Virus record (IMG/VR): IMGVR_UViG_3300034093_001036
Location: 1 to 64,000 of that record
Strand: one strand, 5' to 3'
DNA length: 64,000 bases
From: a virus
In this document: one piece after another, positions 1 to 64,000 of the stretch
How positions within the stretch are numbered: position 1 is the stretch's first letter
Layout: every line of letters starts with the position of its first letter
The notes under the pieces: generated by a model
Database searches by the model: none
What the model was told of the DNA's origin: nothing
Seen by the model: the letters and a program-made list of their open reading frames with translations, nothing else
Position numbers and translations under genes: made by a program

Positions 1-1753
1 CTTGAGTCAAGGCTCTAAGTGTTTGGCTAACTGCTGTTACTTGTTCAGGGGAAAGAGTAACTAACTTATTATCACTGCTTGTAAGGTTAGCAATAACATT
101 AGATAGATCTTCTTCTGTTCCAGTTCCTTTTTCAGGAACAAGGGCTGCTAATACCTCATCTTCAATTACTACATCTGGTTCAGTCCAAGGGTTCTCTTCT
201 GGCTTTGGCTCTGGGCCAGGTTCTGGTGAAGGTTCTGGAGCAGGCTCTTCAGTTGTTTCTGTAGTTGGTTCTGGAGAAGGCTCAGGTGTTGGTGGTTCCT
301 CTGGGGTAGGCTCAGGTGTAGGCTCCTCTGTAGGGTCCACTGTAGGCTCTGGAGAAGGCTCTGGCGTAGGAGGCTCTTCTGCCGTAGGCTCAGGACTTGG
401 TTCTGGAGTTGATGGTTCCTCAGCAGTAGGTTCTGGACTTGGCTCAGGAGTAGGTGGCTCTTCAGCAGTTGGTTCAGGACTTGGCTCTGGGGTGGGTTGA
501 TTTGCTGCAGCGTTGGCTGCTGCTTGGGCAATAGCAGATTGAATTTCTCTTTGTAGTTGCTCGTCATAGCAACGCCATGCATCATCAATTGCACTATTAA
601 CATTATTAATTGCTTGATCGTATGCACTAATAGCATTATTTTTATTTTGTAATGCCGTTACAACATTTAAACTTGCATTCTCAGCCTCAGTTGTTTTATT
701 AGTTAAGGTTTGATTGTAAGCATTTAATGTTGAAACTGCTTGGTTGTAAATATTTAATTTATCATTATATACAGCCTGTGCTGAGGCAACCGCCGTACTT
801 GATTCTTGGCTTGGAACACTTCCTATAATAGTTTTTATAATTACATTATCAATAATGTACCAGTCATTGTTGTCTGCCCAAAAATATATCTCATGAATTT
901 GTTTACCAGGAAGCGCATCTAAAACCTCTTGATGGACAAATCCTGGATAATCTGAATTAACATTGTTTTGAATTGTAAAATTATATGTTGTTCCATCTGT
1001 ATGCCTGACCATAGCAGTGGCATCTCCATTTTTTGCATAAACGGAAAATTTAACCTGAGTAACTGCTCCCTCACTCCAATTGGCAACACGAAAAGCAAGT
1101 GTTTGACTTGGGGCTTGAAGATGCAACGCTGGTGGGTTTGTATAATCATTACTTGGAACCTGGTCGCTTCCATAAAAATATCCACCATTATTTGTTGAAG
1201 TTATTGCAACCTCAGTGCCAACAGAGTTTCCATTTGAGTCTATTGATCCAACTATAAATATACTAAGAGCACCTGCTGGCCAATTTTGTCTACCATTATT
1301 TATACTATTATTATTAAAATCTTCTGTTGTGATATCAGTCATTGAGCCAGACTGGGTTGAAAGGTTTATATTGGCTATATCAAGAGCATCTTGTGCATCA
1401 TTCTTATCTTCTAATGCAGTTGCCACTACTACTGTTTGTTCGTCTACGGCTGTTTGGGCTGATGCTTTTTCTTCTCCCGCCGTGGCTTTTAAGACAAGAG
1501 ATGCATCATATGTGGTAGAGGTTTGGGTCTGGGTTTCTTTTGCAGATACTGCAAGGGCATACTTATCTTCTGCCTCTTCAATTAAAAATATGAACTCATC
1601 CTTGTAGCCAAGGTCGTCAATGCTATCGTTAAGGTCTTGTATTTCTTGGGCTGCTACTGTGAGGGGATCATCAGAGTGGGCACCTTCTGGGGAAATAAGA
1701 AGCCAGCCAAATGCTAATAATGTGGCTGCTGCTATTCGTATTAGTTTTTTGAT
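1..1753 (-). CDS. Secreted or surface protein, 3' partial: signal peptide, coiled coils flanking a globular domain, long PTPEPSPEP linker
   Basis: Absent from the ORF track because it runs off the left edge. Manual translation is open from 1753 to 2: IKKLIRIAAATLLAFGWLLISPEGAHSDDPL...QPTPEPSPEPTAEEP...LRALTQ. No ATG/GTG/TTG precedes the signal peptide; probable ATC start after AGGGGG. Confidence 0.8.
   Translation of the reverse strand, partial: MKKLIRIAAATLLAFGWLLISPEGAHSDDPLTVAAQEIQDLNDSIDDLGYKDEFIFLIEEAEDKYALAVSAKETQTQTSTTYDASLVLKATAGEEKASAQTAVDEQTVVVATALEDKNDAQDALDIANINLSTQSGSMTDITTEDFNNNSINNGRQNWPAGALSIFIVGSIDSNGNSVGTEVAITSTNNGGYFYGSDQVPSNDYTNPPALHLQAPSQTLAFRVANWSEGAVTQVKFSVYAKNGDATAMVRHTDGTTYNFTIQNNVNSDYPGFVHQEVLDALPGKQIHEIYFWADNNDWYIIDNVIIKTIIGSVPSQESSTAVASAQAVYNDKLNIYNQAVSTLNAYNQTLTNKTTEAENASLNVVTALQNKNNAISAYDQAINNVNSAIDDAWRCYDEQLQREIQSAIAQAAANAAANQPTPEPSPEPTAEEPPTPEPSPEPTAEEPSTPEPSPEPTAEEPPTPEPSPEPTVDPTEEPTPEPTPEEPPTPEPSPEPTTETTEEPAPEPSPEPGPEPKPEENPWTEPDVVIEDEVLAALVPEKGTGTEEDLSNVIANLTSSDNKLVTLSPEQVTAVSQTLRALTQ
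195..500 (-). repeat. Coding tandem repeat, ~42-nt units (PTPEPSPEPTAEEP)
   Basis: Recurrent ggctcaggacttggttctgg / ggttctggagaaggctcagg units. Confidence 0.85.
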
Positions 1754-1790
1754 TACCTTCCCCCTAGGACAGACAATGTCTGTTAGGGTT

Positions 1791-1799
1791 ATTATACCA
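1791..1799 (-). promoter_or_regulatory. Extended -10 promoter TGGTATAAT
   Basis: Exact TGnTATAAT about 40 nt upstream of the secreted-protein gene. Confidence 0.6.
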
Positions 1800-1804
1800 T
1801 TTTA

Positions 1805-1851
1805 TTACTGCATTTTAAAGTTATAGGTCTTTCCCAGTCACTTATATCATT
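1805..1851 (-). pseudogene. Remnant 3' end of a carbamoyltransferase allele
   Basis: Reads NDISDWE(K)TYNFKMQ* with one 1-nt gap, versus NDIEKWQKTYNNLVIR* at 2691-2741. Confidence 0.55.
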
Positions 1852-2689
1852 CTGTTTGTTTAAAAAGTGTACTATATATTGAATTTGCCATATGCATTTG
1901 TTGGTGAAATGCCCAATGACCAGGATGCCAATACTCATAGTCTGCTGCGTACTCAAAAAATTTATTATCTGAAAACTCTAAGTGACAATTATTTTCTGGC
2001 GAACTAGTCTCAAAATATGTATCTGTAAAATCTTTAAATGAGTATTGCTCTAAAGACGAATCGTTCCAGTAGGTCCACAATAATATTATATTATTTGATT
2101 TGCAATACTGAATAAACATTTTTAAAAATAACATATTATAAAAAATTGCAAATTCTTCTGGCAAAATATTTTCTACTATATGTGGTTCTTTAGAAAATTT
2201 TTCAAGTAATTTGTTAGATAGCATGGCTTTGCCTATATTTTCTCTAGACTTTACACGTTCATGATTACCTTCATTTTTTACTCTAAGGTTTATCAAAGGA
2301 ACTTCCAGCCTTGTTATTGGAAATACTGCAAATATATATTTTGGATGATAAAATTCTTTAAAAAACTGAAATGCTTTAACTATTTGTGCTTGTATTCCTT
2401 CTCCTCCTTTTGCTAAATTAATATAATCCTTATTCATTTTTTGTGATATTAGATAAGGCCATGTAAGTTCTATAGGCATTCCATGTCCCTCTGTTTGAGA
2501 ACATCCCAAAGTTAAAATTTCTTGATTGCTAAACTCATTGCACCTATATCCTTGAGAGTTTAGTTTATATTCAATAAAAACAGAGTCTGCTTCTGTTTTA
2601 GGCATAGCATGCTGACTCATTTCTTCTAAAGACCTATTTACAAAAATATCTGGAATTGTTTTTAAGTTTGATTTTTTATTAATCATCAA
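1847..2689 (-). CDS. SGNH/GDSL-like hydrolase or acyltransferase
   Basis: Block I-like LGCSQTEG, block II-like NLAKGG, C-terminal PGHW. Paralog of 4109..5104. Confidence 0.55.
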   Translation of the reverse strand: MMINKKSNLKTIPDIFVNRSLEEMSQHAMPKTEADSVFIEYKLNSQGYRCNEFSNQEILTLGCSQTEGHGMPIELTWPYLISQKMNKDYINLAKGGEGIQAQIVKAFQFFKEFYHPKYIFAVFPITRLEVPLINLRVKNEGNHERVKSRENIGKAMLSNKLLEKFSKEPHIVENILPEEFAIFYNMLFLKMFIQYCKSNNIILLWTYWNDSSLEQYSFKDFTDTYFETSSPENNCHLEFSDNKFFEYAADYEYWHPGHWAFHQQMHMANSIYSTLFKQTE

Positions 2690-2690
2690 A

Positions 2691-4112
2691 CTATCTTATC
2701 ACTAAATTGTTATAAGTTTTTTGCCATTTTTCTATATCATTTTCATCATTTAGTAGTGGCTGTCCTTTAATATTAAGGCTTGTATTTAATAGTATTGGAA
2801 CACCAGTTTCAATATAAAACTTATTAAGAACTCTCCATAACCCACGATGTTGATCTTTATTTACAGTTTGAACTCTTGAGGTTCCATCAGCATGAACTAC
2901 AGATGGTATTTTATCTGGCTGAAGACACTTAACTGTATATTGCATATAAGGGCTTGCAAAATCCATATCAAACCACTTAGACGCACACTCTTCCATAACT
3001 ACTGGAGCAAATGGTCTAAACAACTCTCTTTGTTTAATTAAATTAACTTTATCTTTTATATTTGGATCTCTTGGGTCAGCAAGAATGCTTCGATTGCCCA
3101 ATGCTCTTGGACCGTATTCTGCTCTGCCTGTTGCTACTGCTACGATTCCATCTTTTAATATACCGTCCACAATTTGCTGAACAGGATACTCTCCTCCAAG
3201 ATCATAGCCAAGATACGGAGTCTTCCAGTCAAGGTGCTTTCCGTACAAGGCTGCTGCTGCACCTAAAGAACTACCAGCATCTCCTGGGTTAGGCATGATC
3301 CAAATCATATCAAAAATATTCCATAGCAATGTATTTGCTGAAGAGTTAAGGGCACAACCACCCATAAATACTAAGTTCTTTTTACCAGTAAGGGACTTTG
3401 CCATACGCATAAACTGATTTAATCTTTGCTCATACACTACTTGTACTGCTGCAGCAATATCAAACCTATCTTGCTCTGTAATTATCATTCCCCAGTCATT
3501 AATTCCTTTATGAAAATTATATTTTTGTTTATCGTATGAAGGAAAATATTCATCAACCTCTTTGTAGTAACGCTTCCAGTCACCATAGGCAGCCATTCCC
3601 ATCATAATGTATTCTTCTTGGTTTGGCATAAGTCCAATAAGTTGTGTAAAAGCAGAATAAAATAGTCCAAAACTAACTGGATAGTTTTGCTTATACTTAA
3701 GTTTAATCTTGTCGCCCTCACCAACCCAAATAGTTGAAGTGTTATATTCTCCTATTGCATCTAATACAACAATTACAGCATCGTTAAATGCGCTTGTGTA
3801 GTATCCTGCTGCTGCATGAGAGTAGTGATGCTTAAAGTAGTGTACTGGAACATCTAAAGGAATGTTTGGCTTCCAGTCTGCTGCGCCACCCTTTAACATT
3901 ATTCTAGATCTTTTAAGCCAAGGCTTCTCATAGTAAGCAATGTAGTCTGGTGTTCCATAGTTTAATGCATCTAAGATAATATCTTTGTTGTTATACCAAT
4001 CATTCTTTTGTTTACTATATCTTTCTGCATGTCCCGCAAAAAGTATTTCTCCATCTTTAATTAAAGATACAGATGCGTCGTGGGAAGTTTCGTTAATTCC
4101 TAAAATTATCAT
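2691..4112 (-). CDS. Carbamoyltransferase, NodU/CmcH/TobZ family
   Basis: SHDASVSL, HHYSHAAA, DAIGE, MGMAAYG, GGCALN, PGDAGSSLG, EYGPRALGNRSIL, RPFAP, HADGTSRVQTV and LNTSLN motifs. Confidence 0.95.
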   Translation of the reverse strand: MIILGINETSHDASVSLIKDGEILFAGHAERYSKQKNDWYNNKDIILDALNYGTPDYIAYYEKPWLKRSRIMLKGGAADWKPNIPLDVPVHYFKHHYSHAAAGYYTSAFNDAVIVVLDAIGEYNTSTIWVGEGDKIKLKYKQNYPVSFGLFYSAFTQLIGLMPNQEEYIMMGMAAYGDWKRYYKEVDEYFPSYDKQKYNFHKGINDWGMIITEQDRFDIAAAVQVVYEQRLNQFMRMAKSLTGKKNLVFMGGCALNSSANTLLWNIFDMIWIMPNPGDAGSSLGAAAALYGKHLDWKTPYLGYDLGGEYPVQQIVDGILKDGIVAVATGRAEYGPRALGNRSILADPRDPNIKDKVNLIKQRELFRPFAPVVMEECASKWFDMDFASPYMQYTVKCLQPDKIPSVVHADGTSRVQTVNKDQHRGLWRVLNKFYIETGVPILLNTSLNIKGQPLLNDENDIEKWQKTYNNLVIR

Positions 4113-5104
4113 TTATTCATTTCCTGATAAAATCCTTCTGCAATATGAATATGTTTATGAACTCCTGGGTGTGCCTGGTCAAGTCCATCTTCAACATCAC
4201 CACCAATATGAAAACAGTGTTTAAAATAATTTTCATATTCTTTATGACAGTCTTCATCAAATTCTTTATTTTCTAATTCATTTATATTATTTAAATAATG
4301 ACCAATAACTAAATCTTTATTAAAAACAACATCACTAAATATATTTTCTTTATCATTAGTTAAAGCATTTACTGTATCAACATGCCAAGATGACCAGATA
4401 AGTTTTATATTGTTTGATCTGCAGTATTGCTCTAATAAGTGTATTGCTTGCATAGAAAAAAATAGCGGAACCTCTAATGGCAATATCTCTCTATAAGTAT
4501 AAGGTCTTTTAATATATTTATTTCTTTGTGAAATTGGTTCTGGATGAACATCAAGTTGTATATCTCCAAAAGTTAAATCAGGGATAGATAGATTATTCTT
4601 ACTATCTTCTTTATTAAGTCTAAACTCTTTAGTTATATTTTTTTTAATTGGTAGACGTAATCTAAAAGGATCTGGAAACAAACATAACATAATTTCTGGG
4701 TTACCAAATATTTTAAAATATTCAAATGATTTAGCCACTAAGTCATTTATGGACCCTCCAGGAAATGATAGGTTTCGAATTTCTTTATTAATTCTTTCAC
4801 CTAAAATATTTGTCCATCTTCCATCTACAGGAACTCCATAGCCCCAGGTATTTGAACAACCAACTGCAAGTATTTCTGCTTTTTCAATCCAGTCAACATC
4901 TCTATATCCAAAATTATTTATAGAATATTCTGTTTTTGGATCTACCAAGATATTGTCTATCCTGTTTTGTCCAAATCTCGTTGTGTTTATATTTATATAT
5001 CTTGTAAGAGTATTTTTTAAAAGTAGATTTCTATATCTTTTACTAGCCATTGAATAGTCTTCATCGGTTTCATAACCATCAATCATTGCCAATAGAGGGT
5101 TCAT
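4109..5104 (-). CDS. SGNH/GDSL-like hydrolase or acyltransferase
   Basis: AVGCSNTWGYG, NLSFPGGS, DQAHPG motifs. Confidence 0.6.
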   Translation of the reverse strand: MNPLLAMIDGYETDEDYSMASKRYRNLLLKNTLTRYININTTRFGQNRIDNILVDPKTEYSINNFGYRDVDWIEKAEILAVGCSNTWGYGVPVDGRWTNILGERINKEIRNLSFPGGSINDLVAKSFEYFKIFGNPEIMLCLFPDPFRLRLPIKKNITKEFRLNKEDSKNNLSIPDLTFGDIQLDVHPEPISQRNKYIKRPYTYREILPLEVPLFFSMQAIHLLEQYCRSNNIKLIWSSWHVDTVNALTNDKENIFSDVVFNKDLVIGHYLNNINELENKEFDEDCHKEYENYFKHCFHIGGDVEDGLDQAHPGVHKHIHIAEGFYQEMNK

Positions 5105-5193
5105 TAGTATATGAACCTATTCTTATTTTTATTTTTCTTAAAAATATTTTTTATTTTAAATATAACTTTATACACAAAATATTTTATTGCCAT
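5104..5193 (-). CDS. Small basic leaderless ORF, 29 aa (MAIKYFVYKVIFKIKNIFKKNKNKNRFIY)
   Basis: ATG 6 nt after TGATATAAT (5200-5208). Its stop overlaps the next start (TAATG). Confidence 0.65.
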   Translation of the reverse strand: MAIKYFVYKVIFKIKNIFKKNKNKNRFIY

Positions 5194-5235
5194 ATTATAA
5201 TTATATCATATACAATTTTTATATTATTTTATTCC

Positions 5236-5270
5236 ACAAAAAGGGGGACTAGCGTTAAGCCAATCCCCCC
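5236..5270 (-). terminator. Rho-independent terminator
   Basis: GGGGGATTGGC-TTAAC-GCTAGTCCCCC followed by TTTTTGT, downstream of 5285..6463. Confidence 0.85.
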
Positions 5271-5284
5271 AATTGTTGGACTAA

Positions 5285-6463
5285 TTACTTAATGTAAGTA
5301 ACCTTTGCCTTTGGATTCTTTGCATTCCACTTCTTTGCAAGTGCATTGAAAGCAGTCTTAATTGCCTTAAGTGCAGCAGCATTATCTGCTGTTAACTTAG
5401 CAATTGTTGCATCCTTAGCAAGAACAACTGCATCTGAAGCAGTCTTTGCATCAAGTGCAGCCTTATCTGAAACAGCCTTTGCATCAGCAAGTGCCTTTAC
5501 AGAAGCAGCCTTCTCTGCTGCAAGAGCAGCATCTGAAGCAGCCTTAGCAGCAACAGCATCTGAAGCAGCCTTTACGACTGCAGCATCTGAAATTGCCTTA
5601 GCAGCAAGTGCAGCATCCTTAGCAGACTTTTCGGCAGCAAGTTCTGATACTAGATCACGAACTGTAATTTCTGCAAAAGGTGCTAGTGTGCGAGCAGTTA
5701 AACCAACTACATCAGCAGTTGTTGCTTCGCCAGCAGTTGTTGGAGCAAACATGATTAGTGCTCGTGTACCAGTTGTTGGAAGCGTTGCAGTAAACTTTGC
5801 AACTCCAAAATCTGAAAGTGTAATACCAGTTGTTGCTGTTGCTGAAGCAAGTGTTGCTGTTGCAGCAAATACTGTTGCAGTAATTGACGTACCAGTAGTT
5901 GGTGCAGACACCTTGTTGCCAAATACGTCTGTTGCTGTAACTAAAATATCTTGCTTTGTTCCAGCAGCACCAGATACTGGAGCAGAAACTGTTAGGTTAT
6001 TAATTAAACCAGCAGTACCCTGTACGTAGTAAGTAAGAGTTGTTCCACCGTTGGTGATTACAACTGTACCAATTGCTGTTGTCTTTGTGTAGACATAAAA
6101 AGTTGCTGTTGTTCCTGTACCAGTTGCAACTGTCAAAGATGAAGATCCTGATGTTGCTCCTACTGGTGCAGCAGTTGTGTGTAGTGCAGACACGATTGTT
6201 GCATTTGTTGCTACTACAGAAACTACTGTTCCTGTGTCAACTGTTGCGACAAACTTTAGTGCGTCAGCAACGTCAATTGTGTTGTCTGCAGGTACTGGCA
6301 ATGAAGCAGGCGTAGCAATTGCTGAAGCAGATGACTTATCTGTGTTACTTGCTCCAAGAGTTACTGCGACTGTCATTACAGCAGCGTTTGCAGGCGTTGC
6401 CACGATTGTGCCCAGAGTCATGGCTGCAACCATGGCTAGGGCGATTTTCTTAAATGAGTTCAT
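5285..6463 (-). CDS. Secreted Ala/Thr-rich cell-surface-type protein: beta-rich repeats and a C-terminal coiled coil
   Basis: Sec signal MNSFKKIALAMVAAMTLGTIVATPANA, T/V/G-rich beta region, AAKAASDA coiled coil, basic tail. Has its own promoter-like TGATACAAT and a terminator. Confidence 0.7.
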   Translation of the reverse strand: MNSFKKIALAMVAAMTLGTIVATPANAAVMTVAVTLGASNTDKSSASAIATPASLPVPADNTIDVADALKFVATVDTGTVVSVVATNATIVSALHTTAAPVGATSGSSSLTVATGTGTTATFYVYTKTTAIGTVVITNGGTTLTYYVQGTAGLINNLTVSAPVSGAAGTKQDILVTATDVFGNKVSAPTTGTSITATVFAATATLASATATTGITLSDFGVAKFTATLPTTGTRALIMFAPTTAGEATTADVVGLTARTLAPFAEITVRDLVSELAAEKSAKDAALAAKAISDAAVVKAASDAVAAKAASDAALAAEKAASVKALADAKAVSDKAALDAKTASDAVVLAKDATIAKLTADNAAALKAIKTAFNALAKKWNAKNPKAKVTYIK

Positions 6464-6483
6464 TTAATGTATTCCTTTTCTAT

Positions 6484-8280
6484 TTATAGTGTTTTTAGTC
6501 CATCCAAATAATCTTCGATGTCTTTTATTTGGCTAGGTTTATATTGTATCACATTGCGACTATCCAGGTCAAATTGCTCTTCTGGAGTCTTTGGTCTGTC
6601 TTTAAAGGTGTGAACCTCTACTTCAGTGTCTATATTTTTTGGAGTATGTGATATTGCCCCAAATATTGCTCCACACACAGCATCAGCCAAGTCCTTTGAC
6701 TTTTTGCGGGGGTGGTCAACTCTGTCATTTTTCATAATCTTTAATTGTGTTAGTTCATCAAATAATAAATCAATTGCAGGCATAGCAAGTCTTTCCTCGT
6801 ATACAAGCATAGCCATATCTTCATAATGTTTTTTAGCAACAGAAACAGTATCAGTATTCATTCCTACTTGCTTTAGTTCATTTTGAATATCAAATGATTG
6901 CCAACGGTCAAAGGAAACCATTCCAATATCAAACCCTATTCTTCTAAGGTTCTGAATCCATTGTTTAACTTCTGAAAGATTAACTGGGCCTTCAATCTTT
7001 GGTTCCCACCATGCTACTGCATCTACTACTACAATTGGTGCTACTTGTTCATAGTTATTAATGACTTGTATGTTTACCCATTTTTCTACATGTGCAATAG
7101 CAACAGCACACTTATCGTGCTTCTGGGCAAGGTCAGCGTGTACATAATATTTCTTAGTTGGATCTGGTTTAAATGCTTCATCAAACCTTCTAAAGTTATC
7201 TACAGGGTTTCTAAGTGTCATACAAGATCTAACCTTTTCGTGCTGCTTAAAGAATGCATCAGAAGCAAAAGTTGGTACGCATGTAAAGCGCATCATTGCA
7301 TCTCCAAGGTCAGTCATAAAAGCAATCTTAAAATCATCAATCTGTCTTGTTGGGTTTACTTCCCATGTAGGTCTTTTTAGTGCAAAGACTCCTGGGTATT
7401 TGTATGAGATGATGTGGTCTTCATCCCAGGAAATTTCAAACTTATTGTTTGGGTCTGTATCAGGTAGCAGTGGATTAATAATAAACTCGTGTGTTCTTTC
7501 AATTACTTCTTTCTCAGCAACAACTGCGTCGTATTTCTCTGAGATATAGTCTCCTGGGTATCTTGGGAATGAAAGCAAAACAACTTTGCCAAGGTCTGGG
7601 AAACGAGAGTCTACTGATCCACGGAAAGCCTTGTAGATATTCTCAGCAGTTTTTCCTTGTTCGTTACCTGTTCCAACTTCAGATGCAAATCCAGAGATCT
7701 CATCAAGAACTGCAAGAAGAAGGTTTAACCCCTCATGGGATTCTCTTTCTGAGTGTCCAGAGTAAACAGTTATAGACTTATCAAACTCAACTGAGTCTGC
7801 TTTTGCATAATACTTTCCAGCAAACCATGGGGATTTTTCAATCTTTGATTTAAAACCTTTAAAGAAAACATTCTTAGCCTGCTGTGCGTTAATAGCCACA
7901 TTGATTAAGTCAATGGCATCTCCTGACGGCTTACCAAAATACTTTGCTGGGTCTTTTAAACATAATAGTTTATATACAATATATGCACACGATACTGTAG
8001 ATACAAAGTCTTTACCAGATCCCTTGCCAAGTTGCAGAATAATCTCATTCTTAGTATATTTATCAAAGTATCTTATGCCTTCTTCTTCTCCCATTATATC
8101 AATGAGATCTTCTTTGCGATATATCTGACTCATTGCTTCTACAATATCGTACTGAATATCAGAAAGTGGAGGCTGACCTAAGTATTTTTCGCCCTCAACA
8201 AATGTTCTTGCATTTACAGGTGTCTCTTGAAAATGGTTATCTTTAAGCACTTCAAGAAAATCATTGAATGTCGTGGACAA
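6484..8280 (-). CDS. terL: Terminase large subunit
   Basis: Walker A GKGSGKD, Walker B AVLDE, LLSFPR coupling motif, nuclease HADLA...D...KDLADA. Confidence 0.92.
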   Translation of the reverse strand: MSTTFNDFLEVLKDNHFQETPVNARTFVEGEKYLGQPPLSDIQYDIVEAMSQIYRKEDLIDIMGEEEGIRYFDKYTKNEIILQLGKGSGKDFVSTVSCAYIVYKLLCLKDPAKYFGKPSGDAIDLINVAINAQQAKNVFFKGFKSKIEKSPWFAGKYYAKADSVEFDKSITVYSGHSERESHEGLNLLLAVLDEISGFASEVGTGNEQGKTAENIYKAFRGSVDSRFPDLGKVVLLSFPRYPGDYISEKYDAVVAEKEVIERTHEFIINPLLPDTDPNNKFEISWDEDHIISYKYPGVFALKRPTWEVNPTRQIDDFKIAFMTDLGDAMMRFTCVPTFASDAFFKQHEKVRSCMTLRNPVDNFRRFDEAFKPDPTKKYYVHADLAQKHDKCAVAIAHVEKWVNIQVINNYEQVAPIVVVDAVAWWEPKIEGPVNLSEVKQWIQNLRRIGFDIGMVSFDRWQSFDIQNELKQVGMNTDTVSVAKKHYEDMAMLVYEERLAMPAIDLLFDELTQLKIMKNDRVDHPRKKSKDLADAVCGAIFGAISHTPKNIDTEVEVHTFKDRPKTPEEQFDLDSRNVIQYKPSQIKDIEDYLDGLKTL

Positions 8281-8797
8281 CCGTAATCACCTCGTTGTCT
8301 TTTGCAAACGAAGAAAGTCTACGCATTATCTCATCACGAACCTGTGGATACTCAGATGCAATATCTTTTAATATTAAAACAAGAACCTCTTGGCGTCGCT
8401 CAATCTCCATCATTTCTTCTGCAAGTTCTTTGTTCTCAAGAAGACCAGCCTTTTGTAGCATATCAATACGCTTAGACTCAATATCCATTACAAGTTTAAT
8501 TGCAGCAGTCTTTGCGCTAAGGTTATTAGTCATGGATGCTTCATCAATAACTTCGTATGTACGAGAAACCAACTTACTGTAATGTGTGTCTGCAGCAGCA
8601 AGTGCCTCTTTAGCACGGGCACGAATAGCATCATTAGCAGATGCCATGACTTTCCATTCGTTAATTAATGTCACAACTCTTTGTCTTGGTATTGCAAGTT
8701 GTTTTGATATTACAGTTGGGTCATTGCCTTTTAGGTATTCTTCTACAACTTGATTTACTTGATCAAGGTGCTTAACTAGATCTTCTTCAGTTGACAT
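8261..8797 (-). CDS. Probable terminase small subunit (N-terminal HTH)
   Basis: HTH-like PTVISKQLAIPRQRV, helical body, overlaps the terL start. Confidence 0.6.
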   Translation of the reverse strand: MSTEEDLVKHLDQVNQVVEEYLKGNDPTVISKQLAIPRQRVVTLINEWKVMASANDAIRARAKEALAAADTHYSKLVSRTYEVIDEASMTNNLSAKTAAIKLVMDIESKRIDMLQKAGLLENKELAEEMMEIERRQEVLVLILKDIASEYPQVRDEIMRRLSSFAKDNEVITVVHDIQ

Positions 8798-9062
8798 GTT
8801 TTAACTCCCTTGCTATTTTTAATAGTATAAGATAGCCAATCAAATCGTCAATATCATTGTCACCAATGAATGATCCACCTCTAGTAATTCTAGACAGTTT
8901 GTCATCAATTCGAACATGTAACTGTTCAATGTTATCAGAAATAGAAAAAATACGAACTGGGTTTAGTGCTGAGTCTCCGTAGGATTTATTTTTTGTAATA
9001 AGCATGTCCTTAATCTCATCACAAACTTGACCAATGGTGAACTGTGTCTCAGAACTCATCAT
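8787..9062 (-). CDS. Nucleotide modification associated domain 1 (DUF1599-like, MazG-like) protein
   Basis: KNKSYGDS...RIDDKLSRI...DLIGYLIL pattern. Confidence 0.7.
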   Translation of the reverse strand: MMSSETQFTIGQVCDEIKDMLITKNKSYGDSALNPVRIFSISDNIEQLHVRIDDKLSRITRGGSFIGDNDIDDLIGYLILLKIARELKHVN

Positions 9063-9186
9063 CTATCTCCTCTTCTAGATCCCAATCAAATACTTCTGGA
9101 ATTCCTTTTAGCGCAGCAAACGCAAAAGCAAAACCAACAGTACCTGCTATAGCAAGTGCTATAAATGCTTTTTCAACTTTACTCAT
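9049..9186 (-). CDS. Small single-TM membrane protein with acidic tail, 45 aa
   Basis: Manual translation MSKVEKAFIALAIAGTVGFAFAFAALKGIPEVFDWDLEEEIDDEF. Overlaps both neighbours. Confidence 0.7.
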   Translation of the reverse strand: MSKVEKAFIALAIAGTVGFAFAFAALKGIPEVFDWDLEEEIDDEF

Positions 9187-9338
9187 CGTCTTGATTTCCT
9201 TAATCCAAATTTAGCAAGGTATACATAGATAGTTTCCAATGAACACCCACACTCCTTTGCAATTTCCTCTGGCGTCTTTTTATCCATAAGGTAACGCTTA
9301 CGCATAAAAGTTTCACTTGTATATAGTTTAGCAGCCAT
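9183..9338 (-). CDS. Small HTH DNA-binding protein, 51 aa
   Basis: Manual translation ...KKTPEEIAKECGCSLETIYVYLAKFGLRK, a classic HTH. ATGA-coupled to the next gene. Confidence 0.75.
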   Translation of the reverse strand: MAAKLYTSETFMRKRYLMDKKTPEEIAKECGCSLETIYVYLAKFGLRKSRR

Positions 9339-9353
9339 AATATTATTTGTCAA
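9325..9353 (-). promoter_or_regulatory. Sigma70-type promoter TTGACA-N17-TAAACT
   Basis: Perfect -35, 17-nt spacer, TGn-extended -10. Overlaps the first codons of the HTH ORF. Confidence 0.5.
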
Positions 9354-9933
9354 CTCCAATTGCTTTCCCCCAGTTTTTTACAGCCCAATGACCAATGCCA
9401 CAAGCATCTGCAACATCGTTATCAGTAATAGTTCTATCATAGATTGTATTAATAAATTTTATTGTTCTTTCTTTACGTAGATTTCTTTCGTAAGCCTTAT
9501 ACCAAGAAATAGATTTTGCTGGGTGTTGATACCTTATAACAACCTGCTCATCTTTTGATATTTTTTTATTACCTATATAGTTTTGCCAAGTGATTGGTGA
9601 AACCGTTCCGATTACTTTAGTTCCAGATTGCCCTGCTGCGCCAAGAATTGCTCCTTGAACTAAAGCAAGGTCGGCAGCCGTTTTTGGACTATTCATAAAC
9701 ACTGTATGCTCAATAATAATTGCTTCAAACCCACCATAGTAATCAAAGAATGCTTTTATTTTTTTACCTGCATCCATAACTTTTTCATAGGTATTGTTTC
9801 CTTCAAAATTAATTTTACCAACAACACCAAGATCTTCACCATTAAACAAAGAAAATGCCATGCTGTTAGTACTGGCATCAATAGCGCAAATTGTATGTGG
9901 CTTAACCTCTAGCCCCCACTTATTTTTTACCAT
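9343..9933 (-). CDS. RuvC-like Holliday junction resolvase
   Basis: ICAIDAST, IIIEH, DVADACGIG acidic catalytic motifs. Confidence 0.8.
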   Translation of the reverse strand: MVKNKWGLEVKPHTICAIDASTNSMAFSLFNGEDLGVVGKINFEGNNTYEKVMDAGKKIKAFFDYYGGFEAIIIEHTVFMNSPKTAADLALVQGAILGAAGQSGTKVIGTVSPITWQNYIGNKKISKDEQVVIRYQHPAKSISWYKAYERNLRKERTIKFINTIYDRTITDNDVADACGIGHWAVKNWGKAIGVDK

Positions 9934-10204
9934 TTGTTTTTCCTTTTATCTGTTTAATTGCTTTGATAACTGCATCAGGATTTATACTGCAAGATGAACA
10001 AACTAAGTCATCATTGTATATAGAAAGTGGAGTTAAACATGACTTGCAAAGTCTTGTTTTTCCCTTTCTTTTTTGCCTTTTTGATTGCACATATCTTATT
10101 GCAATTTTTTCTTTTGTTGCGATATCTCTACAGTGTGGAGAGCAATATATCTGATAAGATACAGTGGGCTCAAACTGATTGTCGCAGCATTTACAATTGT
10201 TCAC
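9920..10204 (-). CDS. Cys-rich putative zinc-binding protein
   Basis: CKCC, YCSPHC, CKSC, CSSC. Confidence 0.6.
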   Translation of the reverse strand: MNNCKCCDNQFEPTVSYQIYCSPHCRDIATKEKIAIRYVQSKRQKRKGKTRLCKSCLTPLSIYNDDLVCSSCSINPDAVIKAIKQIKGKTNGKK

Positions 10205-11009
10205 CGAGAATCTCCAAGGGTGCTATTTTTAACACGCCTGGACCTGCAGACTCACATGCTTTTTTAATTGGGCATGACTTGCATATCTTGGAGTTTGATC
10301 TATAGTTTTTGTTTGGCAGGGTTCTGTCTTCCCATGTCTTGCGAACTAATCTCATCCAATCAAATGCCTGGTCTACCCACCGACGGTAATGATCGTTTAC
10401 ATCTACAGGGATCAAAAGGAGTTCATGATTATTTTTATTTTCATAAATCATTACACCAACTGGTCTCTTTAAGATTTTCATATAGATAAGTAACTGCATT
10501 AGGTGACCATTCTTGGCCTTACCAGATGCCTTTCTATACTCGAATCCTTCGTTCATCATTGTTTTAATTTCACCAATGAGTTCTTGGCCTTGCCAATCAA
10601 ACATAACATCGCCATATCCAAAGATAGGGGGATCTTGATTTATAATTTTAAACTCTGTAGTGGCTTCGTTATTCTCATCACGATAAACTTTTACCATTCC
10701 AGCGTTCAACATTGCATTTTGAATTCGTGCATGTGATAGTGTTCCTGCAGTCATGTTGGCTGCACCATAAGCATCTGCGTTGTCTTCAAACATCTGACCG
10801 TCAAAAGCAAGATACCAATATCTAGCACATTCTCCGTGCCCGTAAGCAATAGTTGATGGAGCAAAAGTCTTTTTTGTTGTATGCTTATCTACACGAGTAA
10901 TCGTATAGCCTTCTTTAATCTTTGCCTCAAGCCCTGCTATATCTATAGGATGAATTGGCTTTTCTTCTGGCTTTATCATTACCGTATGCAATAAATTTTT
11001 TGTCATCAT
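10191..11009 (-). CDS. Cas4-like PD-(D/E)XK exonuclease
   Basis: PST...ECAR, GTLSH, GYGD...GEIKT, QLLIY, C-terminal CKSCPIKKAC Fe-S cysteines. Confidence 0.85.
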   Translation of the reverse strand: MMTKNLLHTVMIKPEEKPIHPIDIAGLEAKIKEGYTITRVDKHTTKKTFAPSTIAYGHGECARYWYLAFDGQMFEDNADAYGAANMTAGTLSHARIQNAMLNAGMVKVYRDENNEATTEFKIINQDPPIFGYGDVMFDWQGQELIGEIKTMMNEGFEYRKASGKAKNGHLMQLLIYMKILKRPVGVMIYENKNNHELLLIPVDVNDHYRRWVDQAFDWMRLVRKTWEDRTLPNKNYRSNSKICKSCPIKKACESAGPGVLKIAPLEILGEQL

Positions 11010-11040
11010 TTCTCGTTTCTATTAGTATAAGTATAGCAGA

Positions 11041-11346
11041 TTATCGGGTTATGTACTTTAGTGCAGACACCAAGTTATTTAACGACTCTGCTGCCGTATA
11101 ATAAAGATTCTTTTTGCCGCGATCTGATTTGTCAACATTAGCCATCCATGTTGCCTTAAATGCCATCTTTGCTGCTATTGCTTGAAGTCTTACAATCTCT
11201 ATATGTGCTACATTTAAAGGAATGTCTGGCTTAATAATTATCTTAGCAATAAATGTTAAAGCAGTAGTCAACTCCTCATCTTGCATGTAGTCTGCAATCT
11301 CTGCCAAACCATTTACCATATCTATAGTTGTTTGTTGTTGTTCCAT
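11041..11346 (-). CDS. Hypothetical helical protein
   Basis: Tiles with its neighbours in the recombination block. Confidence 0.6.
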   Translation of the reverse strand: MEQQQTTIDMVNGLAEIADYMQDEELTTALTFIAKIIIKPDIPLNVAHIEIVRLQAIAAKMAFKATWMANVDKSDRGKKNLYYTAAESLNNLVSALKYITR

Positions 11347-11651
11347 TATTCCTCCACTAGATCTTCTAATATACTCATCTCAATTATAGCAAGTCTTACT
11401 TTAGAGTTACCCTCGCCCATTACGACTACTATGGCTGGGTCCTTTCCGTTCTTCATGGCATCGGTAGTAGCCTTTGCCCAAACCTCTTTATTTAATGTAA
11501 AAGATTTTCCGACCTCTTTAAAGTCTACAACAAAGTTTTTCCAAGATGCATCTCCTTTTTGAGTATTACGTCCAGAGTTCTTGTGCTGTTTAGCACCTAT
11601 CCTCTTGGACTCACTCTTCTCTGTCATTGCCTTTGTATTTCTGCTTGCCAA
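11346..11651 (-). CDS. Small PD-(D/E)XK nuclease or Holliday junction resolvase (start possibly MTEK)
   Basis: E...NSG...GDA...VDFKE pattern. Confidence 0.65.
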   Translation of the reverse strand: MASRNTKAMTEKSESKRIGAKQHKNSGRNTQKGDASWKNFVVDFKEVGKSFTLNKEVWAKATTDAMKNGKDPAIVVVMGEGNSKVRLAIIEMSILEDLVEE

Positions 11652-11820
11652 ACTTAACTGTACTAAGATGTTTATTTGGACACATCCATGTTGCTGTTTT
11701 TGTTTCTGGGTATAGCCTTAGAGATCTAACATCATTTTTGCATTCATGACAAATAAACTTTCCATTGTAAACAGTAAAGTTAGCCACTGAGTTTTGCCTT
11801 GATTGATTCTTGCAAATCAA
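11611..11820 (-). CDS. Small zinc-ribbon protein
   Basis: CHEC...CPNKH. Confidence 0.55.
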   Translation of the reverse strand: MICKNQSRQNSVANFTVYNGKFICHECKNDVRSLRLYPETKTATWMCPNKHLSTVKFGKQKYKGNDREE

Positions 11821-12796
11821 GATCCTCTCTTACACGATTAACAAATGCCTCTTTGCCTTGGACTTTTGATCCATCAGGAAGAATGTACCATGCACCTGTA
11901 CGCTCTACGATACCATTTAATTCAGCAGTAGTAACAAGATCACCGATGGTGTCAAGACCAATATTATTACCTCTAAAATAAAAATCATACTCGCCAGATT
12001 GAAACCCTGGGGAGGTTTTTGAGAACTGGAGTTCCCATTTAATAGTTCTACCAATTTTTTCTTCAATTAATTTGTCTCCTACCTTAATCTTTCCTTTAAT
12101 CGCTTGATTGTCTGACTCGGAACTAAATAACTTAACAATGCAAGAAGAATAAAACTTAGTAGCCTGACCACCAGAAGGCTGCTGGCTAGTATACATAGCG
12201 TTAATATTATTGCGAGACTGGGAAATAAGAACAAGAAGAGTAGGCTTAACCTTGTTGTTAGCATAATTAAGCATTTTCCATGCGTTACTAAAGTCACGAG
12301 ATTCTGCCCCAATCTGCTTTGTATTTTCTAATGCCTTCATCTCATCTGTATCTTTTTCAAAATAGATTGCTGGAAGCATTGATGTAATAGAGTCTACCAC
12401 GATTAAGTCAACACCAGCGTTCATTAATCCAACACCTACATCTACCATGTCACTAATAGTTCTTGCTTGTGAGTAGATTAATTTTTCTGGATCTACCCCA
12501 AGAGTTCTAGCCCACTCTTCTGAGTATGACATTTCTGAATCAATCCACGCACATAATTTTCCTTCTGCCTGTGCTAAAGCAATCATCTGAAGGCACATAG
12601 AGGACTTTGCAGAAGACTTAGACCCCCAAATAAGAACTTGTCTACCATATGGCAAACCTCCTCCTAGAGCACGGTTTAAACCATAACTTGGTGTTGGCTG
12701 ATACTCATAACTAATACCAACCCCACTGCCTAATCTCTTTCTTAACTTAGGATCAAGTTGTGCTAAAGCCTCTTCTATACTAACCGACATGTACAT
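11780..12796 (-). CDS. recA: RecA-like recombinase
   Basis: LGGGLPYGR, degenerate Walker A GSKSSAKS, WIDSE, VVDSIT, ISQSR, GGQATKFYSS, GAWY. Confidence 0.9.
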   Translation of the reverse strand: MYMSVSIEEALAQLDPKLRKRLGSGVGISYEYQPTPSYGLNRALGGGLPYGRQVLIWGSKSSAKSSMCLQMIALAQAEGKLCAWIDSEMSYSEEWARTLGVDPEKLIYSQARTISDMVDVGVGLMNAGVDLIVVDSITSMLPAIYFEKDTDEMKALENTKQIGAESRDFSNAWKMLNYANNKVKPTLLVLISQSRNNINAMYTSQQPSGGQATKFYSSCIVKLFSSESDNQAIKGKIKVGDKLIEEKIGRTIKWELQFSKTSPGFQSGEYDFYFRGNNIGLDTIGDLVTTAELNGIVERTGAWYILPDGSKVQGKEAFVNRVREDLDLQESIKAKLSG

Positions 12797-15700
12797 CCTC
12801 CAATGTTACTGTTCCGTCTTTTGTCTTTCCAAAATCAAACTTATAAGATTTTCCTTCTTCAATGTGCATGTATGCTTTTGCAAATGATGTAGGGAAAACT
12901 GTAATAGAATGCAAGTCTCTGCTTGTATCTGCAAGTGTCAGAGATGCCATTTTTTTTCCTGTCTTTGTAATTCTTGGTTTAAAAGAAACTACAAACATTT
13001 CATCATCTTTATATGGTAACTGCTTGTAACTTAAGAACTTTACAAGTGCGTGAGATGATTCTTTTATTTCATCTGAAGGTATGAAAGAAACAATCCTGTT
13101 GTCATTACACAAAAGCAGATAAGAACGACCTGTCTCAATAATCGTATTTTCATCGTCAAATATACCGACACTGCCAGTTTTGTCCAAAACTTCAACTCGT
13201 GACCATCCTGTTCCTCGCTTAATTGATTTTACCATACCCATAAAAATGTATGATCCTTTTTCTTCAAAGTCAACAATGTCCTGAATAAATGCATAGTAAT
13301 GAGAAGGAATAGTAATATTAAACTCTGGAAGGTTTAAGTATTCATATAGGTTCTCTTTAATCTCCTGATCATTTCTAGGATTATCATTAAAGGTTGCTGC
13401 GCCTATTGCTCTTAGTGCTTGGAGTGCACGACTGTTTACTCCATTTCCTTTGGTAAATGTAAATTCCTCAAGTTCTTTGTACGAATTGAATGGTCGTGCA
13501 GATATGTATCTTTCACCAATTTTGTCAGATATGAACTTGATAGCACTGAGTCCAAACCGAATGCCTTTACCCTCAATCTTAAAATCAATATCCGAATCGT
13601 TAATGTGAGGTAACTTAACGCTAATGCCCATTCTTTTTGCTTCAATAAGGTATTCAGTTCTTGCATCTTTGTCCTTTTCATTTTTTAGCACTGAGTACAT
13701 AAACTCAAGTGGGTAATAATACTTTAGCCATGCTGTCCAATAGGATAGCGTTGAGTATGCTACTGCGTGAGACTTGTTAAATGAGTACCCTGCGTGAGCC
13801 TCAAAGTCATGCCATAAATCACGAGCAAGGTTAGGAGAGATAAACTTTGATGCACCCTCTACGAACTTCTCTTTAAACTGATCAAATTCTTTAGCATCTT
13901 TTTTCTTTCCAATGATCTTTCTAACTTTATCTGCTTCCGACATGGACATACCGCCAAGGTGTACGCATGCTTGCATAACTTGTTCTTGGTAAAGAATACA
14001 ACCATAAGTGTCCTCCGTAAATTCTTTTAATACTTGGTGTGTATAAGATATATTTTGACGACCATGCTTACGATCAACATAGTCTTTTCCAATAGTATTC
14101 ATTGCACCTGGACGAACAAGAGCATTAGACGCTGCTAGTTCATTTAGGTTCTTAACTCCCATCTTAACAAGAAGGTTTGTGTATGGTGCTGCTTCACATT
14201 GGAAGACTCCTTTTGTGTATCCATCAGAAAGCATCTGATAAACATTTGCATCGTCCATCTTAATCTTAAGAAGGTCAATCTTTTTTCCATCTCGCTCTTT
14301 AATTATGTCAATTGTATTTTTAAGAACAGACAAAGTTTTAAGACCTAAAGCATCAATTTTAATTAAACCAATTCTTTCAGCCTCTTCCATATCAACACCA
14401 ACTACAGGAATTCTTTCATCAGAACCAGTAGACGATCTTGTTTCAAGTGGTGCGTATCTAAAGATTGGCTCTTTGCTTGTTACTACGCCTGCTGCGTGAA
14501 TACCTGTACCACGAATGCGACCACGAAGTTGTTCTCCATAGACTTCTACTTCTGGATACTTTTGACGAAATTCATATGTTGATTTTGATGTGCAGAAATC
14601 ATCCCAGGAGTCTACAGTTTTTAAAACCTTATTAACATCTGATAAAGGAATATTTAATACTCGTGAAACATCTCTAACAATTCCCTTGCCAGTAAACTCA
14701 AGGAAGGTAGCAATAGATGCAACATGTCGATACTGTCTAACAAGATAGTCTTTAACTTCTTCACGACGAGTATCCTGAATATCTGTATCAATATCTGGGA
14801 AGTCATTACGTTCTGGATTAATAAAACGGAAAAACAAAAGATTGTGCTCAATAGGATCAATGTCTGTAATCTTTAATGCATAACAGACAAGAGAACCAGC
14901 AGAAGAACCACGACCTGGGCCAACCATAATCTCTTCCTTCTTTGCCCAGTTGATCATGTTACTTACAACAAGGAAATATGGAGCAAACTTTTTATCCTTA
15001 ATAATCTTTAACTCTTCTTCAAGTCTGTCAAGATACTCTTGGTTTTCTGACAAACCTCTTTCTACCAAACCTTCTAATGCAGCCTTTGCAAGTTCTTTAT
15101 CAGGACCCTTGTACTGTACTGGTAGCAAGTCTAATCCTTCTTGAATTCCATAGTCTCCTACTGTCTCTGCTAATAGGATTGTGTTTGAGTATATGTCAGG
15201 TCTATCAATCCCCTGCGATTCCATCGCTGCTTTAATCTCTTCATATGAGAGCAGGTGAATATCAAACTTATTAAATGTAATCTGACGGTCTTCGCCATAA
15301 AGATAGTCAAGGCGTTCCATCATGCTGCCTTTTTTCTTTGACTTCTCATATGTTGCATCTTTTACAAACTTACCGTGTGTGTTCATAAGCAACTTAAACT
15401 CTTGCACTTCTTTTTGTGATGGATCAACATGGTGGCAGTCTGGTGTTACAACAACCTTGATTCCAAACTCATCTGCAAGTTCAATTAAATATTTGTTAAT
15501 CTGTGCATCATTGTGAGGCATGACTTCAATATAGTAGTCATCTTTAAAGCGTTCCTTGAACCAAGATATATACTTCTTGGCAAGAGCAAACTCTTCTTCT
15601 TCTAATGCTTTTACAAGCACACTACTTGGACAAGCAGAAGTAACAATAATTCCTTCTTTATACTTTTCCAAAATAGTAAAATCAAATCTTGGCTTCTTAA

Positions 15701-16055
15701 AGAAACCATCTGTCCAAGATAGTTCACTAATCTTGTTAAGGTTTTCTAAACCAATTTGATTCTTGGCTAGAAGGATAATGTGGTTGTAGACAAGATCTTG
15801 CTGACCTTCTCTTTCAGACTTATCTCTTGTATCAGATATGTCTGCACACATGTATCCTTCTAGACCTAGAATTGGCTTAATGCCATTTGCTTTTGCAATA
15901 CGGTGCAGTTCCCTATGCCCAGATAAAGTACCGTGGTCAGTGATGGCAATTGCTGGCATCCCTAACTCAACTGCACGGTTCACGTATTCTTCTGGAGTAG
16001 CAATCCCATCAAATAAACTAAAATGGGTATGGACATGTAAGCCTACGTAATTCAT
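12780..16055 (-). CDS. dnaE: DNA polymerase III alpha subunit
   Basis: PHP LHVHTHFSLFDG and AITDHG, GPGRGSSAGS, PDIDTD, HAAG, KIDALGL, YSFNKSHA, C-terminal OB folds. No intein. Confidence 0.97.
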   Translation of the reverse strand: MNYVGLHVHTHFSLFDGIATPEEYVNRAVELGMPAIAITDHGTLSGHRELHRIAKANGIKPILGLEGYMCADISDTRDKSEREGQQDLVYNHIILLAKNQIGLENLNKISELSWTDGFFKKPRFDFTILEKYKEGIIVTSACPSSVLVKALEEEEFALAKKYISWFKERFKDDYYIEVMPHNDAQINKYLIELADEFGIKVVVTPDCHHVDPSQKEVQEFKLLMNTHGKFVKDATYEKSKKKGSMMERLDYLYGEDRQITFNKFDIHLLSYEEIKAAMESQGIDRPDIYSNTILLAETVGDYGIQEGLDLLPVQYKGPDKELAKAALEGLVERGLSENQEYLDRLEEELKIIKDKKFAPYFLVVSNMINWAKKEEIMVGPGRGSSAGSLVCYALKITDIDPIEHNLLFFRFINPERNDFPDIDTDIQDTRREEVKDYLVRQYRHVASIATFLEFTGKGIVRDVSRVLNIPLSDVNKVLKTVDSWDDFCTSKSTYEFRQKYPEVEVYGEQLRGRIRGTGIHAAGVVTSKEPIFRYAPLETRSSTGSDERIPVVGVDMEEAERIGLIKIDALGLKTLSVLKNTIDIIKERDGKKIDLLKIKMDDANVYQMLSDGYTKGVFQCEAAPYTNLLVKMGVKNLNELAASNALVRPGAMNTIGKDYVDRKHGRQNISYTHQVLKEFTEDTYGCILYQEQVMQACVHLGGMSMSEADKVRKIIGKKKDAKEFDQFKEKFVEGASKFISPNLARDLWHDFEAHAGYSFNKSHAVAYSTLSYWTAWLKYYYPLEFMYSVLKNEKDKDARTEYLIEAKRMGISVKLPHINDSDIDFKIEGKGIRFGLSAIKFISDKIGERYISARPFNSYKELEEFTFTKGNGVNSRALQALRAIGAATFNDNPRNDQEIKENLYEYLNLPEFNITIPSHYYAFIQDIVDFEEKGSYIFMGMVKSIKRGTGWSRVEVLDKTGSVGIFDDENTIIETGRSYLLLCNDNRIVSFIPSDEIKESSHALVKFLSYKQLPYKDDEMFVVSFKPRITKTGKKMASLTLADTSRDLHSITVFPTSFAKAYMHIEEGKSYKFDFGKTKDGTVTLEDVHVG

Positions 16056-16056
16056 A

Positions 16057-16713
16057 TTACCAATCTGCGTTGGTAGATGAAGTTACAGATGGACCATCAA
16101 AGCCCAAATAGTATGCTTCTTGCTCTGCATAAGGAATCTTCTTAAGTGCTGACTCAAGAGGATAAGGTTCAACTGTTCCCCATGCAAATGGTTCCTTATC
16201 TGGTGCTGCTGGAATAAGTGTGTAATTAGTTTCAGTTCCCTGACCATTACGCTTTAACTTCCATAGTACGTTTGAGATGCTTCCTGTTTCAAGAGCATAC
16301 TCACGAATTGTGTTGAATGATGATTGCTTGCTGATGCCCATTGACCAGATTGCAACATATGGTGCTTCAATTCCATCATCAACTAATACGTTGCAATAGA
16401 AACGAAGGCGACCACGCCAACCTGCTTTTGGATCTTTACGATGCATTTCTTCTGCCCAGTCACGGCCTTCAGATTCCAATGTGTCTACAGCCTTACGCTT
16501 GTAGTCCTTTGGATTTACGTGTTCTTTAACAACAAGTGCTAGTCCACGACCTTCATTATAGTTTGCTGAGTCTTCATCAAGTTCTTCGATAAATCGAATC
16601 TTAACTGATTGTCCGTCAGCGAGTTTTAGCCATTTTAACTTTGGCCCGTCGTTTTCATACTTTGGCTTGTCGAGCAGGGCATTAATGTTCTTGAGTCCCT
16701 TTACTACGCTCAT
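16057..16713 (-). CDS. Single-stranded DNA-binding protein (gp32-like)
   Basis: KLADGQSVKIRF...KRNGQGTETNY pattern, DW-ending tail, located between primase and polymerase. Confidence 0.7.
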   Translation of the reverse strand: MSVVKGLKNINALLDKPKYENDGPKLKWLKLADGQSVKIRFIEELDEDSANYNEGRGLALVVKEHVNPKDYKRKAVDTLESEGRDWAEEMHRKDPKAGWRGRLRFYCNVLVDDGIEAPYVAIWSMGISKQSSFNTIREYALETGSISNVLWKLKRNGQGTETNYTLIPAAPDKEPFAWGTVEPYPLESALKKIPYAEQEAYYLGFDGPSVTSSTNADW

Positions 16714-16736
16714 ATATTTCTCCTTTGTTTGTTATA

Positions 16737-17681
16737 TTAGTTTAGCATAAGAGATATTGATTTGTCAAACTGGAACTCTAAATTCTTAAGTTCTTCGTCG
16801 GACATATCTCCAATATCTTTATACTGATTGTTTAGTTTAATAACAGAAACACGAGTAGAAAGTTTTTCAACTATCCTATCTTTCATGTTTCCTCCTGCCT
16901 CATCGTTATCGGCAATAACAATAATGTTATTGAAATACTTTTGAAGCAATTCTGTTTGTATGTTTGATACGTTTGCACCCAAGGTTGCAACGGCTGGAAG
17001 ACCTACTTGGTCAAGCCTTATTGCATCAAATGATGACTCCACTACATACACTCTATCAGACTTTTTTACTCTATGCAAGTTAAATAATGTTTTACTTTTT
17101 GGAAGTCCTGGAGTATTCTTAAAATCTTTTCCTTCAATAGATCTGCCAACAAATCCAATTGGAATCCCATCTGGGCTATGGACTGGAACGGTAACCATAT
17201 CTTGCTTATCAGAATAGCCAAGTGAAAACTTTGCCCAGGACTGCATCTCTATGTGTCTTGATTTAAAATAATTTTTTGGTCTATCTAATAAAACTAAATT
17301 GTTATAAAGTCTTTTTAATATATCTATGTCAAATTGTTTAAACTCTTCTTCAACTATTAGGCTTTTATTTATGTCATCAACAAGATTACTTAATTTTTCT
17401 TTTGATTTAATATATCTTGCTGATTCAAAATAGGTTCTTCCAGAAGTGTGCATTATTAGTTCAAGAAGGTCTGCTGTTTTCTGACAAGAAAAACAAAAGA
17501 ATAAACCGTTTGATTTATGTACTTCTCCTGCTGGGGTTCTGTGGTTGTTGTGAAATGGACAAAAGACTATATAGTTATCTGATAAATCAGACTCAATATC
17601 TATACCCGATCCTGTAAGGACTCTTTTAACTTGGTCTGCGGTATAAAGATTGGATTCGTTCCGTCTATTCCTGCTATCCAT
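16737..17681 (-). CDS. dnaG: DNA primase
   Basis: CHC2 finger CPFH...CFSC, TOPRIM VVESSFDA and ADNDEAG, KDIGD. Confidence 0.92.
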   Translation of the reverse strand: MDSRNRRNESNLYTADQVKRVLTGSGIDIESDLSDNYIVFCPFHNNHRTPAGEVHKSNGLFFCFSCQKTADLLELIMHTSGRTYFESARYIKSKEKLSNLVDDINKSLIVEEEFKQFDIDILKRLYNNLVLLDRPKNYFKSRHIEMQSWAKFSLGYSDKQDMVTVPVHSPDGIPIGFVGRSIEGKDFKNTPGLPKSKTLFNLHRVKKSDRVYVVESSFDAIRLDQVGLPAVATLGANVSNIQTELLQKYFNNIIVIADNDEAGGNMKDRIVEKLSTRVSVIKLNNQYKDIGDMSDEELKNLEFQFDKSISLMLN

Positions 17682-17953
17682 TCGCTTTTCCTTTTCCCTG
17701 CGTAAACTGCCTGTATTGATAATTCAAATTCGTAAAAGTTCTTTTTATCATTATATCGTATAGTGAAGTCTGGGTCAAGGTCAAGCCTTGGCACATACCC
17801 GCTTAGTTTCATTTCTGAGACTAATAATCTTACATATTCTATTTTAAGTCTACCAATCATAGAGTCGTCATGAATTACTCCATCAAGATAAAACTTTTTT
17901 ATAGGTTTATGATGATAGAACGTAGGTGGTAAAGACTCCATGTTTTCTGACAT
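17600..17953 (-). CDS. Hypothetical protein
   Basis: ORF between helicase and primase, preceded by TATAAT. Confidence 0.6.
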   Translation of the reverse strand: MSENMESLPPTFYHHKPIKKFYLDGVIHDDSMIGRLKIEYVRLLVSEMKLSGYVPRLDLDPDFTIRYNDKKNFYEFELSIQAVYAGKRKSEWIAGIDGTNPIFIPQTKLKESLQDRV

Positions 17954-17965
17954 ATCATATTATAA

Positions 17966-19186
17966 CTACTTATCTTCAAAATCTTTATATCGATAGTATC
18001 CCTTGTCAAAATCACATTGAACTAGGAAATCTCCCATAAACCCATTACGGTTTTTTCTAAAGGCGCATTCAATGATATCGCTATTAGTCCCACGGCCAAG
18101 AGCAAGCACCCAGTCTGCATCGTAAGCAATCTGTCTAGACCATGCAGTTTGACCAAGTGTCGGGACTGAAGATAGATCATTAACATCATCTGGTGTAGCA
18201 GAAGAAATAGCAATAATAGGAACTTCTTCTCCAATAGCCATTAGTTTGAGTTCTCTTGAAAGGTTCTTCATTCGTACCGTTTCATTATCTGACTTCTGAT
18301 TAGGAGCCATTAACTGAAGGTAGTCAACGATTACAAAGTCTGGTTTGTATTGATCAATCTTTCCACGAAGAACGGAGGGGTTAATTTCCCCACCCTGGTC
18401 ATTTGATATGATGTGAAATTCTGGCTTGCCTTTAAGATTTTTTTCATGCCATTCTTTTAGCATGTCCATCTCAACTTCGCCATTACTTAATTTTCTATGA
18501 GACCAACGACCTTCACCCATAATTGTAAATACACGATTACGAACTTCTGTCTCAGACATTTCAAGACTAATGACTAGAGGGCTTTTCCCCTGCTTCCATG
18601 CTTGAACTGCAAAGTATAATGCTAACCAAGATTTTCCAATACCTGGATATGCTAAAAACACTCCAAGTTGGCCAGGCATAATTCCTGAAGGAAGGTAGTT
18701 ATCAAACCCTGGCAGTCCAGTCTTAATACCAACATGACCAAGAAGTTGTTGCTTTTTTAGATTTTCAAAGTAAGCAACGGCAGACTCAAGATCCGTAACA
18801 TCAATATCACGAATTGCAGATGTATTCTTTTTTAATTCTGATGTCTTTGTAATTAAATCATTTAATGCAACAACGCCCTGATTATTTTGAACATTTGTTG
18901 CTGCTGACCTTAGAATATCTTTTAGGCTATCATTTAAATACTCACCCTGAAGTTCTTCAAGGTGGTGCTTTGTTGCTCCTACGCTTGCTACTGGTTCAAA
19001 GTCTCTAAACTTTTCTGTAACTAATTCTGCTGGAGGCAAGGATGCATTAGCCTCAAAATATAAACGAATAAACTCCCAAATATCTCCATGGGTTCTTAAT
19101 AAGTTATCAACATTGGCTTGAAGAAGAACATGCATCTGCTTATCTTTAAGCACTGCTGTAATAAGTTTTGACTCTGTATTATTCAC
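17966..19186 (-). CDS. dnaB: DnaB-like replicative helicase
   Basis: AYPGIGKS, ISLEM, IVDYLQLM, YDAD, KNRNG. Confidence 0.93.
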   Translation of the reverse strand: MNNTESKLITAVLKDKQMHVLLQANVDNLLRTHGDIWEFIRLYFEANASLPPAELVTEKFRDFEPVASVGATKHHLEELQGEYLNDSLKDILRSAATNVQNNQGVVALNDLITKTSELKKNTSAIRDIDVTDLESAVAYFENLKKQQLLGHVGIKTGLPGFDNYLPSGIMPGQLGVFLAYPGIGKSWLALYFAVQAWKQGKSPLVISLEMSETEVRNRVFTIMGEGRWSHRKLSNGEVEMDMLKEWHEKNLKGKPEFHIISNDQGGEINPSVLRGKIDQYKPDFVIVDYLQLMAPNQKSDNETVRMKNLSRELKLMAIGEEVPIIAISSATPDDVNDLSSVPTLGQTAWSRQIAYDADWVLALGRGTNSDIIECAFRKNRNGFMGDFLVQCDFDKGYYRYKDFEDK

Positions 19187-19487
19187 TTAGCCACTCCTTT
19201 GCCATTCTTCTACGCTCTGCTCTTTCTAAACTGTCTTTTATATTATCTTTTTGTGCCTTTAATATTTTTTCTGCGTTATATGCAAAGTAGTTCCAAGAGG
19301 GGTTCTCTGCAACTGAAAAGTAATACTCAAGTATATCGTAACACCCTGGTAGTGTGTATGATTCAACAAGAGCATCGGAGGCCCACTGTTCTACATTTAA
19401 GTTAAGGGATGGCTTAGATTCGTACCTTGCGGTATGATACTTACTGTATCTTGAAAGCAAAGCCATACGGTCTTTGCGTTCTACCAT
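19179..19487 (-). CDS. Hypothetical protein
   Basis: Overlaps the helicase start. Confidence 0.6.
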   Translation of the reverse strand: MVERKDRMALLSRYSKYHTARYESKPSLNLNVEQWASDALVESYTLPGCYDILEYYFSVAENPSWNYFAYNAEKILKAQKDNIKDSLERAERRRMAKEWLSE

Positions 19488-19696
19488 TATGCTTCGGCAG
19501 CCTCTTCTTGTGCTTCCCTAATTTTGTCTGTAAGTTTATCTTCAACAAACTTGTAAACACGCTCAAAAGCCTGATCAACAGTCTCTCCACTCTTGCGAGA
19601 ATCTGAAACGCCAAGATCAAGTCTTAGTGATTGAAAGTTGCCAAGGTTAAGTGTGTACCCAAGTGTAACGGATACCTTTGTCTCTTCGTTTTCCAT
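19487..19696 (-). CDS. Hypothetical protein (MENEETKVSVTLGYTLNLGNFQSLR...)
   Basis: Start reassigned to the ATG at 19696 after GAAGGG. The track's upstream extension lies in a gene remnant. Confidence 0.7.
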   Translation of the reverse strand: MENEETKVSVTLGYTLNLGNFQSLRLDLGVSDSRKSGETVDQAFERVYKFVEDKLTDKIREAQEEAAEA

Positions 19697-19709
19697 TTTA
19701 TACCCTTCG

Positions 19710-19844
19710 TTAAATAGATTCATTCCACACTGGAATAAATCGTCCATCTTTAGTTCTCGTATATGTAAGTATACCGTCTCCTATGCGCCTTGTCAACTCT
19801 TGGCTTGTAGGAGTCATGTTATTTGTTATTAATTTGTCTTTTCT
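19710..19844 (-). pseudogene. Orphan diverged copy of the last 44 codons of 20522..21064
   Basis: RKDKLITNNMTPTSQELTRRIGDGILTYTRTKDGRFIPVWNESI* versus RKDKLITNDITPSKQELTRRMGDGILTYRKTEDGRFIPVWNESI*. Confidence 0.9.
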
Positions 19845-20476
19845 TAATTGTACTTAAATGTATCAAATTCCCAGGCCCACTCATGTGCAATATCTTGCAT
19901 CTGCTTTTCTGAAAACACATCTTTTGGAGTTATTTCTTTTGGCCTATGATTTTTTTGATATACATTTAAATCTAAATGCAATCCTTTGGGCTCTAAAATT
20001 TGATTAATACCTGGCTCAATGCCATCTTCATATTTAATAACATTTTTAACCTGAATAGTGCCATCCTTTGAGTATAAATCTTTTGTGCTTTTTAACCACC
20101 CACGCCAATCTTTTCTTAAAGTGTTTTCAAAATATTTATTTACAAAGTCAGGTCTATCTCCAGATAAATAGTTTTGCATATTACCTGTATACTCTATCTG
20201 CAAAAAGAAATCTGATAAGACTGTATCGTATGGATTTCTGACTACAACGCATGAATCTACTTCAGATAAATTTTCAATTAGTGCTTCTAATTCTGAATAT
20301 GGGATATGATTAAAAAATTTTTCATGATTTCTTGGACTATGTCTTTCATCTATTGGATATACTGGTGTTACAGCAGCATCTTTATCCATTATTTGAGATA
20401 AACAAATTTCAGTTGAAGACCCTCCAACTTTTTTGTTTTTTAAATATAAAAAATTATATTTTTTTGAATATATCAT
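19844..20476 (-). CDS. Sulfotransferase-family protein, inserted
   Basis: 5'-PSB-like LYLKNKKVGGSS, 3'-PB-like VRNPYDTVLS, IKYE. Confidence 0.75.
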   Translation of the reverse strand: MIYSKKYNFLYLKNKKVGGSSTEICLSQIMDKDAAVTPVYPIDERHSPRNHEKFFNHIPYSELEALIENLSEVDSCVVVRNPYDTVLSDFFLQIEYTGNMQNYLSGDRPDFVNKYFENTLRKDWRGWLKSTKDLYSKDGTIQVKNVIKYEDGIEPGINQILEPKGLHLDLNVYQKNHRPKEITPKDVFSEKQMQDIAHEWAWEFDTFKYN

Positions 20477-20521
20477 TTAATGCGTCCAGTTTCGTTTTTC
20501 ATTACCACACCCATTTCTAAA

Positions 20522-21064
20522 TTATATAGACTCATTCCATACTGGAATAAATCGTCCATCTTCAGTTTTCCTATAAGTAAGTATACCATCGCCCATTCTT
20601 CGTGTCAACTCTTGTTTGCTAGGCGTAATATCATTAGTAATTAATTTATCTTTTCTTGGTCGACCAATATGATATGAAGCAAGTATATCACGTATCTCTT
20701 TTACTTGCGATTCTGAATAATATGATCTTACCTGAAACCCTCTTGCTCCACCTTTTTGAGATCCCGTTGGAAATGGAATGACTCCTCGTTTCATTAGTGA
20801 TGGCATATATTTTTTATGACGATTAACTAAATCAGCAGTCTGACCTACCGTGTATGCTCGCTCTCTTTTATTTCTAAAATCATTAATTAAACAACTTTCA
20901 ATTTGATCTTTGTTTATATTATAAACAGACATTATTCCATTAGAGTGATTGTAGTGATGTATTCTAACTAGGTCTCCATTAAGAAACCAAACTTTTTTGT
21001 TACCTGGTATTACAGGTGACTCATTGTACTTTTCGCTCTCAATAGTTCCCTTTTTAGTAACCAT
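20522..21064 (-). CDS. DNA-binding protein with MerR-like HTH
   Basis: AYTVGQTADLVNRH...KRGVIP...YYSESQV. Confidence 0.65.
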   Translation of the reverse strand: MVTKKGTIESEKYNESPVIPGNKKVWFLNGDLVRIHHYNHSNGIMSVYNINKDQIESCLINDFRNKRERAYTVGQTADLVNRHKKYMPSLMKRGVIPFPTGSQKGGARGFQVRSYYSESQVKEIRDILASYHIGRPRKDKLITNDITPSKQELTRRMGDGILTYRKTEDGRFIPVWNESI

Positions 21065-21201
21065 TGTCCCTCCAAAGTGTGGCTAGGTGGATGAAAAAAT
21101 ACTCTTACTCCGCAAGTCATACAATATACTTCTAGATGGTTAATCTCAGTATATTGCCTATCTATGAACATTCTTCCCTTACATTTTTTGCATGACATCA
21201 T
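21010..21201 (-). CDS. Small zinc-ribbon protein
   Basis: CKKCKG...CMTCG. Confidence 0.65.
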   Translation of the reverse strand: MMSCKKCKGRMFIDRQYTEINHLEVYCMTCGVRVFFHPPSHTLEGQWLLKRELLRAKSTMSHL

Positions 21202-21644
21202 TAATTTGGTATTCCAATAATTATTAGATTAATACCAATACTTGTGTCGCCTCCAGCATTAAATTTAACTGTACCCTCAACTTTAGAAGTTGAGACACTT
21301 TTTAATGTAACTGTAACATCTTTACCAGCATCAGTATTTCCAACGTTAACTGGTGTTGCTGTTACCACTGGTGCAAACTTAAACTCGCTTGAAAAATCAT
21401 AAGAAAATGGCTGAGAAGATCCAGCAGTCTGTGTTGCGCTTGTTGTAACTTGAACATACCCACCAATGATTCTTGCCTCAGATGCTTTTACGCTTTGTTT
21501 TCCAGCGTTAGGCGTGTCTATGGTTACATATTTATATGCTGATGGTGATACCTGAACAGAGAGATCATTAATAGCCTTAACAATCTGATAGATATATGTT
21601 ACATCTAGTGGTTGACCTCGCTCTGGTACGGGTAATATTGCCAT
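21201..21644 (-). CDS. Probable virion tail-tip protein (H-type lectin-like C-terminus)
   Basis: FSSEFKFAPVVTAT...INLIIIG pattern. Leaderless start after TGGTATAAT. Confidence 0.5.
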   Translation of the reverse strand: MAILPVPERGQPLDVTYIYQIVKAINDLSVQVSPSAYKYVTIDTPNAGKQSVKASEARIIGGYVQVTTSATQTAGSSQPFSYDFSSEFKFAPVVTATPVNVGNTDAGKDVTVTLKSVSTSKVEGTVKFNAGGDTSIGINLIIIGIPN

Positions 21645-21651
21645 ACTATAA

Positions 21652-22080
21652 TTATACCAGACTTACGATTCCAGAGTCATAGACTTCTAAGTTTTCTGTA
21701 AGTGCTGGATTAATAGATGATATTTGAACTATAGCCCTTACTGACTGTGTTCCTGTTTTTAAAAATGAATAGTTTTGTGATCCAGATGTTCCTAGATAAG
21801 ACGGAGTTGCTCCATCAAACCCTACAAAGATATCATAGGTTATTTGTATTGAAACTTCTCCTACTGCCCAATTTAGAAAAATTGTATTACCAATAATATT
21901 AAGATCTCCTGGGCCAGTAACAACAGCCTCAGAACCAAGAATAAATATTTTTGAATATGCTGACTTTCTGTTTTTATCTTCTGCTATTAATCTAAATCTT
22001 AAAACTCTTGAATTAGACGATGTTACTTTTCCAAGTAAATCTTTTTTAATAATAACATTTTTTATTCCTTTGTCTGCCAT
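21652..22080 (-). CDS. Probable minor tail protein
   Basis: Beta-rich, coupled within the tail operon. Confidence 0.5.
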   Translation of the reverse strand: MADKGIKNVIIKKDLLGKVTSSNSRVLRFRLIAEDKNRKSAYSKIFILGSEAVVTGPGDLNIIGNTIFLNWAVGEVSIQITYDIFVGFDGATPSYLGTSGSQNYSFLKTGTQSVRAIVQISSINPALTENLEVYDSGIVSLV

Positions 22081-23234
22081 TATCCAACATCCAAGGCAAA
22101 TCTAAACTCAATATAGTTTGTTGTGTTTGCTGATTTTATAATTGGTTTTGCACCTACACTTTTAATTACAGAGTATCCAGTAAGTCCATACAAAGAATTT
22201 GTAGAAGTAATATTTTCAAGTCTTAGCCCATCTAAACAAACATAAAATAAGTCAGAAGGCAATCCAGCCTCTGTTACGCAAGCATAAATTTTTGCTACAG
22301 TAACTTCTCTCCAGTCAAAGTTATCTGTTTTGTTTAAATCTTTAAGTGCTTTTGTAGCAACAACGTATCTGTTTAAAGCAAAATTTGTTTCTTTTACTGC
22401 TGTTCCAGCAGAGTATCCTACATCATCAATATCTACCTCAAACCTTGCATACTCTTGTGAAGAGTTTAAGCCAGTATAAGAAAATTCCAATAAAATTTTA
22501 ACATTGTCTGGCACTGTATTGGAGTTGGCAACTTTATTAACAACAGAAAATGCTAATCTTAGTTCATCTAATGGACTATTTTTTGTAAGATCTACTGCTG
22601 TATCGTTTAGCCTTATGTATTTAGATCCAGTGCCAACTACAATTTTGCCTAACTGGTTACTTGTAAGGGTTGAATCATTTCCAACTATAGCAATAATATT
22701 ATTTAAGAATCTACATCTTTCATTTCTTGCAACTCTGTCTGACTGAGTAAATATTCTATTGTCTGCATTTGTCTTAAATACATTGAGGGACTGGTTTATA
22801 ATACCGTTTTCTGCAACACCATCAAGTGGTTCATATTTTGATTCTATATCAATTGCAGCAGAACCAAATGGTTGATATAGCCAGTTGTCAGTATCTGCAA
22901 AAGAATAAATTGTTCGGCTATCAAAAGATCCAGCAATTGGGTTTGACGCAGCAGAGAATATTCCAACCTCAGTAATCTCATATCTTTCTTCTGTTGGCAA
23001 CTCTGCTGTTAATACTACCTTATCTATCCCGCCCTCATTTACAAATCCTCTAGAAATAATAGGAACACGAAACATCTCAAAATCTAAGGAATTCTTTAGT
23101 GCATAGTCTCCAAAAACACCCCCATCAGAAGCCACTGGGCTAGGCCCACAGCCCACAGCAATGTGTGAGGCATATGATTGTGTCTGACCCACAAGATACT
23201 TGGCTAAAAGATTTTTACCTATATTAGTTATCAT
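22080..23234 (-). CDS. Minor tail or baseplate protein
   Basis: MITNIGKNLLAKYL...IAVG...ITEVGIF motif typical of tail and baseplate proteins. Confidence 0.65.
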   Translation of the reverse strand: MITNIGKNLLAKYLVGQTQSYASHIAVGCGPSPVASDGGVFGDYALKNSLDFEMFRVPIISRGFVNEGGIDKVVLTAELPTEERYEITEVGIFSAASNPIAGSFDSRTIYSFADTDNWLYQPFGSAAIDIESKYEPLDGVAENGIINQSLNVFKTNADNRIFTQSDRVARNERCRFLNNIIAIVGNDSTLTSNQLGKIVVGTGSKYIRLNDTAVDLTKNSPLDELRLAFSVVNKVANSNTVPDNVKILLEFSYTGLNSSQEYARFEVDIDDVGYSAGTAVKETNFALNRYVVATKALKDLNKTDNFDWREVTVAKIYACVTEAGLPSDLFYVCLDGLRLENITSTNSLYGLTGYSVIKSVGAKPIIKSANTTNYIEFRFALDVG

Positions 23235-23752
23235 TAATTACTCCCACTATGTATTGTATCATCAAAAATACTTCCACTGTTCAATATATTAATTTCTGCT
23301 TGCTCGCCCTCTTTGACATTAACTAAGTTAATAACTAGGTCTCCGCTTATCGGATCTATATAGACTGACTTACAGTTTGGCACTTTAACTCCATCCACCA
23401 GATCATATCCTGTACCACAAACTGGTAGATGGTCAAATATAGATAAAGATAAAGACTTAAGATACGAATCAGATGCCTGCAGTCTTAAAACATTATTTGG
23501 ATTGTATTGTAGATATAAATCTGTTAAATTTTTAATCGGGGTATAAATAACCTTTTGCCCATTTACCAGGTCATGCCTAGATATAGTGGCAAGTTCATAT
23601 CCTCCAATATCCTCAAATATAAGGTCTGTCATTATTTCAATAGACATGGCCTCATCATTTAAAAGAATTAAATCTGGAGTAGCAATTTTTACTGAGTTAT
23701 CTTGAGATGCGCTTTCTGGATATGGAAGATTTGCTGTTGCGCTTGTTGTCAT
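23234..23752 (-). CDS. Probable minor tail protein
   Basis: Position in the tail operon, TAATG coupling. Confidence 0.5.
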   Translation of the reverse strand: MTTSATANLPYPESASQDNSVKIATPDLILLNDEAMSIEIMTDLIFEDIGGYELATISRHDLVNGQKVIYTPIKNLTDLYLQYNPNNVLRLQASDSYLKSLSLSIFDHLPVCGTGYDLVDGVKVPNCKSVYIDPISGDLVINLVNVKEGEQAEINILNSGSIFDDTIHSGSN

Positions 23753-26700
23753 TATAAAACCTCACTTAAAAATACTGTCATGTCTGGACCACTTGGACCT
23801 CTTGAAAAATCAATATTATATACAACAAATCTGCTCAATGCATTTGATGCCATACTTATTCCATTTTCTTGATAGTCTAAACTTACTATGTCACCAAGTT
23901 GAATTGTAGGTATTGCAAATATTTTAACTCCGATAGACTTTCTTGGCTTTGATGTTTTTTCAACCATCCACTTCATTAAGTTTGAGGCTTCATCTTGTGA
24001 TTGAATATATGGAGTAGTTAGTGAAAAATCTTTTTTCCCGTAAGTCATTCTACTTAATTTTATATCTTGATAATCTTGTTTAAATTTAAAAGGATTTGAA
24101 ATTAATTTATCTGCAACAAACTGTGGGCTTGATTCAAGAGTATTCTTATTAAAATATTCATCAACTGTTAGGTTGTTATCTGACTCCTGTGTAAAAGTAA
24201 TTCCCTGAATTCTTAAATAGTTCCCACTTGTTTCGTCTAGACTAAGCGCAGTGTCTGTTGCATTAAATATCATAAACTCAGCACCGTATGATCCTGCTCT
24301 AAAACCAGAAACGACATACCCCTTTATTTTATTAAATGTTGGAGAAATTTTTGCAGTTAATGCTGGATAAGCCTTATCATATTTAAAATTAAACACTGCT
24401 GCTTCTCTCATAATGCTGCCAAACTCTTCAAAATATATGTCATACTTTGGAGGTTCTGACGAACCAATTCCAGAAAGATATGTATTTTGTATTAAACCAC
24501 TAATGGCATACTTTCTAAAAGACTCATTAGCGTCAATTTCAGAATCTCCGAATACAGAATTTACTGGTGCGCCCAAAGAAAATGATGTGTTTTGAGAATA
24601 GTTATTGCATAGTGCATAAACATTTTCAAACATTGCTCTTGAAGATCCTCTTGTAAATAATGCTATGTTAGAATATATAGGAAGTGGATCATTATCATCT
24701 ACTGTTTTTATTAGTTTGCCGTTAATGTATAAGTAGAATCTTCTTGTCTTTCCTATGTCTTCATATTCTACTGCTAAATCATATACCGTTGGATTTTCCT
24801 CAGCAAAAACTCTTGACTGCCCAGTAAATCTTCCATCATCAACAGTAATTGTAGCAAGACCATCCCAAAGGCCAACAGGAATTGCCTTACTATTATCAGA
24901 TTTTATTTTGTAGAAAAAAACATTACTAACGCTTTGTCTATCTGTTTCTGACAAATTACCTAGTCCAAGTGCTGCTATCTCAAAATAATATCCTACATTT
25001 GTTGTTGGATTTAACATTACTGCAATTCCAGCAGAACCACCCGCAACGTTAATATTTTTATCTGGTGTAGAACCATTTACAACATAGTAAGTTGAGGATC
25101 CATTGGTTGTCTGACCACGGTCTTCATTGCTTTCAATCTTACCAATAATTCTTAGTCTTGTTCCAAAGTGTTTATACTTTTTTCCTTCTAATGATTTATG
25201 AACATATGAAATAAAATTTCTTGGCTTTTCTTTAGTAGCAAAGTTTGGGCCAGTCAAAGAAAGTGCTGATGATTGAACTGAGCCTGGGACTTGTTGAGTA
25301 TTTGTGGTTATCTCTCCCACAACAGAAGTTGACAGAAAGTTTTTAATAATTCCGCTTCTAGATGAAGTTCTTGCTAAAGCATCAGAAGATATTCCAGAGT
25401 CAGTTAATTTTCCAGATAATGCAACGGTGGTTGCAGGTAAAGTTAAATCTTTTTGAAACAAATACTCTGATGACATGTAACAACCTTTAACATTGTCATC
25501 TGATTTCCAGTAATCAGCAATTCCAGCATTGTGTGCAACAACAGTAGTTCCAAATTGTCCACGACCATGCTTTTGAACTTCTCCATTTTGTAATCTAATA
25601 ACACCAGATTGCTCAAAATATTTTGGTTCAGAATAAATTCTTACAAGGCCAGTTGGATATATCTTTCCATTGAATGGAAGTTTAGAAAAATAATTTTGAT
25701 AGTCTTCTGTAGAAGTTATCCAAACATTTCCAAAACCAGTAACGTTGTATTGAACTGCATCATATTTTATAATTTCTCCTTGTGAATAAAAATATCCATT
25801 ATATCTTGTAATCCAATACGCTGCTTCACCAAGACTAAATGTATTATTAATTACAATGTTATTTTTTACAATTGGCACATCTGCTAAAAGATTAGAGTTT
25901 AGTGGTATAGCGCTAAGAACATATGCAGACTGCTTGTTTACTTCGTTATTTATTGACTTTGTATTTTCTGTTCCAGACACTTCCCACAATAGAGCAGGCT
26001 TATAAGTGTAAAATCTTTCATCATCTAAGAGGCTTGCTTGTCTTAAAGAGCCAATAGATCTTTGTATATGTCTTGTTGTGTAATTAATTACTCCATCATT
26101 GTATACATTGTTTGTCTGGCTAGATACAGAAATCACATTTGCAAGTTTAGCATTTGCAAGTGTTTTATTTTTAATTTCATTATCTTGAAACAGATCGTTA
26201 GTTCCCCTAAGTTCAAAGGTTGTTGGTCTTTGTTCTTTTGTTGGCATAATATAGTCTTTGCTCATCATAACAAAGTTATTGTATTCATCAAAAAACATTG
26301 CAGTTTGAGTTGATACCGCTAAATCTTGAAGAATTTGTGCAACGCTGTTGTCTGGCCCAACAAAGAAATATGGAATTATTGTTTCTTTTTCATTTGCCAC
26401 TCTTCTAAATGTGTAATTAGAAAAACCAATATGGTCTAATAAAAGAGAAACAGCAGAACTTACAGATACTTCTGTCATTAATATTTGTGGTGCAGTTATT
26501 GATTCTAGATACCAATACATATCTCTTAAGGAAAGGGACACAGTTTTATTCATAAGATCCTGCTTGGGAAATGAATCGGCATATAGTGTTTTAATTGGAA
26601 CCCAGTAATCCCAGCCTGCAACATCAACAATTACTTCATAAAACTTAAACTGAACATGTCTATTTATATATTTTGCTATAATACTTGACTGATTGTTTTC

Positions 26701-28044
26701 ATTAAATGCTTGATCATAATCAAATATATTAATATTTCCATTAGATGCAATTAACTGCCCAACTGGTAAACCACTTAGCCCAAGATCTGATGCACTCTTA
26801 TTAATTGAATAGTCTAAAGTTTTATCAGATACATTTAAAACAAGTCTTGGAGATATTTCTATAAGGTCAAAGGTTGAGTCTTTTACATTCATTGAGTCAA
26901 CGACAATTCTAATTCCAGAGATGTATTCAAATTCTCGGTACTGTTCTTTTCCATCTAAGGATTTAGTAAATACATTTGGAGATGTAGCATCTACAACAAA
27001 GTTTGTAAGTCTGTCTACTGTCTCATCTTGGATATACCAACCATACTTTGGGGTTATGATTGTATAATCTGTACCGTTCCAAATATAAAACTTGCCTATA
27101 TCGTTTTCATTTTCTTTAATAAGATAAGCATATCCAACTACAGACTGCTCGGGAAGCAAAGAAATACTTGAGTATACTTCTGCAAAAACAAAATTTGCTT
27201 TCCATTCATCTGGAACAATTAGTCCATAGGCTATTTCAACATATCCATCACTCTTGATGACGGATGATCCGTCTGCTCTTCGTATTGCTGGATTAAAAGA
27301 TATAACATCCTGCCAGTTTGAATCTTTTAGGAATTGAATTTTCCATCTAGTTGGAACCTTTTGATTTAACTCTCCAAAGAATGGATCTGAAAATGCTCCA
27401 GTTGGGGACGAAAAGGGGCCTAGATTTTCTGTTCCAGTATGAGTTTGCATCTTAACAACAACTCTATTGGCTGGAATCTTTTCTTTATAGACAACAAAAG
27501 GACAGGCATCTTCTATAGAGTTTTGAGAACCTCTTACCTTTGAGGCAATCCCGTATTCTTGACCAGACTCTGTTCTGTATGAAGTCCAGTACTTAAACTT
27601 ATCATTTTTATCTGGCATATAGTATCTTGGTCTGTCGGCCATGACTAGATTGGGGTGGTGCAGTTTCCCGTTCTCAAAGAACACTGCCTTGTTAATTCCA
27701 GACCTTGGTCTAAACTGATTAAAACATTCTTCTAAAGAATAAAGAGTTTTTAACTTTTCCTTCTTTGTCAAAAATGTTGTTGGAATGTCGTCATTGTCAA
27801 ATGTTCCATCTACTAAAACATCTGCATCTGTCGCTCCTGTATAAAAATTTCCAGCATCATTAATATCAAAACTTGTTGGAAGTGAAGCATAAAGAGAAGA
27901 AGACTCTGTTGGTCTATATCTATAGTTACCAATATGTTTTATATTGGTTGGTATGTTCATGTTCCATTCTGCTGTTATTATTGACTTGTTTCGTACCGTC
28001 GGAGAAGTCTCTAAAAATGTTTGCAGTTCTTTATCTTCAAACAT
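23752..28044 (-). CDS. Large minor tail or tail-tip hub protein, 1430 aa
   Basis: Second gene after TMP. Hub-like LQDLAVSTQTAMFFDEYN and PTIQLGDIVSL motifs. Confidence 0.7.
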   Translation of the reverse strand: MFEDKELQTFLETSPTVRNKSIITAEWNMNIPTNIKHIGNYRYRPTESSSLYASLPTSFDINDAGNFYTGATDADVLVDGTFDNDDIPTTFLTKKEKLKTLYSLEECFNQFRPRSGINKAVFFENGKLHHPNLVMADRPRYYMPDKNDKFKYWTSYRTESGQEYGIASKVRGSQNSIEDACPFVVYKEKIPANRVVVKMQTHTGTENLGPFSSPTGAFSDPFFGELNQKVPTRWKIQFLKDSNWQDVISFNPAIRRADGSSVIKSDGYVEIAYGLIVPDEWKANFVFAEVYSSISLLPEQSVVGYAYLIKENENDIGKFYIWNGTDYTIITPKYGWYIQDETVDRLTNFVVDATSPNVFTKSLDGKEQYREFEYISGIRIVVDSMNVKDSTFDLIEISPRLVLNVSDKTLDYSINKSASDLGLSGLPVGQLIASNGNINIFDYDQAFNENNQSSIIAKYINRHVQFKFYEVIVDVAGWDYWVPIKTLYADSFPKQDLMNKTVSLSLRDMYWYLESITAPQILMTEVSVSSAVSLLLDHIGFSNYTFRRVANEKETIIPYFFVGPDNSVAQILQDLAVSTQTAMFFDEYNNFVMMSKDYIMPTKEQRPTTFELRGTNDLFQDNEIKNKTLANAKLANVISVSSQTNNVYNDGVINYTTRHIQRSIGSLRQASLLDDERFYTYKPALLWEVSGTENTKSINNEVNKQSAYVLSAIPLNSNLLADVPIVKNNIVINNTFSLGEAAYWITRYNGYFYSQGEIIKYDAVQYNVTGFGNVWITSTEDYQNYFSKLPFNGKIYPTGLVRIYSEPKYFEQSGVIRLQNGEVQKHGRGQFGTTVVAHNAGIADYWKSDDNVKGCYMSSEYLFQKDLTLPATTVALSGKLTDSGISSDALARTSSRSGIIKNFLSTSVVGEITTNTQQVPGSVQSSALSLTGPNFATKEKPRNFISYVHKSLEGKKYKHFGTRLRIIGKIESNEDRGQTTNGSSTYYVVNGSTPDKNINVAGGSAGIAVMLNPTTNVGYYFEIAALGLGNLSETDRQSVSNVFFYKIKSDNSKAIPVGLWDGLATITVDDGRFTGQSRVFAEENPTVYDLAVEYEDIGKTRRFYLYINGKLIKTVDDNDPLPIYSNIALFTRGSSRAMFENVYALCNNYSQNTSFSLGAPVNSVFGDSEIDANESFRKYAISGLIQNTYLSGIGSSEPPKYDIYFEEFGSIMREAAVFNFKYDKAYPALTAKISPTFNKIKGYVVSGFRAGSYGAEFMIFNATDTALSLDETSGNYLRIQGITFTQESDNNLTVDEYFNKNTLESSPQFVADKLISNPFKFKQDYQDIKLSRMTYGKKDFSLTTPYIQSQDEASNLMKWMVEKTSKPRKSIGVKIFAIPTIQLGDIVSLDYQENGISMASNALSRFVVYNIDFSRGPSGPDMTVFLSEVL

Positions 28045-28679
28045 TATACTTCTTCCAAAGTTATTGAGACGTTCCAGTAATCAAACTTAGTTCCTCTTTT
28101 TTCAACAGAATATGAAAAATCACTAATAAACATTTCTATAAGTTGATTGTATTGTCCAAGGTGGTCGTATGGTTCTGGTGTTCCACTAAATATACCCTTT
28201 CTATCGTAGGCAAGAAATACCCAAAAAGATCCTTTATGTGAGTCATACCACTCAAGCATATCTGCTCCACCTGCGCCTCCATCAGTTGTATAGGATACAT
28301 ATGGAGAAACTCCAGTAGCAGTATCAAAACTTGGAATGTTTGCATGGGATCTAGACGGAATTAAATTCCAACTTGTACTTAGTGTTATTTTATCTGCAAT
28401 GTGATATGATCTCATGCGACCATTAATCATTCTTTCACGCTTTTCAATTCTTTCTTCTGAAAAATCAAGGGGCTGTCTATTATCATCAGTAATAAACAAG
28501 AATTGATCTAGAAGGGTTTGATCTTCAACATCTTCTGGGTCTACTCCAACTTCATACCCATAGGGAATGTACAAACCATCTTTAAGAGTGCCAGAGTTTT
28601 CAGACCACAGCATACCGCTTGGTCTGTTATATTTTTTACGACCCTGAACATAGGTGACTCTTGGATCAATTTCTGGCAT
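28044..28679 (-). CDS. Distal tail-like minor tail protein
   Basis: Immediately after TMP, ends WNVSITLEEV. Confidence 0.6.
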   Translation of the reverse strand: MPEIDPRVTYVQGRKKYNRPSGMLWSENSGTLKDGLYIPYGYEVGVDPEDVEDQTLLDQFLFITDDNRQPLDFSEERIEKRERMINGRMRSYHIADKITLSTSWNLIPSRSHANIPSFDTATGVSPYVSYTTDGGAGGADMLEWYDSHKGSFWVFLAYDRKGIFSGTPEPYDHLGQYNQLIEMFISDFSYSVEKRGTKFDYWNVSITLEEV

Positions 28680-31600
28680 TTAATGACACCCCTCTAATTC
28701 TTCTATCATCAACTTGTTTAATTGTTGACATTACTGCTTGTGCAATTTCATTTGGATTAGCATTTGTTTTTGCATTAACAGTTAATGTATATGTATTATT
28801 ATACACTGCTCCACCAACTGATTCGCCATTATTTATTTTTCTCATAGTATCTACGCCATAAGTATCTACAGCATACTTACTCATTATAAATTCTCCTGGA
28901 GTTAACATTGCTGGAACTGTATCTGTGCCTTTAGCAAATCCACCAAGAGAGAACATTTTAGGAATTATTCCACCATTCATTCTTCCTACTCTGCCCTTAG
29001 CATTTATTGCTGCTTGCTCTGCTGCTAGATCTGCTGCTTCTTTTGCCTTAAATCTAGAAAGATTAGATGCTTGATTTTGTACACTAATTGCTTCTGCTGC
29101 AGCAATTGCTGCTGCTTTTATTTGTGATGCAATAGACAGGGCCCCGATTATTCCATTTTCCATTGCTGCATTAGCGCTTGGGTGAAATGCTGCTGCTGCA
29201 ATAGCAGGTGCATAATCTGCAGCCTTTTCTAATGCTGCTTTATTAATATCTTCTGCTTTTTTATTTCCTTCAGTTGATGCTTTTGGATCTGGAACAAATG
29301 GACCTGGACCTTGTGTTGCAGTTGTACCAGAGTTGCTTGAAGTATTCCCTGGTTGAGCCTGATATGCTGCAATAAGTTTTGCTTGAGTCTCTAGTGCAAG
29401 TTTCATAGAATCAACAAATGCAGCACTCTTAATTAATGCAAGGTCTACTTGATTTTTAATTGCTTCCCAAGCATCTTTTGTTTTGCCAAGAACCGTAAGT
29501 CCTTCTATATCTTTGTCTAATATTATTTGTCTTAAACGAATAAACTCTTGTGCTGGTTCTAGTTTCTCTTCTTCAATTTTAAATATTTTATCTTGAAGAT
29601 CTTTGATTTCTTTTTCAAGTTCTAGTCTAGTTTTTCCACCCTGAGTTTTTACTCTAGACAATTCATATTCTCTAGATTTCTCTACAGCATCTTTTTGTTT
29701 TGTTACTGCATCTGCTGCTGCTTGGGCTCTCATATCCTGTACGGCCTTTGCTGCTGCTGAAATATCTCCAGAGGTTAGGGCCTCAGCAAGAGTTAGTTGA
29801 CCCTTTTGCTGATTAGAAATAGAAGAGTTTAACTTTTCTACTTCATCTAAAGCCTTAATTCTTTCATCATACTTATCATTAATTTTTTGTTCTTGCTCTT
29901 CAATACCCTTTAGTGCTGCTTCTTTGTCATCTATTTCATATTGAATTGCTGCAATTGCATTTTGTGCCTCTTTAATTACTGCATTTTGTGATTTTGTATC
30001 TATTTTAAATTGTATATTTAGGGCTGTCTCCTGAACATCAAAGGCCTGCATAGCATTGCTAAAACCTTTATCAAATAAGCCTTGCATGAATTCAACGGTA
30101 GACTTTAATTGATTTAGCCTTTCAGTAAAATCGTCAATTAAATCATTTAACTCTCCCTGGGCTTTAACAATAATTGCTGTTGGTGCTCCGTTTGCTATTA
30201 ACTTATTTAATCTCGATTGTTGTGAAGCAATTTGGCTTTCCATTGATTGTAGGTTTTCATCGGATGAAATTGCAAAAGCATCTTCTGCCCCATACTTTGA
30301 TCTTAGTCTTGCTTCTTGAATTGTGTTTTTCTTAAATTGTGCGATATCTGTTTTTACTCCTTGAATTGCCGCTGACTTTTCTTGTGCTGCAGTTAAAAGT
30401 TTATAGTTAGAAATCAAAGTTCTAAGGCTTTTATCATTTACTCCATTGGCAATGGCTGCTGCCAAAGTTTTATCAGAAATTAATTGGTATGCCTCTGCTA
30501 CTGGAACTCCAAGGTTTGCCAACTTATTAAATGCAGTTGATTGATTTTCAATAGCCTTGAAGTCTGCTTCCATGCTAGACTTCCAGTCACCCATAGTTAT
30601 TGAGTTTAATGCTTCCTGAATGTTTTTAGCATCTTCTTTTAGTCCAACAATATTTTTCTTGTTGTCAAACTTAAACAATGAGTTCTTTTTCTGTTCATAT
30701 ACCTTTGGATCCATGCCAACGATTAGTTCGATAAAGTCTTGGCTTGTACCTAAGCCTCTTAGATCATTTTCTATACCGCTAAATACATCAATAGTTTTGT
30801 TACCACCAAACAGTTTATCTAGTGCCTTACGAGAAGCACCCCAGCCTTCTGTGACCTTGATCTGGTTCATTCGTACATCTCTTAGTTTCTTTACTAAGTC
30901 ATCTAGTGGTGAGGACTGGACTTTGTTTCCATCGGCAGGAGTGTTTCCTCCTACTGGAGCCTTTACTCCTACTGATAAGTTATCTGTAACGGCTTTGTAT
31001 CCTTGGGCTTCTGTGTATTTTTGTATTTTATAAGAAAGACTTCCTGTTACTCCTTGTCCACCTCTTGGTGCAGGCTCCTTAAGCCACGCCTTATAGTCTT
31101 CGCTTGCTTCAATTTTTGGCTCTGGAATATTAACTAATGTTGAAATTGTAGTTGTATAAACCTTTTGCTGATCTTCAGTTAATGTGTTAAAGTATGCTTC
31201 ATCAAATGCTGCTGTTCCCTTAACCTCTGGCATAATCTCATAAACAATTTTTGCAGTTAAATCTTTGCTACCTTCAATTGCGTCTAGCATTTTATTTAAT
31301 GATGCGTATGCCTCTTGGCTTTCCTTGCTTTTGTCAGTATAGTAACTGACCATAACATCTGATGGGATAACTGTATTGAGACTGTTTAACTTAATTATAT
31401 TTTTTGTAAAATCAAGAGCATCTGAGTCTTTTTCAAATGCTTCTACCCTGGTTATAAATTTTGTTTGAACTGTCTTGTTAATGGTACCCTTTGCATCAAG
31501 AATATTCTGTGCTGCTACACCTATTGACTCAGATGTTGCACCACTAAACTTTGTAATAATTTTCATCATCACTGGGGCCATGTCTTTATTGTCTGTTGCC

Positions 31601-34600
31601 ATTTGCAAAAGACTTCTGAATACTGCTGGAGGAATATCTCCACTTGCCATCTTTGCTTGAATTAAAAACTCTTGTCCACTATCGATAAGACCATCTTTTC
31701 TTAGATTTTTTGATTGCTGATTTACAGTATCTATATATGCTAACTGGTTAGGATCATTTTTGTATTTTGCAGTTGTGGCTTTTTTCATTCCAGACATCAT
31801 TGCTTCTTGAAGTCCACCAGCACTATTGTATTGAGATACTATGTCTCCTTGCATTTTTGCTTGGGCTGCAGTTAGTTGATCTCTTTTTCCAACTTTGCCT
31901 TTTTCTTTATCTCCTAAATACTCTTTCTCTAGTTCTAACGCCTCATTAATTTTACCCTGCAGCCTTAACTCTTCAATTTTTTTCTGATAATACATATCAA
32001 GAGAGTCAAGCATTTGTTTATTTTGTTCCATTGCAATTTTAGCATCTACCGCATAGGTTGCTCCAAGAACTGCTGCCTCTTTTGCATATTTCTTTGAGGC
32101 AAAGTATCCACCAATTGCTCCTACTGCTGTTCCAATTCCAGCACCTATAATTGCTCCTGCTAGAGTTCCTGCAGGTCCTAGTGCTGTTCCAATTCCAGCA
32201 CCTGCTGCTGCTCCACCAAGAGCCGAAGCGCCTATGCCTAGTCCTTGTGTTACTTTTTGTCCAGCAAGTTGTTGTAAAACACCAGCATTTTTTACATTAT
32301 CAGCACTAGTTTTCATATTCTTTGCATTTGCATTTACCATATTTATTCTAACATTTAATGGATCGTTAACAAGGTTTTCTCCGTTTGGTCCAAGCAAACT
32401 TTCTAATTGAGCAATAACCTTTATACCAATAGACATATCTCCTGCTTGTCTAGCAGCATTCATAGCCAAACTTTTTGCCTGTGACATATCCATAGCACCA
32501 GACATAATTGCTGCAGAAAGTTGGCCACCTAAATCTTTCACTGCAACATTTCCTTTACCGTCAGCGTTCTGTTTTGAAATTCTTGCAGTCAAAGCCTTTC
32601 CTTCTGCTGTTTGAGCATATGCTTCTCCATAAGTAGTCTTACCAGTTGCTGCGCCAAGCATTGCAAAAGAATTTTTTCTTCTTAGGTCCATCTGTTCTGA
32701 GGCTGTTGTCTTACCACCAAATTTTGCTATAGTCTGTAATGCAGATGTAGATCCTTTAAACTTTTCACCCTCTTCTAAAACCTGATCTGCTGCTTTATCA
32801 AATGACATTCTCAAGGCAGCAAATGATCCAACTGTTGCAAGAAGTCCTACTGCTAAGGCTGAAGCAGGACTTTTTAACATTGGAATTATCATAGACAATC
32901 CCATAAGTGGCATCATTAATTTTTGTGAGATTTCTCCAACTTTACCTGGTACCATAGAACCAATCATTGCTGCACCTGCTGCCATTCCGACACCGCCAGC
33001 AATTCCCATACCACCCTTACCTGCTACTTTTGCATTTTGTCTATTATTTTTAAGTCTTTGCAATTTAGTGGTTTCAAATTTACCATTTGCCATTGAAGGT
33101 CCCATTGGCGTTCCAGAAACTGAAGGTGCTGGTGTAAACTGTGCTGCTGCTCTTTCACTAATAATTCTTTTTTGATATGCTACAGAGTTTGCTAACTTAG
33201 TTCTTCTTTCCATTTGTCTACGCATAGACTTGGCATCTGCATCCATTGGCCCCATGCCGTATAGTTTAGTTCTTGATGCTGCCGTCTTTGCTTGTGTTTT
33301 TGCTTCTGCCCTTTGGCGCTTTTCCATTTGTCTACGTAAAGATTTAGCATCTGCATCTATTGATCCCGTTCCATACAAAGCAGTCCTTGATGATGCTGCT
33401 GCGGATTGAGATATTGTTTTTCCAATAGTGGCACCAGCAGCCTTGGCTTTTGCAACAGATCCTTTTACTCCCGCAAGAATTGCGTTTACAGTTGCATTCT
33501 TTGATCCTGGGGCATTTGCTTTTCCAACAATTCTTCCCTTGGGGCCTTGACGAACCGATGAAGCAACACTCGCTGGAGCAAGTCTTGTATCCTTTATGCT
33601 GCCAGAGTCTGATTTTAACTTTCCGTTATTTGGCTTTGTTGGTATTGGCTTTAGGTTACCCTTTTTGTCTTCAAGTACTTCATCTGGCTTTACCAAAATT
33701 GAACGATGGAAGTTATAAACCTTTTTCCAGTCTGCGTTTAAACCAGCCTGAAGTCTCTTATACATATCTTCATAAACTTTTTTGGCTGGATCTCCAGCAT
33801 CAAGTTTAAAACCATCTATAGTTTTTCTTAATTTTGGAAGAGTTCTATTAATCTCATCTTTTATTTTTCTTTCATATTCATCTGCAGACTGAATATTTTG
33901 TGGAATATCAGCAGTGGCATTTCCAAACCAGAAAGGAGAGTTGTTGGCATTTGGACCTGAAACACCTTTAAGATTGTGCATAGCAATTGCTTCCATAGAT
34001 GGAAGTCCTGCTGAATAAGATCTTGTTCCAGAGGCTTTATCAAATACTCCTGCTGCTCCAACATCAGTTACAACATTGCCTCCAAGGTTGCCTTTCTTAA
34101 GATCTTTGTCTCCACGAAGGCTTGATGCTACTAATTGCTTAATATATTCTTTTTCAGTAAAAGTTTTTGGCATTGTGTTTGGATCAAATCTTGAATCATA
34201 TGGAGATTCCAAAACAATAATCTTTCTTTTTTTCTTAACATCTGGTTCATCAATATCTGTAGGATCAATCATTGTTTTGATTGTTTGTCTTGGTGCTAGT
34301 AAGCCCTGTGCTCTAGCAATCTCAGTTCCTCTTTTTTCTGCTATAGCGTCTAACTCACTTAGCATTGGTTTTACAAATACTTTTGACCCATCTGGTTTTG
34401 TAAATACTCCGCCAATGGTTGACATAAAATTACTTCTACCAGAACTCTGTGTTTCTTGAACACCAAAGTTTGTAGGCTTCTTTGCTCCAAAGGCAGTTTG
34501 AGATGCCTCTATTGCAACTGCTCTTAGTTTTTCTTTGTGCTCCATTGCTTTTTCAAGATCAAGCAATTGTGGGGCTGATGGCGGTGCTGCAACCTTTGCT

Positions 34601-37533
34601 TTCTTTGCTGCCTTTGTGCCTTGAGAAATTACAGGGGTTGTTCCTGCTCCAAGTCTGTTCATATTAACTACGGTTCCTTCTGGAACTTGAACTCCATGGT
34701 ATGTGCCTGCTGGAAGAGTTATAGTTGATGATCCAGTTACTACTCTTTTTTTACTATTAACTCTTTCATCAATGCTGTAGTCTAAGATTAAACCTTGTCT
34801 TTTTGCCTCATCAAGAATTTTTCTACTTTCATCAGGTGTAGTTCCTAATCCCTTACCCATATTAAATCTATAGTCTGTTGCATACAGTCCTTGAGATTTT
34901 ACATAGCCTGGGTCGTTTGGACTTATTATTTTTGGAATTTCTTTCTTATATAAATTGTCAACTATTGAATCATTTATAAATGGGCTTTTAGATTCTTGAA
35001 TTGACTTTAAGAATGCATTATCTAGCGCTTGTGCCTGTACTGCAGACATTCCAGATGGAGACCATTTGCCTGCTCCACCCTTAATCCATTCATCTATAAA
35101 CTGTTGCTTAGGTACTCCACCAGTTAGGCTAGGCATTGCTTTATTCATCCACTCAGGGAAGTTGAACATAAGACTGTGCTTTGTTGTTGTTACTGGTGGC
35201 AAACCTTGTGATATTAGAACCTGTTCCATAGTTATAAGTTTTAACTTTTGATCGGGAGACATATTAGGATTGCTCTTAATAATGTCTGATATTAGTCTTG
35301 GCTCGCTGCGTCCGCCTACGTGTGTTTCATTAATTGCAACTGATTTAGCATCTGTTGTTGCTGCTACTTCAGGAGCAAATGCTAATCCTTGAACTCTTCC
35401 GCCTGCAACCATGTGTGCAATGGCTGGTCTATTTGCTGGATCCTGTGCTGATTGTTGAGGGATTACTGCTTCACCAGGAGTTAGGTCTGCGTTTACGCTA
35501 TCTTTATTTCCAGTTCCTGGAACGCTTGTTGTTCCTTTACCATATTTTTTAGGTGTAGGCAAGCGCTTTCCAGCACTGGGACCCGTAAATCCTATTTGTG
35601 CTGCAATGGCTCTTCTGTATGCATTTGCCAACATGTTAACTGCTGCTGTTTCAGAAGTAAAGGTTTGTCTTAATCTTTGATGAACTTGATCAAGTGATGC
35701 TGCAACTGCTGATGCCTCTAACTGTTCTTTAGTTAAATAGTTTGTCTGCTCTCCTAATATTTGACTTGATTGACCCGTTCTGTTGTACATAGATTTTAAT
35801 CCTGCAAACATTTTAATTATATTAGCAACAGCGTTTGCAATCAAACCAAATCCCATTAAAAGAACTGGTCCAACACCAGCAAGAGCAACTGTAAGAATAG
35901 TTAAGAATTTTTTAGTACCATCTCCTAAGTTATTAAACTTGTCAAGAATTTTCCCAACAAACTCAACAATAGGGGTTAATGCTTTTAAGAATTGTTCTCC
36001 TACTGGAGCAATAGCCAATTTTAAATCTTCCATTGATTTTTTAAATTTGTATGTTGTTGTATTCTGAATTTTATCCAATTCTCGTTGTGACAAGATTGCA
36101 AGTTCTTCTGTAGTTGCTTTTGTTAATGATAAGACTCTCTGTGCTTGTGTACCCTGGGTTGTTACGTTTTGAAACAGTGTGGAAAGTCTTGAAAACTGGA
36201 ACTTACCAAATAGTTGTTCAATAGCACGAGCACGGTTAAGTGGGTCAAGAGTATCAAGTGCTTGTGCGAACCCAACAACAGTTGCTTTAATGTCTCCTTG
36301 GTTGGCTTCAACAATTCCTTTAATATTTACGCCAAGTTCTCCAAGAAACTTGCTTGCCTTTGTTGATGGATTAATTAATGATGCAAGACCAGACTTAAGT
36401 GCGTTAGCGCCTTCGGATGCATTGATTCCACCTTCTTTCATTGCTGTAAGGAAAAATGCTAAGTCTTCAACGTTTCCACCAAGTTGCTTAACAACTGGTC
36501 CAGCCTTTGGAATTGCTATTGTTAAATCTTCAATAGATACTACAGTTTGGTTTTCAACTGCGTTAAGGAAATCAATTTTGTTTGCAAGATCTTCTGCTGC
36601 AACGCCAAAAGCGTTAGTTACAGAAATTGTTGTCTCTAATGCCTGCGTTTGTTCTACTCCGCCAAGAACTGCAAGCCTTGTTGCCTGTACAACTTGTGCA
36701 ACTAATTCTGCACCCATCTTGCCCATTGCTGCAGCATCTGCAGCCATTTTCATTGTGTCTTCTATTGCAACGCCATACTTAGTATATTCTGTTGCAAGTT
36801 TTTGAATTTGCTTAACCATTGCATCAGTTTCTGCTTGTGTTGTAAACATTTCTCCATACACACGCTTAAATCTAATTGCCTGCTCTTCAAGTTTCATGAA
36901 TGTTTTTGAAGCAACTGTACCAAGCATTGCAAGTGGAACAGTAAAACCAACCATTAACTGACGTCCTGCCCACTGAGTATTCTTACCAAAGTTTAGGAGA
37001 TTGGTTGATCCTTGTCTTAATAATTGATTAAGTAGTTGTTGTCTCTGTGCAGCAATGGCTGTTTGTGTGCCCAGATTTTTCATATCAAGCGTTAGAGGTC
37101 TTACCGCAATTGCTTGTAGTGCTCCATTGGCACCTCTGCCCATTTTTACATACTGGGTCTGTATATCTTTTACACGCTCTCGTGCAACTTTATTTAATGT
37201 TTCAAATTCAGATCTAAACAGTCTTCCAAAAGTTTTTGTTGCTGCTCCAGTATATCTAAAATATTCTCTAGATGTTAACTTGTTTCTTTCTAAAGCATTA
37301 GTAAAAGACTCTGTACTTGATGTTACTGTTCGCATAGATGCTTGGAATTTTCCAGTAGCATTTATGCTGTTCATCAAGTTCTGTGCTTGATTTGCTGCTA
37401 CCGCTGAGGCTGCGGTACCAGACTTTGCCATTTGTGTATGGAAGGCTGATATTTGACGTTGTAGAAGTTTTAGACTTGCTAAAGCATCAGACGTATCAAT
37501 ATTTACATGAATATTGGATTCTACATCAGCCAT
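28666..37533 (-). CDS. Tape measure protein, 2955 aa, with internal cargo domains
   Basis: TP901-type core (...EGANALKS...IEQLFGK), hydrophobic G/A segments, coiled coils, C-terminal GTDTVPAMLTPGEF. Follows the tail chaperones. Confidence 0.93.
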   Translation of the reverse strand: MADVESNIHVNIDTSDALASLKLLQRQISAFHTQMAKSGTAASAVAANQAQNLMNSINATGKFQASMRTVTSSTESFTNALERNKLTSREYFRYTGAATKTFGRLFRSEFETLNKVARERVKDIQTQYVKMGRGANGALQAIAVRPLTLDMKNLGTQTAIAAQRQQLLNQLLRQGSTNLLNFGKNTQWAGRQLMVGFTVPLAMLGTVASKTFMKLEEQAIRFKRVYGEMFTTQAETDAMVKQIQKLATEYTKYGVAIEDTMKMAADAAAMGKMGAELVAQVVQATRLAVLGGVEQTQALETTISVTNAFGVAAEDLANKIDFLNAVENQTVVSIEDLTIAIPKAGPVVKQLGGNVEDLAFFLTAMKEGGINASEGANALKSGLASLINPSTKASKFLGELGVNIKGIVEANQGDIKATVVGFAQALDTLDPLNRARAIEQLFGKFQFSRLSTLFQNVTTQGTQAQRVLSLTKATTEELAILSQRELDKIQNTTTYKFKKSMEDLKLAIAPVGEQFLKALTPIVEFVGKILDKFNNLGDGTKKFLTILTVALAGVGPVLLMGFGLIANAVANIIKMFAGLKSMYNRTGQSSQILGEQTNYLTKEQLEASAVAASLDQVHQRLRQTFTSETAAVNMLANAYRRAIAAQIGFTGPSAGKRLPTPKKYGKGTTSVPGTGNKDSVNADLTPGEAVIPQQSAQDPANRPAIAHMVAGGRVQGLAFAPEVAATTDAKSVAINETHVGGRSEPRLISDIIKSNPNMSPDQKLKLITMEQVLISQGLPPVTTTKHSLMFNFPEWMNKAMPSLTGGVPKQQFIDEWIKGGAGKWSPSGMSAVQAQALDNAFLKSIQESKSPFINDSIVDNLYKKEIPKIISPNDPGYVKSQGLYATDYRFNMGKGLGTTPDESRKILDEAKRQGLILDYSIDERVNSKKRVVTGSSTITLPAGTYHGVQVPEGTVVNMNRLGAGTTPVISQGTKAAKKAKVAAPPSAPQLLDLEKAMEHKEKLRAVAIEASQTAFGAKKPTNFGVQETQSSGRSNFMSTIGGVFTKPDGSKVFVKPMLSELDAIAEKRGTEIARAQGLLAPRQTIKTMIDPTDIDEPDVKKKRKIIVLESPYDSRFDPNTMPKTFTEKEYIKQLVASSLRGDKDLKKGNLGGNVVTDVGAAGVFDKASGTRSYSAGLPSMEAIAMHNLKGVSGPNANNSPFWFGNATADIPQNIQSADEYERKIKDEINRTLPKLRKTIDGFKLDAGDPAKKVYEDMYKRLQAGLNADWKKVYNFHRSILVKPDEVLEDKKGNLKPIPTKPNNGKLKSDSGSIKDTRLAPASVASSVRQGPKGRIVGKANAPGSKNATVNAILAGVKGSVAKAKAAGATIGKTISQSAAASSRTALYGTGSIDADAKSLRRQMEKRQRAEAKTQAKTAASRTKLYGMGPMDADAKSMRRQMERRTKLANSVAYQKRIISERAAAQFTPAPSVSGTPMGPSMANGKFETTKLQRLKNNRQNAKVAGKGGMGIAGGVGMAAGAAMIGSMVPGKVGEISQKLMMPLMGLSMIIPMLKSPASALAVGLLATVGSFAALRMSFDKAADQVLEEGEKFKGSTSALQTIAKFGGKTTASEQMDLRRKNSFAMLGAATGKTTYGEAYAQTAEGKALTARISKQNADGKGNVAVKDLGGQLSAAIMSGAMDMSQAKSLAMNAARQAGDMSIGIKVIAQLESLLGPNGENLVNDPLNVRINMVNANAKNMKTSADNVKNAGVLQQLAGQKVTQGLGIGASALGGAAAGAGIGTALGPAGTLAGAIIGAGIGTAVGAIGGYFASKKYAKEAAVLGATYAVDAKIAMEQNKQMLDSLDMYYQKKIEELRLQGKINEALELEKEYLGDKEKGKVGKRDQLTAAQAKMQGDIVSQYNSAGGLQEAMMSGMKKATTAKYKNDPNQLAYIDTVNQQSKNLRKDGLIDSGQEFLIQAKMASGDIPPAVFRSLLQMATDNKDMAPVMMKIITKFSGATSESIGVAAQNILDAKGTINKTVQTKFITRVEAFEKDSDALDFTKNIIKLNSLNTVIPSDVMVSYYTDKSKESQEAYASLNKMLDAIEGSKDLTAKIVYEIMPEVKGTAAFDEAYFNTLTEDQQKVYTTTISTLVNIPEPKIEASEDYKAWLKEPAPRGGQGVTGSLSYKIQKYTEAQGYKAVTDNLSVGVKAPVGGNTPADGNKVQSSPLDDLVKKLRDVRMNQIKVTEGWGASRKALDKLFGGNKTIDVFSGIENDLRGLGTSQDFIELIVGMDPKVYEQKKNSLFKFDNKKNIVGLKEDAKNIQEALNSITMGDWKSSMEADFKAIENQSTAFNKLANLGVPVAEAYQLISDKTLAAAIANGVNDKSLRTLISNYKLLTAAQEKSAAIQGVKTDIAQFKKNTIQEARLRSKYGAEDAFAISSDENLQSMESQIASQQSRLNKLIANGAPTAIIVKAQGELNDLIDDFTERLNQLKSTVEFMQGLFDKGFSNAMQAFDVQETALNIQFKIDTKSQNAVIKEAQNAIAAIQYEIDDKEAALKGIEEQEQKINDKYDERIKALDEVEKLNSSISNQQKGQLTLAEALTSGDISAAAKAVQDMRAQAAADAVTKQKDAVEKSREYELSRVKTQGGKTRLELEKEIKDLQDKIFKIEEEKLEPAQEFIRLRQIILDKDIEGLTVLGKTKDAWEAIKNQVDLALIKSAAFVDSMKLALETQAKLIAAYQAQPGNTSSNSGTTATQGPGPFVPDPKASTEGNKKAEDINKAALEKAADYAPAIAAAAFHPSANAAMENGIIGALSIASQIKAAAIAAAEAISVQNQASNLSRFKAKEAADLAAEQAAINAKGRVGRMNGGIIPKMFSLGGFAKGTDTVPAMLTPGEFIMSKYAVDTYGVDTMRKINNGESVGGAVYNNTYTLTVNAKTNANPNEIAQAVMSTIKQVDDRRIRGVSLNARN

Positions 37534-37551
37534 CCATTAACACCTCTTTAT

Positions 37552-37875
37552 TTAGTTATTTGCAAGGTTGCCAAGTAGTGATGCGTCAGAAAGTTTAATT
37601 CCTGATGCCTCTTCGACAATCTTGTATACTGTTGGAAGATCTAGATTTTCTTCTAGGGCTTCCTTGTCTTCTGCCAATTCTGGCTTGTATTGTTTCATTG
37701 CGATTTGAACACAGTCCATTAACAAATCCATAGACTTTTCGTTATCTTCTGCGACCTTTGCAATGTCTTCAAACTTCTTCATAAACGGACGAAGTAGAGA
37801 AATCTTAAGTGGTCTTACCTTGATCTTTGTTCCATCGATCAGAGTTACTGTCTTTTCTTCAGTGGCGATTGCCAT
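37552..37875 (-). CDS. Tail assembly chaperone, short gpG-like form
   Basis: Between major tail and TMP. Own TGGTATAAT and AAGGAGG. Paralog of the N-terminal half of 37931..38611. Confidence 0.75.
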   Translation of the reverse strand: MAIATEEKTVTLIDGTKIKVRPLKISLLRPFMKKFEDIAKVAEDNEKSMDLLMDCVQIAMKQYKPELAEDKEALEENLDLPTVYKIVEEASGIKLSDASLLGNLANN

Positions 37876-37930
37876 TTATTCCTCCTTATAAGGTTTAGTT
37901 AATTATACCATAGCGCAGGCTTATTTCTGG

Positions 37931-38611
37931 CTATTCGGAAACCTCATAATCAATACCCATGCCAATGCCAAACCCTGCTCTTTCAGCATTTACTCCTTGT
38001 AGGGCCAGAATATCATTTCCATTTCCTGTTGCACCCTTGCTAAATACTCTAGCCTTCATGTCTTCCCATTCATTACCGCTACCAGAATTTTTATCTAAAT
38101 CTACACCTTGCATTGCTGCAGCAAACTTTTTATCACTGTAGTCTAATTCTCTTTTTATCTTTAGTGTGGCTGTTAGTTCTTGCATAGACATTGATGATTC
38201 TAACTGATCATAGTCTTTCCATATACCGATCAAAAAAACCTCTGACTCTAGTTTTGCCAAGTCTAAGGTTTCCCATGTTGATCCACTGTCAACTGCCTGA
38301 TTTTTAACAGTGTCTTCTGACTTCTCATTAATTTTGATTCCCGCTGCAACATCAATAACATCATAGATAGTTGGTAAGTCTAGGCTGTCTTCTAAATCTT
38401 CAATAGTTTTAATTGATGGGCAATATTGTTGCATTGCAATAAGAGCGCATTGAGCCAAAATAGATATTGATTCATCATCACTTTTTGCTTCTTTAATTTT
38501 TTCAAAGGTTTCTAAAAATTCTCTTAAGTATTTTATTTTTAATGGGGCAGCAATAATAACTCTATCATCTACTAGTGATATTTTTTTTGTTTCATATATT
38601 TTTGTTGCCAT
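37931..38611 (-). CDS. Tail assembly chaperone, long gpGT-like fusion
   Basis: Start reassigned to MATKIY, 6 nt after TGGTATACT. G-like N-domain plus a ~125-aa extension. Confidence 0.7.
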   Translation of the reverse strand: MATKIYETKKISLVDDRVIIAAPLKIKYLREFLETFEKIKEAKSDDESISILAQCALIAMQQYCPSIKTIEDLEDSLDLPTIYDVIDVAAGIKINEKSEDTVKNQAVDSGSTWETLDLAKLESEVFLIGIWKDYDQLESSMSMQELTATLKIKRELDYSDKKFAAAMQGVDLDKNSGSGNEWEDMKARVFSKGATGNGNDILALQGVNAERAGFGIGMGIDYEVSE

Positions 38612-38625
38612 TATATAAGTATACC

Positions 38626-38660
38626 AAACAGAAAGGCCCAACCCCGAAGGATTGAGCCTC
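38626..38660 (-). terminator. Rho-independent terminator with UUCG loop
   Basis: AGGCTCAATCC-TTCG-GGGTTGGGCCT followed by TTCTGTTT, after the major tail gene. Confidence 0.85.
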
Positions 38661-38677
38661 TCATATATTAAGTTGTA

Positions 38678-39337
38678 TTATACTGCTGTTGCTAGTGTGC
38701 GGTCTACGATCTTACCGTATGACGCATTGTCGTTTGGAAGAAGACGGAATGAAACTTCAAACATTGAAGCCTCGTCACGCTTTGCAGATACTGTCACATT
38801 CTCAATTGATAGTGCACGGTATGCTACATAGATTCTTTCCTTGTTGATCGCTGCTGAACCAGATCCTGGTCCTACTGCTACAATACCACGCTCTAGTGGA
38901 ACGTCACCAATATCTCCTGCTGACATTCTTAGTGTCGATAGGTTGGATGCTGTTGCGATTTCCTCATTTGATGCAATTGCTACTAGAAGATTTTCTAGTG
39001 TTGCTTCTGCAAAAGATGTATTTAGATTAACTGTCATACCCTGCTTGAATAAACGAGCAACGTCGAGAAGTTGATCTACTGCTACATCACCAAAGTCTGG
39101 CTGGAATGCGAGTTCCAAACCATTTGATGTGTATCCTATATTTGTGTAATCTTCGTCAAGTGACAAAGTTTCCTTATAGGATGTTGTGGATGCTGTAAGT
39201 GCTGGAAGATCAGTGCTTGCTTGTGTATCAGTGATCGCTCCTGTTGCGTCTACATATCCGATTGGGCCTGAATCATGCGTAAATAGTGCTGCTGCACCTA
39301 CGATGATGTTACTACTTGAACCACGGCTGTATGCCAT
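38678..39337 (-). CDS. Major tail protein
   Basis: NIIVGAAALF, IGYTSNGLEL, FAEATLENL. Strong RBS and position before the chaperones. Confidence 0.85.
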   Translation of the reverse strand: MAYSRGSSSNIIVGAAALFTHDSGPIGYVDATGAITDTQASTDLPALTASTTSYKETLSLDEDYTNIGYTSNGLELAFQPDFGDVAVDQLLDVARLFKQGMTVNLNTSFAEATLENLLVAIASNEEIATASNLSTLRMSAGDIGDVPLERGIVAVGPGSGSAAINKERIYVAYRALSIENVTVSAKRDEASMFEVSFRLLPNDNASYGKIVDRTLATAV

Positions 39338-39409
39338 ATTTTCACCTCTTTCATTTTATTGGAAGGGGGTTGTTTCCTCATGCTAATTATACTACCTCTT
39401 TATTATAAA

Positions 39410-39919
39410 TTAATTAGCATGCCAATCATAGTCTATGATGATTTTATTCCCCGCATAGGTACGGGCTGTTCCAAAGTCAACTATATCTCTGGTTTCTTCT
39501 AGTTGGTAGATCTTAAAGTTATGGAAGAACATTGGCTTGGATTCTAGGTTCCAGGATGTAGGATTTTCTGCTGCCCATTCATTTAAATCTTTTGCTGAGT
39601 CATCTCCATTATCCAGAAGGTCACTTACCTGCTGCTGGGTTATGACCATATTCTTTTGTGCGTCATCACCTACTGAATAAAAATAGTATAGAAGTTGCTC
39701 ACATTTAATGTATGGGAATGGGGTTCTTCTCATCTTAAACATTCTGTCGTATACCCCAAATACCCCATTGCTTTGTGGAAATGTTTCAGTTAGTGCATCA
39801 ATTTCTGTTGGAAGAGTTGGGAAAAAATATGTTGTTCCTTGACCACTAAACCCAGGATTTATTTTTTCTGCTAGATAGGCGTTAATAATTGTAGGTGGAT
39901 GATGAATTAATGCAGACAT
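39410..39919 (-). CDS. Probable tail terminator or neck protein
   Basis: Position and size upstream of the major tail gene. Confidence 0.5.
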   Translation of the reverse strand: MSALIHHPPTIINAYLAEKINPGFSGQGTTYFFPTLPTEIDALTETFPQSNGVFGVYDRMFKMRRTPFPYIKCEQLLYYFYSVGDDAQKNMVITQQQVSDLLDNGDDSAKDLNEWAAENPTSWNLESKPMFFHNFKIYQLEETRDIVDFGTARTYAGNKIIIDYDWHAN

Positions 39920-40593
39920 TATACACCCACTCCTGCGTTAGCAATCCAGCGATATCCAGTTGATAGGCCTTTAGACTTGCCAATTCTTTTTCCTGCTGGC
40001 ATATCTTTTTTATATACTTTTGGATTTTCAAGATACCTTGCAACTCCACTTGTTCTTAAAAACGCTTGTGAGAAATACTTATTAAAAAACATGTCAAAGA
40101 CTTTTTCGAAACCGCCTTCTACTTCTGTTCCTCCAGGGTTTAAAATTTCAACAGGACCTCTTGTAAACACTGTTTCTCCGTTATCATCAAACGCTAATAC
40201 CTGTGCGACTCTTGGTCTAATTGTAACTGGAATTCCTTCTTCCATGATTCTTGCTTTATCGTAGAACGGTGTACGTGATCCATCTTTAATAGATTTAGAC
40301 TGACTAAAAGATGATCTAAAAGATAGTCCTAGATTGCTTGTTGTGTATGAAATATCGTATAGTCTTGCTTCTGGGCTTCCAGTCATAGTCCATTCGTAAA
40401 CATGATGAAGCATTTGTGGATTAACTTTTGCGTTTGAGTCTATAAACTCTTTCATTATTTCTACTGTTTCCATTCCTAGAGTTTTTAGGAATACAGTCTT
40501 TCCTCTTTGGATACCCTCTAAAAATCCTACAGAATAATTAACAATATTGTTCATATCTTTTTTAAATTGTTTTGAATTAAATGTTGTTATCAT
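39919..40593 (-). CDS. Probable neck or tail completion protein
   Basis: Position in the head-tail module, KARIMEEG motif. Confidence 0.5.
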   Translation of the reverse strand: MITTFNSKQFKKDMNNIVNYSVGFLEGIQRGKTVFLKTLGMETVEIMKEFIDSNAKVNPQMLHHVYEWTMTGSPEARLYDISYTTSNLGLSFRSSFSQSKSIKDGSRTPFYDKARIMEEGIPVTIRPRVAQVLAFDDNGETVFTRGPVEILNPGGTEVEGGFEKVFDMFFNKYFSQAFLRTSGVARYLENPKVYKKDMPAGKRIGKSKGLSTGYRWIANAGVGV

Positions 40594-41039
40594 ACATCAC
40601 CTGATTGATTTTCTGATCTTCTTATTACTACTTTATAAGATTCAATATTTCCAAATGGCCCTGTAAATGGTTCATAGGTTGCTAGTTCAAAAAGTGTTCC
40701 TTTGCCAGACCTAGGTCCTGATGTTTCCATATATATTAAGTTTCCTTCTTGGTCTTTAATATCTGTAATCAATATGTTTGTTAATGCGTTTTTGCTATCT
40801 AGCAAAGAAATTCTTATGTCAGATTTTACTCTTCCAACCAATATCGAGTTTTGTGTTATGTTTACATTTGGCTTTACTTCTTCTTTAAATGCTGAACCTC
40901 CAGAAGAAAAACTGCAAGCAAAGACTCTATCAAGAACCCATTGCTTTTTTATTGCTCCAAAATCACCCTGCTTAATTATTGGATGATAAACAGATGCTTG
41001 CATTGGAAACATAAAGTCTGGGGTTTCGCAAACTGTCAT
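40590..41039 (-). CDS. Probable head-to-tail stopper
   Basis: Position, size, beta-rich composition. Confidence 0.5.
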   Translation of the reverse strand: MTVCETPDFMFPMQASVYHPIIKQGDFGAIKKQWVLDRVFACSFSSGGSAFKEEVKPNVNITQNSILVGRVKSDIRISLLDSKNALTNILITDIKDQEGNLIYMETSGPRSGKGTLFELATYEPFTGPFGNIESYKVVIRRSENQSGDV

Positions 41040-41935
41040 TATAACACCCCAAGTTTTGTAATAGACTTAGCATACTTTGAAAGTATCTTGTCTACAATTA
41101 TATTTCCCGTTCCTTCGAAAAGACCCTTGTCAAATTGAATTCTAAATTGATCTGTATTGTAAGAAGAAATAAATCTCTTGTAATAATCTAATTTGCCACA
41201 CTCTATATCGTGAACAAGCATTTCTGTTGCTCTAACAATGTCTGATGGAACTGCAGTATATCCATGCTCAACAGTTACTAGATAATCCCAACCTCTTCCA
41301 AACCCTCTATAGATAAACTGAGGATCTAGGGAGTCAGATGCTGCTGCAGGCAAAACTAGTGGTGCTGATTCTGCTCTATTAATGTTGTCTGTTGACTTTT
41401 CAATAATTGCTGTCTTGTCTGACGAGACTTCGTATTCTCTATCTTCTACTAATTTATTGTTTTCATATACCGTCAAAACTTTTTTAACATCATCCCAAAC
41501 TGGAAGATAATCTGCTCCAGTTCCTTCAAAGTGTAAAACTTTTTTCTTATAATAAAATCCTTCTGGAATTACAGAATCTATTACCGCTCTTGCAATTTCT
41601 TCATTTACAGAGTATTTTGATATGTCTGATGCAGTGCTTGCTTTTGTTAATGGGTCAACGTATGGTCTTACAACTTCATAAGTCTCATCTTGAAGAATTG
41701 CTTCTCCAACTGCCCCAAGATTTTTAACAATCTCAACCCTATAAGATGAATCATATTTACCTGGTAAAGATATGCTGAGATTGTTTCCTGATACCTTATT
41801 TAAAAATGTTAATGTTGATACTGAGAGATCCGCCATATCAGTTATATTAACAGTTATAGTTGATGATGTTATTCCCGCAGGAACTACAAAATTAACAGGT
41901 ATATCTGAATACGGCGAAACTCTCAATATCTCCAT
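41039..41935 (-). CDS. Head-to-tail adaptor
   Basis: VEHGYTAVPSDIVRATEML...VDKILSKY adaptor-type C-terminus. Confidence 0.7.
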   Translation of the reverse strand: MEILRVSPYSDIPVNFVVPAGITSSTITVNITDMADLSVSTLTFLNKVSGNNLSISLPGKYDSSYRVEIVKNLGAVGEAILQDETYEVVRPYVDPLTKASTASDISKYSVNEEIARAVIDSVIPEGFYYKKKVLHFEGTGADYLPVWDDVKKVLTVYENNKLVEDREYEVSSDKTAIIEKSTDNINRAESAPLVLPAAASDSLDPQFIYRGFGRGWDYLVTVEHGYTAVPSDIVRATEMLVHDIECGKLDYYKRFISSYNTDQFRIQFDKGLFEGTGNIIVDKILSKYAKSITKLGVL

Positions 41936-41941
41936 CTTTAA

Positions 41942-42358
41942 TTATCCGAAAGCCTTCTGGATTTCTTCTGGTGTAGCAACTCTAACATGTGATCTAGTTA
42001 GCCACTTGTCTGCTTGCTTTTGTGTTACGATATTATATCCTCTGCTAAGAGTTCCAACTTCTTGCCAGTGAACGCTCTTTGTTGAGTGAAGCGCCACCTT
42101 TCCTGAAAGGTTTACATCTGTGTTAATTGTTTTACTTGCGCCGTCTGCTGCCATTGATCCAATAGCACCTGTCTCTGTAAAGCCTAGTGCTTGAACTGGC
42201 TCAACTACTGCTGGTGCTTCTACCACTGCTTCAACTACTGCTTCAACTACAGGTTCTACTGTAGGCTCTACTGCAACTTCTACTACTGGTGCTTCGACAT
42301 AGTCATGCTCTTCTGCATTTTCTGCTGAAAACGGATTGTTATAATTATTATTTTCCAT
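41942..42358 (-). CDS. Hypothetical protein with V/E/P/A low-complexity N-terminus
   Basis: Own TGATATAAT and AAGGAGG, located after the capsid terminator. Confidence 0.65.
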   Translation of the reverse strand: MENNNYNNPFSAENAEEHDYVEAPVVEVAVEPTVEPVVEAVVEAVVEAPAVVEPVQALGFTETGAIGSMAADGASKTINTDVNLSGKVALHSTKSVHWQEVGTLSRGYNIVTQKQADKWLTRSHVRVATPEEIQKAFG

Positions 42359-42391
42359 TGTATCCTCCTTGTTTGTATTATATCATTAAAG

Positions 42392-42427
42392 TATTAAGGG
42401 GGACAGGAGAGTGAACTCCCGCCCCCC
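42392..42427 (-). terminator. Terminator-like hairpin after the major capsid gene
   Basis: GGGGGGCGGGAG-TTCACT-CTCCTGTCCCCC followed by TTAATA. Confidence 0.7.
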
Positions 42428-42448
42428 ATTAAAGGTACTGATTACAGA

Positions 42449-43591
42449 TTATGAATCTGATGCAGAATCAGCGAATGCAATTGCATCCTCTTCTTCCCAC
42501 TGAATACCAAAGCGGACGAATACTGTGTACTCAATTGTGTCCTTCTTTGCTACGTACTCACGGTTTACAACGATGTCGCGCTGGAATCCCCATACACGGT
42601 TTGCAGGGAATGTCAAGTCGACAAAGCCTGCTGGGTAGTAAGGAACTTCCTGAACTTCAATTCCGAGAACACGTGTTGTACGTGCTCCACCGAATGTCTG
42701 TCCGAGTCCATCTAGATAGTTCTGACGGTTTGACTGTGTGCTTCCTGGCATACGGCCAGTGAATGCTTCTGCAACTGCATCTGCAAGGGTACCGTTATTC
42801 TTAACGATTCCTCCGAATACATCTGTACCTGCGTAGAACTTAAGATTGTTCTTAAGTGCACGGTACTTACGTGGCATTGCATTGATGATTCCCTGCATAA
42901 CTTCAGGTGTCCAGGCGTTATCTGTTACAGTTACAACTGACTCGTGTGCTTGTCCAGCACCTGTTCCAGTCTTTTCCTTATTGATAAATCCGTCCATGAT
43001 TGACAAGAATGAGCCTGTCGCTCCGTCACCATTGATAGCGAGATCTTCGATATCATTTGCGAATGCGTTGGTCATTAAGCGTACCAAGTGATCTTCTAGA
43101 GCGTCACCTTCTACACCATCTTCCAATGATTCTGCTGTTACTTCCCAATCAAGACGAATCTTCTTGGTAGTAAGTTCGACCTTAGAGAATGTTGCACCTG
43201 TGTTTGTGTATGTACCAATTGCTTGCGCTGCTGCACGAATTACACGCTCACCGACGTTTACCTTCTCAAGTTCCATAGAATTAGCCTTCATTGTTACACG
43301 ACGGCCATCCTTTGCTAATACTGTTGCGTCCCAAACATAGTCGATAAAACGACGTGCCTGCTCAGGGCGCAAAATTCCAGAAGCCGCTGAACCACTAGGG
43401 TTAACAGCGTTTGCTCCGCTTGTAGATCCAAGGGTTGCTGTTGGAATATTTCCAAGTGTACTTGCACCTGGTGTTGCTACTCCACCAATACCACCTGATG
43501 CGAAAGCACCTTGACCCTGATACAGACCTGGAGTTTCTCCTCCTAGATTTGCTTCAGCGCCTGGCTGGTTTTTGATTATTTCTTCTGACAT
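42449..43591 (-). CDS. Major capsid protein (HK97 fold)
   Basis: GILRPEQARRFID, ESLED, FANDIEDLAINGD. Start MSEE after AGGAGGTGA. Follows the protease/scaffold gene. Confidence 0.92.
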   Translation of the reverse strand: MSEEIIKNQPGAEANLGGETPGLYQGQGAFASGGIGGVATPGASTLGNIPTATLGSTSGANAVNPSGSAASGILRPEQARRFIDYVWDATVLAKDGRRVTMKANSMELEKVNVGERVIRAAAQAIGTYTNTGATFSKVELTTKKIRLDWEVTAESLEDGVEGDALEDHLVRLMTNAFANDIEDLAINGDGATGSFLSIMDGFINKEKTGTGAGQAHESVVTVTDNAWTPEVMQGIINAMPRKYRALKNNLKFYAGTDVFGGIVKNNGTLADAVAEAFTGRMPGSTQSNRQNYLDGLGQTFGGARTTRVLGIEVQEVPYYPAGFVDLTFPANRVWGFQRDIVVNREYVAKKDTIEYTVFVRFGIQWEEEDAIAFADSASDS

Positions 43592-43614
43592 ATTGTCACC
43601 TCCTAGTGATTTTT

Positions 43615-44955
43615 TCATTTGAATAGATCGGCTGTTTTGAGGAAACTACCGCCCCATAGGGATTTTTCAACCATTTCAGGTTGAGACTGAAAGATATCGC
43701 CGATATCTCCAGACTTTCGGAATGCGGTGTCTGCTTCCACAGCGTCTACTCGTTTTCCAAATTCATTAAATTCACTTGAAACTGTTGCAATATCTTTTGC
43801 AACTGCTGTAAATGAATCCTTTACTGTATCAACGTCTACCTTTGAAGACTTAAGAAGTTCTACTTCTGCTTGCAAAGATTTTACTGTTGACACTAGATCG
43901 CTAAAGGCTGATTCTAGAGTATTTTTCATTTCAGTAACTGCATCTGCAATTACCTCTTCTGACTTAGATACTTCTACAACTGCTTCTGTTACTGTTTCGA
44001 CTGCTTCAGCATCTTCTGCTTTAGCAATCTCTTCTGCTACAACTTCGTCTGCCTTGACAACATCTGTTGTCTCAACCTCTTCTGCCTTAGCAACTTCTTC
44101 AATAACTTCTGCAATTGATGCATCTGCCTCTGGAGCGACCATAACATCTTCAAGCACATCTGTTTTTTCAACTTGTGTTTTTGATTTTGTCATAGGTTGT
44201 ACCTCCTTGTTAATCTTAGAAGTATTAATGCCTTTAGCACTATCAACTAAGAATTTTATCATTGTTGTTTTTTCATTATCCGTTTTTTCAACGAAACCTA
44301 TATTTTCCATAGCATTGCCTGTTGTAGGACTTACTTCTGACTCATTCTCTGAAATCTGTACTATACCAGACTCTCTATCATAAAAAACATTTTCAAGTAC
44401 GGTGGCATCTGCTTTAAACACATCGACTCCATCAACCTTTTCAACTGATACAATATTTGCAAACTGATTTGCTGGTGAATCTACAAGACTCAACTCTATC
44501 AAATCATATTGCTTAATAATTCTAATTGCCTTGTCTGATTTTTCATCAAACCCGTCATCCCATTTATTCATTCTTCCACCAATTGAAAAACCAGAAAGAG
44601 TTCCATCAAGGACCTTTTCCCAAGTATCTTGTGCACCCTTTGAAACATAAGCAGATACAAAAACACCGCTATAAAACTTTTTTGATTCTGGATCAAAATA
44701 TTTTTCTGCTTTAAAGTCAACCATTTTACCAACTGCTAATGGCTGGTGCATCTCACGAATATTTCCTCGGAATTTTGCAAAGGCATCCATTGACGCTTCT
44801 GCTGTAACAATGTCATCTTGCTTGTCAATGTTGTCTAGAGATGCAAATCCAGATACGGTTCTTCGCTCTTTGTCTACCTTTGAAAAAGGCATTGAAAGAC
44901 GCAAATTTTCCCCATTAGAGTTCCAATGGGCTTTGGATATATTACTCACTATCAT
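43615..44955 (-). CDS. Prohead protease fused to an acidic scaffold domain
   Basis: REMH, GFSIGG, ELSLVDSPAN (HK97-type protease), followed by an E/A/V-rich coiled coil. Confidence 0.9.
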   Translation of the reverse strand: MIVSNISKAHWNSNGENLRLSMPFSKVDKERRTVSGFASLDNIDKQDDIVTAEASMDAFAKFRGNIREMHQPLAVGKMVDFKAEKYFDPESKKFYSGVFVSAYVSKGAQDTWEKVLDGTLSGFSIGGRMNKWDDGFDEKSDKAIRIIKQYDLIELSLVDSPANQFANIVSVEKVDGVDVFKADATVLENVFYDRESGIVQISENESEVSPTTGNAMENIGFVEKTDNEKTTMIKFLVDSAKGINTSKINKEVQPMTKSKTQVEKTDVLEDVMVAPEADASIAEVIEEVAKAEEVETTDVVKADEVVAEEIAKAEDAEAVETVTEAVVEVSKSEEVIADAVTEMKNTLESAFSDLVSTVKSLQAEVELLKSSKVDVDTVKDSFTAVAKDIATVSSEFNEFGKRVDAVEADTAFRKSGDIGDIFQSQPEMVEKSLWGGSFLKTADLFK

Positions 44956-45004
44956 ATTATAAGCCCCCTTTTACACATATATCACAATATGGACATATAG
45001 GACA

Positions 45005-46597
45005 TTAAGGAGTTTTTCTTCCCTCTCCCTTTGGTGCTCTTCCAGCAACTGTTGAAGTGCTGTCTGAATTATTATTTGTTCTTGCAGAGTCTCTGGCTCT
45101 TGTAGTTGTTGCTTCTGCTGCTGCGGTTGCTTTAAGATCTAAGACCTCGTCGCCACCTTCTCTTTGTGGCATATCCAAAAGAACTCTTGCCTCGTTTGGA
45201 GTCATAATTTGATTCTTAACATATCTTTCAAGAATTTGAGACTGTGCAATTTCATCTGTTAAGGTTAATTCATTAAAAACAAACTCAAGAATATCGGTTT
45301 TTTCACGGACAATCTTGTTGATCATTTTTTCAATTTGTCTTTGTGCTGGTCTTGCAACCTGCTCCTTAAATGTGCGATCCTGTGCAAGTGCTGCTGCGAT
45401 TGATGCAGAATCTCCGCCTCCAAGTTTAGACAATGGAACTTGATGTGCTACCAGAATGTCATCACGGTTTTGTTTACGATACTCTTTAAAGGAGCCATCT
45501 TGTATCCCGTCTTCAATGGGATCCATTTTAAACTCTACCTTATTGTTTTCGCTATCTCCTGGTAATGGAATATATAGGGTTCTATGTGACTGCCCTCTGA
45601 GATTTGTCTGTAAGAATCGGAACATCTTATCTTCTGCGTCTCCAGAGAGTTTTGCACCCTTTAATGTTACAACATATCTTGGAACTGCTTTGTTTGCAAA
45701 GTAGTCAATATTGTATTGTGAAGCAAGTGAGTCTCCATGCAATGAGTTAATTGCCGACATAATGTCTGGCACTCCGTAAAATGTGTTTAATGGTGAGTAT
45801 TGTTTAAAGTGAATAATTTCGTTTGGTCTAGCATCTGTAGTTAATGGGTTCTGATTCTTTGCTCCAAAGTTGCGGAAGTAAACAATCTTGTTTCCAATGA
45901 TCTGAACATAGCCATCTTTAATTCTTCGAACACGCATTGTTGTTGCTGGTATATGTCCGACATACCCAATCTCTCCACGAGTAGTTCTTCCAATTTCTAG
46001 ATAACCGTTACCAGTAGACTGAAGGTCTGTATAAACCTTTTCCATTGTTGCTGTAAATGAGTCGTCGTCATTAAGAGATTCTAGCCAATCACGCATCTCA
46101 ATCTTTGCTCGTTCAATTCTTTTTCTTGCCTTCTGTGTTGCACTATTATCTTCAGATGCTTCAAGTCTCATCATTGTTCTTTGAGAAACCTTAAACTCAT
46201 AACCTAAGCCAACAATGTTTTCTACCTTAGCATCAATGGCTGCGTGGTTTGCAAAAGATGTGTCGTAATAGTTTGCTAATTCATAAAGGTTCCAAGGTGG
46301 TGTGATAACGTCGAACATTCCATAGCCGTTTACATATACTAGGCCTGGGTTTATTTCTTTTGATTGTGCTCCATCAATACCGCTTTTTCCAGCAAGTGCT
46401 GCAGTTGTGTATTGAGTTGTTGGTTCAACCATCTTTGTTGAAGATCTGCTTATGCGTCTTTTAAAGTTTGCTTCTAGTCCGTCAAGAGATTTTAATGAAT
46501 CCCAATTTCCGTTAAATGGATCTGACTTTGAAAAAGTATCATCTTTCTTTATTGATTCATCAATCCTTGCACTAATCTCATAATCGTTGTCTTCCAT
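45005..46597 (-). CDS. Portal protein
   Basis: TGNGYLEI, EIIHFK, YGVP, YFANKAVP, MTPNEAR. Confidence 0.92.
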   Translation of the reverse strand: MEDNDYEISARIDESIKKDDTFSKSDPFNGNWDSLKSLDGLEANFKRRISRSSTKMVEPTTQYTTAALAGKSGIDGAQSKEINPGLVYVNGYGMFDVITPPWNLYELANYYDTSFANHAAIDAKVENIVGLGYEFKVSQRTMMRLEASEDNSATQKARKRIERAKIEMRDWLESLNDDDSFTATMEKVYTDLQSTGNGYLEIGRTTRGEIGYVGHIPATTMRVRRIKDGYVQIIGNKIVYFRNFGAKNQNPLTTDARPNEIIHFKQYSPLNTFYGVPDIMSAINSLHGDSLASQYNIDYFANKAVPRYVVTLKGAKLSGDAEDKMFRFLQTNLRGQSHRTLYIPLPGDSENNKVEFKMDPIEDGIQDGSFKEYRKQNRDDILVAHQVPLSKLGGGDSASIAAALAQDRTFKEQVARPAQRQIEKMINKIVREKTDILEFVFNELTLTDEIAQSQILERYVKNQIMTPNEARVLLDMPQREGGDEVLDLKATAAAEATTTRARDSARTNNNSDSTSTVAGRAPKGEGRKTP

Positions 46598-46599
46598 GA

Positions 46600-46986
46600 T
46601 TATTCCTCATCCCCATACTTAGCAATTGTATCTTTTGCTGCTTGTACTGCTCCAAGGTCGTTTAGGTTTGGTATAAGTCCAGACTTCATGCGATCAACTT
46701 GCTCAGAATATTCTTCTTCTGAAACTCTTGTTAGCCCTGGAACAAATACGCATGTACCATCTCCTGGATCTCCGTAATGCATTGCAGTCTTTTTTAGTTC
46801 TGCCATTCTAGTAAAGTCGTTTTTATCTGAAGGTATATTGAGTACAGAACCGTTTCCATCTGTAAACCATTTACCATTTGCTTTCTTATACACATAAAGG
46901 CCCCAGTCATAGTTCTTTTCAATGACCTGACGTCTAACGTTTTTTACAATTGGTTGACCAGTTTTTGGGTCTATAAGGGAATCCAT
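46600..46986 (-). CDS. Hypothetical protein
   Basis: Leaderless start 7 nt after TGGTATACT, heads the portal operon. Confidence 0.65.
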   Translation of the reverse strand: MDSLIDPKTGQPIVKNVRRQVIEKNYDWGLYVYKKANGKWFTDGNGSVLNIPSDKNDFTRMAELKKTAMHYGDPGDGTCVFVPGLTRVSEEEYSEQVDRMKSGLIPNLNDLGAVQAAKDTIAKYGDEE

Positions 46987-47004
46987 AACTACAAGTATAC
47001 CATA

Positions 47005-50000
47005 TTAGGCTGGGGTCTCTACGAACTGACTCCATTTTACGTCAGTAAATATAGTGTATGTATACTCTTCAAAACGAACTGGTCTATCATCATCTACAAT
47101 AATTTTGTTTGTGCCCGTATAACTCTTATAAACATCTGAAGGGTTTACACCATAATAACTTGTTTCTGATAAGACAAGAACCTTATTCCAGTTAAAAGAT
47201 GGACTATCCCAGAACTCCCAGTCAAGGGGCGAAGACCCCAAAACCTTAACTCTAAACCAAGGTCTTTCTGCTATGTTCTGAACTTCTTGTAGATTAGTAG
47301 ACTGATAGTATGAAAGGCTGTTAAATAGTAGTGGTCCAGTTAATCTTACTGCCCCTTCAAAAAATGAAAAATTAAGACTGTTTGCAAAATTAATCCCAAG
47401 GAATCCCCACTCTTGAAGAGTTATTACTGGCTCTTTTACTATTTTTCCATTCCAATAAAATCCAATACCGTTTTGGACTAGGCCAGTATTTGCATCTATT
47501 GCGTAAATTTTTGCTCTGCGTCCAGAAGGATCATTAGCAACCATGTAAAATTTTATGTAAGAATCTTTGCTTTGGATTTCAAATATCTGTGTTGGTGCAT
47601 ATGGGAAATAGTCTCCGTCAAACCTTACGGCCATTTGCATTGCTATAGCCTTAAATCCTTCGGCTCTGCTTTCATTTACAGGAATCATAAGACCTCTATT
47701 AACTAATGGATCATACCTTCCTTTTAATTGAATTCCGCTTGTTTTGGTTAAATAAAGATACGGAGATGATCCTGTATAGATTGCAAAAGGATTATTCTTT
47801 TTAAAGTTATAATAAATTCCAGTCTTTGTATATGGATAAACAGATGTTCCAAACCTTGTTCCAATTGGACTAGCATCAGATTCATTAAATGCTTGTGATG
47901 CATAAGAAAGTTTTTTAATTAATACATTGTTTGTTTCTGAATTTTTTACATTCATTTCTATGTGTGTAACAATAGACAAGTCATTGAAGTCTACTCCAGT
48001 TGGTGGGTATATAATCATATTATCTACAACTTCATATTTTGTTGTCATCCAGTCTGAACCAGGAACTAATACTCCATCTCTTGAAGGTCTTTCTGTTTTT
48101 GTAAAATAATAGTATGTTTGGTTTGCACCCAATTCTGTATATTGAAAAGTTACATAACTTTTTACAATTGATCCATCTGTGTCATATTTATATTCTTTTG
48201 CTATTTTATTTTTTAAATCATCGTAATCATTGTATCCAGTAAAAAGGTAATTGTCTAGTGATGTGTATGTTCTTTGAACTGGGGTTCCGTATTCATCTGA
48301 TAACTCTGCATATGTCCAAGCCTCTGGATCTGTTTCTATTGCTACAGTCTTTGATGGTATTGGGTAATCAATATTAAACTGAATAAAGTCAAGATCAAAA
48401 TATTGGTCCCCTCGTTTATCAAGAACGGATTCAGCAAAATATGTTAGTGGAAGTTGATCTTCCCAATATGCGCTTGCAGATACAGCAAGTTTGTATGTAT
48501 CAAAAACTATCTCTGGTAAAAGAGTATAACTTGCAACATGGTCTAAAAGGGAATCCTCTTCAGCAACAACCACACTACCGCCAGTAAGTGCTCCATTTGC
48601 TGTGTCTGTTGTACCTCCATAAGGTGGCATAGAAGTTGTATCTATTCCTCCGTCTATGTTGATTAACTGGTTATTTTGGTAAATAGCAAACAAGTCTTCA
48701 TTCCATACTGGAACACCTATCTCATTAAACAAAGATCTAATTTTTTGAAAGTTATATGCTGTACATAGTCCTACATTGTATATTTTTCCAGTAAAAGTTG
48801 ATAGACCGTTCTTGTCTCCACCAACATACATTCTTAGGTCTGATAAAGATCCAAAAAAGTCTGATGCTGGGTTTCCAAATCTTGATACAAATGCTGGAAT
48901 GTTTAAACCTATGTCTACTAGTTCTCCTGGCTCCGCAACTAAAGGAGAATAGATGGTTTCTGATATTCCGTTATAATTAATAATATAAGATATTTGATTA
49001 TTTAAAAGTTGTATCTTGAAATAACTATTTGTATTTTCTTTTTCTATTTTAAAAAGTGTTTGGGCTGAACTTGAGGTTTGTGGTAATCTAAAACAACCGT
49101 AGAAAGCAGATACTGGGGTTTTTATAAAATCAAAATTTTTAAAGAAAAGATGACCAGAAACATTATTCCAAGAAGTGTTTGGTCTAAAGGAAAAAAAGTT
49201 TCTTGTATCTGATGATTGAACTAGACCACAATCTGACAAAAGTTCTTTTTCTGTTTTTGATGACAAGACTGTTTCTGGAAGTGGGTGAGATAAAACAGAA
49301 AGAGACTTATTTACAATTGATGTATTATCATTAAAGGCTTGACTCCACGAACCTACCTTTGGATATGAGTAGTTTGAGGTGTAGTCTGCAAATGAATAAT
49401 CAATAAAAACAGATGTTCCACTATAAGATGTATTAATGTTTTCTGGAATATCAACGCCTTGCCCAAACACAAACCTTCTTTTTGCAACAGCAGTTGCAAC
49501 AATGTATGGATAAATTCCAACGCAGTCAACCTCTATTGGATATATATCATTATATGCGTAAAAGCCTATCCAGTCTTGATCTTTAAGACTTTCATTTAAC
49601 ATAGAAGGTAAAGAAAGTGACTCAGTTAAATAGTTTAAAGAAACAACTTCTTGGCCATTTATTACAAGAGATGCAGTGTCTTTGCCAACACGCATGTGAA
49701 CCAGCATTGGCCTTGTCCACTCACCAACATAATATGCACCATAGTTATCTCCTATCTTTAATCCTATTGATGGTCCATCAACATATATTCCATCTTCTGA
49801 TGCAATTGGACCAATAATTCTTTTCCTGTCATTACTATATGAATTTATTCTAAGCCAGGTTTCAAAAGTATACTGCTTAAATTTTCCAGACTCATTTAAA
49901 AATCCAGAACCAGGAACTATAAGGGAGGGCAAATCTGTATTTGGATATATAGTTGTAAGACCAGATGTTCCATAGACAATTGGAATACCTGAATTTTTTG

Positions 50001-50721
50001 CCTTAAGCATATTATCGGAAACTAAATAATATGCGTCTAACTCTTGCAGTCCGTAACATTTTGACACAACGCCCTTTTGTGGTGCAATAGATATAGTGGA
50101 TGGTATATCAATTGACTCAACTCCAAGGGATGTAGATGCAAACTCTTCTGACCATTGACCAAGACTTATTCCGTTTACTAAAAACACATCATCTGTTTCT
50201 GATCCACCAATAAAGTTAATCTTAAAAACTAGTCTTATATCTGTATCATCTGGTGGCGTATCAAAAGTTTCTGATATAAAAATCCAGTTGCTATTTATTA
50301 CTGTGTCATAGTTTTTTAAATGAACTATGTCATCTCCACTTGTTGTGTCTGTGTATTGATAACCAATTTCAAGACCAGCAATATATGCGCTTTCAGAATA
50401 AAAATATCCACCTACAGAAAATGTTCTTAAATAAGTATTAAAGTCTCTTAGGCTCATTATTTCATTACTTGTTGCAATTATAGAAGCCAACTCGTTGTCT
50501 GTTGGTGTAGCGGTAATTTTACCCACATAACTATTTATAAATGGTTCGTCTATTGATTGAGAATAGTCTTGATATGTACCGCCAACAATTGTCCAATTTG
50601 ACAAATTTCTTTGCGACTCTGAAAGTAAAGAAATGTAATCTGCTGTATCATCTAAAGCCCATAGACCAGTCGGATGCTCAGCAAAGACTTTTTCGGCATA
50701 TAGGTTTGATGGATTAGACAT
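47005..50721 (-). CDS. Large virion protein with LamG/concanavalin-like domains
   Basis: PTGLWALDD, YTFETWL, HMRVG..ASLVING, FTGKIYNVG patterns. Confidence 0.6.
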   Translation of the reverse strand: MSNPSNLYAEKVFAEHPTGLWALDDTADYISLLSESQRNLSNWTIVGGTYQDYSQSIDEPFINSYVGKITATPTDNELASIIATSNEIMSLRDFNTYLRTFSVGGYFYSESAYIAGLEIGYQYTDTTSGDDIVHLKNYDTVINSNWIFISETFDTPPDDTDIRLVFKINFIGGSETDDVFLVNGISLGQWSEEFASTSLGVESIDIPSTISIAPQKGVVSKCYGLQELDAYYLVSDNMLKAKNSGIPIVYGTSGLTTIYPNTDLPSLIVPGSGFLNESGKFKQYTFETWLRINSYSNDRKRIIGPIASEDGIYVDGPSIGLKIGDNYGAYYVGEWTRPMLVHMRVGKDTASLVINGQEVVSLNYLTESLSLPSMLNESLKDQDWIGFYAYNDIYPIEVDCVGIYPYIVATAVAKRRFVFGQGVDIPENINTSYSGTSVFIDYSFADYTSNYSYPKVGSWSQAFNDNTSIVNKSLSVLSHPLPETVLSSKTEKELLSDCGLVQSSDTRNFFSFRPNTSWNNVSGHLFFKNFDFIKTPVSAFYGCFRLPQTSSSAQTLFKIEKENTNSYFKIQLLNNQISYIINYNGISETIYSPLVAEPGELVDIGLNIPAFVSRFGNPASDFFGSLSDLRMYVGGDKNGLSTFTGKIYNVGLCTAYNFQKIRSLFNEIGVPVWNEDLFAIYQNNQLINIDGGIDTTSMPPYGGTTDTANGALTGGSVVVAEEDSLLDHVASYTLLPEIVFDTYKLAVSASAYWEDQLPLTYFAESVLDKRGDQYFDLDFIQFNIDYPIPSKTVAIETDPEAWTYAELSDEYGTPVQRTYTSLDNYLFTGYNDYDDLKNKIAKEYKYDTDGSIVKSYVTFQYTELGANQTYYYFTKTERPSRDGVLVPGSDWMTTKYEVVDNMIIYPPTGVDFNDLSIVTHIEMNVKNSETNNVLIKKLSYASQAFNESDASPIGTRFGTSVYPYTKTGIYYNFKKNNPFAIYTGSSPYLYLTKTSGIQLKGRYDPLVNRGLMIPVNESRAEGFKAIAMQMAVRFDGDYFPYAPTQIFEIQSKDSYIKFYMVANDPSGRRAKIYAIDANTGLVQNGIGFYWNGKIVKEPVITLQEWGFLGINFANSLNFSFFEGAVRLTGPLLFNSLSYYQSTNLQEVQNIAERPWFRVKVLGSSPLDWEFWDSPSFNWNKVLVLSETSYYGVNPSDVYKSYTGTNKIIVDDDRPVRFEEYTYTIFTDVKWSQFVETPA

Positions 50722-50746
50722 TATAGGTCTATTTTACCACAGAAGA

Positions 50747-52780
50747 CTACTTGTTTATTTTAATTTCGCAATAATCTGTTGTGCAATACATCTCTCCCTG
50801 AGCCTCAAGATTTTCTGCTCCATCATAAATTGCAGCAAAATCAATGTGCTTTAACTTGCCAATATATGACTCGTATTGCTCTTCAGTAATACCTGTGTAG
50901 GGTTGCTGTGGATAAACTGTATTTCCCATTGGAAGGAATGAGACAGCCTTTAATTGTCCTTCGTACATATTGAGTGCTGGAACAATATGCTTTGACTCTG
51001 TTTCCTTGTCAAATGAAAGTGTTACAGAAACGCCATTGTCAGACCAATACTTTTGAGCAGTTGCAGCAAGTGCAATCTTTTCAAATAGTGTTACATCTTT
51101 TTCAGATCTTGGATGACCTGATTTAATTGGGAAGTAAACTACTGATGTGTTTGCTGATACAACATCGTCTTCAACTGTATACCCTGCTGCTTTAAACAAA
51201 TGCATCATTGGATCTGTGTTTCCAAAACGAACGGCACGAAGGAAGAACTCTCCTCCAGGACCCCAGTGAACTCCAGGAGTTGCACCAGAAAGAATTGAAA
51301 CTGATCCTGATGGCTTAACTGTTGTTACACGAATTGATTCACGAACACATAACCATTCAGAGTACTGATGATCATAATGACGAATCTTGTTGTATCCTTC
51401 ATCCATCCACTCACGAACCGTTGGCAAACCCTTTTGATCTGCAAATGATGCAATACCAGTAAGTGATGTGCCAATACGACGGTTGCGTTGCATGATACCG
51501 TTTGTTTGTGGCCAATGTGTTGGAACAAGTGTTACAGTCTTTCCATAAAGGTATGCAAACTTCAGGGTACGCAGGAAGTCTTCCTTAGATTCATGACGAT
51601 TCAAGTGCACTTCTACAAGTGTACATAATTCGTATGACTCTAATGGCTGCTCCGCACAGGGATTAAAGCCCATCACACGATAGTCTTTTCCATCTGGCGC
51701 ATCCTTTAGTCTGCCATAGTTACGAGCAACATCAAGCCAGATAAAACCTGGCTCTCCATTTTCTGTAACTAAATCTACATAGTCTTCGTACTTTGTTCCT
51801 ACTTCTGCTGAAATAGAATTATTAGACATCCAAGCCCAACCTGGATTCTCTGGATCAAATGAGTTACGCTCTGGGAATAACTCTGAGTTCTTTAGATTCA
51901 TAAATGTTTCATCCCCTGCATTACCCAAAGCAAGGGTTGCTGATCTACGAACATTGCCTGATACCACACAGGTACCAATAAGATTTACAAGGTCTACGAT
52001 AGCACGAGAGTCTAGTGTTTCACCTGCTCTGGAGCCTATTACACGGTCTATATGGTCATGCAACTTGATAAGGGGTGCAGGACCTGATGCAACGCCTCCA
52101 AAGCCCTTAATAGGGGCTCCAAGAGGTCTTATCAAATCATAGTTAAATTTTTGAATGCTTTGGTTTGCTCTTAGATATGAGTTGATAAGAAGTCTAACTG
52201 ACTCTACCCATCCCTCACGAGTGTCTGGGATTTCGAACACCTGTTCTGGTTCTGTTGGGGCATAGATTGCAAAATGCTTATCCTGTCCCACTGTATCAAA
52301 CCCTACACCAATACCAAGCATAAGGGCATCCATAACCCAAGCAAACAGGGCTCCTGGATCATTCTTGTCAAGGTCCTTTGTAGAAACCATTGCACAATTC
52401 TGTAGTGCTGCCGAGTTCTTTTTTTCCATTACCATTGGAGTTCCAAAAGCCCACATACCTCGTCCTGGTGGTGTCCACTTTAATTCAAACATTCTTTGGA
52501 ATGCTTCTTGTGCAGACTTCTGAGCCTTATAATCATTCCATGGTAGACGGTTTTCTTTAGCATGATTCTTTTGAACTGAATACATACCCTCGATTACTCG
52601 ACGACAAACTTCGTGCCAACGCTCTTTAGTTCCATCCTCCTTCATACGAGAATAAGTACGGATAAATGTAATCTCTCCTAAAGAGTTTTCTGCTGCATCC
52701 TTAAAACCAAAAGGGCTTGGAGCAGAAACATATTTACCTATAAAATCTTCTGGAAGTCTAAAACTAAAAAAATCTGACAT
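50747..52780 (-). CDS. nrdJ: Class II (B12-dependent) ribonucleotide reductase
   Basis: RTYSR, PPGRGMW, ALQNC, GNVRRSA, NPCAEQ, TTVKPSGS, C-terminal CTTDYC. No beta subunit nearby. Confidence 0.95.
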   Translation of the reverse strand: MSDFFSFRLPEDFIGKYVSAPSPFGFKDAAENSLGEITFIRTYSRMKEDGTKERWHEVCRRVIEGMYSVQKNHAKENRLPWNDYKAQKSAQEAFQRMFELKWTPPGRGMWAFGTPMVMEKKNSAALQNCAMVSTKDLDKNDPGALFAWVMDALMLGIGVGFDTVGQDKHFAIYAPTEPEQVFEIPDTREGWVESVRLLINSYLRANQSIQKFNYDLIRPLGAPIKGFGGVASGPAPLIKLHDHIDRVIGSRAGETLDSRAIVDLVNLIGTCVVSGNVRRSATLALGNAGDETFMNLKNSELFPERNSFDPENPGWAWMSNNSISAEVGTKYEDYVDLVTENGEPGFIWLDVARNYGRLKDAPDGKDYRVMGFNPCAEQPLESYELCTLVEVHLNRHESKEDFLRTLKFAYLYGKTVTLVPTHWPQTNGIMQRNRRIGTSLTGIASFADQKGLPTVREWMDEGYNKIRHYDHQYSEWLCVRESIRVTTVKPSGSVSILSGATPGVHWGPGGEFFLRAVRFGNTDPMMHLFKAAGYTVEDDVVSANTSVVYFPIKSGHPRSEKDVTLFEKIALAATAQKYWSDNGVSVTLSFDKETESKHIVPALNMYEGQLKAVSFLPMGNTVYPQQPYTGITEEQYESYIGKLKHIDFAAIYDGAENLEAQGEMYCTTDYCEIKINK

Positions 52781-52883
52781 GTGTATCGTCCTTTCAAAAA
52801 CGGAATAGTCCTAAGTATAGCAGAGTTTTATGAAAAGCAAAACTCTCTATCTTATGTATAAGTTGATATTTAAAAATCTATGG

Positions 52884-53654
52884 TTAAGACGTTAACTTTT
52901 TCCACTCTTCTTTTTGAATGGCTTGCTCAATTCTTACTTGTTTTTCTTCTTCTTTCCACTTATCAATAGTTTCTTGACTATATTCAATTTCAAAATAATC
53001 CCAAAAAGAAACCATAGTATATCTTGTGCCTTCTAATATTTTACTAACACCATGCACATTTTCTATTCCTCCAGGAAATACATAGTAAGAGTATGCATTT
53101 GGTTTAAAGGATAAATAGATGTCCCACTTTTCTCCTTCTGAATTTATTTCAAAGTCTTCTTTTTCTTTACAAAAGAAAAGATCTCCACCTTCATAGTCGT
53201 TATTAAGATATAGAATACCCACATACTTATTTATTTCAAAAGCGTTTGGGACCCCGTCATTATCTGAGTTGTCAGAATGAGGAGAAGCAAAACCGCCAAC
53301 ATCCCACTTCTGTGCATGAGATGTATTGGCTCTAACTTTTCTTTCAAAAACCAGTTCAACTGCTTCTTTAAACTTTTCTCTAAGGTCATCAAAAAATGTT
53401 AGCGTTAGACCATGTTCTTCAAGTCCTGGATCGTTTGCCATTAATCCCATACCTAGAGATCCATAAAACGCTATGTCTCCCCAGTTTTCTCCTTTTGACT
53501 CTACATAATTAATTAGACATTGGCTTGTTTTTTCATCTATAAAATTAGGAATTTCAACAATTCTGTTGTGAGTTATACCTAAAACACCCTTATTATTTAA
53601 TTCATCTTTTAAATATTTAAAGTTATCTTTATTAAGTTGATTAATGATAGTCAT
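52884..53654 (-). CDS. 2OG-Fe(II) oxygenase, prolyl-4-hydroxylase-like
   Basis: HSD...YLNNDYEGG...HGV...RY. Confidence 0.9.
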   Translation of the reverse strand: MTIINQLNKDNFKYLKDELNNKGVLGITHNRIVEIPNFIDEKTSQCLINYVESKGENWGDIAFYGSLGMGLMANDPGLEEHGLTLTFFDDLREKFKEAVELVFERKVRANTSHAQKWDVGGFASPHSDNSDNDGVPNAFEINKYVGILYLNNDYEGGDLFFCKEKEDFEINSEGEKWDIYLSFKPNAYSYYVFPGGIENVHGVSKILEGTRYTMVSFWDYFEIEYSQETIDKWKEEEKQVRIEQAIQKEEWKKLTS

Positions 53655-54453
53655 TTTTTATGTAAACCCCGCTGCTTCTTTCAATGTTCATTCTGTCTTT
53701 TTCCATTTGCATCCATGTATCTGGTCCATATTTTTTTTGATTCTCAATCCAAGCATCTGATGCTTGTTCATCTACATACCAAAAAGATCTAACAAAATAC
53801 TTTTCTCCTTCAGTAGTTTCTCTTACTCCATGCCAGTACGGTGGCCTTGACGGAAAGATAATTACATCTCCTTCTTCTGGCTTATAAGTAATTCTTGTAA
53901 AAGAATCTTTATTGGAAAATACTTTAAATTCAATTTCTCCGCCATTATAGTTACTATTTAAATACATATTGCAAGTCAGGGCTTGTTTTTCTCCTGGACC
54001 CTCTGCATCTTCTTGTGGATAGTCTGTATGAAAAGACATAGAATATCTTGAATTGTTGTTTTCAATATGTGGAGAGTCACTTTCAGCCTTTGTAGAATCT
54101 TTTGAATTATAGTATTTGCATATGTCAGCCTTTAAAAATACTAAGTCCTCTAAGGATAGACCCGTTGTATCAACATAATGCTTTGTTGTTTTATAAAAAA
54201 CATCAAGTATATCCTTGTGTTGATCTGATACAAGAAAAGATTCTATGTATAAAGACCATTCTTGATCTGAAGGAAAAGATTTAGATCGATAAAAATTGTT
54301 ATTGAAAATTTTATAAATATCCCCAAAGTCATACCACTTTTCCCAAGTTGCGGAATCTAGAGAATCCAGAAGGCCACGCAAATCTTTAAATGGGTTCTTA
54401 TATACAAAAATGTTTTGGTCTATTTTATTAAAATTAATATTTTTAATTGTCAC
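53641..54453 (-). CDS. 2OG-Fe(II) oxygenase, P4H-like
   Basis: HTD...YLNSNYNGG...HGV...KY. Confidence 0.9.
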   Translation of the reverse strand: MTIKNINFNKIDQNIFVYKNPFKDLRGLLDSLDSATWEKWYDFGDIYKIFNNNFYRSKSFPSDQEWSLYIESFLVSDQHKDILDVFYKTTKHYVDTTGLSLEDLVFLKADICKYYNSKDSTKAESDSPHIENNNSRYSMSFHTDYPQEDAEGPGEKQALTCNMYLNSNYNGGEIEFKVFSNKDSFTRITYKPEEGDVIIFPSRPPYWHGVRETTEGEKYFVRSFWYVDEQASDAWIENQKKYGPDTWMQMEKDRMNIERSSGVYIKNDYH

Positions 54454-55286
54454 ATTGCTACCTTAGATTCATCTATACCCTTTTTAATATTTGGCTTTTT
54501 GAAATCGTGATACCTGTCACCTCTATCAATTCTTTCTTTTTCCATCTTTGCCCATTCTTCAACACCAAATTTTTCTTGATTATCGTGCCACTCTTTTGTT
54601 CCAGCAAATGGAATTTGATAAAAGCATCTAATAAGATATTTGTCAATATTTCTAATTCTTTTAACACCGTGAAGGTATCTTCCCTCTTGAGATAATAAAT
54701 CTGGATGGCCTGAAGGAAAAACCAAAACATCTCCAGCCTCTGGTTTATAATCTATAACCGTTTTATTCCCAGTTAAAAATGTTATACCTCCATCGCCATA
54801 GTCATCATTCAAATACATTGTGCATGTTAATGCAAATTGTGCTCCTGGGCAATCTGTTTCAAGGGCTTTATAGTCTGAGTGATGGATCATTTCTAAAGAA
54901 TCTTTATCGCTATTTGGATCATTGTCATGAGTATATTTTGAAATTGATGGGCCCATAATAATCCAGTCCTCTCCTATTTTAAGATTATGGGCAGACATAA
55001 AATTTTCGGTTGCATAACCAAATGCATGCTGTATTGTTTCTAATGCCTCAACCTCTTCTAAATATAGTGTGTTATTAATATTAGGATCATCTTCATTTAG
55101 AAAATTACCAATGACATATACATAGTGTCCAAACCTACTCCATGGTTGCCAATCGTCAAATAAAAAACTAGTTCCTTTGTTTAATTCAGACTGCTTAAAT
55201 AATTCTACAATCCTTTTATTGTTTGGAATTAACCCTTTGTAAACATAAATGTTTTCATCTAATTGTTTAACTGTAATATTATTCAT
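54450..55286 (-). CDS. 2OG-Fe(II) oxygenase, P4H-like
   Basis: HSD...YLNDDYGDGG...HGV...KY. Confidence 0.9.
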   Translation of the reverse strand: MNNITVKQLDENIYVYKGLIPNNKRIVELFKQSELNKGTSFLFDDWQPWSRFGHYVYVIGNFLNEDDPNINNTLYLEEVEALETIQHAFGYATENFMSAHNLKIGEDWIIMGPSISKYTHDNDPNSDKDSLEMIHHSDYKALETDCPGAQFALTCTMYLNDDYGDGGITFLTGNKTVIDYKPEAGDVLVFPSGHPDLLSQEGRYLHGVKRIRNIDKYLIRCFYQIPFAGTKEWHDNQEKFGVEEWAKMEKERIDRGDRYHDFKKPNIKKGIDESKVAM

Positions 55287-55325
55287 TTTTTGTCCCCCAT
55301 TGGATTATCTTTAAACATATAATTA

Positions 55326-55880
55326 TTATACCACCTTGTCTCCAAATAAAATTGCAAAACCAAATCTAGGGGTTATGGGTTCAACATAGTGGTAAGTTCC
55401 ACCAGGTATATACAATAGATCTCCTTCTTCTAATATAACATCCATAAAAGGTTGATCATTTTCAACAGAATCATAAAGTCTCCAACGTGTTTTACCTTTA
55501 CATTGCCAATGTATATTGTTTTCCCTGTCTTCATGTTTGCCAATAACTTGTCCGCTATCTTCAAGTTTAAGTGAACCAAATAACTGACATGTTACAACCT
55601 TTAAATCTTTAAAACAAGGATAAAATCTAGAATGAACTTCTTTTACAAATAAATTTACTGAACTTATAATCTGTGCCTCATCATAAAATAATGCGTATGG
55701 ATTAGGCAAAATCTTTTTACCAGTTTTTTTGTGCTCATAATCATTTACAAACTGAAGCACTTCATCCCAGGTAACTTCAGGCATTGATATTTTTGGAAAA
55801 AGAGTTGCTACTTTATTATTATAAGCATTTAAAAAATTATCTTGATCTAAAAAATTAAAATCAAAACTTTTATTTTTCAT
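55326..55880 (-). CDS. JmjC/cupin-4 2OG oxygenase
   Basis: HED...QCKGKTRWRLY...GDLLYIPGGTYHYV. Confidence 0.85.
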   Translation of the reverse strand: MKNKSFDFNFLDQDNFLNAYNNKVATLFPKISMPEVTWDEVLQFVNDYEHKKTGKKILPNPYALFYDEAQIISSVNLFVKEVHSRFYPCFKDLKVVTCQLFGSLKLEDSGQVIGKHEDRENNIHWQCKGKTRWRLYDSVENDQPFMDVILEEGDLLYIPGGTYHYVEPITPRFGFAILFGDKVV

Positions 55881-56551
55881 TTTGATTTTCCATGTGAACG
55901 AATTGTAAAGAAAAAAGGAATAACATATCTAATTCCTTTTTTAATTTCTCTTACTCCGTGAATATAATTTAAATCTCCAGGGAAGAAATATGCAGAACCC
56001 GCTTTTGGCTTAAACTCAATTCCTTGATTTGGGAAATATAACTCTCCACCTTCATAGTCATCATTAAGATAAAAAAGACCTGCAATATCATACCAAGGAA
56101 AATCATTTGGCTTTCCTACATTGTCTCCTTCGTGCAACTCTTTATCTGCATGTGGGTTTTGTAGTTGTCCTGGAAGCCATCTAACAATTGCTGTTGCTGT
56201 GGGCCAGGCGTCAATATTAAAAAAATCATTTACTTCTTCTGTAAGCCTGTCTTGAAGGCTTTTAATTACTGGGTTTATATTTTTATTATTTTGATCTAAT
56301 CTATCTCCAGTGCAGACTCTGTCATCCCAATATTTAGAATCATAAATAACAGTTCCTTCTTCGTTATAGTGAGTTTCAGTAATATCCCAAATTGTAATAT
56401 TTTTTGCTGATTCTGATAAAAAAGATAGTTCTTCGTCGGTCATAAAATTGTTTCGTGCTTGGATCATATCTGCACTTTTACCAAAAAATCCAGAGGGAGT
56501 TATTGAAAATCTATCTTTATCTTGGTGATTAGAGTACTCTATTTTTTTCAT
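55877..56551 (-). CDS. 2OG-Fe(II) oxygenase, P4H-like
   Basis: HAD...YLNDDYEGG...HGV...RY. Confidence 0.9.
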   Translation of the reverse strand: MKKIEYSNHQDKDRFSITPSGFFGKSADMIQARNNFMTDEELSFLSESAKNITIWDITETHYNEEGTVIYDSKYWDDRVCTGDRLDQNNKNINPVIKSLQDRLTEEVNDFFNIDAWPTATAIVRWLPGQLQNPHADKELHEGDNVGKPNDFPWYDIAGLFYLNDDYEGGELYFPNQGIEFKPKAGSAYFFPGDLNYIHGVREIKKGIRYVIPFFFTIRSHGKSK

Positions 56552-56571
56552 ACAGTTAGTATATCATCTTT

Positions 56572-57306
56572 CTATTCATATTTGCGCTGCTCCCAGATTT
56601 CATTTTTATATATTCCGCCATTTGGTTTTCTATAAATTTGATAATTTTCTATTGATTGCTTCATTAGTTCAACTGCATTATCTTGTTCTATTATTTCAGA
56701 AGTCCAGGATTCTCTTTTAAATGGCAGAAGTTGAGCATACGCTGTTCCTTCTGGAATAATTCCCTCAAAACCCTCACAAATAAAAAATGGAAAAGATCCA
56801 GGCATATGAACTTTGTCGTTATCCACAATTCCACTAGTTAGCAAAAATGGTAACTCAAATCTGTTAAATGGCTGAGTATACAATACGCTATATCCTGGAG
56901 GAGTTTTTATTTGCCAATCTGGAGTTATTGCAAAATGATTTTTGTAATACCCGCGGGGGTGTTCAAACTGTGGCATTTCTGATCTTTCTTCAATTAAGTT
57001 TTTATATTTTACATTTAAAACTTTATGTTTTAGTCCAGAATCAGTCATGTAGAATTCAATATCGCAAGGAAGATTAAGAGAATATCCAGAACCCATAATA
57101 TCAAAAATTGCAGGACAGGCCTTCCATGTAGGAACTTTTCCACCATCCTCTCCTATATAAAAAGAATTGTCTGTTGGTAATTTTGCAAACCTATCTGCTT
57201 TTCTAAACCATTCAGGAATTGTTCTTATAATTGGAGTTGGTGCTGACTTGCTTTCTTTTGAAAGCCAAATTTTATTTGCAATAAAAGATATTTTTTCTGT
57301 ATTCAT
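56572..57306 (-). CDS. DUF6065-like (dUTPase-like fold) protein
   Basis: TWKACP, TPPGYS, SGIVDND, IPEGTAYAQLLPFKRE. Confidence 0.55.
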   Translation of the reverse strand: MNTEKISFIANKIWLSKESKSAPTPIIRTIPEWFRKADRFAKLPTDNSFYIGEDGGKVPTWKACPAIFDIMGSGYSLNLPCDIEFYMTDSGLKHKVLNVKYKNLIEERSEMPQFEHPRGYYKNHFAITPDWQIKTPPGYSVLYTQPFNRFELPFLLTSGIVDNDKVHMPGSFPFFICEGFEGIIPEGTAYAQLLPFKRESWTSEIIEQDNAVELMKQSIENYQIYRKPNGGIYKNEIWEQRKYE

Positions 57307-58016
57307 TACTTGTCACTTTGATATTTATTAATTGAAAGTTTTAAGGATTTTACTTCGTGCTCTCCAAGGCTATTTCCTAAATGGTCAACAGCATCTCTAT
57401 AAAAGTTTGTCCATTGTCCAGACTGAGTTATTTCTCCAGAGGCTTTTCCATATTCAGAAAGATTCTTTTCAAAATCTTGATCTTTTACATAGTCGTACAG
57501 ATTTACTTCTGTTGCTTGGAGTTTTTTTAAACTAATTGGCATAATACAAACAATTGGTGTTCCTGCTGGTATTGTTATTACTTCATTTGCCCTTGTTATT
57601 TTCCATGCATATGGAAGTGGAGCAAGATGGACAACTGGACTAATTACACTTGAGAATCCTTGAACACCATCAATAAATTGATTTGGAACTGGAAGGAGCA
57701 GTAGACTAATCTCATCAGTACTTTTAAAATATAAACCACTATTAAAACTTATAGTTCCGTTAGCCCTGTTTGCATGAACATACTTTTCTCCAGAAAGAAT
57801 TTCAAGGTCTTCAGATCTAGAGTTTGGATCTGTTCCTTTCCAAATAAAAGAAATGTCTTCTGGAAAAGAAAATGTCCATCCTGTTGTGTTTGCCAACGAT
57901 ACTGGGAAGCAATGATAGGCGTGTTTGTCAAAAGTTTCATCCATCCAGTTTCTTCTAACTTTTAAAGTATCAAAAGTTACATCAGAATGTGGTGTTTGAT
58001 AAACATCTATAGACAT
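57306..58016 (-). CDS. DUF6065 family protein
   Basis: RNWMDET...HAYHCFPVSLANTTGW, IPAGTPIVCIMP. Confidence 0.7.
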   Translation of the reverse strand: MSIDVYQTPHSDVTFDTLKVRRNWMDETFDKHAYHCFPVSLANTTGWTFSFPEDISFIWKGTDPNSRSEDLEILSGEKYVHANRANGTISFNSGLYFKSTDEISLLLLPVPNQFIDGVQGFSSVISPVVHLAPLPYAWKITRANEVITIPAGTPIVCIMPISLKKLQATEVNLYDYVKDQDFEKNLSEYGKASGEITQSGQWTNFYRDAVDHLGNSLGEHEVKSLKLSINKYQSDK

Positions 58017-58017
58017 G

Positions 58018-58704
58018 TTAGTTTCCTGTTTCTAAAAACATCTCTGGTCCATGGAATTTTGCGCTGTAGTCTAGCATTGTTACAATTGAATATTTAGTTC
58101 CGCTAGTAACTGGCATTGCTCTATGAGAATACATATATGTTGATGGGAAAATATACAAATCTCCAGCACGTGGTTTTACTAATAAATCTTGGTGTTGAAA
58201 ATGTAAACCACCGTCGACGTAGTCGTCATTTGGGTATGCAACCAAAGACACTGTACAGTTATAAGAAAATCCATGATCATGATGATATTGGAAATGCTGA
58301 CCCTCATGGTATCTAATAAAATTCATTGCTTCCCAAAACCTTAGTTCTGCAATATTAAACATTTTACGATAGTGCTCAACTGCTGGACTTTTTCTATCGT
58401 AGCAGTCTTGCCAAAGTTGTTGAAGCGCTAAAGATGCTTCTCCTGGTCTTTGTGCCATATCTTTCTTTGTAAACTTAAAGTCAACACAATCTCTATATTC
58501 TGGCATGCTTTCTTGATAGCCAACAAACGCTTCCATCCAGTGAAATGGGTTGCTTTGGTCTTCAAGAACAGACTCTAATCTGTTAATAATATCCAGTTCT
58601 TTAGGTAAAACATCTCTATAGACAAAAATTCCACTCCCTAGATCTTCAAAAGACGACCAGGTTTGCTCTATAGGGGTTGTCTCAGTTTGAACATGTTTTT
58701 GCAT
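58018..58704 (-). CDS. 2OG-Fe(II) oxygenase, P4H-like
   Basis: HHD...YPNDDYVDGG...HRA...KY. Confidence 0.9.
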   Translation of the reverse strand: MQKHVQTETTPIEQTWSSFEDLGSGIFVYRDVLPKELDIINRLESVLEDQSNPFHWMEAFVGYQESMPEYRDCVDFKFTKKDMAQRPGEASLALQQLWQDCYDRKSPAVEHYRKMFNIAELRFWEAMNFIRYHEGQHFQYHHDHGFSYNCTVSLVAYPNDDYVDGGLHFQHQDLLVKPRAGDLYIFPSTYMYSHRAMPVTSGTKYSIVTMLDYSAKFHGPEMFLETGN

Positions 58705-58739
58705 TTTTTCCTGCTTTCTACTATGTATATATTATAGCA

Positions 58740-59444
58740 CTAGTTATTCTTATGATGTAAATCGTTATAGTCTGTCATAATTACAACAGAATACTTTATA
58801 CCCTGCAATAATTCACAAGAGGCATGCTCATAAACAAAATTTGATGGGAAAAGAACAATGTCTCCAGCCTGGGGCTTAATCTTTAATTCTTGTCTTGGAA
58901 ACTCTAATTCTCCACCAACATAGTCATCATTAAGATATAGTATTGCAGATATTGTACATGCATAGAATGGGCCATGGTCACCATGAAGTTTAAAATATTT
59001 CCCAGGTAGATACTTAACAAAATTAAAGGCTTCTTTGTATTTCATCTGAAGATGCCATAAAGACTCATAATCATTTAGGCAGACATCTAATGCGTCTTCT
59101 ACCTCTTTGTGTATGTCAAACATGTCTTGATTAAAAGATATCCCAGACTTTCCAAGCATATCTCTTTTATATTTTATATCAATGCAGTTCCTAACATAAT
59201 CTAAATTTTCTACATCATTAACCATTGCTGTAGACCAAGAAAGGTTACAGTCTGGATCGTTTGCTGAGTTTTCTAGTCTTTTAATTATACTATCACACTG
59301 GCTTCTATTTATGGCATTTTTATATACATTAATACCGTAGCCAATATTTAAAACCTCTATGTTATTTGACATTGATCTAGACTTTAGCCTACTGTCTGCT
59401 TTTTCTAATCTTGGTAAATCAAGCCACCCAAAGTTATTTGTCAT
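58740..59444 (-). CDS. 2OG-Fe(II) oxygenase, P4H-like
   Basis: HGD...YLNDDYVGG...HAS...KY. Confidence 0.9.
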   Translation of the reverse strand: MTNNFGWLDLPRLEKADSRLKSRSMSNNIEVLNIGYGINVYKNAINRSQCDSIIKRLENSANDPDCNLSWSTAMVNDVENLDYVRNCIDIKYKRDMLGKSGISFNQDMFDIHKEVEDALDVCLNDYESLWHLQMKYKEAFNFVKYLPGKYFKLHGDHGPFYACTISAILYLNDDYVGGELEFPRQELKIKPQAGDIVLFPSNFVYEHASCELLQGIKYSVVIMTDYNDLHHKNN

Positions 59445-59488
59445 TCTAATATTATAGCATATCTACATATTTATACAAAATATTAATT

Positions 59489-60166
59489 TTAAATTTGATA
59501 TATGTAAATTTCTGCAAAATCATAAATTGGATCTTTTTTAAGCAATTCTTTAAAAATATAATCATTTTCAAAATGAAAAACAAAAAAGGATTTAGATTTT
59601 GATAAAATTTCCCATTTATCTAATATTAATTTATTAAAAATTTCAGGCAGCAATGGGTAATAAAAATAATAAACACACTTTTCTTCTGAAAAATGATAAT
59701 CATTTATATCACTATTTATAAAATCAACTTCTTTATCTATTTCTATATTAATTGTTTTTAAATTATTTAAAGCAATATTGTTGAATTGATCGTCTATCTC
59801 TACACCTACATACTTCTTATACGGTGCATTTGAGATTAACTGATGTAAAATTGTTTTTCCCTTACCGCTACCTATATCTAAAAAGGTATACTCCTCAATT
59901 CCTTCAATATCTTTCATAAAATTATTCACCATGTCTAAAATTTTTAAAGGTGAGTTCTGTAAACCCATTGATCCTGGAAACCTATCATTATTATCAATAC
60001 TGCCTGGCACATATTCACCAGAACCATCTGAGGCTAAAGGAGTTGGATGCCAAGTGTCTACATTATATTTTTCATCAAAAAATTTGAATAATGAAGCGTC
60101 TTCTCTTCTAATTTTTTTTAATACATCTAAATTCTTTATTGTACTTTTGTCTACACCTTTATGCAT
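59489..60166 (-). CDS. Class I SAM-dependent methyltransferase
   Basis: FLDIGSGKG, GVEID, YFYYP. Confidence 0.85.
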   Translation of the reverse strand: MHKGVDKSTIKNLDVLKKIRREDASLFKFFDEKYNVDTWHPTPLASDGSGEYVPGSIDNNDRFPGSMGLQNSPLKILDMVNNFMKDIEGIEEYTFLDIGSGKGKTILHQLISNAPYKKYVGVEIDDQFNNIALNNLKTINIEIDKEVDFINSDINDYHFSEEKCVYYFYYPLLPEIFNKLILDKWEILSKSKSFFVFHFENDYIFKELLKKDPIYDFAEIYIYQI

Positions 60167-60746
60167 TTTTTGCTCCTAAATATTTGTTTGGCATGATATC
60201 AATTATAGCATGGATTCTGTCATGGTCACTATCGTTTATTACTGAGTGTGGAATAATATTATTAATCTCATACCAATTTCCAACCTCAAGATACTTTTTT
60301 TCTTCAAATACTTCAAATATGACTTTTGGATTTGTTATTAGTGGAATATGTATTCTTCTACCGAGTTGTAGCATTACCCCGCCATCAACGTGAGATTTTA
60401 TTCCAGAGCGCTTATTCATTTGAATTATCTCACTCCTAATAACTTTGCCATCGTACAAGTTTTCTAAATATTCATAAATAGCATTAAGGCTTTCATTAGA
60501 TTGTTTATTTTTAAAATAATTTATATCATAAGATGTATTGCCTTGTCCAATTTCCCAATGATAAGACATAAACCTTAGTTGAAACATTTTTGTATCTTTG
60601 TGCGTTGCCAACTTGTCTTGACGAGAAGTATCCAGTAGCCACTCATTTTCAAAAGAGTTAACTTCTTGAATTATTGAAGATAGATCAACTGGTAAAGATC
60701 CATATTGATAGTTCCAAGAAGTATTCTTATCTGGTAGTTTTAACAT
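60159..60746 (-). CDS. Aspartyl/asparaginyl beta-hydroxylase-family oxygenase
   Basis: SHVD, RIHIPLITN, HSVIN, RIHAIID. Confidence 0.85.
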   Translation of the reverse strand: MLKLPDKNTSWNYQYGSLPVDLSSIIQEVNSFENEWLLDTSRQDKLATHKDTKMFQLRFMSYHWEIGQGNTSYDINYFKNKQSNESLNAIYEYLENLYDGKVIRSEIIQMNKRSGIKSHVDGGVMLQLGRRIHIPLITNPKVIFEVFEEKKYLEVGNWYEINNIIPHSVINDSDHDRIHAIIDIMPNKYLGAKNA

Positions 60747-61413
60747 AATCGTAAATTTCCATATCTAAATTGTTTAATTCTTCAATTTTATTTTTCATTG
60801 AATCTGATATTTTAATAGTTTGAAAATTTTCATTAATAGCATTTTTATTTGAAAAACTATAAAACCCATATGCCTGATAACATAGATCATTTAACCTTGA
60901 TATAAAAGATGAATGATTGTCTAATGTATCTATTAGAGCCATTGAGTCTATAAGGTCTTTTACTTCTTTTATATCTACGCTACCTTCTTCAAGGCACCAA
61001 CTTTCATTGGCTCTTTGAATTCCGTGGTCTAAAGAATTATAAAAATCTTCGTTTAAACTTTTATTTAAACTTCTAGCCTGAAGGTTATGGTGTTTTGAAT
61101 TTTCCACCCATTTTTCAAGTTGAGCCTCTAAGTGAGCACCTTTAAAAGATGGATGTAAATAAATAAAGTTGCTTATAAATCTATCTAATGGATTTCTAAC
61201 CAAGCCTATATTTATTAAGTCGTCTCTATACTTTAATGCAGTCAGACCAAAGTGCCCTGAAATAAACCGTTTATCAACAAAGGTTTTTGGAAAAACCTCT
61301 CCGTGGTTTGTAGCAAAGTATGGAATCTTCCTAATCTTTAGATCATTAACAATATGAGTCTTTATATATATACCCGAACATCTTGGGATATGTATATGAT
61401 TTATTGAACTCAT
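60727..61413 (-). CDS. Sulfotransferase-family protein
   Basis: HIHIPRCSG, ISGHF, VRNPLDRFISNF, LNNLDMEIY. Confidence 0.8.
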   Translation of the reverse strand: MSSINHIHIPRCSGIYIKTHIVNDLKIRKIPYFATNHGEVFPKTFVDKRFISGHFGLTALKYRDDLINIGLVRNPLDRFISNFIYLHPSFKGAHLEAQLEKWVENSKHHNLQARSLNKSLNEDFYNSLDHGIQRANESWCLEEGSVDIKEVKDLIDSMALIDTLDNHSSFISRLNDLCYQAYGFYSFSNKNAINENFQTIKISDSMKNKIEELNNLDMEIYDYVKTTR

Positions 61414-61414
61414 A

Positions 61415-62779
61415 CTACTGAGAATCTCTGATAGTTAAGCCTTGGAAGGCACCCTTCTTATTATGAGAGATTAGATCTCCTGCAATAAAGAGTGAATAAG
61501 GATTTACAGTGATGTCATAAACATCTGTTGTTTCATCAATATATTCAACAACTTCAACAAGGGTATCAACTGCTTGATTATTGATATCGGATACTAGGTA
61601 GTCTCCAACTTTAACGACGCCAGCCTGTACGAATGCATAGACTCCATCTCTCTTAACAAGCATCAAGTGCTCCATAGAGAATCGTTTTTCGTTGGTGCTA
61701 TTGAATGCTACTGTAGTTGCAACATCTCTAGCCTTGATTGCTCCGATAACTGTTTCAACAACTGATGATCCAGTTAGAGTATCAGATACCCATGTCTCAG
61801 CAAAATCAACAGATGAGTTATCTGGTAATTCATTGAAACTGTAGGATACTAGACTTTGTCCAATAGCCAGGTCTCTTGCTTTAACATATCCACTAGTTGT
61901 TCTTACAAGAACATCACCTTGTACGCAGAATACTGGTGGGAAGAACGGACAGAATACTGGTGGGAAGAACGGACAGAATACTGGTGGGAAGAACGGACAA
62001 AAACGTGGTGGGAAGAACGGACAGAATACTGGTGGGAAGAACGGTGGGAAGAATGGGAAGAACGGACAAAAACGTGGTGGGAAGAACGGTGGGAAGAACG
62101 GTGGGAAGAATGGGAAGAACGGTGGGAAGAATGGTGGGAAGAATGGGAAGAACGGTGGGAAAAATGGAGGGAAGAAAGGAGGTGTTGTTGTAACGTTGTT
62201 AGAACTATTACCGTATAGTCCATCTCCATTAGCATTTATAGCAAGAACCTGATAACTCTGTGATGTATCTCCAGTTTCTGCTACAGTTGTTGACAAAACA
62301 TTTCCTACAACATAAACTGGACCATCAGAAGACTTTACACGATATCCAGTAATTGCAGATCCGCCAGTTGCAGGTGCTGTCCAAGATACTGTATCTAAGT
62401 TAACGGCTGTAGTTGCTGTTGGAGCATTTGGAGCAGCAGGAACTGTTGTTGCCAATACTCCTGCTGATGCAGAAGATGCTGCTGATGTTCCCGCAGCATT
62501 AGTTCCTGTTACTGTAAATGTGTAAGAAGTATTTGATGCAAGACCATCAACGGTAATTGGAGAGGCAGAAGAACTTCCTGTAAACCCTCCTGGAGAAGAT
62601 GTTACTGTAAATGATGTTGCTGCTGGAGAATCTCCTGGTAATGAAAAACTAACACTTATGGCACCATTGTTAAACGCACGTGAAGTTCCTACGTTTGTGC
62701 CTACAACAGATATGGGTGGTTTTGGCTCTAATGAGTCATTCTGTTGTAAAGATTTAGATCCTAGTTCTTTTTTTGCCAT
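61415..62779 (-). CDS. Two FN3 domains, an 85-aa Pro/Phe repeat and a C-terminal Hint domain
   Basis: FN3: GLASNTSYTFTVTGTNAAG and WTAPATGGSAITGY...AINANG. Hint: CVQGDVLV, SMEH, VYDITV, FIAGDLISHN. Confidence 0.88.
   Translation of the reverse strand: MAKKELGSKSLQQNDSLEPKPPISVVGTNVGTSRAFNNGAISVSFSLPGDSPAATSFTVTSSPGGFTGSSSASPITVDGLASNTSYTFTVTGTNAAGTSAASSASAGVLATTVPAAPNAPTATTAVNLDTVSWTAPATGGSAITGYRVKSSDGPVYVVGNVLSTTVAETGDTSQSYQVLAINANGDGLYGNSSNNVTTTPPFFPPFFPPFFPFFPPFFPPFFPFFPPFFPPFFPPRFCPFFPFFPPFFPPVFCPFFPPRFCPFFPPVFCPFFPPVFCPFFPPVFCVQGDVLVRTTSGYVKARDLAIGQSLVSYSFNELPDNSSVDFAETWVSDTLTGSSVVETVIGAIKARDVATTVAFNSTNEKRFSMEHLMLVKRDGVYAFVQAGVVKVGDYLVSDINNQAVDTLVEVVEYIDETTDVYDITVNPYSLFIAGDLISHNKKGAFQGLTIRDSQ
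61460..61927 (-). other. Hint (intein-like/BIL) autoprocessing domain, 156 aa
   Basis: Cys1 block A, S-x-x-H block B, VYD block F, terminal His-Asn followed by Lys. No endonuclease domain. Confidence 0.85.
61928..62182 (-). repeat. Coding tandem repeat of 9-, 12- and 24-nt units encoding PFF, PPFF and CPFFPP(V/R)F
   Basis: Plus strand shows gggaagaacggt and ggtgggaagaacggacagaatact units. Confidence 0.97.
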
Positions 62780-62809
62780 TTTTTATTTCTCCAATTTTCT
62801 TTGTATTTT

Positions 62810-64000
62810 TTATGCTGTGAGATCTCCAACAACAACCCAAGAGTCTGTTGCTCTCTTCATTAATGTTGCTGATGACCACTGTGTACGAAGTTTTAATCCT
62901 GGAGTTGCATTAACTGTTACTCCTACTGCTCCAGCAATTGTTACTTGTCCCGCACCAGTTTGAAGGATATCAATTGATGATCCTATTGGAAAGGCTGTTG
63001 TTGCATTTGTTGGAATTGTAACTGTTACTCCAGTAGCAGAAGAAACTTCAATTAATGAATCTCTTTCATTAAGTGCTGCAAGTGTGTAGCCTGCTGTTTT
63101 TTGTATAATTGTTGTACGTGATGGAACGCCTTCTTTTGTTTGTGTTCCATCTGTGAATTGTACTCCGCCTGCTGGAACAGTTATTCCTACGCCAGTAAAT
63201 ATTGGGGAAGCAAGTGGTGCATATGTATTTGCTGCTGTTGATGAAGCAAGTTTTAGGTCTAAAGCAGTTTGTGTAGCAGTTGAAACTGGCTTGTTAGCGT
63301 CGGAAGTATTTTCTACGTTTCCAAGACCAACCATTGTTGCTGAAATACCTGAAACTGTTCCACTAAATGCTGGGGAACTAAGTGGTGCATACCCTGAAAT
63401 GCTTGCGCCTGTAGGAATTGTTACTTCTCCAGTAAATGTTGGTGAGGCTAGTGGTGCATACCCTGAAATGCTTGCGCCTGCAGGAATTGTTACTGATCCA
63501 GTAAATGTTGGTGCATGCAATGGTGCCTTATAACCAAGTACTGTGTGTGTAGCAGTTGAAACTGGCTTATCTGCATCTGCTGTATTATCAACAGATCCTA
63601 GGCCTACCATTGACTTTGTTACACCAGACACAGTTCCTGTGAATGTTGGTGAAGCAATTGGTGCCTTAGCAGCAAGGTCAGATGTTAAACCTGAAATCTT
63701 AGACTGTGCAATTGCGGCTGATGCGTTAACGTCTGCGTCTACAATTGTTCCATCAAGTATCAGCGATGAAGTTATTGCCCCAGTTGAAATAGAAACTTCG
63801 TTACCTGATACAGTTACTCCAGTTCCTGCTGTAATTGTTCCTGAACCTGAGAACTGGAATACATCAATGTTATCCGTTCCAACAACAAATGTTGCAGGGT
63901 CTGCAACTACCTGAATCCATCCTGTTCCAGCGTTTGTTCCATCTTGTACGAATATGTATGCGCCTGGAATCTCTGATGCTTCATCACAATATGTACAACG
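62810..64000 (-). CDS. Tail fibre protein, 5' partial
   Basis: Frame is open from 64000. APLASPTFTG repeats, two GLGxVxNTxDAxKPVSTAT units, C-terminal AFPIGSSIDILQTGAGQV...WVVVGDL domain. Confidence 0.85.
   Translation of the reverse strand, partial: RCTYCDEASEIPGAYIFVQDGTNAGTGWIQVVADPATFVVGTDNIDVFQFSGSGTITAGTGVTVSGNEVSISTGAITSSLILDGTIVDADVNASAAIAQSKISGLTSDLAAKAPIASPTFTGTVSGVTKSMVGLGSVDNTADADKPVSTATHTVLGYKAPLHAPTFTGSVTIPAGASISGYAPLASPTFTGEVTIPTGASISGYAPLSSPAFSGTVSGISATMVGLGNVENTSDANKPVSTATQTALDLKLASSTAANTYAPLASPIFTGVGITVPAGGVQFTDGTQTKEGVPSRTTIIQKTAGYTLAALNERDSLIEVSSATGVTVTIPTNATTAFPIGSSIDILQTGAGQVTIAGAVGVTVNATPGLKLRTQWSSATLMKRATDSWVVVGDLTA

Follow-up and report, generated by a model that had tools for sequence, protein, structure and literature searches.

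A predicted protein-kinase-like domain inside the tape measure protein of uncultured phages

The tape measure protein (TMP) of an uncultured phage carries, in its middle part, a domain (residues ~1025-1277) that is probably active as a genuine phosphotransferase with a protein-kinase-like fold, judging from its predicted structure and from the conservation of its putative catalytic residues. We consider it very likely that the TMP indeed contains an enzyme module with a kinase fold. For its function, we favor, with a probability of roughly one in two, the reading that it is a phosphotransferase cargo module, which would be released together with the TMP and would phosphorylate a target before phage gene expression.

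The tape measure protein and its genomic setting

The window analyzed here, a stretch of 64,000 nucleotides, comes from an 88,579-base IMG/VR virus record with an estimated completeness of 81%. An ORF of 2955 codons (Table 1) encodes a TP901-type TMP, as established by a match to Pfam PhageMin_Tail (PF10145; residues 244-443, E = 1.5e-24, cut-off 33.2 bits), matches to nine PHROG tape-measure families, the best of which is phrog_10030 (E = 4.6e-100, residues 38-727), and the canonical position of the gene. The gene order runs from the portal, capsid, and Ig-domain tail protein to two chaperone-like genes, the TMP gene, and the distal and minor tail genes. The Pfam scan of this TMP found no M23 domain. 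Hydrophobic segments, called on the Kyte-Doolittle scale with a window of 19 and a score of at least 1.6, flank the kinase domain on both sides, and Pfam Gly-zipper_Omp gives a weak match, under its cut-off, to residues 1771-1814 (E = 0.0039).

Table 1. Positions of the TMP gene, its neighbors, and the segments and putative active-site motifs of the TMP
Feature	TMP residues	Window coordinates	Strand	Remarks
Distal tail and minor tail protein genes, directly downstream of TMP		23752..28679	(-)	phrog_10359 minor tail protein, E = 4.1e-58
TMP gene		28666..37533	(-)	2955 residues; ORF list and translation
Hydrophobic/glycine-zipper segments after kinase	1556-1578; 1789-1809	32107..32868	(-)	Kyte-Doolittle
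Predicted kinase-fold domain (structured part of model)	~1025-1277	33703..34461	(-)	AlphaFold2 (AF2) model
TDVG, putative DFG equivalent	1156-1159	34057-34068	(-)	metal-binding Asp1157, codon 34063-34065
GDKDLKKGN, putative catalytic-loop motif	1141-1149	34087-34113	(-)	DLKKGN at 34087-34104
Putative catalytic-loop residues Asp1144 and Asn1149	1144; 1149	34102-34104; 34087-34089	(-)	codons of Asp1144 and Asn1149, respectively
AIAE, Glu1066 in helix after Lys strand (αC position)	1063-1066	34336-34347	(-)	codon 34336-34338
GGVFTKPDGSKVFVKP, Gly-rich turn (G1041-G1042) and Lys1055 strand	1041-1056	34366-34413	(-)	Lys codon 34369-34371
Globular-looking insert between core and kinase	~733-945	34699..35337	(-)	common to 9/150 kinase-bearing representatives
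TP901-type TMP core	1-720	35374..37533	(-)	PhageMin_Tail residues 244-443 at 36205-36804
Hydrophobic stretch in TMP core	541-576	35806-35913	(-)	Kyte-Doolittle
Two tail-assembly-chaperone-like genes, directly upstream of TMP		37552..38641	(-)	both phrog_10504, E = 1.8e-20 and 9e-20

The core is the only part of the TMP that is common to the TMPs of cultured Streptomyces, Gordonia, and Staphylococcus phages; among the matches listed (25, all to Streptomyces phages), the TMP alignment lies within residues ~7-702, and none covers 80% of the query. The TMP of Streptomyces phage Tomas shares the gene order and position as well as the PhageMin_Tail core and is ~30% identical over residues 16-697. 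Given this similarity of the core and the 54.7% identity of the DnaE-like polymerase with its counterpart in Streptomyces phage BillNye, the phage, with a GC content of only 36-41%, looks like a low-GC lake relative of large Streptomyces siphophages. No member of the WhiB family turned up in the record of 88,579 bases (81% complete), and a search of genome contigs for host or prophage copies, by a method that reaches close relatives only, yielded 72 candidate stretches, none of which was confirmed; hence, it is only the similarity of the polymerase and the TMP core to those of Streptomyces phages that points to a host. Lake-water metagenomes contain the entire stretch in 18 runs, which carry 18 study codes and dates from 2020 to 2024; since every one of them is flagged as a potential source of the DNA itself, these runs do not amount to independent support. 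Metatranscriptome run X19 contains 3 short contigs with at least 95% identity over parts of positions 33142-35000, and run X20 contains 5 short contigs over parts of the same region, mostly 90-95% identical and thus from relatives; because DNA can occur in metatranscriptome libraries, these contigs are not counted as proof of transcription.

Predicted fold and putative active site

A protein-kinase-like domain at positions 33700-34440, corresponding to TMP residues 1032-1278, had been proposed in a first-pass annotation of the same DNA, and the AF2 model of the domain, built from an alignment of 42 sequences that are less than 60% identical pairwise and were picked from 128 segments, bears out the predicted kinase fold (pLDDT 92.6, pTM 0.91). 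The elements of the model follow the kinase order, with N-terminal strands, a strand ending in Lys, a helix with Glu, two strands, and a long helix preceding the Asp-x4-Asn loop, and short strands, Asp-x-Gly, and a helical lobe coming after it. The model thus has the two lobes of the protein-kinase-like fold, an N-lobe β-sheet with one helix followed by a helical C-lobe. In the numbering of P0002, strands occupy residues 33-36 and 42-47, the latter ending in K1055, E1066 lies within the helix at residues 51-66, the catalytic loop comes after the helix at residues 118-131, and TDVG is located just after the short strands at residues 141-146. The five putative active-site residues were matched to the kinase active site by motif order and secondary-structure position, that is, by topology rather than by superposition.

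All four kinase motifs that had been read in the TMP are present where they were reported and in the given order, between residues 1041 and 1159. The loop, previously given as DLKxxN, is upheld in its Asp and Asn but not in its Lys, because Lys1146 is not conserved across the family, for which the consensus is GDKDLxxxN. A loose regular expression for the motif order (Gly-Gly/Lys/Glu/Asp-x4-Asn/Asp-x-Gly) was also satisfied by 70 of 2000 shuffled versions of the TMP and, in the real protein, by an apparently unrelated place at residue 740, so that the motifs by themselves are weak evidence. The match at residue 740 was considered as a second kinase-like domain and discarded, being a regular-expression match without a hit of the family profile. 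For the domain itself, a chance motif match is contradicted by the predicted fold together with the invariance of the residues in homologs.

This invariance is apparent from residue counts in 267 homologous domain instances, in which, for each position, instances cut at a contig end were left out. Lys1055 and G1042 are each retained in 247 of 247 non-gap instances, Glu1066 in 251 of 251, and both Asn1149 and the putative metal-binding Asp1157 in 262 of 262; the putative catalytic Asp1144 is retained in 261 of 262, with Val in the remaining one, D1142 in 255 of 262, and G1159 in 259 of 262. Conservation of the Lys, Glu, Asp, Asn, and Asp among homologs, on which the original proposal hinged, therefore holds across this set, and the putative catalytic residues likewise show little or no variation when 128 full-length segments are aligned. 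The spacing between Asn and Asp, at 8 residues, is shorter than the 13 of PKA and PI3K, which counts against the enzyme reading.

Comparison with solved structures leads consistently to kinases. All 46 Foldseek matches listed against the PDB are kinase entries, the first being Helicobacter pylori CtkA (E = 7.6e-4, probability 0.99), with low TM-scores of at most 0.37; SidJ and the BIR2 pseudokinase are among them. All 50 matches listed in an unbiased VIA-align search are kinase-fold entries, too. CotH of Bacillus cereus (PDB 5jda/5jd9) is the closest structural neighbor (11.7, with 221 aligned and an rmsd of 4.5), followed by PI4KIIα (10.1), MavQ and Fam20C (9.2 each), CtkA (9.0), Vps34 (8.9), HipT (8.5), HipA (8.3), and actin-fragmin kinase (8.2). 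The earlier assignment to HipA/PI3K-like atypical kinases was thus right about the atypical group, but the nearest solved structures are CotH and PI4KIIα rather than HipA. Taken with the model, these neighbors support placing the domain in the atypical part of the protein-kinase-like superfamily (CotH/PI4KII/Fam20/CtkA/HipA/PI3K). Although CotH is the closest neighbor, it is only 9% identical to the TMP domain, and it is a free-standing spore-coat enzyme, whereas the TMP domain is a module within a tail protein of 2955 residues. In contrast to HipA, HipT, and CtkA, the TMP domain has neither a HipA N-terminal domain nor an antitoxin gene context. It differs from PI4KIIα, MavQ, Vps34, and other PI3K/PI4K-type lipid kinases in being without the loop His, in its shorter Asn-to-Asp spacing, and in lacking a helical solenoid or palmitoylation region.

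A sequence family confined to giant tape measure proteins

Sequence searches did not connect the domain to any described kinase family. A phmmer search against PDB sequences gave 0 matches at E <= 10, and the family profile gave 9 at the same threshold, the best of which is a leucine-rich-repeat protein (E = 0.0099); rows labeled protein kinase C in the latter search are non-kinase chains of ~140 residues, which we read as noise. In the domain, Pfam returned only a nonsignificant Tup_N match (E = 0.11) and PHROGs 0 families, and a Pfam scan of 42 family members produced a single sub-threshold match to HipA_2 (E = 0.013, 1/42). The CotH model PF08757 matched neither the domain, nor any of the 42 members (0/42), nor anything else in the whole phage record; in a control, the same search found the CotH family in 4 of 14 named genomes. 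When the family profile was aligned to HipA of Escherichia coli K-12 with hhalign, the probability was 0.06%. Neither the domain nor the 42 members match PI3_PI4_kinase (PF00454), the loop being GDKDLxxxN without His as opposed to GDRHxxN, and no match was obtained to the eukaryotic-type protein kinase model (PF00069), the Lys of DLK not being conserved in the family as opposed to HRDLKxxN. The ESM Atlas places the domain in unnamed clusters, which we treat as a lead only. Because the searches of Pfam, PHROGs, and PDB sequences did not recognize it, the domain is, by the measure of these comparisons, a new sequence family, not yet described, within the kinase-like fold.

To judge from the proteins searched, giant TMPs of uncultured phages are the only place where this family is found. 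With residues 1010-1290 as the query, a full HMMER search of 1.84 billion representative proteins produced 154 matches at E <= 1e-3, 118 of them at E <= 1e-30. Most of the kinase-bearing representatives (124 of 150) are at least 1500 residues long, and 108 of these 124 have a detectable TMP core. A profile search limited to proteins of 138-506 residues recovered only 9 fragments. For 8 of them, the contig measures 915 to 2,770 bases; P0107, the ninth, comes from a contig of 11,243 bases, and its match starts at residue 2 of the protein, so that it also looks cut off. In IMG/VR, 26 related loci were found. A tblastn search of the domain against 50,697 phage records gave no match, that is, no cultured phage among them has it.

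An exchangeable cassette behind the core

In most homologs, the kinase starts at residue ~745-760, directly after the core of ~720 residues, and in this window, it is preceded by a module of ~210 residues (the insert in Table 1). This insert has no Pfam match and falls into unnamed viral clusters only in the ESM Atlas (score 0.82), with dN/dS of 0.13-0.35 where diverged. A search with the TMP core alone yielded 5036 protein clusters at E <= 1e-20. Among 116 newly listed close TMPs, with cores at least 81% identical, 111 carry the kinase, and in the other 5, an unrelated stretch of ~370 residues replaces it while the core and the C-terminal parts still align. In P0237, a Pfam cytidylyltransferase-like domain (residues 728-856, 27.7 bits against a cut-off of 21) is located between the core and the kinase, and the same family is found at this place in P0260, from the precomputed Pfam list only; other relatives add a C-terminal LysM. 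Individual loci are mosaic: in one (L002), the flanks are ~100% identical to the window and the kinase is 94% identical with a dS of 0.20, and another (L012) displays the reverse pattern. The question raised at the outset, whether related TMPs swap content in this slot, can thus be answered in the affirmative from the 5 of 116 with other sequence, the two with a cytidylyltransferase-like domain, and the mosaic loci. As far as these comparisons go, the domain is an accessory, exchangeable cassette right after the TP901-type core.

Six pairwise codon comparisons with IMG/VR relatives gave dN/dS values of 0.085-0.18 for the kinase domain, 0.05-0.14 for the TMP core where diverged, 0.16-0.42 for the linker, and 0.16-0.45 for the downstream part; by these ratios, the kinase domain is under strong purifying selection. 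In the kinase-bearing set, mean identity is 44-51% in residues 1001-1200 (two intervals of 100 residues) and 37% in a third such interval, compared with 25-37% in most of the remaining TMP, making the kinase the best-conserved block after the core; coverage of the kinase in this set is by construction, because the set was chosen by the kinase.

Possible roles of the domain

At infection, the TMPs that fill the tail tube are the first to exit the virion, and the domain would therefore travel in the tail and reach the host together with the TMP. The discussion of one paper likewise describes the TMP as residing in the tail lumen, being expelled first, and inserting into the envelope (PMC13277306). 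Following the favored reading, the tail would store the domain in a non-native or compacted state. Released with the TMP into the host envelope or cytoplasm, the domain would refold there and draw on the ATP of the host to phosphorylate its target, which would be either a host component or the TMP or entry complex, before phage gene expression begins. The first-pass annotation had proposed such early action, with host takeover or anti-defense as its conceivable purpose. For the step on which this depends, action as a virion-delivered effector at entry, we put the chances slightly below even. Several considerations weigh against this reading. Given the dimensions of siphovirus tails, the lumen should be too narrow for multiple copies of a folded domain of ~28 kDa, so that storage would need an unfolded state, or else cleavage during assembly. 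ATP is found only in the cytoplasm; access to it would require that the domain get there, and the arrival of the middle of the TMP in the cytoplasm is presumed. Furthermore, the five close relatives described above manage without the domain.

An alternative that appears unlikely is that the kinase works during assembly: it would act inside the cell that produces the virions, with ATP at its disposal, and would phosphorylate the TMP, chaperones, tail-tube or other virion proteins, or late host proteins, as CotH does with spore-coat proteins, and in the virion, it would be a mere passenger or be trimmed off. The substrates of CotH and Fam20C are structural or secreted proteins, which they phosphorylate during assembly, and the fact that the best structural match, CotH, and Fam20C act at this stage favors such a role. 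If the domain served tail assembly, however, all members of the lineage would be expected to have it, but it is missing from 5 of the 116 close TMPs and from cultured relatives such as phage Tomas. The exchange of the cassette and the presence of a second enzyme-like domain in the slot are more like variable cargo, and a separate late gene would do for assembly, without enlarging the TMP.

Rather improbable, in our estimate, is a lipid or small-molecule kinase that would modify a membrane or envelope component at entry, for instance, phosphatidylinositol, which actinobacteria possess, and so remodel the membrane around the TMP channel. Finally, a catalytically dead kinase-like scaffold (a spacer for TMP length, a plug, or a binding module) or other ATP chemistry is very unlikely: pseudokinases and kinase-fold enzymes with other chemistries do exist, such as SelO and SidJ, which perform AMPylation or glutamylation, SidJ and BIR2 are among the Foldseek matches listed, and Val replaces the catalytic Asp in 1 of 262 homologs, but the five canonical residues for phosphotransfer hardly vary, if at all, among 247-262 instances, with dN/dS of ~0.1, and a scaffold would need none of them.

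Relation to other virion-borne enzymes and implications

Returning to the favored reading of cargo released with the TMP, the carrier itself has precedents. To our knowledge, the known TMP enzymes are cell-wall hydrolases, which need no ATP; the domain described here differs from them in its ATP-dependent kinase fold and its position in the middle of the protein. In phage Tomas, the enzyme module is a C-terminal Peptidase_M23, and the general arrangement, an enzyme module built into the TMP, is the same in both phages. Beyond TMPs proper, MuF polymorphic toxins with pyrophosphokinase domains are fusions of a virion protein with an effector enzyme, according to the portion of the source available (PMC12226406), and TMP-related effectors of contractile injection systems (CIS), such as Sle1, are described in the accessible text of another (PMC13277306). 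In both, a structural or ejected phage-type protein likewise carries a variable enzymatic or effector domain. In what was available of these texts, the subject is not a phage TMP that contains a protein-kinase-like fold, and the word "kinase" occurs 0 times in the available text of PMC13277306. A survey of jumbo phages brings up TMPs and kinase domains, though only in passages that are unrelated (PMC7824862), and no published description of a kinase domain in a TMP was found in full-text searches, which did not reach most subscription journals. Accordingly, what is new is the enzyme class and the sequence family, and what is known is the type of carrier, a TMP with an enzyme.

Injection of a small number of head-borne enzymes is known from phages, as is the synthesis of kinases after infection, exemplified by T7 gp0.7. 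If the favored reading is true, a kinase in the tail protein that leaves first would be a new way to act on the host before transcription. More tentatively, and with less confidence than we attach to that reading, phages of the lake lineage might inject a ready-made kinase, so that a host protein or lipid would be phosphorylated seconds after adsorption, which might serve to disarm defense or to prepare the entry site. The TMP slot might then be a general "effector bay" that could hold the kinase, the cytidylyltransferase-like domain, or other modules, by analogy with the effector domains of secretion-system substrates. The domain defines a kinase-like sequence family that is missing from Pfam and PHROGs; its lineage, with 5036 TMP-core clusters, is not rare, and the natural series of presence, absence, and cassette exchange is available for experiments.

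Apparent exchange of the kinase cassette and alternative contents of the slot

Comparison of the tape measure protein (TMP) gene with that of the related IMG/VR locus L002 suggests, at the sequence level, that the kinase cassette alone has been replaced by recent recombination. The kinase segments (L002 3001-3843 and window 33664-34506) are 94-95% identical with a dS of 0.20, whereas the flanking parts of the TMP are ~100% identical with a dS of only 0.007-0.07.

The same slot, behind the TMP core, has other contents in related proteins. In five close TMPs that lack the kinase (P0263, P0267, P0268, P0269, and P0272), with cores 77-85% identical by BLASTP, its place is filled by an unrelated stretch of ~370 aa. 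In the homologous TMPs P0237 and P0260, a cytidylyltransferase-like domain (Pfam CTP_transf_like; in P0237, aa 728-856, score 27.7 bits, cut-off 21) sits between the core and the kinase. Judged by this match, the slot that holds the kinase has here taken up another enzyme-like module that uses ATP/NTP.

The window's own TMP carries a second globular-looking module, which opens with a conserved T-H-V-G motif and is common to only 9 of the 150 kinase-bearing representatives, that is, homologous proteins with the kinase-fold domain, mostly giant TMPs. Its dN/dS is 0.13-0.35 in pairwise codon comparisons with IMG/VR relatives; it has no match in Pfam, and its best ESM Atlas scores reach only 0.82.

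Features of the TMP and of the genes upstream of it
Feature	TMP residues	Window position	Strand	Location or match
Second globular-looking module	aa ~733-945	34699-35337	-	between TMP core and kinase
L-T-P-G-E, copy 1	aa 684	about 35467-35481	-	end of TMP core, directly ahead of cargo region
L-T-P-G-E, copy 2	aa 2877	about 28888-28902	-	close to TMP C-terminus
Chaperone-like gene, shorter		37552-37875	-	upstream of TMP; phrog_10504
Chaperone-like gene, longer		37931-38641	-	upstream of TMP; phrog_10504

Upstream genes and the ends of the TMP

The two chaperone-like genes seem to be distinct genes and not linked by a frameshift, because both match phrog_10504 and the longer one has an additional C-terminal part matched by phrog_10474.

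Many close TMPs end in a C-terminal LysM peptidoglycan-binding domain, as in P0173 (aa 2918-2968, E 1.9e-9), and Pfam detects no LysM in the window's TMP. The L-T-P-G-E motif occurs twice in the latter, and 105 of the 150 kinase-bearing homologues contain at least one L[TS]PGE. This pattern is consistent with the internal copy marking either the former end of a TMP or the border of a module.

Follow-up and report, generated by a model that had tools for sequence, protein, structure and literature searches.

What do the numerous 2OG oxygenases act on that an uncultured lake phage encodes where its tail-fibre genes end? The question is raised by a window of 64,000 nt (the whole stretch of DNA analysed), on whose minus strand a gene with a Pro/Phe tract and 12 further genes run from 62779 to 52884. 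All 13 were found where the preliminary description of this DNA had placed them; neighbouring genes overlap by 20 nt at most and lie 44 nt apart at most, and no terminator-like sites were found on the minus strand of 52500-63000. Upstream lies a 905-aa tail-fibre gene (genome 62810-65527, its 3' part at 62810-64000 of the window, minus strand), which always precedes the tract gene, while a class II ribonucleotide reductase (50747-52780, minus strand) forms the downstream boundary of the array. A carbamoyltransferase gene is located elsewhere in the window.

The tract protein and the enzymes behind it

The carrier of the tract (61415-62779, minus strand, like all genes of the array) is a surface-type protein of 454 aa, consisting of a conserved N-terminus, an FN3 domain, a probable second FN3 domain, the Pro/Phe tract, a Hint domain and a 14-aa tail. 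Two FN3 domains had been proposed for it, the first of which is called by Pfam (residues 37-104, 39 bits), whereas the second receives no Pfam call. The tract (residues 200-284, 61928-62182) reads (PPFF/PFF)n and then (CPFFPP[V/R]F)n, and its 85 residues comprise 36 Pro, 38 Phe, 5 Cys, 4 Val and 2 Arg, with Pro and Phe amounting to 74 of the 85 (87%) and Cys recurring every 8 residues at carrier positions 253-285. On the DNA level, Tandem Repeats Finder reports repeats at 61926-62176 whose units measure 12 nt (20.9 copies) and 24 nt (8.8 copies).

The Hint domain (61460-61927, Cys285 to His439-Asn440) reaches 24.8 bits with the Pfam model Intein_splicing, under the cut-off of 35.8. A profile of 16 homologues matches the bacterial intein-like domain 2LWY as closest solved relative (E 1.7e-9), with inteins next. 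As in that family, an N-terminal Cys1 and a C-terminal His-Asn are present without a splicing nucleophile at +1; this residue is Lys, and thus cleavage instead of splicing is predicted. In contrast to the bacterial domains, the phage Hint caps a Pro/Phe tract at the extreme end of a fibre-region protein. The F|C junction at its start is also repeated in the upstream octamers of the tract. Among 94 non-redundant carrier homologues, the C-terminal end is a Hint domain in 25, a Cys-rich knot in 21 and a short tail in 48, and the Hint state switches at least nine times on the enzyme tree. Accordingly, the homologues do not share peptide release as a conserved trait. Many homologues stop one residue past His-Asn.

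Behind the carrier follow a sulfotransferase (60727-61413; Sulfotransfer_2, 24.6 bits, cut-off 22), an Asp/Asn beta-hydroxylase-family (AspH-like) 2OG oxygenase (60159-60746; Asp_Arg_Hydrox PF05118, 41 bits) and a probable SAM methyltransferase (59489-60166). This trio is restricted to sub-clades with a Hint-type tract protein. The P4H-like 2OG-Fe(II) oxygenases 'a' (58740-59444) and 'b' (58018-58704), the DUF6065 protein 'a' (57306-58016), its distant relative 'b' (56572-57306), the P4H-like oxygenase 'c' (55877-56551), a JmjC (JmjC_2/Cupin_8) oxygenase (55326-55880; JmjC_2, 38 bits) and the P4H-like oxygenases 'd' (54450-55286), 'e' (53641-54453) and 'f' (52884-53654) complete the array. The earlier assignment of the sulfotransferase, the AspH-like enzyme, the JmjC protein and the six P4H-like oxygenases (all 2OG-FeII_Oxy_3, 28.6-47 bits, cut-off 27) was borne out by Pfam. 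The methyltransferase, by comparison, has Pfam matches which all remain under the cut-off (best DOT1, 20.7 vs 23 bits). The sulfotransferase also weakly matches phrog_3347, a galactose-3-O-sulfotransferase, and sugars are the usual acceptors of Sulfotransfer_2 and Stf0 relatives.

The genome encodes seven P4H-like paralogues, each with HxD...H and the Lys/Arg intact, and judged from these residues the metal and 2OG sites are intact as well. Paralogue 'b' occurs in 94/94 and 'c', rated the most conserved paralogue, in 92/94 non-redundant relatives. The first matches of the 'c' profile among solved chains are all peptidyl-prolyl hydroxylases, including P3H1 (E 1.8e-6), Bacillus anthracis P4H (1.7e-5) and PBCV-1 vCPH (5.6e-4). 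Likewise, the predicted structure of 'c' (pLDDT 90) is best matched by vCPH (5c5t, E 1e-10, identity about 18-20%), followed by P3H1, an algal P4H with a (Ser-Pro)5 peptide, B. anthracis P4H, whose entry title names EF-Tu as the modified protein, and PHD2. By sequence and fold, the oxygenases therefore group with peptidyl-prolyl hydroxylases and not with AlkB or TET/JBP.

Two DUF6065-like proteins had been described. The match of 'a' to DUF6065 is clear (99.5 bits), whereas 'b' has no Pfam match and is related distantly: the two align with E 0.68 in blastp and with a probability of 88.9% (E 2.4e-6) in hhalign, and both match phrog_7084. They had further been counted as tailoring-type genes, but no tailoring activity is known for DUF6065 proteins. 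The structural model of 'a', which features a conserved Cys, has a dUTPase-like fold with dUTPases or dCTP deaminases as the best 22 structural matches (Z 9.8-5.2; next 4.7 and 3.5). Of ten long DUF6065 proteins, five are fused to 2OG-FeII_Oxy_3, in each case with an oxygenase half nearest to paralogue 'c', and one is fused to a sulfotransferase. In bacteria, DUF6065 genes stand alone in 79 of 80 loci, two having a P4H-like gene within 8 kb, and their neighbours are unrelated housekeeping genes.

Linkage of tract and array across phages

Uncultured lake phages of a large lineage have conserved this module. Homologues of the carrier were found in at least 358 viral stretches, and 77 of 80 carrier-anchored loci feature P4H-like homologues in one fixed gene order, with the 905-aa fibre gene being a neighbour as constant as the tract gene. 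The proposed co-occurrence of Pro/Phe-repeat genes with P4H/DUF6065 arrays was confirmed from both sides. When anchored on DUF6065 (45 loci with at least 2.5 kb of upstream DNA), a tract ORF directly precedes the array in 44, its end lying a median of 71 bp ahead, and the single exception is a contig cut inside the tract gene. When anchored on the repeat DNA (42 loci with at least 3 kb downstream), one or more P4H-like ORFs follow in 34 and a DUF6065-like ORF in 33, the P4H-like gene being missing in 8. Only 23 of these 42 loci encode the FN3-FN3 carrier, the tracts of the others being borne by other proteins. Across 57 complete arrays, tracts with more prolines go weakly with more P4H-like genes (rho 0.39, p 0.0025, kinship ignored), and repeat type and enzyme content compared in phylogenetically independent pairs give p = 1 with just 3-5 pairs, too few for any statistical power. 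The association is one of gene neighbourhood, largely within one phage lineage, in which shared descent alone could hold the genes together. Homologous enzyme arrays without any Pro/Phe tract are present in cultured cyanophages, which make up nearly all of the 181 cultured records matched by P4H-like 'a', and a PFFPPFF-coding pattern was not found in S-H9-1, S-RIM4 and HF2.

A second module is located outside the window, at genome positions 70482-74424. It opens with an (APTPV)n...(PFF)n-Hint protein, behind which come a P4H-like gene, a 186-aa ORF and a GlcNAc glycosyltransferase of PF11397, a family which we take to be that of Gnt1. In relatives, a Pro-rich ORF always precedes the P4H gene, and glycosyltransferase and sugar-epimerase genes follow. 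The succession of tract and P4H is hence repeated, which supports, by association, a modification of virion proteins.

A candidate substrate for the phage oxygenases

As the tract and the enzymes co-occur in many related phages, the tract is a candidate substrate of the phage oxygenases. The best reading, which is put forward tentatively and from this association, is the self-hydroxylation of a virion appendage. Inside the infected cell, the oxygenases would act on the prolines of the tract and perhaps of other Pro-rich fibre proteins by hydroxylating them, with the paralogues dividing positions or residues among themselves and DUF6065 perhaps serving as their partner subunit. In the present sub-clade, the AspH-like hydroxylase, the sulfotransferase and the methyltransferase may add further hydroxyls and then cap them. 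The Hint domain would cut at Phe284|Cys285 via a thioester, leaving the modified tract as a free or ligatable C-terminus of the fibre appendage, and the outcome could be a stiffer, more soluble Pro/Phe rod serving adsorption. If true, this would provide a substrate for phage oxygenases whose role was long unknown. A modification of the tract as part of the virion or fibre, as suggested beforehand, is thus retained in part: the conserved linkage and the second module speak for it by association, whereas the homologous arrays of cyanophages lack a tract. Besides those cyanophage arrays, the lone bacterial DUF6065 genes and the 8/42 loci without a P4H-like gene are points against the preferred reading. 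Moreover, Pro-Pro-Phe-Phe differs from the known P4H substrate motifs, which counts against hydroxylation of the tract, as does the failure to detect hydroxyproline in virions of PBCV-1, the source of the one viral P4H that has been characterised.

Several known systems resemble parts of this scheme. The enzyme vCPH of the chlorovirus PBCV-1, a virus with Pro-rich repeats of its own, is likewise a small virus-encoded P4H and hydroxylates repeat peptides containing Pro with sequence specificity; its role is reported as unknown, and hydroxyproline was not detected in virions (PMC7019647). PBCV-1 has one such enzyme compared to 6-7 paralogues here, and neither a DUF6065 partner nor an adjacent substrate gene. 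In the Skp1 pathway of Dictyostelium and Toxoplasma, a cytoplasmic P4H (PhyA) generates hydroxyproline, which is glycosylated by the GlcNAc transferase Gnt1 (PMC3515798). The second module similarly pairs a P4H-like gene and a PF11397 'Glycosyltransferase (GlcNAc)' behind a Pro-rich protein, but in Skp1 just one proline is targeted and the role is regulatory, whereas the phage has repeats and its pair lies outside 52884-62779. Furthermore, an AspH-type beta-hydroxylase, a sulfotransferase and a methyltransferase occur beside a low-complexity structural protein in bacterial operons, for which hydroxylation and subsequent sulfation of this protein were predicted (Iyer et al., 2010; PMC2938197). 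These operons are likened to the phage trio by gene content and differ in being bacterial and in their Gly-rich (collagen-like) or tail-collar substrates.

Other possible targets of the array

The alternative that survives best, albeit an unlikely one, is an array without any substrate in the virion, whose enzymes would produce or change a small molecule or a component of the host. Proposals made for cyanophage arrays supply the candidates, namely a secondary metabolite, host proteins (e.g., ribosomal proteins, EF-Tu) and 2OG levels. The enzyme array is of a known kind and matches the cluster gp41-gp54 of Synechococcus phage Syn9, in which dioxygenases in tandem are combined with a JmjC protein and a cysteine protein of dUTPase fold and which was read as synthesis of a secondary metabolite and not as virion modification (Iyer et al., 2010; PMC2938197). 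Cyanophage 2OG oxygenases were also tied to 2OG and nitrogen stress, with DNA repair cited (Sullivan et al., 2010; PMC3037559). Both arrays are situated directly behind tail-fibre genes, the JmjC protein of the window matches Syn9 gp49 (E 8e-9), the profile of DUF6065 'b' matches gp43 (E 3.5e-7), and the P4H-like genes have cyanophage homologues; the title of the B. anthracis entry and the sugar acceptors of the sulfotransferase relatives point in the same direction. However, Syn9 encodes two tryptophan halogenases, and Pfam found no peptide synthetase, halogenase or transporter among the 12 genes. To the Syn9 set, the window in turn adds the Hint-capped tract protein as well as a sulfotransferase, an AspH-like enzyme and a methyltransferase. 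In addition, the position behind a low-complexity Pro-rich gene is fixed in two separate modules, the second of which has glycosyltransferase families acting on proteins.

Somewhat less probable still, the oxygenases could act on other virion proteins (collagen-like, PT/APTPV-type linkers, fibres), with the tract gene merely being the last fibre-region gene. Besides a Collagen-repeat protein (PF01391), the genome has Pro/Thr-rich repeat proteins, the equally constant 905-aa fibre contains many SPTFTG-type motifs, and the fibre-region proteins ahead of the Syn9 array are rich in Gly, with 2-3% Pro and no Pro/Phe tract. Nevertheless, the collagen-like gene is 14 kb away, with a homologue within reach in only 1/80 loci, whereas the median gap between tract gene and array is 71-111 bp, and loci in which the tract is borne by proteins other than FN3-FN3 carriers keep P4H-like and DUF6065-like genes directly behind it.

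An action on nucleotides or DNA, such as hydroxylation of a base or a sugar, in which DUF6065 would be a dUTPase-like nucleotide enzyme alongside the ribonucleotide reductase, is improbable. The reductase adjoins DUF6065 relatives in phage HF2 and cyanophage S-RIM4 and likewise abuts the array here, which together with the fold of the model allows a nucleotide-linked role, and the carbamoyltransferase would fit this reading. Still, the profile of 'b' matches no solved dUTPase by sequence up to E 10, and the structural matches include herpesvirus dUTPase-related proteins, according to which the fold is reusable without enzyme activity. The bacterial neighbourhoods of DUF6065 and the peptidyl-prolyl-hydroxylase type of the oxygenases also argue against it, and one base modification poorly accounts for five to nine paralogous oxygenases.

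Finally, it is highly improbable that the tract is the core peptide of a true RiPP, tailored and then released by Hint as a free bioactive peptide, as the preliminary description had considered: a repetitive core adjoining tailoring-type enzymes and the Hint residues with their repeated F|C junction recall such a layout, but Pfam scans of the 12 genes revealed no leader peptidase or recognition element, Hint is sporadic among the homologues, the 454-aa carrier with its FN3 domains ends a tail-fibre block, and cleavage by Hint would free the entire FN3-tract protein instead of a small peptide.

Gene order and the carrier protein

The source record is linear, comprises 88,579 bases with an estimated completeness of 81% and contributes its bases 1-64000 to the window. 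All genes of the cluster are encoded on the minus strand, with adjacent genes overlapping by at most 20 nt or being separated by at most 44 nt. Downstream of a tail-fibre gene (905 aa, minus strand, ending at 62810) lies the carrier (62779-61415), a 454-aa protein in which FN3 sequence is followed by a Pro/Phe tract and a Hint domain. The array of 12 enzyme-type genes begins with a sulfotransferase (61413-60727), an Asp/Asn-beta-hydroxylase-family (AspH-like) protein (60746-60159), a probable methyltransferase (60166-59489) and the P4H-like oxygenases 'a' (59444-58740) and 'b' (58704-58018). It continues with DUF6065 'a' (58016-57306; Pfam DUF6065, PF19541, 99.5 bits, above cut-off), its remote relative DUF6065 'b' (57306-56572; hhalign 88.9%, phrog_7084), P4H-like oxygenase 'c' (56551-55877), a JmjC protein (55880-55326) and the P4H-like oxygenases 'd', 'e' and 'f' (55286-52884), after which a class II ribonucleotide reductase is encoded (52780-50747). 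The 13 genes and their strand were confirmed as given in the preliminary description, with the qualifications that the second FN3 domain is inferred and the methyltransferase match weak. Of the two genes it had called DUF6065-like, 57306-58016 deserves the name, and 56572-57306 is only remotely related, matching no Pfam family and having two of 16 homologues that match DUF6065 at E up to 1. The Hint assignment was correct as well, but needed a profile search (bacterial intein-like domain 2LWY, E 1.7e-9), the Pfam model alone staying below its cut-off. Over the whole cluster, the minus strand showed no terminator-like sites, and promoter-like sites occurred at chance level (47 seen versus 44.7 expected). 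Far from the cluster, a Nol-like carbamoyltransferase (2691-4112; phrog_1601, 351 bits) is perhaps part of a different system that modifies glycans or bases.

Residues 200-284 of the carrier, the tract, consist of 36 Pro, 38 Phe, 5 Cys, 4 Val and 2 Arg, arranged as PPFF/PFF units that give way to CPFFPP[V/R]F octamers; the final octamer abuts Cys285, the N-terminal residue of the Hint. The domain ends in His439-Asn440 and is followed by Lys441 and a 14-residue tail. As residue 441 is Lys, the +1 Cys, Ser or Thr for splicing is missing, and cleavage instead of splicing is expected; judged by its residues, the Hint appears equipped for N-terminal thioester formation and Asn cyclisation, not for splicing. 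In relatives the tract is always Pro-Pro/Phe-Phe based, built either from PPFF/PFF or from the hexamer PPxFFx, while the C-terminal end among 94 non-redundant loci is a Hint in 25, a Cys-rich knot in 21 and a short tail in 48. The knots (loci L020, L038, L059, L060, L083 and others) comprise about 20-30 residues with 7-9 Cys and seem to be a 'tip' module of an alternative kind; tip types switch at least 12 times along the enzyme tree. Contigs over 61300-62900 match the flanks without differences and break within the repeat and the Hint. For the repeat-coding words at 62056-62163, the summed contig depth in four lake metagenome runs was about 100-3500 versus about 25-45 on the flanks; this rise was discarded as unusable evidence, because it sums copies inside the gene, those of the paralogue and those of other phages.

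Occurrence of the tract and the array in lake phages

The phage is real and recurrent. Its portal is about 47% identical to portals of Streptomyces siphophages, and a search of the 88.6-kb record for the WhiB family found none. Twenty lake-water metagenome runs, all marked as possible sources, hold 0.99 of the sampled words of the cluster, and no RNA runs are among those listed as holding cluster words. In megablast, none of 50,697 phage records matched the 9.9-kb cluster, and tblastn of DUF6065 'a' and of a 1238-aa neighbour against cultured phage records was equally negative; tblastn of the carrier matched through its Hint part only, namely to 'virion structural protein' genes of Erwinia, Dickeya and Yersinia jumbo phages.

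In viral contigs, at least 358 relatives of the carrier were found, and among the best 80 examined, P4H-like homologues occur nearby in 77 and DUF6065 homologues in 71-73 loci. The order is fixed, with fibre genes preceding the carrier and the carrier preceding the array, beyond which either the ribonucleotide reductase and the 1238-aa protein or a block towards the portal follows. The core of the 94 non-redundant loci is formed by DUF6065 'a', on which the set is anchored, P4H 'b' (94/94) and P4H 'c' (92/94). The trio of sulfotransferase, AspH-like protein and methyltransferase is rare; L008/L088 (a fragment of the same phage as the window), L012 and L014 have all of it, and L126, L132 and L139 have its first two members as a pair; wherever the carrier gene is complete, trio or pair always stands behind a carrier of the Hint type. 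In some relatives, a glutathione-peroxidase-like gene is situated within the oxygenase array (L051, 15235-16005; PF00255, 33.6 bits).

The pairing of repeat and enzymes, on which the preliminary description had built its proposal, held from both directions. A search with the DUF6065 alignment yielded at least 534 relatives; 78 new loci were examined, and among the 45 that offer 2.5 kb or more upstream of the array, 44 have a Pro/Phe-tract ORF there, its end lying a median of 71 bp from the array start; the sole miss is a contig beginning inside the Hint of the same phage. Conversely, DNA coding for three PFFP units served as an anchor and gave at least 119 stretches, 79 of them examined and 69 with an ORF in frame. 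Among the 42 of these loci with at least 3 kb downstream, 34 feature at least one P4H-like ORF within 8 kb (29 of them two or more) and 33 a DUF6065-like ORF; eight are without enzymes (L263, L269, L271, L291, L320, L334, L335 and L336). Only 23 of the 42 have an FN3-FN3 carrier, the others including several unrelated N-terminal parts, five ORFs ending at the contig edge, four large fibre-like proteins and one spurious frame. This variety argues for a link with the tract and not with one particular carrier. Most loci likely derive from related lake phages.

Co-variation of repeat composition and enzyme content is less clear. On the tree of DUF6065 'a', repeat type and enzyme content gave a sign-test p of 1 with only three independent pairs on supported branches and five in all, and the raw table, in which P4H 'a' occurs in 70/75 loci of the PPFF type versus 1/19 of the PPxFFx type, was dropped as evidence for this scarcity of independent pairs. 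The number of P4H genes correlates modestly with the proline count of the tract (rho 0.39, uncorrected for relatedness).

The oxygenases and the DUF6065 proteins

All six P4H-like genes of the cluster match Pfam 2OG-FeII_Oxy_3 (PF13640) at 28.6-47 bits with a cut-off of 27, and a seventh is encoded by the genome outside the window. The iron triad HxD...H is invariant in all seven paralogues, each of which also features a Lys/Arg, the basic residue for 2OG, before a conserved Tyr. By sequence, the nearest solved relatives of 'c' are human P3H1, the P4H of B. anthracis (BaP4H) and that of PBCV-1 (vCPH). The model of 'c', the one P4H-like paralogue for which a structure was predicted, has a pLDDT of 90 and matches the folds of vCPH, P3H1, CrP4H (an algal P4H solved with (Ser-Pro)5), BaP4H and PHD2. 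By sequence and model, 'c' thus falls closest to the peptidyl-prolyl hydroxylases, which is its putative activity.

For DUF6065 'a', the model (pLDDT 72) adopts a dUTPase/dCTP-deaminase fold. The top 22 of 48,161 chains are all dUTPases or dCTP deaminases (Z 9.8-5.2, the next being 4.7 and 3.5), with an rmsd of about 3 A over about 115 residues. This search is independent of Foldseek, which gave an E of about 8e-4. A conserved Cys corresponds to C36 in alignment A1 and C64 in alignment A2. The profile of 'b' matched no sequence of a solved structure at E up to 10; its consensus contains GIIDND and YAQ stretches, which we take to resemble dUTPase motifs III and IV. The DUF6065 family comprises 1,374 cluster representatives at E up to 0.001. 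Among ten long members chosen, five are fused to 2OG-FeII_Oxy_3 and one to an Stf0 sulfotransferase (P0052, P0061, P0087, P0114, P0121 and P0099). Each of the five oxygenase fusions has DUF6065 'a' and P4H 'c' as the nearest counterparts of its two halves. These natural fusions suggest that DUF6065 and an oxygenase of the P4H 'c' type act together. DUF6065, named in none of the openly accessible papers searched, thereby gains a fold, a partner and a context.

Relatives of DUF6065 'b' occur in 50 cultured records, mostly of haloarchaeal myoviruses. In cyanophage S-RIM4 and haloarchaeal virus HF2 (loci L166 and L167), they adjoin ribonucleotide reductase, just as the lake-phage array borders on a class II reductase, an adjacency that could reflect old synteny or a nucleotide link.

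Candidate substrates and the second module

Many 2OG/Fe(II) oxygenase genes are known from aquatic phages, above all from cyanomyoviruses. The array homologues described here stand directly behind a near-pure Pro/Phe gene, and thus offer a concrete candidate substrate which is checkable by mass spectrometry. The best reading, held tentatively and at somewhat less than an even chance, is a virion-appendage modification module with the tract as its main candidate substrate. If it holds, collagen- or extensin-like hydroxylation would take place on the phages' own adsorption apparatus.

No other single observation speaks as strongly for these phages hydroxylating, and in this case glycosylating, Pro-rich proteins of their own as the layout of a second module (genome 74424-70482; locus L257, 6482-10424). 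Its 573-aa carrier has (APTPV)n repeats and a short PFF/CPFFPPVF tract, and its Hint shares 149/171 residues (87%) with the first. Behind it stand the seventh P4H-like gene (PF13640, 51 bits), a 186-aa ORF with an HxD-like stretch and a PF11397 gene (73.6 bits) of the type 'Glycosyltransferase (GlcNAc)'. PF11397 is presumably the Gnt1 family. In relatives, the ORF right before this P4H-like gene is Pro-rich in every case observed, with (VTPA)n, (TP)n or (APTPT)n besides short PFF stretches and Cys-rich ends, and the same island encodes a GT61 glycosyltransferase, a sugar epimerase/dehydratase and a weakly matching O-fucosyltransferase-like protein. The second module alone sets a P4H and a protein-type glycosyltransferase beside a Pro-rich protein, the 12 array genes including no glycosyltransferase. 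Behind a Pro-rich protein, it repeats the combination of P4H and GlcNAc transferase of the Skp1 hydroxyproline pathway (PMC3515798).

The array itself is of a known kind (Iyer et al. 2010; PMC2938197). The tandem dioxygenase cluster of Synechococcus phage Syn9 described there shares with it tandem classical dioxygenases, a MINA/No66-type JmjC protein and a dUTPase-fold Cys protein, likewise lies behind tail-fibre genes, and was confirmed as homologous. In contrast, Syn9 has tryptophan halogenases, whereas a Pfam scan of the 13 genes here found no halogenase families, and it lacks a Pro/Phe tract, the genes before its cluster having 22-35% Gly and 2-3% Pro; the tract-coding pattern was also absent from S-H9-1, S-RIM4 and HF2. 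Bacterial DUF6065 genes (80 loci, mostly Alphaproteobacteria and Gemmatimonadota) stand alone among housekeeping neighbours, although the P4H profile used on these loci derives from phage sequences and could overlook bacterial P4H. Precedent for virion hydroxylation is weak, since the P4H of PBCV-1 has no proven virion substrate (PMC7019647); searches of openly accessible literature found no paper on hydroxyproline in bacteriophage virions, and no Pro/Phe repeats of this kind in phages were among the matches listed. The known kind of array, its tract-free homologues, the solitary bacterial DUF6065, the weak precedent and the weak statistics together weaken the case for the tract. The present analysis adds the dUTPase-like fold, the DUF6065-oxygenase and DUF6065-sulfotransferase fusions, the second module with P4H and GlcNAc transferase, the explicit homology to the tract-free cluster of Syn9 and the repeat-anchored census.

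Among the alternatives, a small-molecule or host target as proposed for cyanophages is unlikely, though the most serious: in PMC2938197 and PMC3037559, cyanophage oxygenases are proposed to serve metabolites, 2OG control or DNA repair. Slightly less probable is a modification of other virion proteins, with which the position behind fibre genes in both Syn9 and the lake phages would agree; the persistence of the tract across unrelated carriers speaks for the tract instead. Nucleotide or DNA chemistry, suggested by the dUTPase-like fold and by the ribonucleotide reductase after the array, is distinctly improbable, as P4H 'c' falls with peptidyl-prolyl hydroxylases by sequence and fold. A true RiPP, which the preliminary description had named as one outcome, is hardly credible, as the precursor is a 454-aa protein with FN3 domains in place of a short leader and core, and the Hint for a conserved core release occurs in only 25 of 94 homologues. 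Pfam revealed no leader-recognition element or leader peptidase in the 12 genes, although divergent ones may escape it.

The modified appendage with the tract as substrate can be extended to a more specific and rather doubtful proposal, namely that lake phages build an extracellular-matrix-like structure. The prolyl-hydroxylase paralogues, with the dUTPase-fold proteins as their partner subunits, would introduce multiple hydroxyls into a polyproline-type Pro/Phe rod at the fibre tip, and in some clades this rod would be further beta-hydroxylated, sulfated or methylated. The intein-like Hint would turn the C-terminus of the rod into a thioester for covalent attachment to a virion protein or the host surface. 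If true, hydroxyproline-based structural chemistry would be new to bacteriophages, and the 2OG oxygenase arrays found in aquatic phages would for the first time have an assigned substrate.

Two further genes lie in the surroundings of the fibre blocks. Between both blocks, a lone plus-strand SLT/lysozyme-like gene (genome 69895-70485; PF18896, 57.7 bits) keeps its place and orientation in most relatives. The fibre region also encodes a collagen-repeat protein (genome 76283-77014; PF01391, 30 bits), which is possibly another substrate of the prolyl hydroxylases.

Follow-up and report, generated by a model that had tools for sequence, protein, structure and literature searches.

A bacterial-intein-like Hint domain directly behind a cysteine-bearing Pro/Phe repeat in a lake-water phage protein: a probable coincidence of register

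Hint domains of the type-A bacterial-intein-like (BIL) kind act through a thioester, cyclisation of an asparagine and aminolysis by the amine so freed (available part of PMC4031507), and BIL2 of Tetrahymena thermophila forms an isopeptide bond to the epsilon-amine of lysine (available part of PMC8616854). The sequence Pro-Pro-Phe-Phe, for its part, is a motif of the cyclic peptides cyclolinopeptide A and antamanide (available part of PMC9266943), as was correctly stated in the sequence-only reading of the locus described here. Both subjects bear on a 454-aa protein encoded by IMG/VR virus record IMGVR_UViG_3300034093_001036, of which positions 1 to 64,000 (64,000 nucleotides; the window) were analysed. 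The protein comes from the fibre region of an uncultured lake-water phage and would presumably belong to the virion. The sequence-only reading, covering a span (61460-62070) that does run from the Asn440 codon through the upstream octamers, had noted that the residues around the Hint cleavage junction are reiterated upstream, and had proposed a self-cyclising or ligating peptide.

Table 1. Layout of the gene and its protein; positions refer to the window.
Feature	Positions	Strand	Evidence
Whole gene, 454 aa plus stop (two FN3, Pro/Phe repeat, Hint, 14-aa tail)	61415..62779	minus	ORF list and translation
First FN3 domain (about residues 20-110)	62450..62722	minus	Pfam fn3; AlphaFold2 model
Second FN3 domain (about residues 118-198)	62186..62428	minus	Pfam fn3, second stretch; AlphaFold2 model
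Pro/Phe repeat (residues 200-284; P-F-F and P-P-F-F units)	61928..62182	minus	translation; TRF
Cys-type part of repeat (residues 231-284; Cys 238, 253, 261, 269, 277)	61928..62089	minus	codon layout
Three consecutive 24-nt octamer units (residues 262-285)	61925..61996	minus	codon layout; TRF 24-nt period
Hint domain, 156 aa (residues 285-440; Cys285, S368-x-x-H371, D422, H439-N440)	61460..61927	minus	phmmer, AlphaFold2, Foldseek
14-residue tail after Asn440 (K-K-G-A-F-Q-G-L-T...)	61418..61459	minus	alignment of closest Hints

Pfam fn3 matched the 454-aa protein in two stretches (E 9.5e-10; 39 bits, cut-off 25), and in the full-length AlphaFold2 model the first FN3 domain was all beta-strand with pLDDT >90, while the second was a confident beta-sandwich. 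Among 8000 scored candidates, 1857 homologs of the whole protein were found at E<=1e-3; megablast of 58000-64000 found no near-identical DNA in cultured phages. Hint-less relatives share the gene order found around the window gene: a fibre-like gene, the FN3-repeat gene, two prolyl-hydroxylase-like genes and DUF6065.

The C-terminal domain proved to be a true Hint, as had been proposed, and it is of the bacterial-intein-like kind: Cys1, S-x-x-H as block B and a final H-N are all present, and phmmer, AlphaFold2 and Foldseek point the same way. Cys285 opens it (C-V-Q-G-D...) and H439-N440 closes it; translation also bore out that K441 follows, that Cys, Ser or Thr is missing at +1 and that the chain ends 14 residues on. 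When the Hint was searched against PDB by phmmer, KlbA intein 2jmz (E 6.8e-5) and BIL 2lwy (E 0.057) were matched, S368-M-E-H371 aligning with intein block B and the H-N ends aligning too. The AlphaFold2 model of the Hint (pLDDT 90.9, pTM 0.86) had its best Foldseek matches in BIL2 (6y75, 6tmm) and BIL 2lwy (E about 1e-7, probability 1.00), and inteins and Hedgehog domain 1at0 ranked below the BILs. A total of 61 PDB chains reached E<=0.001, and among the matches listed all were BILs, inteins or Hedgehog Hint. For the 454-aa protein, Pfam Intein_splicing (24.8 against 35.8 bits) and PT-HINT (13.4 against 27.7 bits) stayed below their cut-offs; judged by its sequence, the domain is a distant member of the Hint superfamily. 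Peptidase S74 was not among the 8 Pfam families matched at E<=1, no domain follows the Hint, and a sterol-recognition region of the Hedgehog/Hog type is absent. Nor is the arrangement that of a canonical intein, with Lys at +1 and only 14 residues C-terminal of the Hint.

Exhaustive representative search yielded 343 representative clusters for the Hint, superseding a word-index protein search with residues 285-454 that had returned only 5 proteins. In a 74-row Hint alignment, Cys occupied position 1 in 55 of 55 filled rows, and His439 and Asn440 were kept in 70 and 67 of the 74 rows, respectively, while the block-B His column held H in 31, Q in 30, E in 12 and G in 1. Because the block-B His is not universal in this wider Hint family, the rules that govern its activity may not be the ones that hold for inteins. 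The first residue was Cys in 95 and Ser in 6 of 101 family Hints. The H-N terminus was present in 125 of 146 Hint representatives, and among these 125, Lys stood at +1 or +2 in 114 and Cys, Ser or Thr at +1 in 5; the tail was at most 20 aa in 116 and a single residue in 31. The tail of the window protein, although modelled with low to medium confidence, follows a pattern (x-K-x-x-F-Q-G-[LP]-T) that is kept in 8 of the 10 closest Hints.

Upstream of Hint Cys1, PP[V/R]F-C recurs five times, as the sequence-only reading had counted, so that P-P-[R/V]-F stands before each Cys at residues 238, 253, 261, 269, 277 and 285; the 8-residue spacing that it reported is likewise found, the full series from 238 to 285 being 15, 8, 8, 8 and 8. 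In the DNA, Tandem Repeats Finder (TRF) detected a 24-nt unit repeated 8.8 times at 61926-62131, and periods of 12, 21, 24, 33, 45 and 69 nt across the Pro/Phe repeat. The units for residues 262-269 and 270-277 are identical over 24 nt, and that for residues 278-285 departs from the preceding ones at a single place, the final base of its last codon: all five repeat Cys are encoded by TGT and Hint Cys1 by TGC. The reiteration of the junction is a DNA tandem repeat, not a chance recurrence. Residues 200-284 were without secondary structure in the full-length AlphaFold2 model (pLDDT 40-57), so pairing of the cysteines cannot be inferred from it.

A Hint was present in 103 of 120 listed homologs, and its start could be located in 101, the other 2 being left out of the count of repeat Cys. 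Whether homologs keep Cys in their repeats had been named as a check on the cyclisation idea, and the answer went against it: 99 of the 101 have none, one has 1 and one has 2. Among 150 Hint representatives, 36 N-truncated ones and 20 without a recognisable Cys1 were set aside; 71 of the remaining 94 had no Cys in the 60 residues upstream, and at least two upstream Cys were found in 0 of the 17 representatives with a Pro/aromatic-rich upstream stretch. The residue preceding Cys1 in these 94 was G in 24, F in 14, S in 9, P in 9, A in 7 and others in the rest. By comparison, 10 of 17 Hint-less homologs have Cys at or after the repeat start, 9 of them being Cys-rich end pieces.

Two degenerate pattern scans of IMG/VR, designed for Cys-type repeats, returned 6 and 14 stretches with 2 in common, that is, 18 loci of 3-12 F-C-P units each. 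Seventeen are readable FN3-FN3-repeat genes, and the other (L004) is a 54-aa repeat fragment without in-frame FN3. A Hint was found in none of these 18 other loci, either by reading the genes or by tblastn with the Hint as query. Within 12 distinct Cys-type sequences, the repeat position was C 97 times and G 3 times, whereas the same P-P-x-F-[C/G] position in 119 other homologs was G 140 times (F-G-P) and C 5 times (F-C-P); almost all Cys codons of Cys-type repeats are TGT. A RiPP-like precursor is thus not what the distribution indicates, the reactive Cys being missing from 99 of 101 Hint-bearing relatives and present in 18 of 18 Hint-less loci.

The FN3 part was placed in a FastTree tree of 129 rows, which included 111 of the 121 proteins P0001-P0121, selected for having 150-230 residues ahead of the repeat, but neither L004 nor L020, the latter cut by a contig end. 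The window protein fell into a clade of 6 (support 99) whose other five members are Hint-less, three of them Cys-type. The Cys state is kept across three diverged clades, and 17 of the 18 Cys-type rows are without a Hint, a count from FastTree only that cannot tell Hint gain from loss. Among the sampled homologs and loci, a Cys-type repeat and a Hint occur together in this phage only. Because of this uniqueness, an interplay specific to this phage may exist despite what its relatives show.

A second gene of the same phage, 11 kb away (G000:C1), carries a Hint at 72706-73215 and octamer DNA near-identical to that of the window gene. The two Hints are identical at 148 of 170 protein positions, and the Hint-plus-tail DNA is 86% identical, with blocks that are fully identical. 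In this paralog the Hint sits behind a 15-aa Pro/Thr spacer, with a Gly-Cys junction and 23 residues from the last repeat Cys to Cys1. Its ortholog P0125 has the same Hint (162 of 170) and no F-C-P units. The stretch is contained in 20 lake-water metagenome runs dated 2020-2024, and the combination of Cys repeat and Hint is no passing accident. When contigs of 4 lake-water runs were compared over 61300-62900, none bridged the repeat, because the assemblies break there and wherever the gene shares blocks with its paralog; the only recurrent difference was A>G at 62000 in 2 of the 4 runs, by frame reading a synonymous change in a Phe codon.

The account that we consider probable is a coincidence of register, in which a repeat of Cys-for-Gly type, characteristic of the clade and amplified by slippage, came to be joined in register to an exchanged BIL-like Hint. 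In the clade of this protein, Cys would have taken the place of the family Gly (P-P-x-F-C versus P-P-x-F-G), and replication slippage would have multiplied the Cys-bearing octamers. Fusion of a Hint module straight onto the end of a P-x-F repeat appears to be the norm of the family; here the module may have been exchanged with the second appendage gene of the same phage, and in-frame joining would have put Hint Cys1 where the next repeat Cys would fall. Because the register would be coincidental and the Cys repeat clade-specific, the repeat cysteines would not be copies of the Hint nucleophile, and the Hint would not depend on them. Likewise, since the closest Hint-less relatives have the same Cys repeats, the look-alike junctions would stem from in-register fusion and not from a peptide-cyclising device. 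To judge from fold and motifs, the Hint is predicted to be autoprocessing and most likely cuts itself off the repeat: by homology, Cys285 would effect an N-to-S acyl shift at Phe284, water or an amine would resolve the thioester, and the Hint would depart from the mature FN3-repeat protein, while cyclisation of Asn440 may set the Lys-initiated tail free or pass it on, as happens in type-A BILs. In the weakest step of this account, the role of the repeat cysteines most likely lies in the repeat, extracellular disulfide cross-links being one example.

The idea from which the analysis started, that the Phe284 thioester is captured by a repeat Cys (for example Cys277) to give 8-residue thiolactones, acyl shuttling along the Cys ladder and cyclic Pro/Phe peptides, has in its favour a geometry seen only here, with five Cys spaced by 8 or 15 residues immediately ahead of Cys1, and the persistence of the arrangement over several years in lake-water metagenomes. 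Trans-thioesterification to a nearby thiol is established chemistry, and capture is chemically possible on that ground. The comparative evidence leaves the idea unsupported and, in our judgement, extremely unlikely, as repeat Cys are missing in 99 of 101 Hint-bearing homologs, all 18 other loci with F-C-P units lack a Hint, and the paralog keeps the octamers yet has 23 residues to Cys1 and Gly at -1. Pro-Pro-Phe-Phe is merely the low-complexity repeat of the family, for which relatives have other hydrophobic repeats, and a cyclase, leader peptide or protease context was not found. Slippage had also been suggested as a source of the cysteines. As regards amplification of the octamers, that suggestion is upheld by TRF and the codons, but its other half, in which a unit spanning the junction was duplicated and the internal Cys are copies of Hint Cys1, is very improbable. 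It would fit the two identical 24-nt units and the third, whose single difference is the last base of its Cys codon, the TRF score as a 24-nt tandem repeat, and an array that extends two bases into the Cys1 codon; against it, syntenic relatives in which a Hint is never seen have repeats full of F-C-P units, the FastTree tree puts the window protein in the midst of Hint-less relatives, the paralog has the units with its Hint set apart by the spacer, and TGT is used for repeat Cys versus TGC for Cys1.

A thiol role of the repeat cysteines in their own right, as disulfide ladders stapling the repeat within or between chains outside the cell, is possible though doubtful; in this protein, a disulfide to Cys285 could also act as a redox trap for the Hint, much as disulfides of the active-site Cys confer redox-sensitive splicing on known inteins (available part of PMC4031507). 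Such a role would explain why a given protein has Cys at nearly all of these positions or at almost none (97 C and 3 G versus 5 C and 140 G), why the Cys state is kept in three diverged clades, why Cys follow the repeat start in 10 of 17 Hint-less homologs, 9 of them as Cys-rich end pieces, and why one Hint-bearing homolog has two extra Cys immediately before Cys1. Concerted evolution, however, can spread a single Gly-to-Cys change without selection, the near-uniform TGT codons are what recent homogenisation predicts, and the repeat is modelled as disordered. The Hint might instead be ligase-like, passing the Phe284 thioester to Lys441 or Lys442, to the amine freed by Asn440 or to a Lys of another virion protein, with a spliced or isopeptide product. 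We regard this as unlikely, even though the best structural match, BIL2, makes such a bond to Lys (available part of PMC8616854), type-A BILs splice by aminolysis, H-N (125 of 146) and Lys at +1 or +2 (114 of 125) are widely kept, and 8 of the 10 closest Hints retain the tail. BILs are said to yield mainly cleavage products (type-A splicing and this statement both from the available part of PMC4031507), and with a tail of one residue, as in 31 of 125, ligation and cleavage would give almost the same product. Hints of other subfamilies, borne by these same repeat proteins, terminate with neither H-N nor a tail, so that only the N-terminal chemistry is common to all. A speculative extension, to which we give little credence, would make Cys ends and Hint ends alternative covalent tip chemistries of one phage appendage family, both combined in the lake phage, where a thiol or the conserved Lys after His-Asn could receive the thioester, and the fibre end would be covalently fixed or capped without ATP. 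It would accommodate the near-exclusion of the two features, with Cys found in the repeat of 2 of 101 Hint-bearing homologs but, within the repeat or beyond it, in 10 of 17 Hint-less ones, and with no Hint at any of the 18 Cys-type loci.

As far as our searches show, these proteins form a very large phage family in which a BIL-like Hint ends hydrophobic low-complexity repeats and which is seemingly undescribed: in the literature searched, which excluded most subscription journals, no description of Hint-capped Pro/Phe-repeat phage proteins was found. A near-invariant Lys after His-Asn marks most Hints of the family. The phage is itself a natural experiment, one and the same Hint standing behind a Phe-Cys and a Gly-Cys junction, both with Cys-type repeats, and allows tests of the role of Hints in phage appendages and of whether repeat thiols matter. 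The cyclic-peptide idea, if true, would be a new route to ribosomal macrocycles; the present evidence removes its main support and saves bench effort.

Compared with Hedgehog/Hog proteins (1at0; fold E 3.8e-5), the phage protein likewise has a C-terminal Hint, and processing of the N-terminal part via a Cys1 thioester, known there, is predicted here; unlike them, it has no sterol-recognition region, only 14 residues after the Hint and no sterol context in the phage. To our knowledge, Hedgehog domains also lack the His-Asn of the phage Hint. The outline recalls peptidase S74 fibre and spike chaperones, C-terminal domains that detach themselves from low-complexity fibre proteins (available part of PMC7824862), but fold and chemistry are unrelated, S74 using a Ser/Lys dyad. 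Among cultured phages, 33 records showed 26-30% identity over residues 291-440 by tblastn, and phrog_38766 was matched in PHROG at E 2.1e-8. In Dickeya phage vB_DsoM_AD1 (gp108, a virion structural protein) and Erwinia jumbo phages, a fibrous collagen-like protein ends in a Hint. Unlike the window protein, the AD1 type has a collagen-like G-x-y repeat and Thr at +1 after H-N; it is uncharacterised according to its record, and no virion proteome of AD1 was found in the literature.

The closest matches in structure are BILs. The type-A BIL 2lwy of Clostridium thermocellum shares the Hint fold (Foldseek E 1.5e-7, TM to target 0.80), although structural-alignment identity is only 18%, and the phage Hint agrees with type A in Cys1, terminal His-Asn, the lack of +1 Cys, Ser or Thr and of an endonuclease, a length of about 150 residues, and residence in variable, non-housekeeping proteins. 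Unlike type-A BILs, it stands at the extreme C-terminus with a tail of 1-19 residues, keeps Lys at +1 or +2 and always follows a hydrophobic low-complexity repeat. BIL2 of the Tetrahymena thermophila protein BUBL1 (6y75, 6tmm) is the top structural match (E 1.3e-7), with 11-12% identity. It lies between ubiquitin-like domains and conjugates them, while the phage Hint has the Pro/Phe repeat on its N-side and a short tail on its C-side; BIL2 resolves its thioester with a Lys amine (available part of PMC8616854), and the phage family keeps a Lys just past H-N. If Cys ends and Hint ends did prove to be two tip chemistries of one appendage family, this would be a phage counterpart of the Lys-directed ligation by Tetrahymena BIL2.

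The IMG/VR virus record behind this stretch is 88.6 kb long (completeness estimate 81%), and the window also encodes DNA polymerase, portal, large terminase, head protease and ribonucleotide reductase. The stretch is present in 20 runs from 2020-2024 that carry the label lake water metagenome. A tail-fibre-like gene is found upstream of the FN3-repeat gene under study, and downstream on the same strand are sulfotransferase-like, Asp/Asn-hydroxylase-like and methyltransferase-like genes (every Pfam score of the last being under the cut-off), two prolyl-hydroxylase-type 2OG oxygenase genes and DUF6065. Six related viral loci (L005-L008, L011 and L019) share with window 57306-64000 the order tail-fibre-like, FN3-repeat, two prolyl-hydroxylase-type and DUF6065 genes. 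L005, L006, L008 and L011 lack the window's sulfotransferase, AspH-like and methyltransferase trio; L007 has a sulfotransferase-like ORF.

Features of the window gene and of its paralog in the same virus record (G000:C1)
Feature	Location	Strand	Description
Window gene	61415-62779	-	454 aa; ORF and translation
FN3 domains (two)	N-terminal part of window protein		Pfam fn3 E 9.5e-10, two stretches; both confident beta-sandwiches in the full-length model
Pro/Phe run	residues 200-284		85 residues, nearly all Pro and Phe
Hint domain	residues 285-440		156 residues
C-terminal tail	after residue 440		14 residues
Paralog gene	G000:C1 about 72700-74430 (L002 1498-3219)	-	573 aa; 11 kb beyond window end
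Paralog Hint	G000:C1:72706-73215		148/170 identical to window Hint

The sequence-only reading had described an F-C junction reiterated upstream of the Hint, and this was borne out: Cys residues at 238, 253, 261, 269, 277 and 285 each follow P-P-[R/V]-F, with 8-residue spacing among the last five, and Cys285 is the first Hint residue (Cys1). The underlying DNA is a tandem repeat (24-nt period, 8.8 copies), in which the last three octamers show a single base difference, at the third base of the final Cys codon (repeat Cys, TGT; Cys1, TGC). Likewise confirmed was a Hint end without the canonical +1 nucleophile, as H439-N440 is followed by Lys. At window 62000, an A>G change in contigs from two of the four lake-water runs compared gives a synonymous Phe codon inside a P-P-R-F-C unit.

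The domain is a true Hint of the bacterial-intein-like (BIL) kind, with the structure and motifs of a type-A-like BIL and a Pfam intein score below the membership cut-off (24.8 bits vs 35.8). By phmmer against PDB sequences, the KlbA intein (E 6.8e-5), the RadA intein and the C. thermocellum BIL were matched, and the alignments paired block B (S368-x-x-H371) and the terminal H-N with inteins. For the Hint model built from 74 relatives (pLDDT 90.9), Foldseek ranked the Tetrahymena BIL2 domain and the C. thermocellum BIL highest (E about 1e-7), with numerous inteins and the Hedgehog Hint below them. A canonical intein was ruled out, there being neither a +1 nucleophile nor a host protein to re-join, as was a Hedgehog-type domain, the sterol-recognition region being absent.

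A further proposal, that the Hint thioester is captured by upstream repeat Cys to give self-cyclised peptides or thiolactones, was not supported by homologs. The whole-protein search gave 1857 homologs (E<=1e-3) among 8000 scored candidates. Among the best 120 of these, 103 carry a Hint, and the first Hint residue was located in 101 (95 Cys, 6 Ser). Between repeat start and Hint, 99 of the 101 have no Cys; of the two that do, one homolog has a single Cys and the other has two right before Cys1. In these homologs, Gly takes the place of the Cys in the window protein's P-P-x-F-Cys (F-G-P 140 vs F-C-P 5 in 119 proteins), and Cys-type proteins show C 97 vs G 3 there. Two IMG/VR pattern scans for DNA of two linked F-C-P units, designed to find Cys-type repeats, gave 18 loci with 3-12 units each, 17 of them in readable FN3-FN3-repeat family genes (L020 cut by the contig end) and one, L004, a 54-aa repeat fragment only. 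The Hint was absent from all 18 by gene reading, and tblastn with the Hint gave no match to them. These Hint-less proteins share the genomic slot, with a fibre-like gene, the FN3-repeat gene, two prolyl-hydroxylase-like genes and DUF6065. In a tree of the FN3 part (129 rows; FastTree, a quick method), five Hint-less proteins, three of them of Cys type, group with the window protein (clade support 99); overall, the Hint is missing in 17 of the 18 Cys-type rows.

Because the F-C-P loci scanned are Hint-less, nearly all Hint-bearing homologs lack repeat Cys and the FN3 tree places the window protein as it does, the Cys state is, by sequence comparison, a trait of one clade's repeat, near all-or-none per protein and independent of the Hint. 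Cys ends and Hint ends are nearly mutually exclusive (P0002-P0121, L003-L020), in rows that are related and so do not make a statistical test; 10 of 17 Hint-less homologs carry Cys in or after the repeat, nine of them as Cys-rich end pieces.

The paralog shows directly that Hint and octamers are decoupled in the same phage. It comprises Pro/Thr repeats, two roughly 60-aa Cys-bounded modules, a Trp-rich Cys motif, a short Pro/Phe repeat, a spacer and the Hint. Its Pro/Phe repeat holds three of the same Cys octamers, in DNA near-identical to the window's, and its Cys1 sits behind a 15-residue Pro/Thr spacer whose last residue is Gly, so that the Hint is not adjacent to them. The Hint-plus-tail DNA is 86% identical to the window's overall, with some stretches completely identical, a pattern that marks recombination between the pair. 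P0125, a 916-aa ortholog of the paralog that comes from a different sample, shares this Hint (162/170) but carries no F-C-P units. The simplest reading of these sequences would be exchange in both directions, with the Hint type native to the paralog's lineage and the octamers to the window protein's, the direction itself being inferred. In each of the four lake-water runs compared, a contig departs from the window at 61434, just past the tail of the gene, and the diverging sequence is the same in all of them; this point is probably the end of the block common to both genes. Two 2OG-oxygenase-like ORFs come after the paralog.

Direct fusion of a Hint behind P-x-F is the rule in the FN3-repeat family, and the reiterated junction would have arisen when a Hint starting with Cys1 was joined, in frame and without a gap, to the end of a repeat with Cys-ending units. 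As for the repeat Cys themselves, our preferred guess is disulfide stapling of the exposed, extended repeat, in line with the Cys-rich pieces frequent at the ends of Hint-less relatives; nearly as likely is the neutral spread of one Gly-to-Cys change through concerted evolution. Cys repeat and Hint occur together in this phage only, among all samples examined, so that a phage-specific interplay of the two is compatible with the relatives. That unique combination and the stability of the arrangement in nature over the years of the lake-water runs both count against the reading given here, as do the quick tree method, the targeting of the pattern scans at Cys-type repeats and the sub-threshold Pfam score.

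An exhaustive Hint search over 1.84 billion representatives gave 343 clusters (E<=1e-3), from which 150 listed representatives provided the family statistics. Almost invariably no other domain follows the Hint, and 125 of 146 rows with a covered C-terminus end in H-N, followed by a tail of median 5 residues (one residue in 31 of the 125). Of these 125, 114 have Lys at +1 or +2 and just 5 have Cys/Ser/Thr at +1. The residue preceding Cys1 varies (G 24, F 14, S 9, P 9, A 7, others; n=94), and the upstream partners are hydrophobic low-complexity repeats (Pro/Phe, Phe/Gly/Ser/Pro, Pro/Ile/Ala, poly-Pro etc.). In the closest subfamily, the 14-aa tail motif (window 61418-61465) is kept in 8 of 10 members. 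The same Hint subfamily also stands behind Pro plus Ile/Ala repeats (P-P-I-I-A-I-I-A type), not Pro/Phe, in P0122, P0128, P0131 and P0132; the common upstream trait is thus hydrophobic low complexity, not the Pro-Pro-Phe-Phe motif. The six Ser-initiated Hints (P0041, P0085, P0091, P0097, P0099, P0106) have no His-Asn end, an indication that these repeat proteins also bear a distinct Hint subfamily that forms an ester and is limited to N-cleavage. Among cultured jumbo phages, a 'virion structural protein' of collagen-like G-x-y repeats is capped by a C-terminal Hint in Dickeya phage vB_DsoM_AD1 (gp108; L021 1499-2938) and in 32 other jumbo-phage records; Thr stands at +1 of this Hint and the tail is 10 aa long. 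Experiments on Hint-capped phage fibres might start from such proteins.

By homology, a thioester would form at Phe284-Cys285, and the Hint should then self-detach, leaving a mature FN3-repeat protein. Type-A BILs ligate through aminolysis after Asn cyclisation (PMC4031507), and the BIL2 domain of Tetrahymena makes an isopeptide bond to Lys (PMC8616854); given this literature and the conserved H-N and Lys, the thioester may be resolved by an amine. No description of a Hint-capped repeat family was found in the literature searched. In outline the Hint resembles C-terminal domains that detach themselves from other fibre proteins of phages (PMC7824862), and it is set apart from type-A BILs by its extreme C-terminal position, hydrophobic repeat partner, phage appendage genes and conserved Lys.
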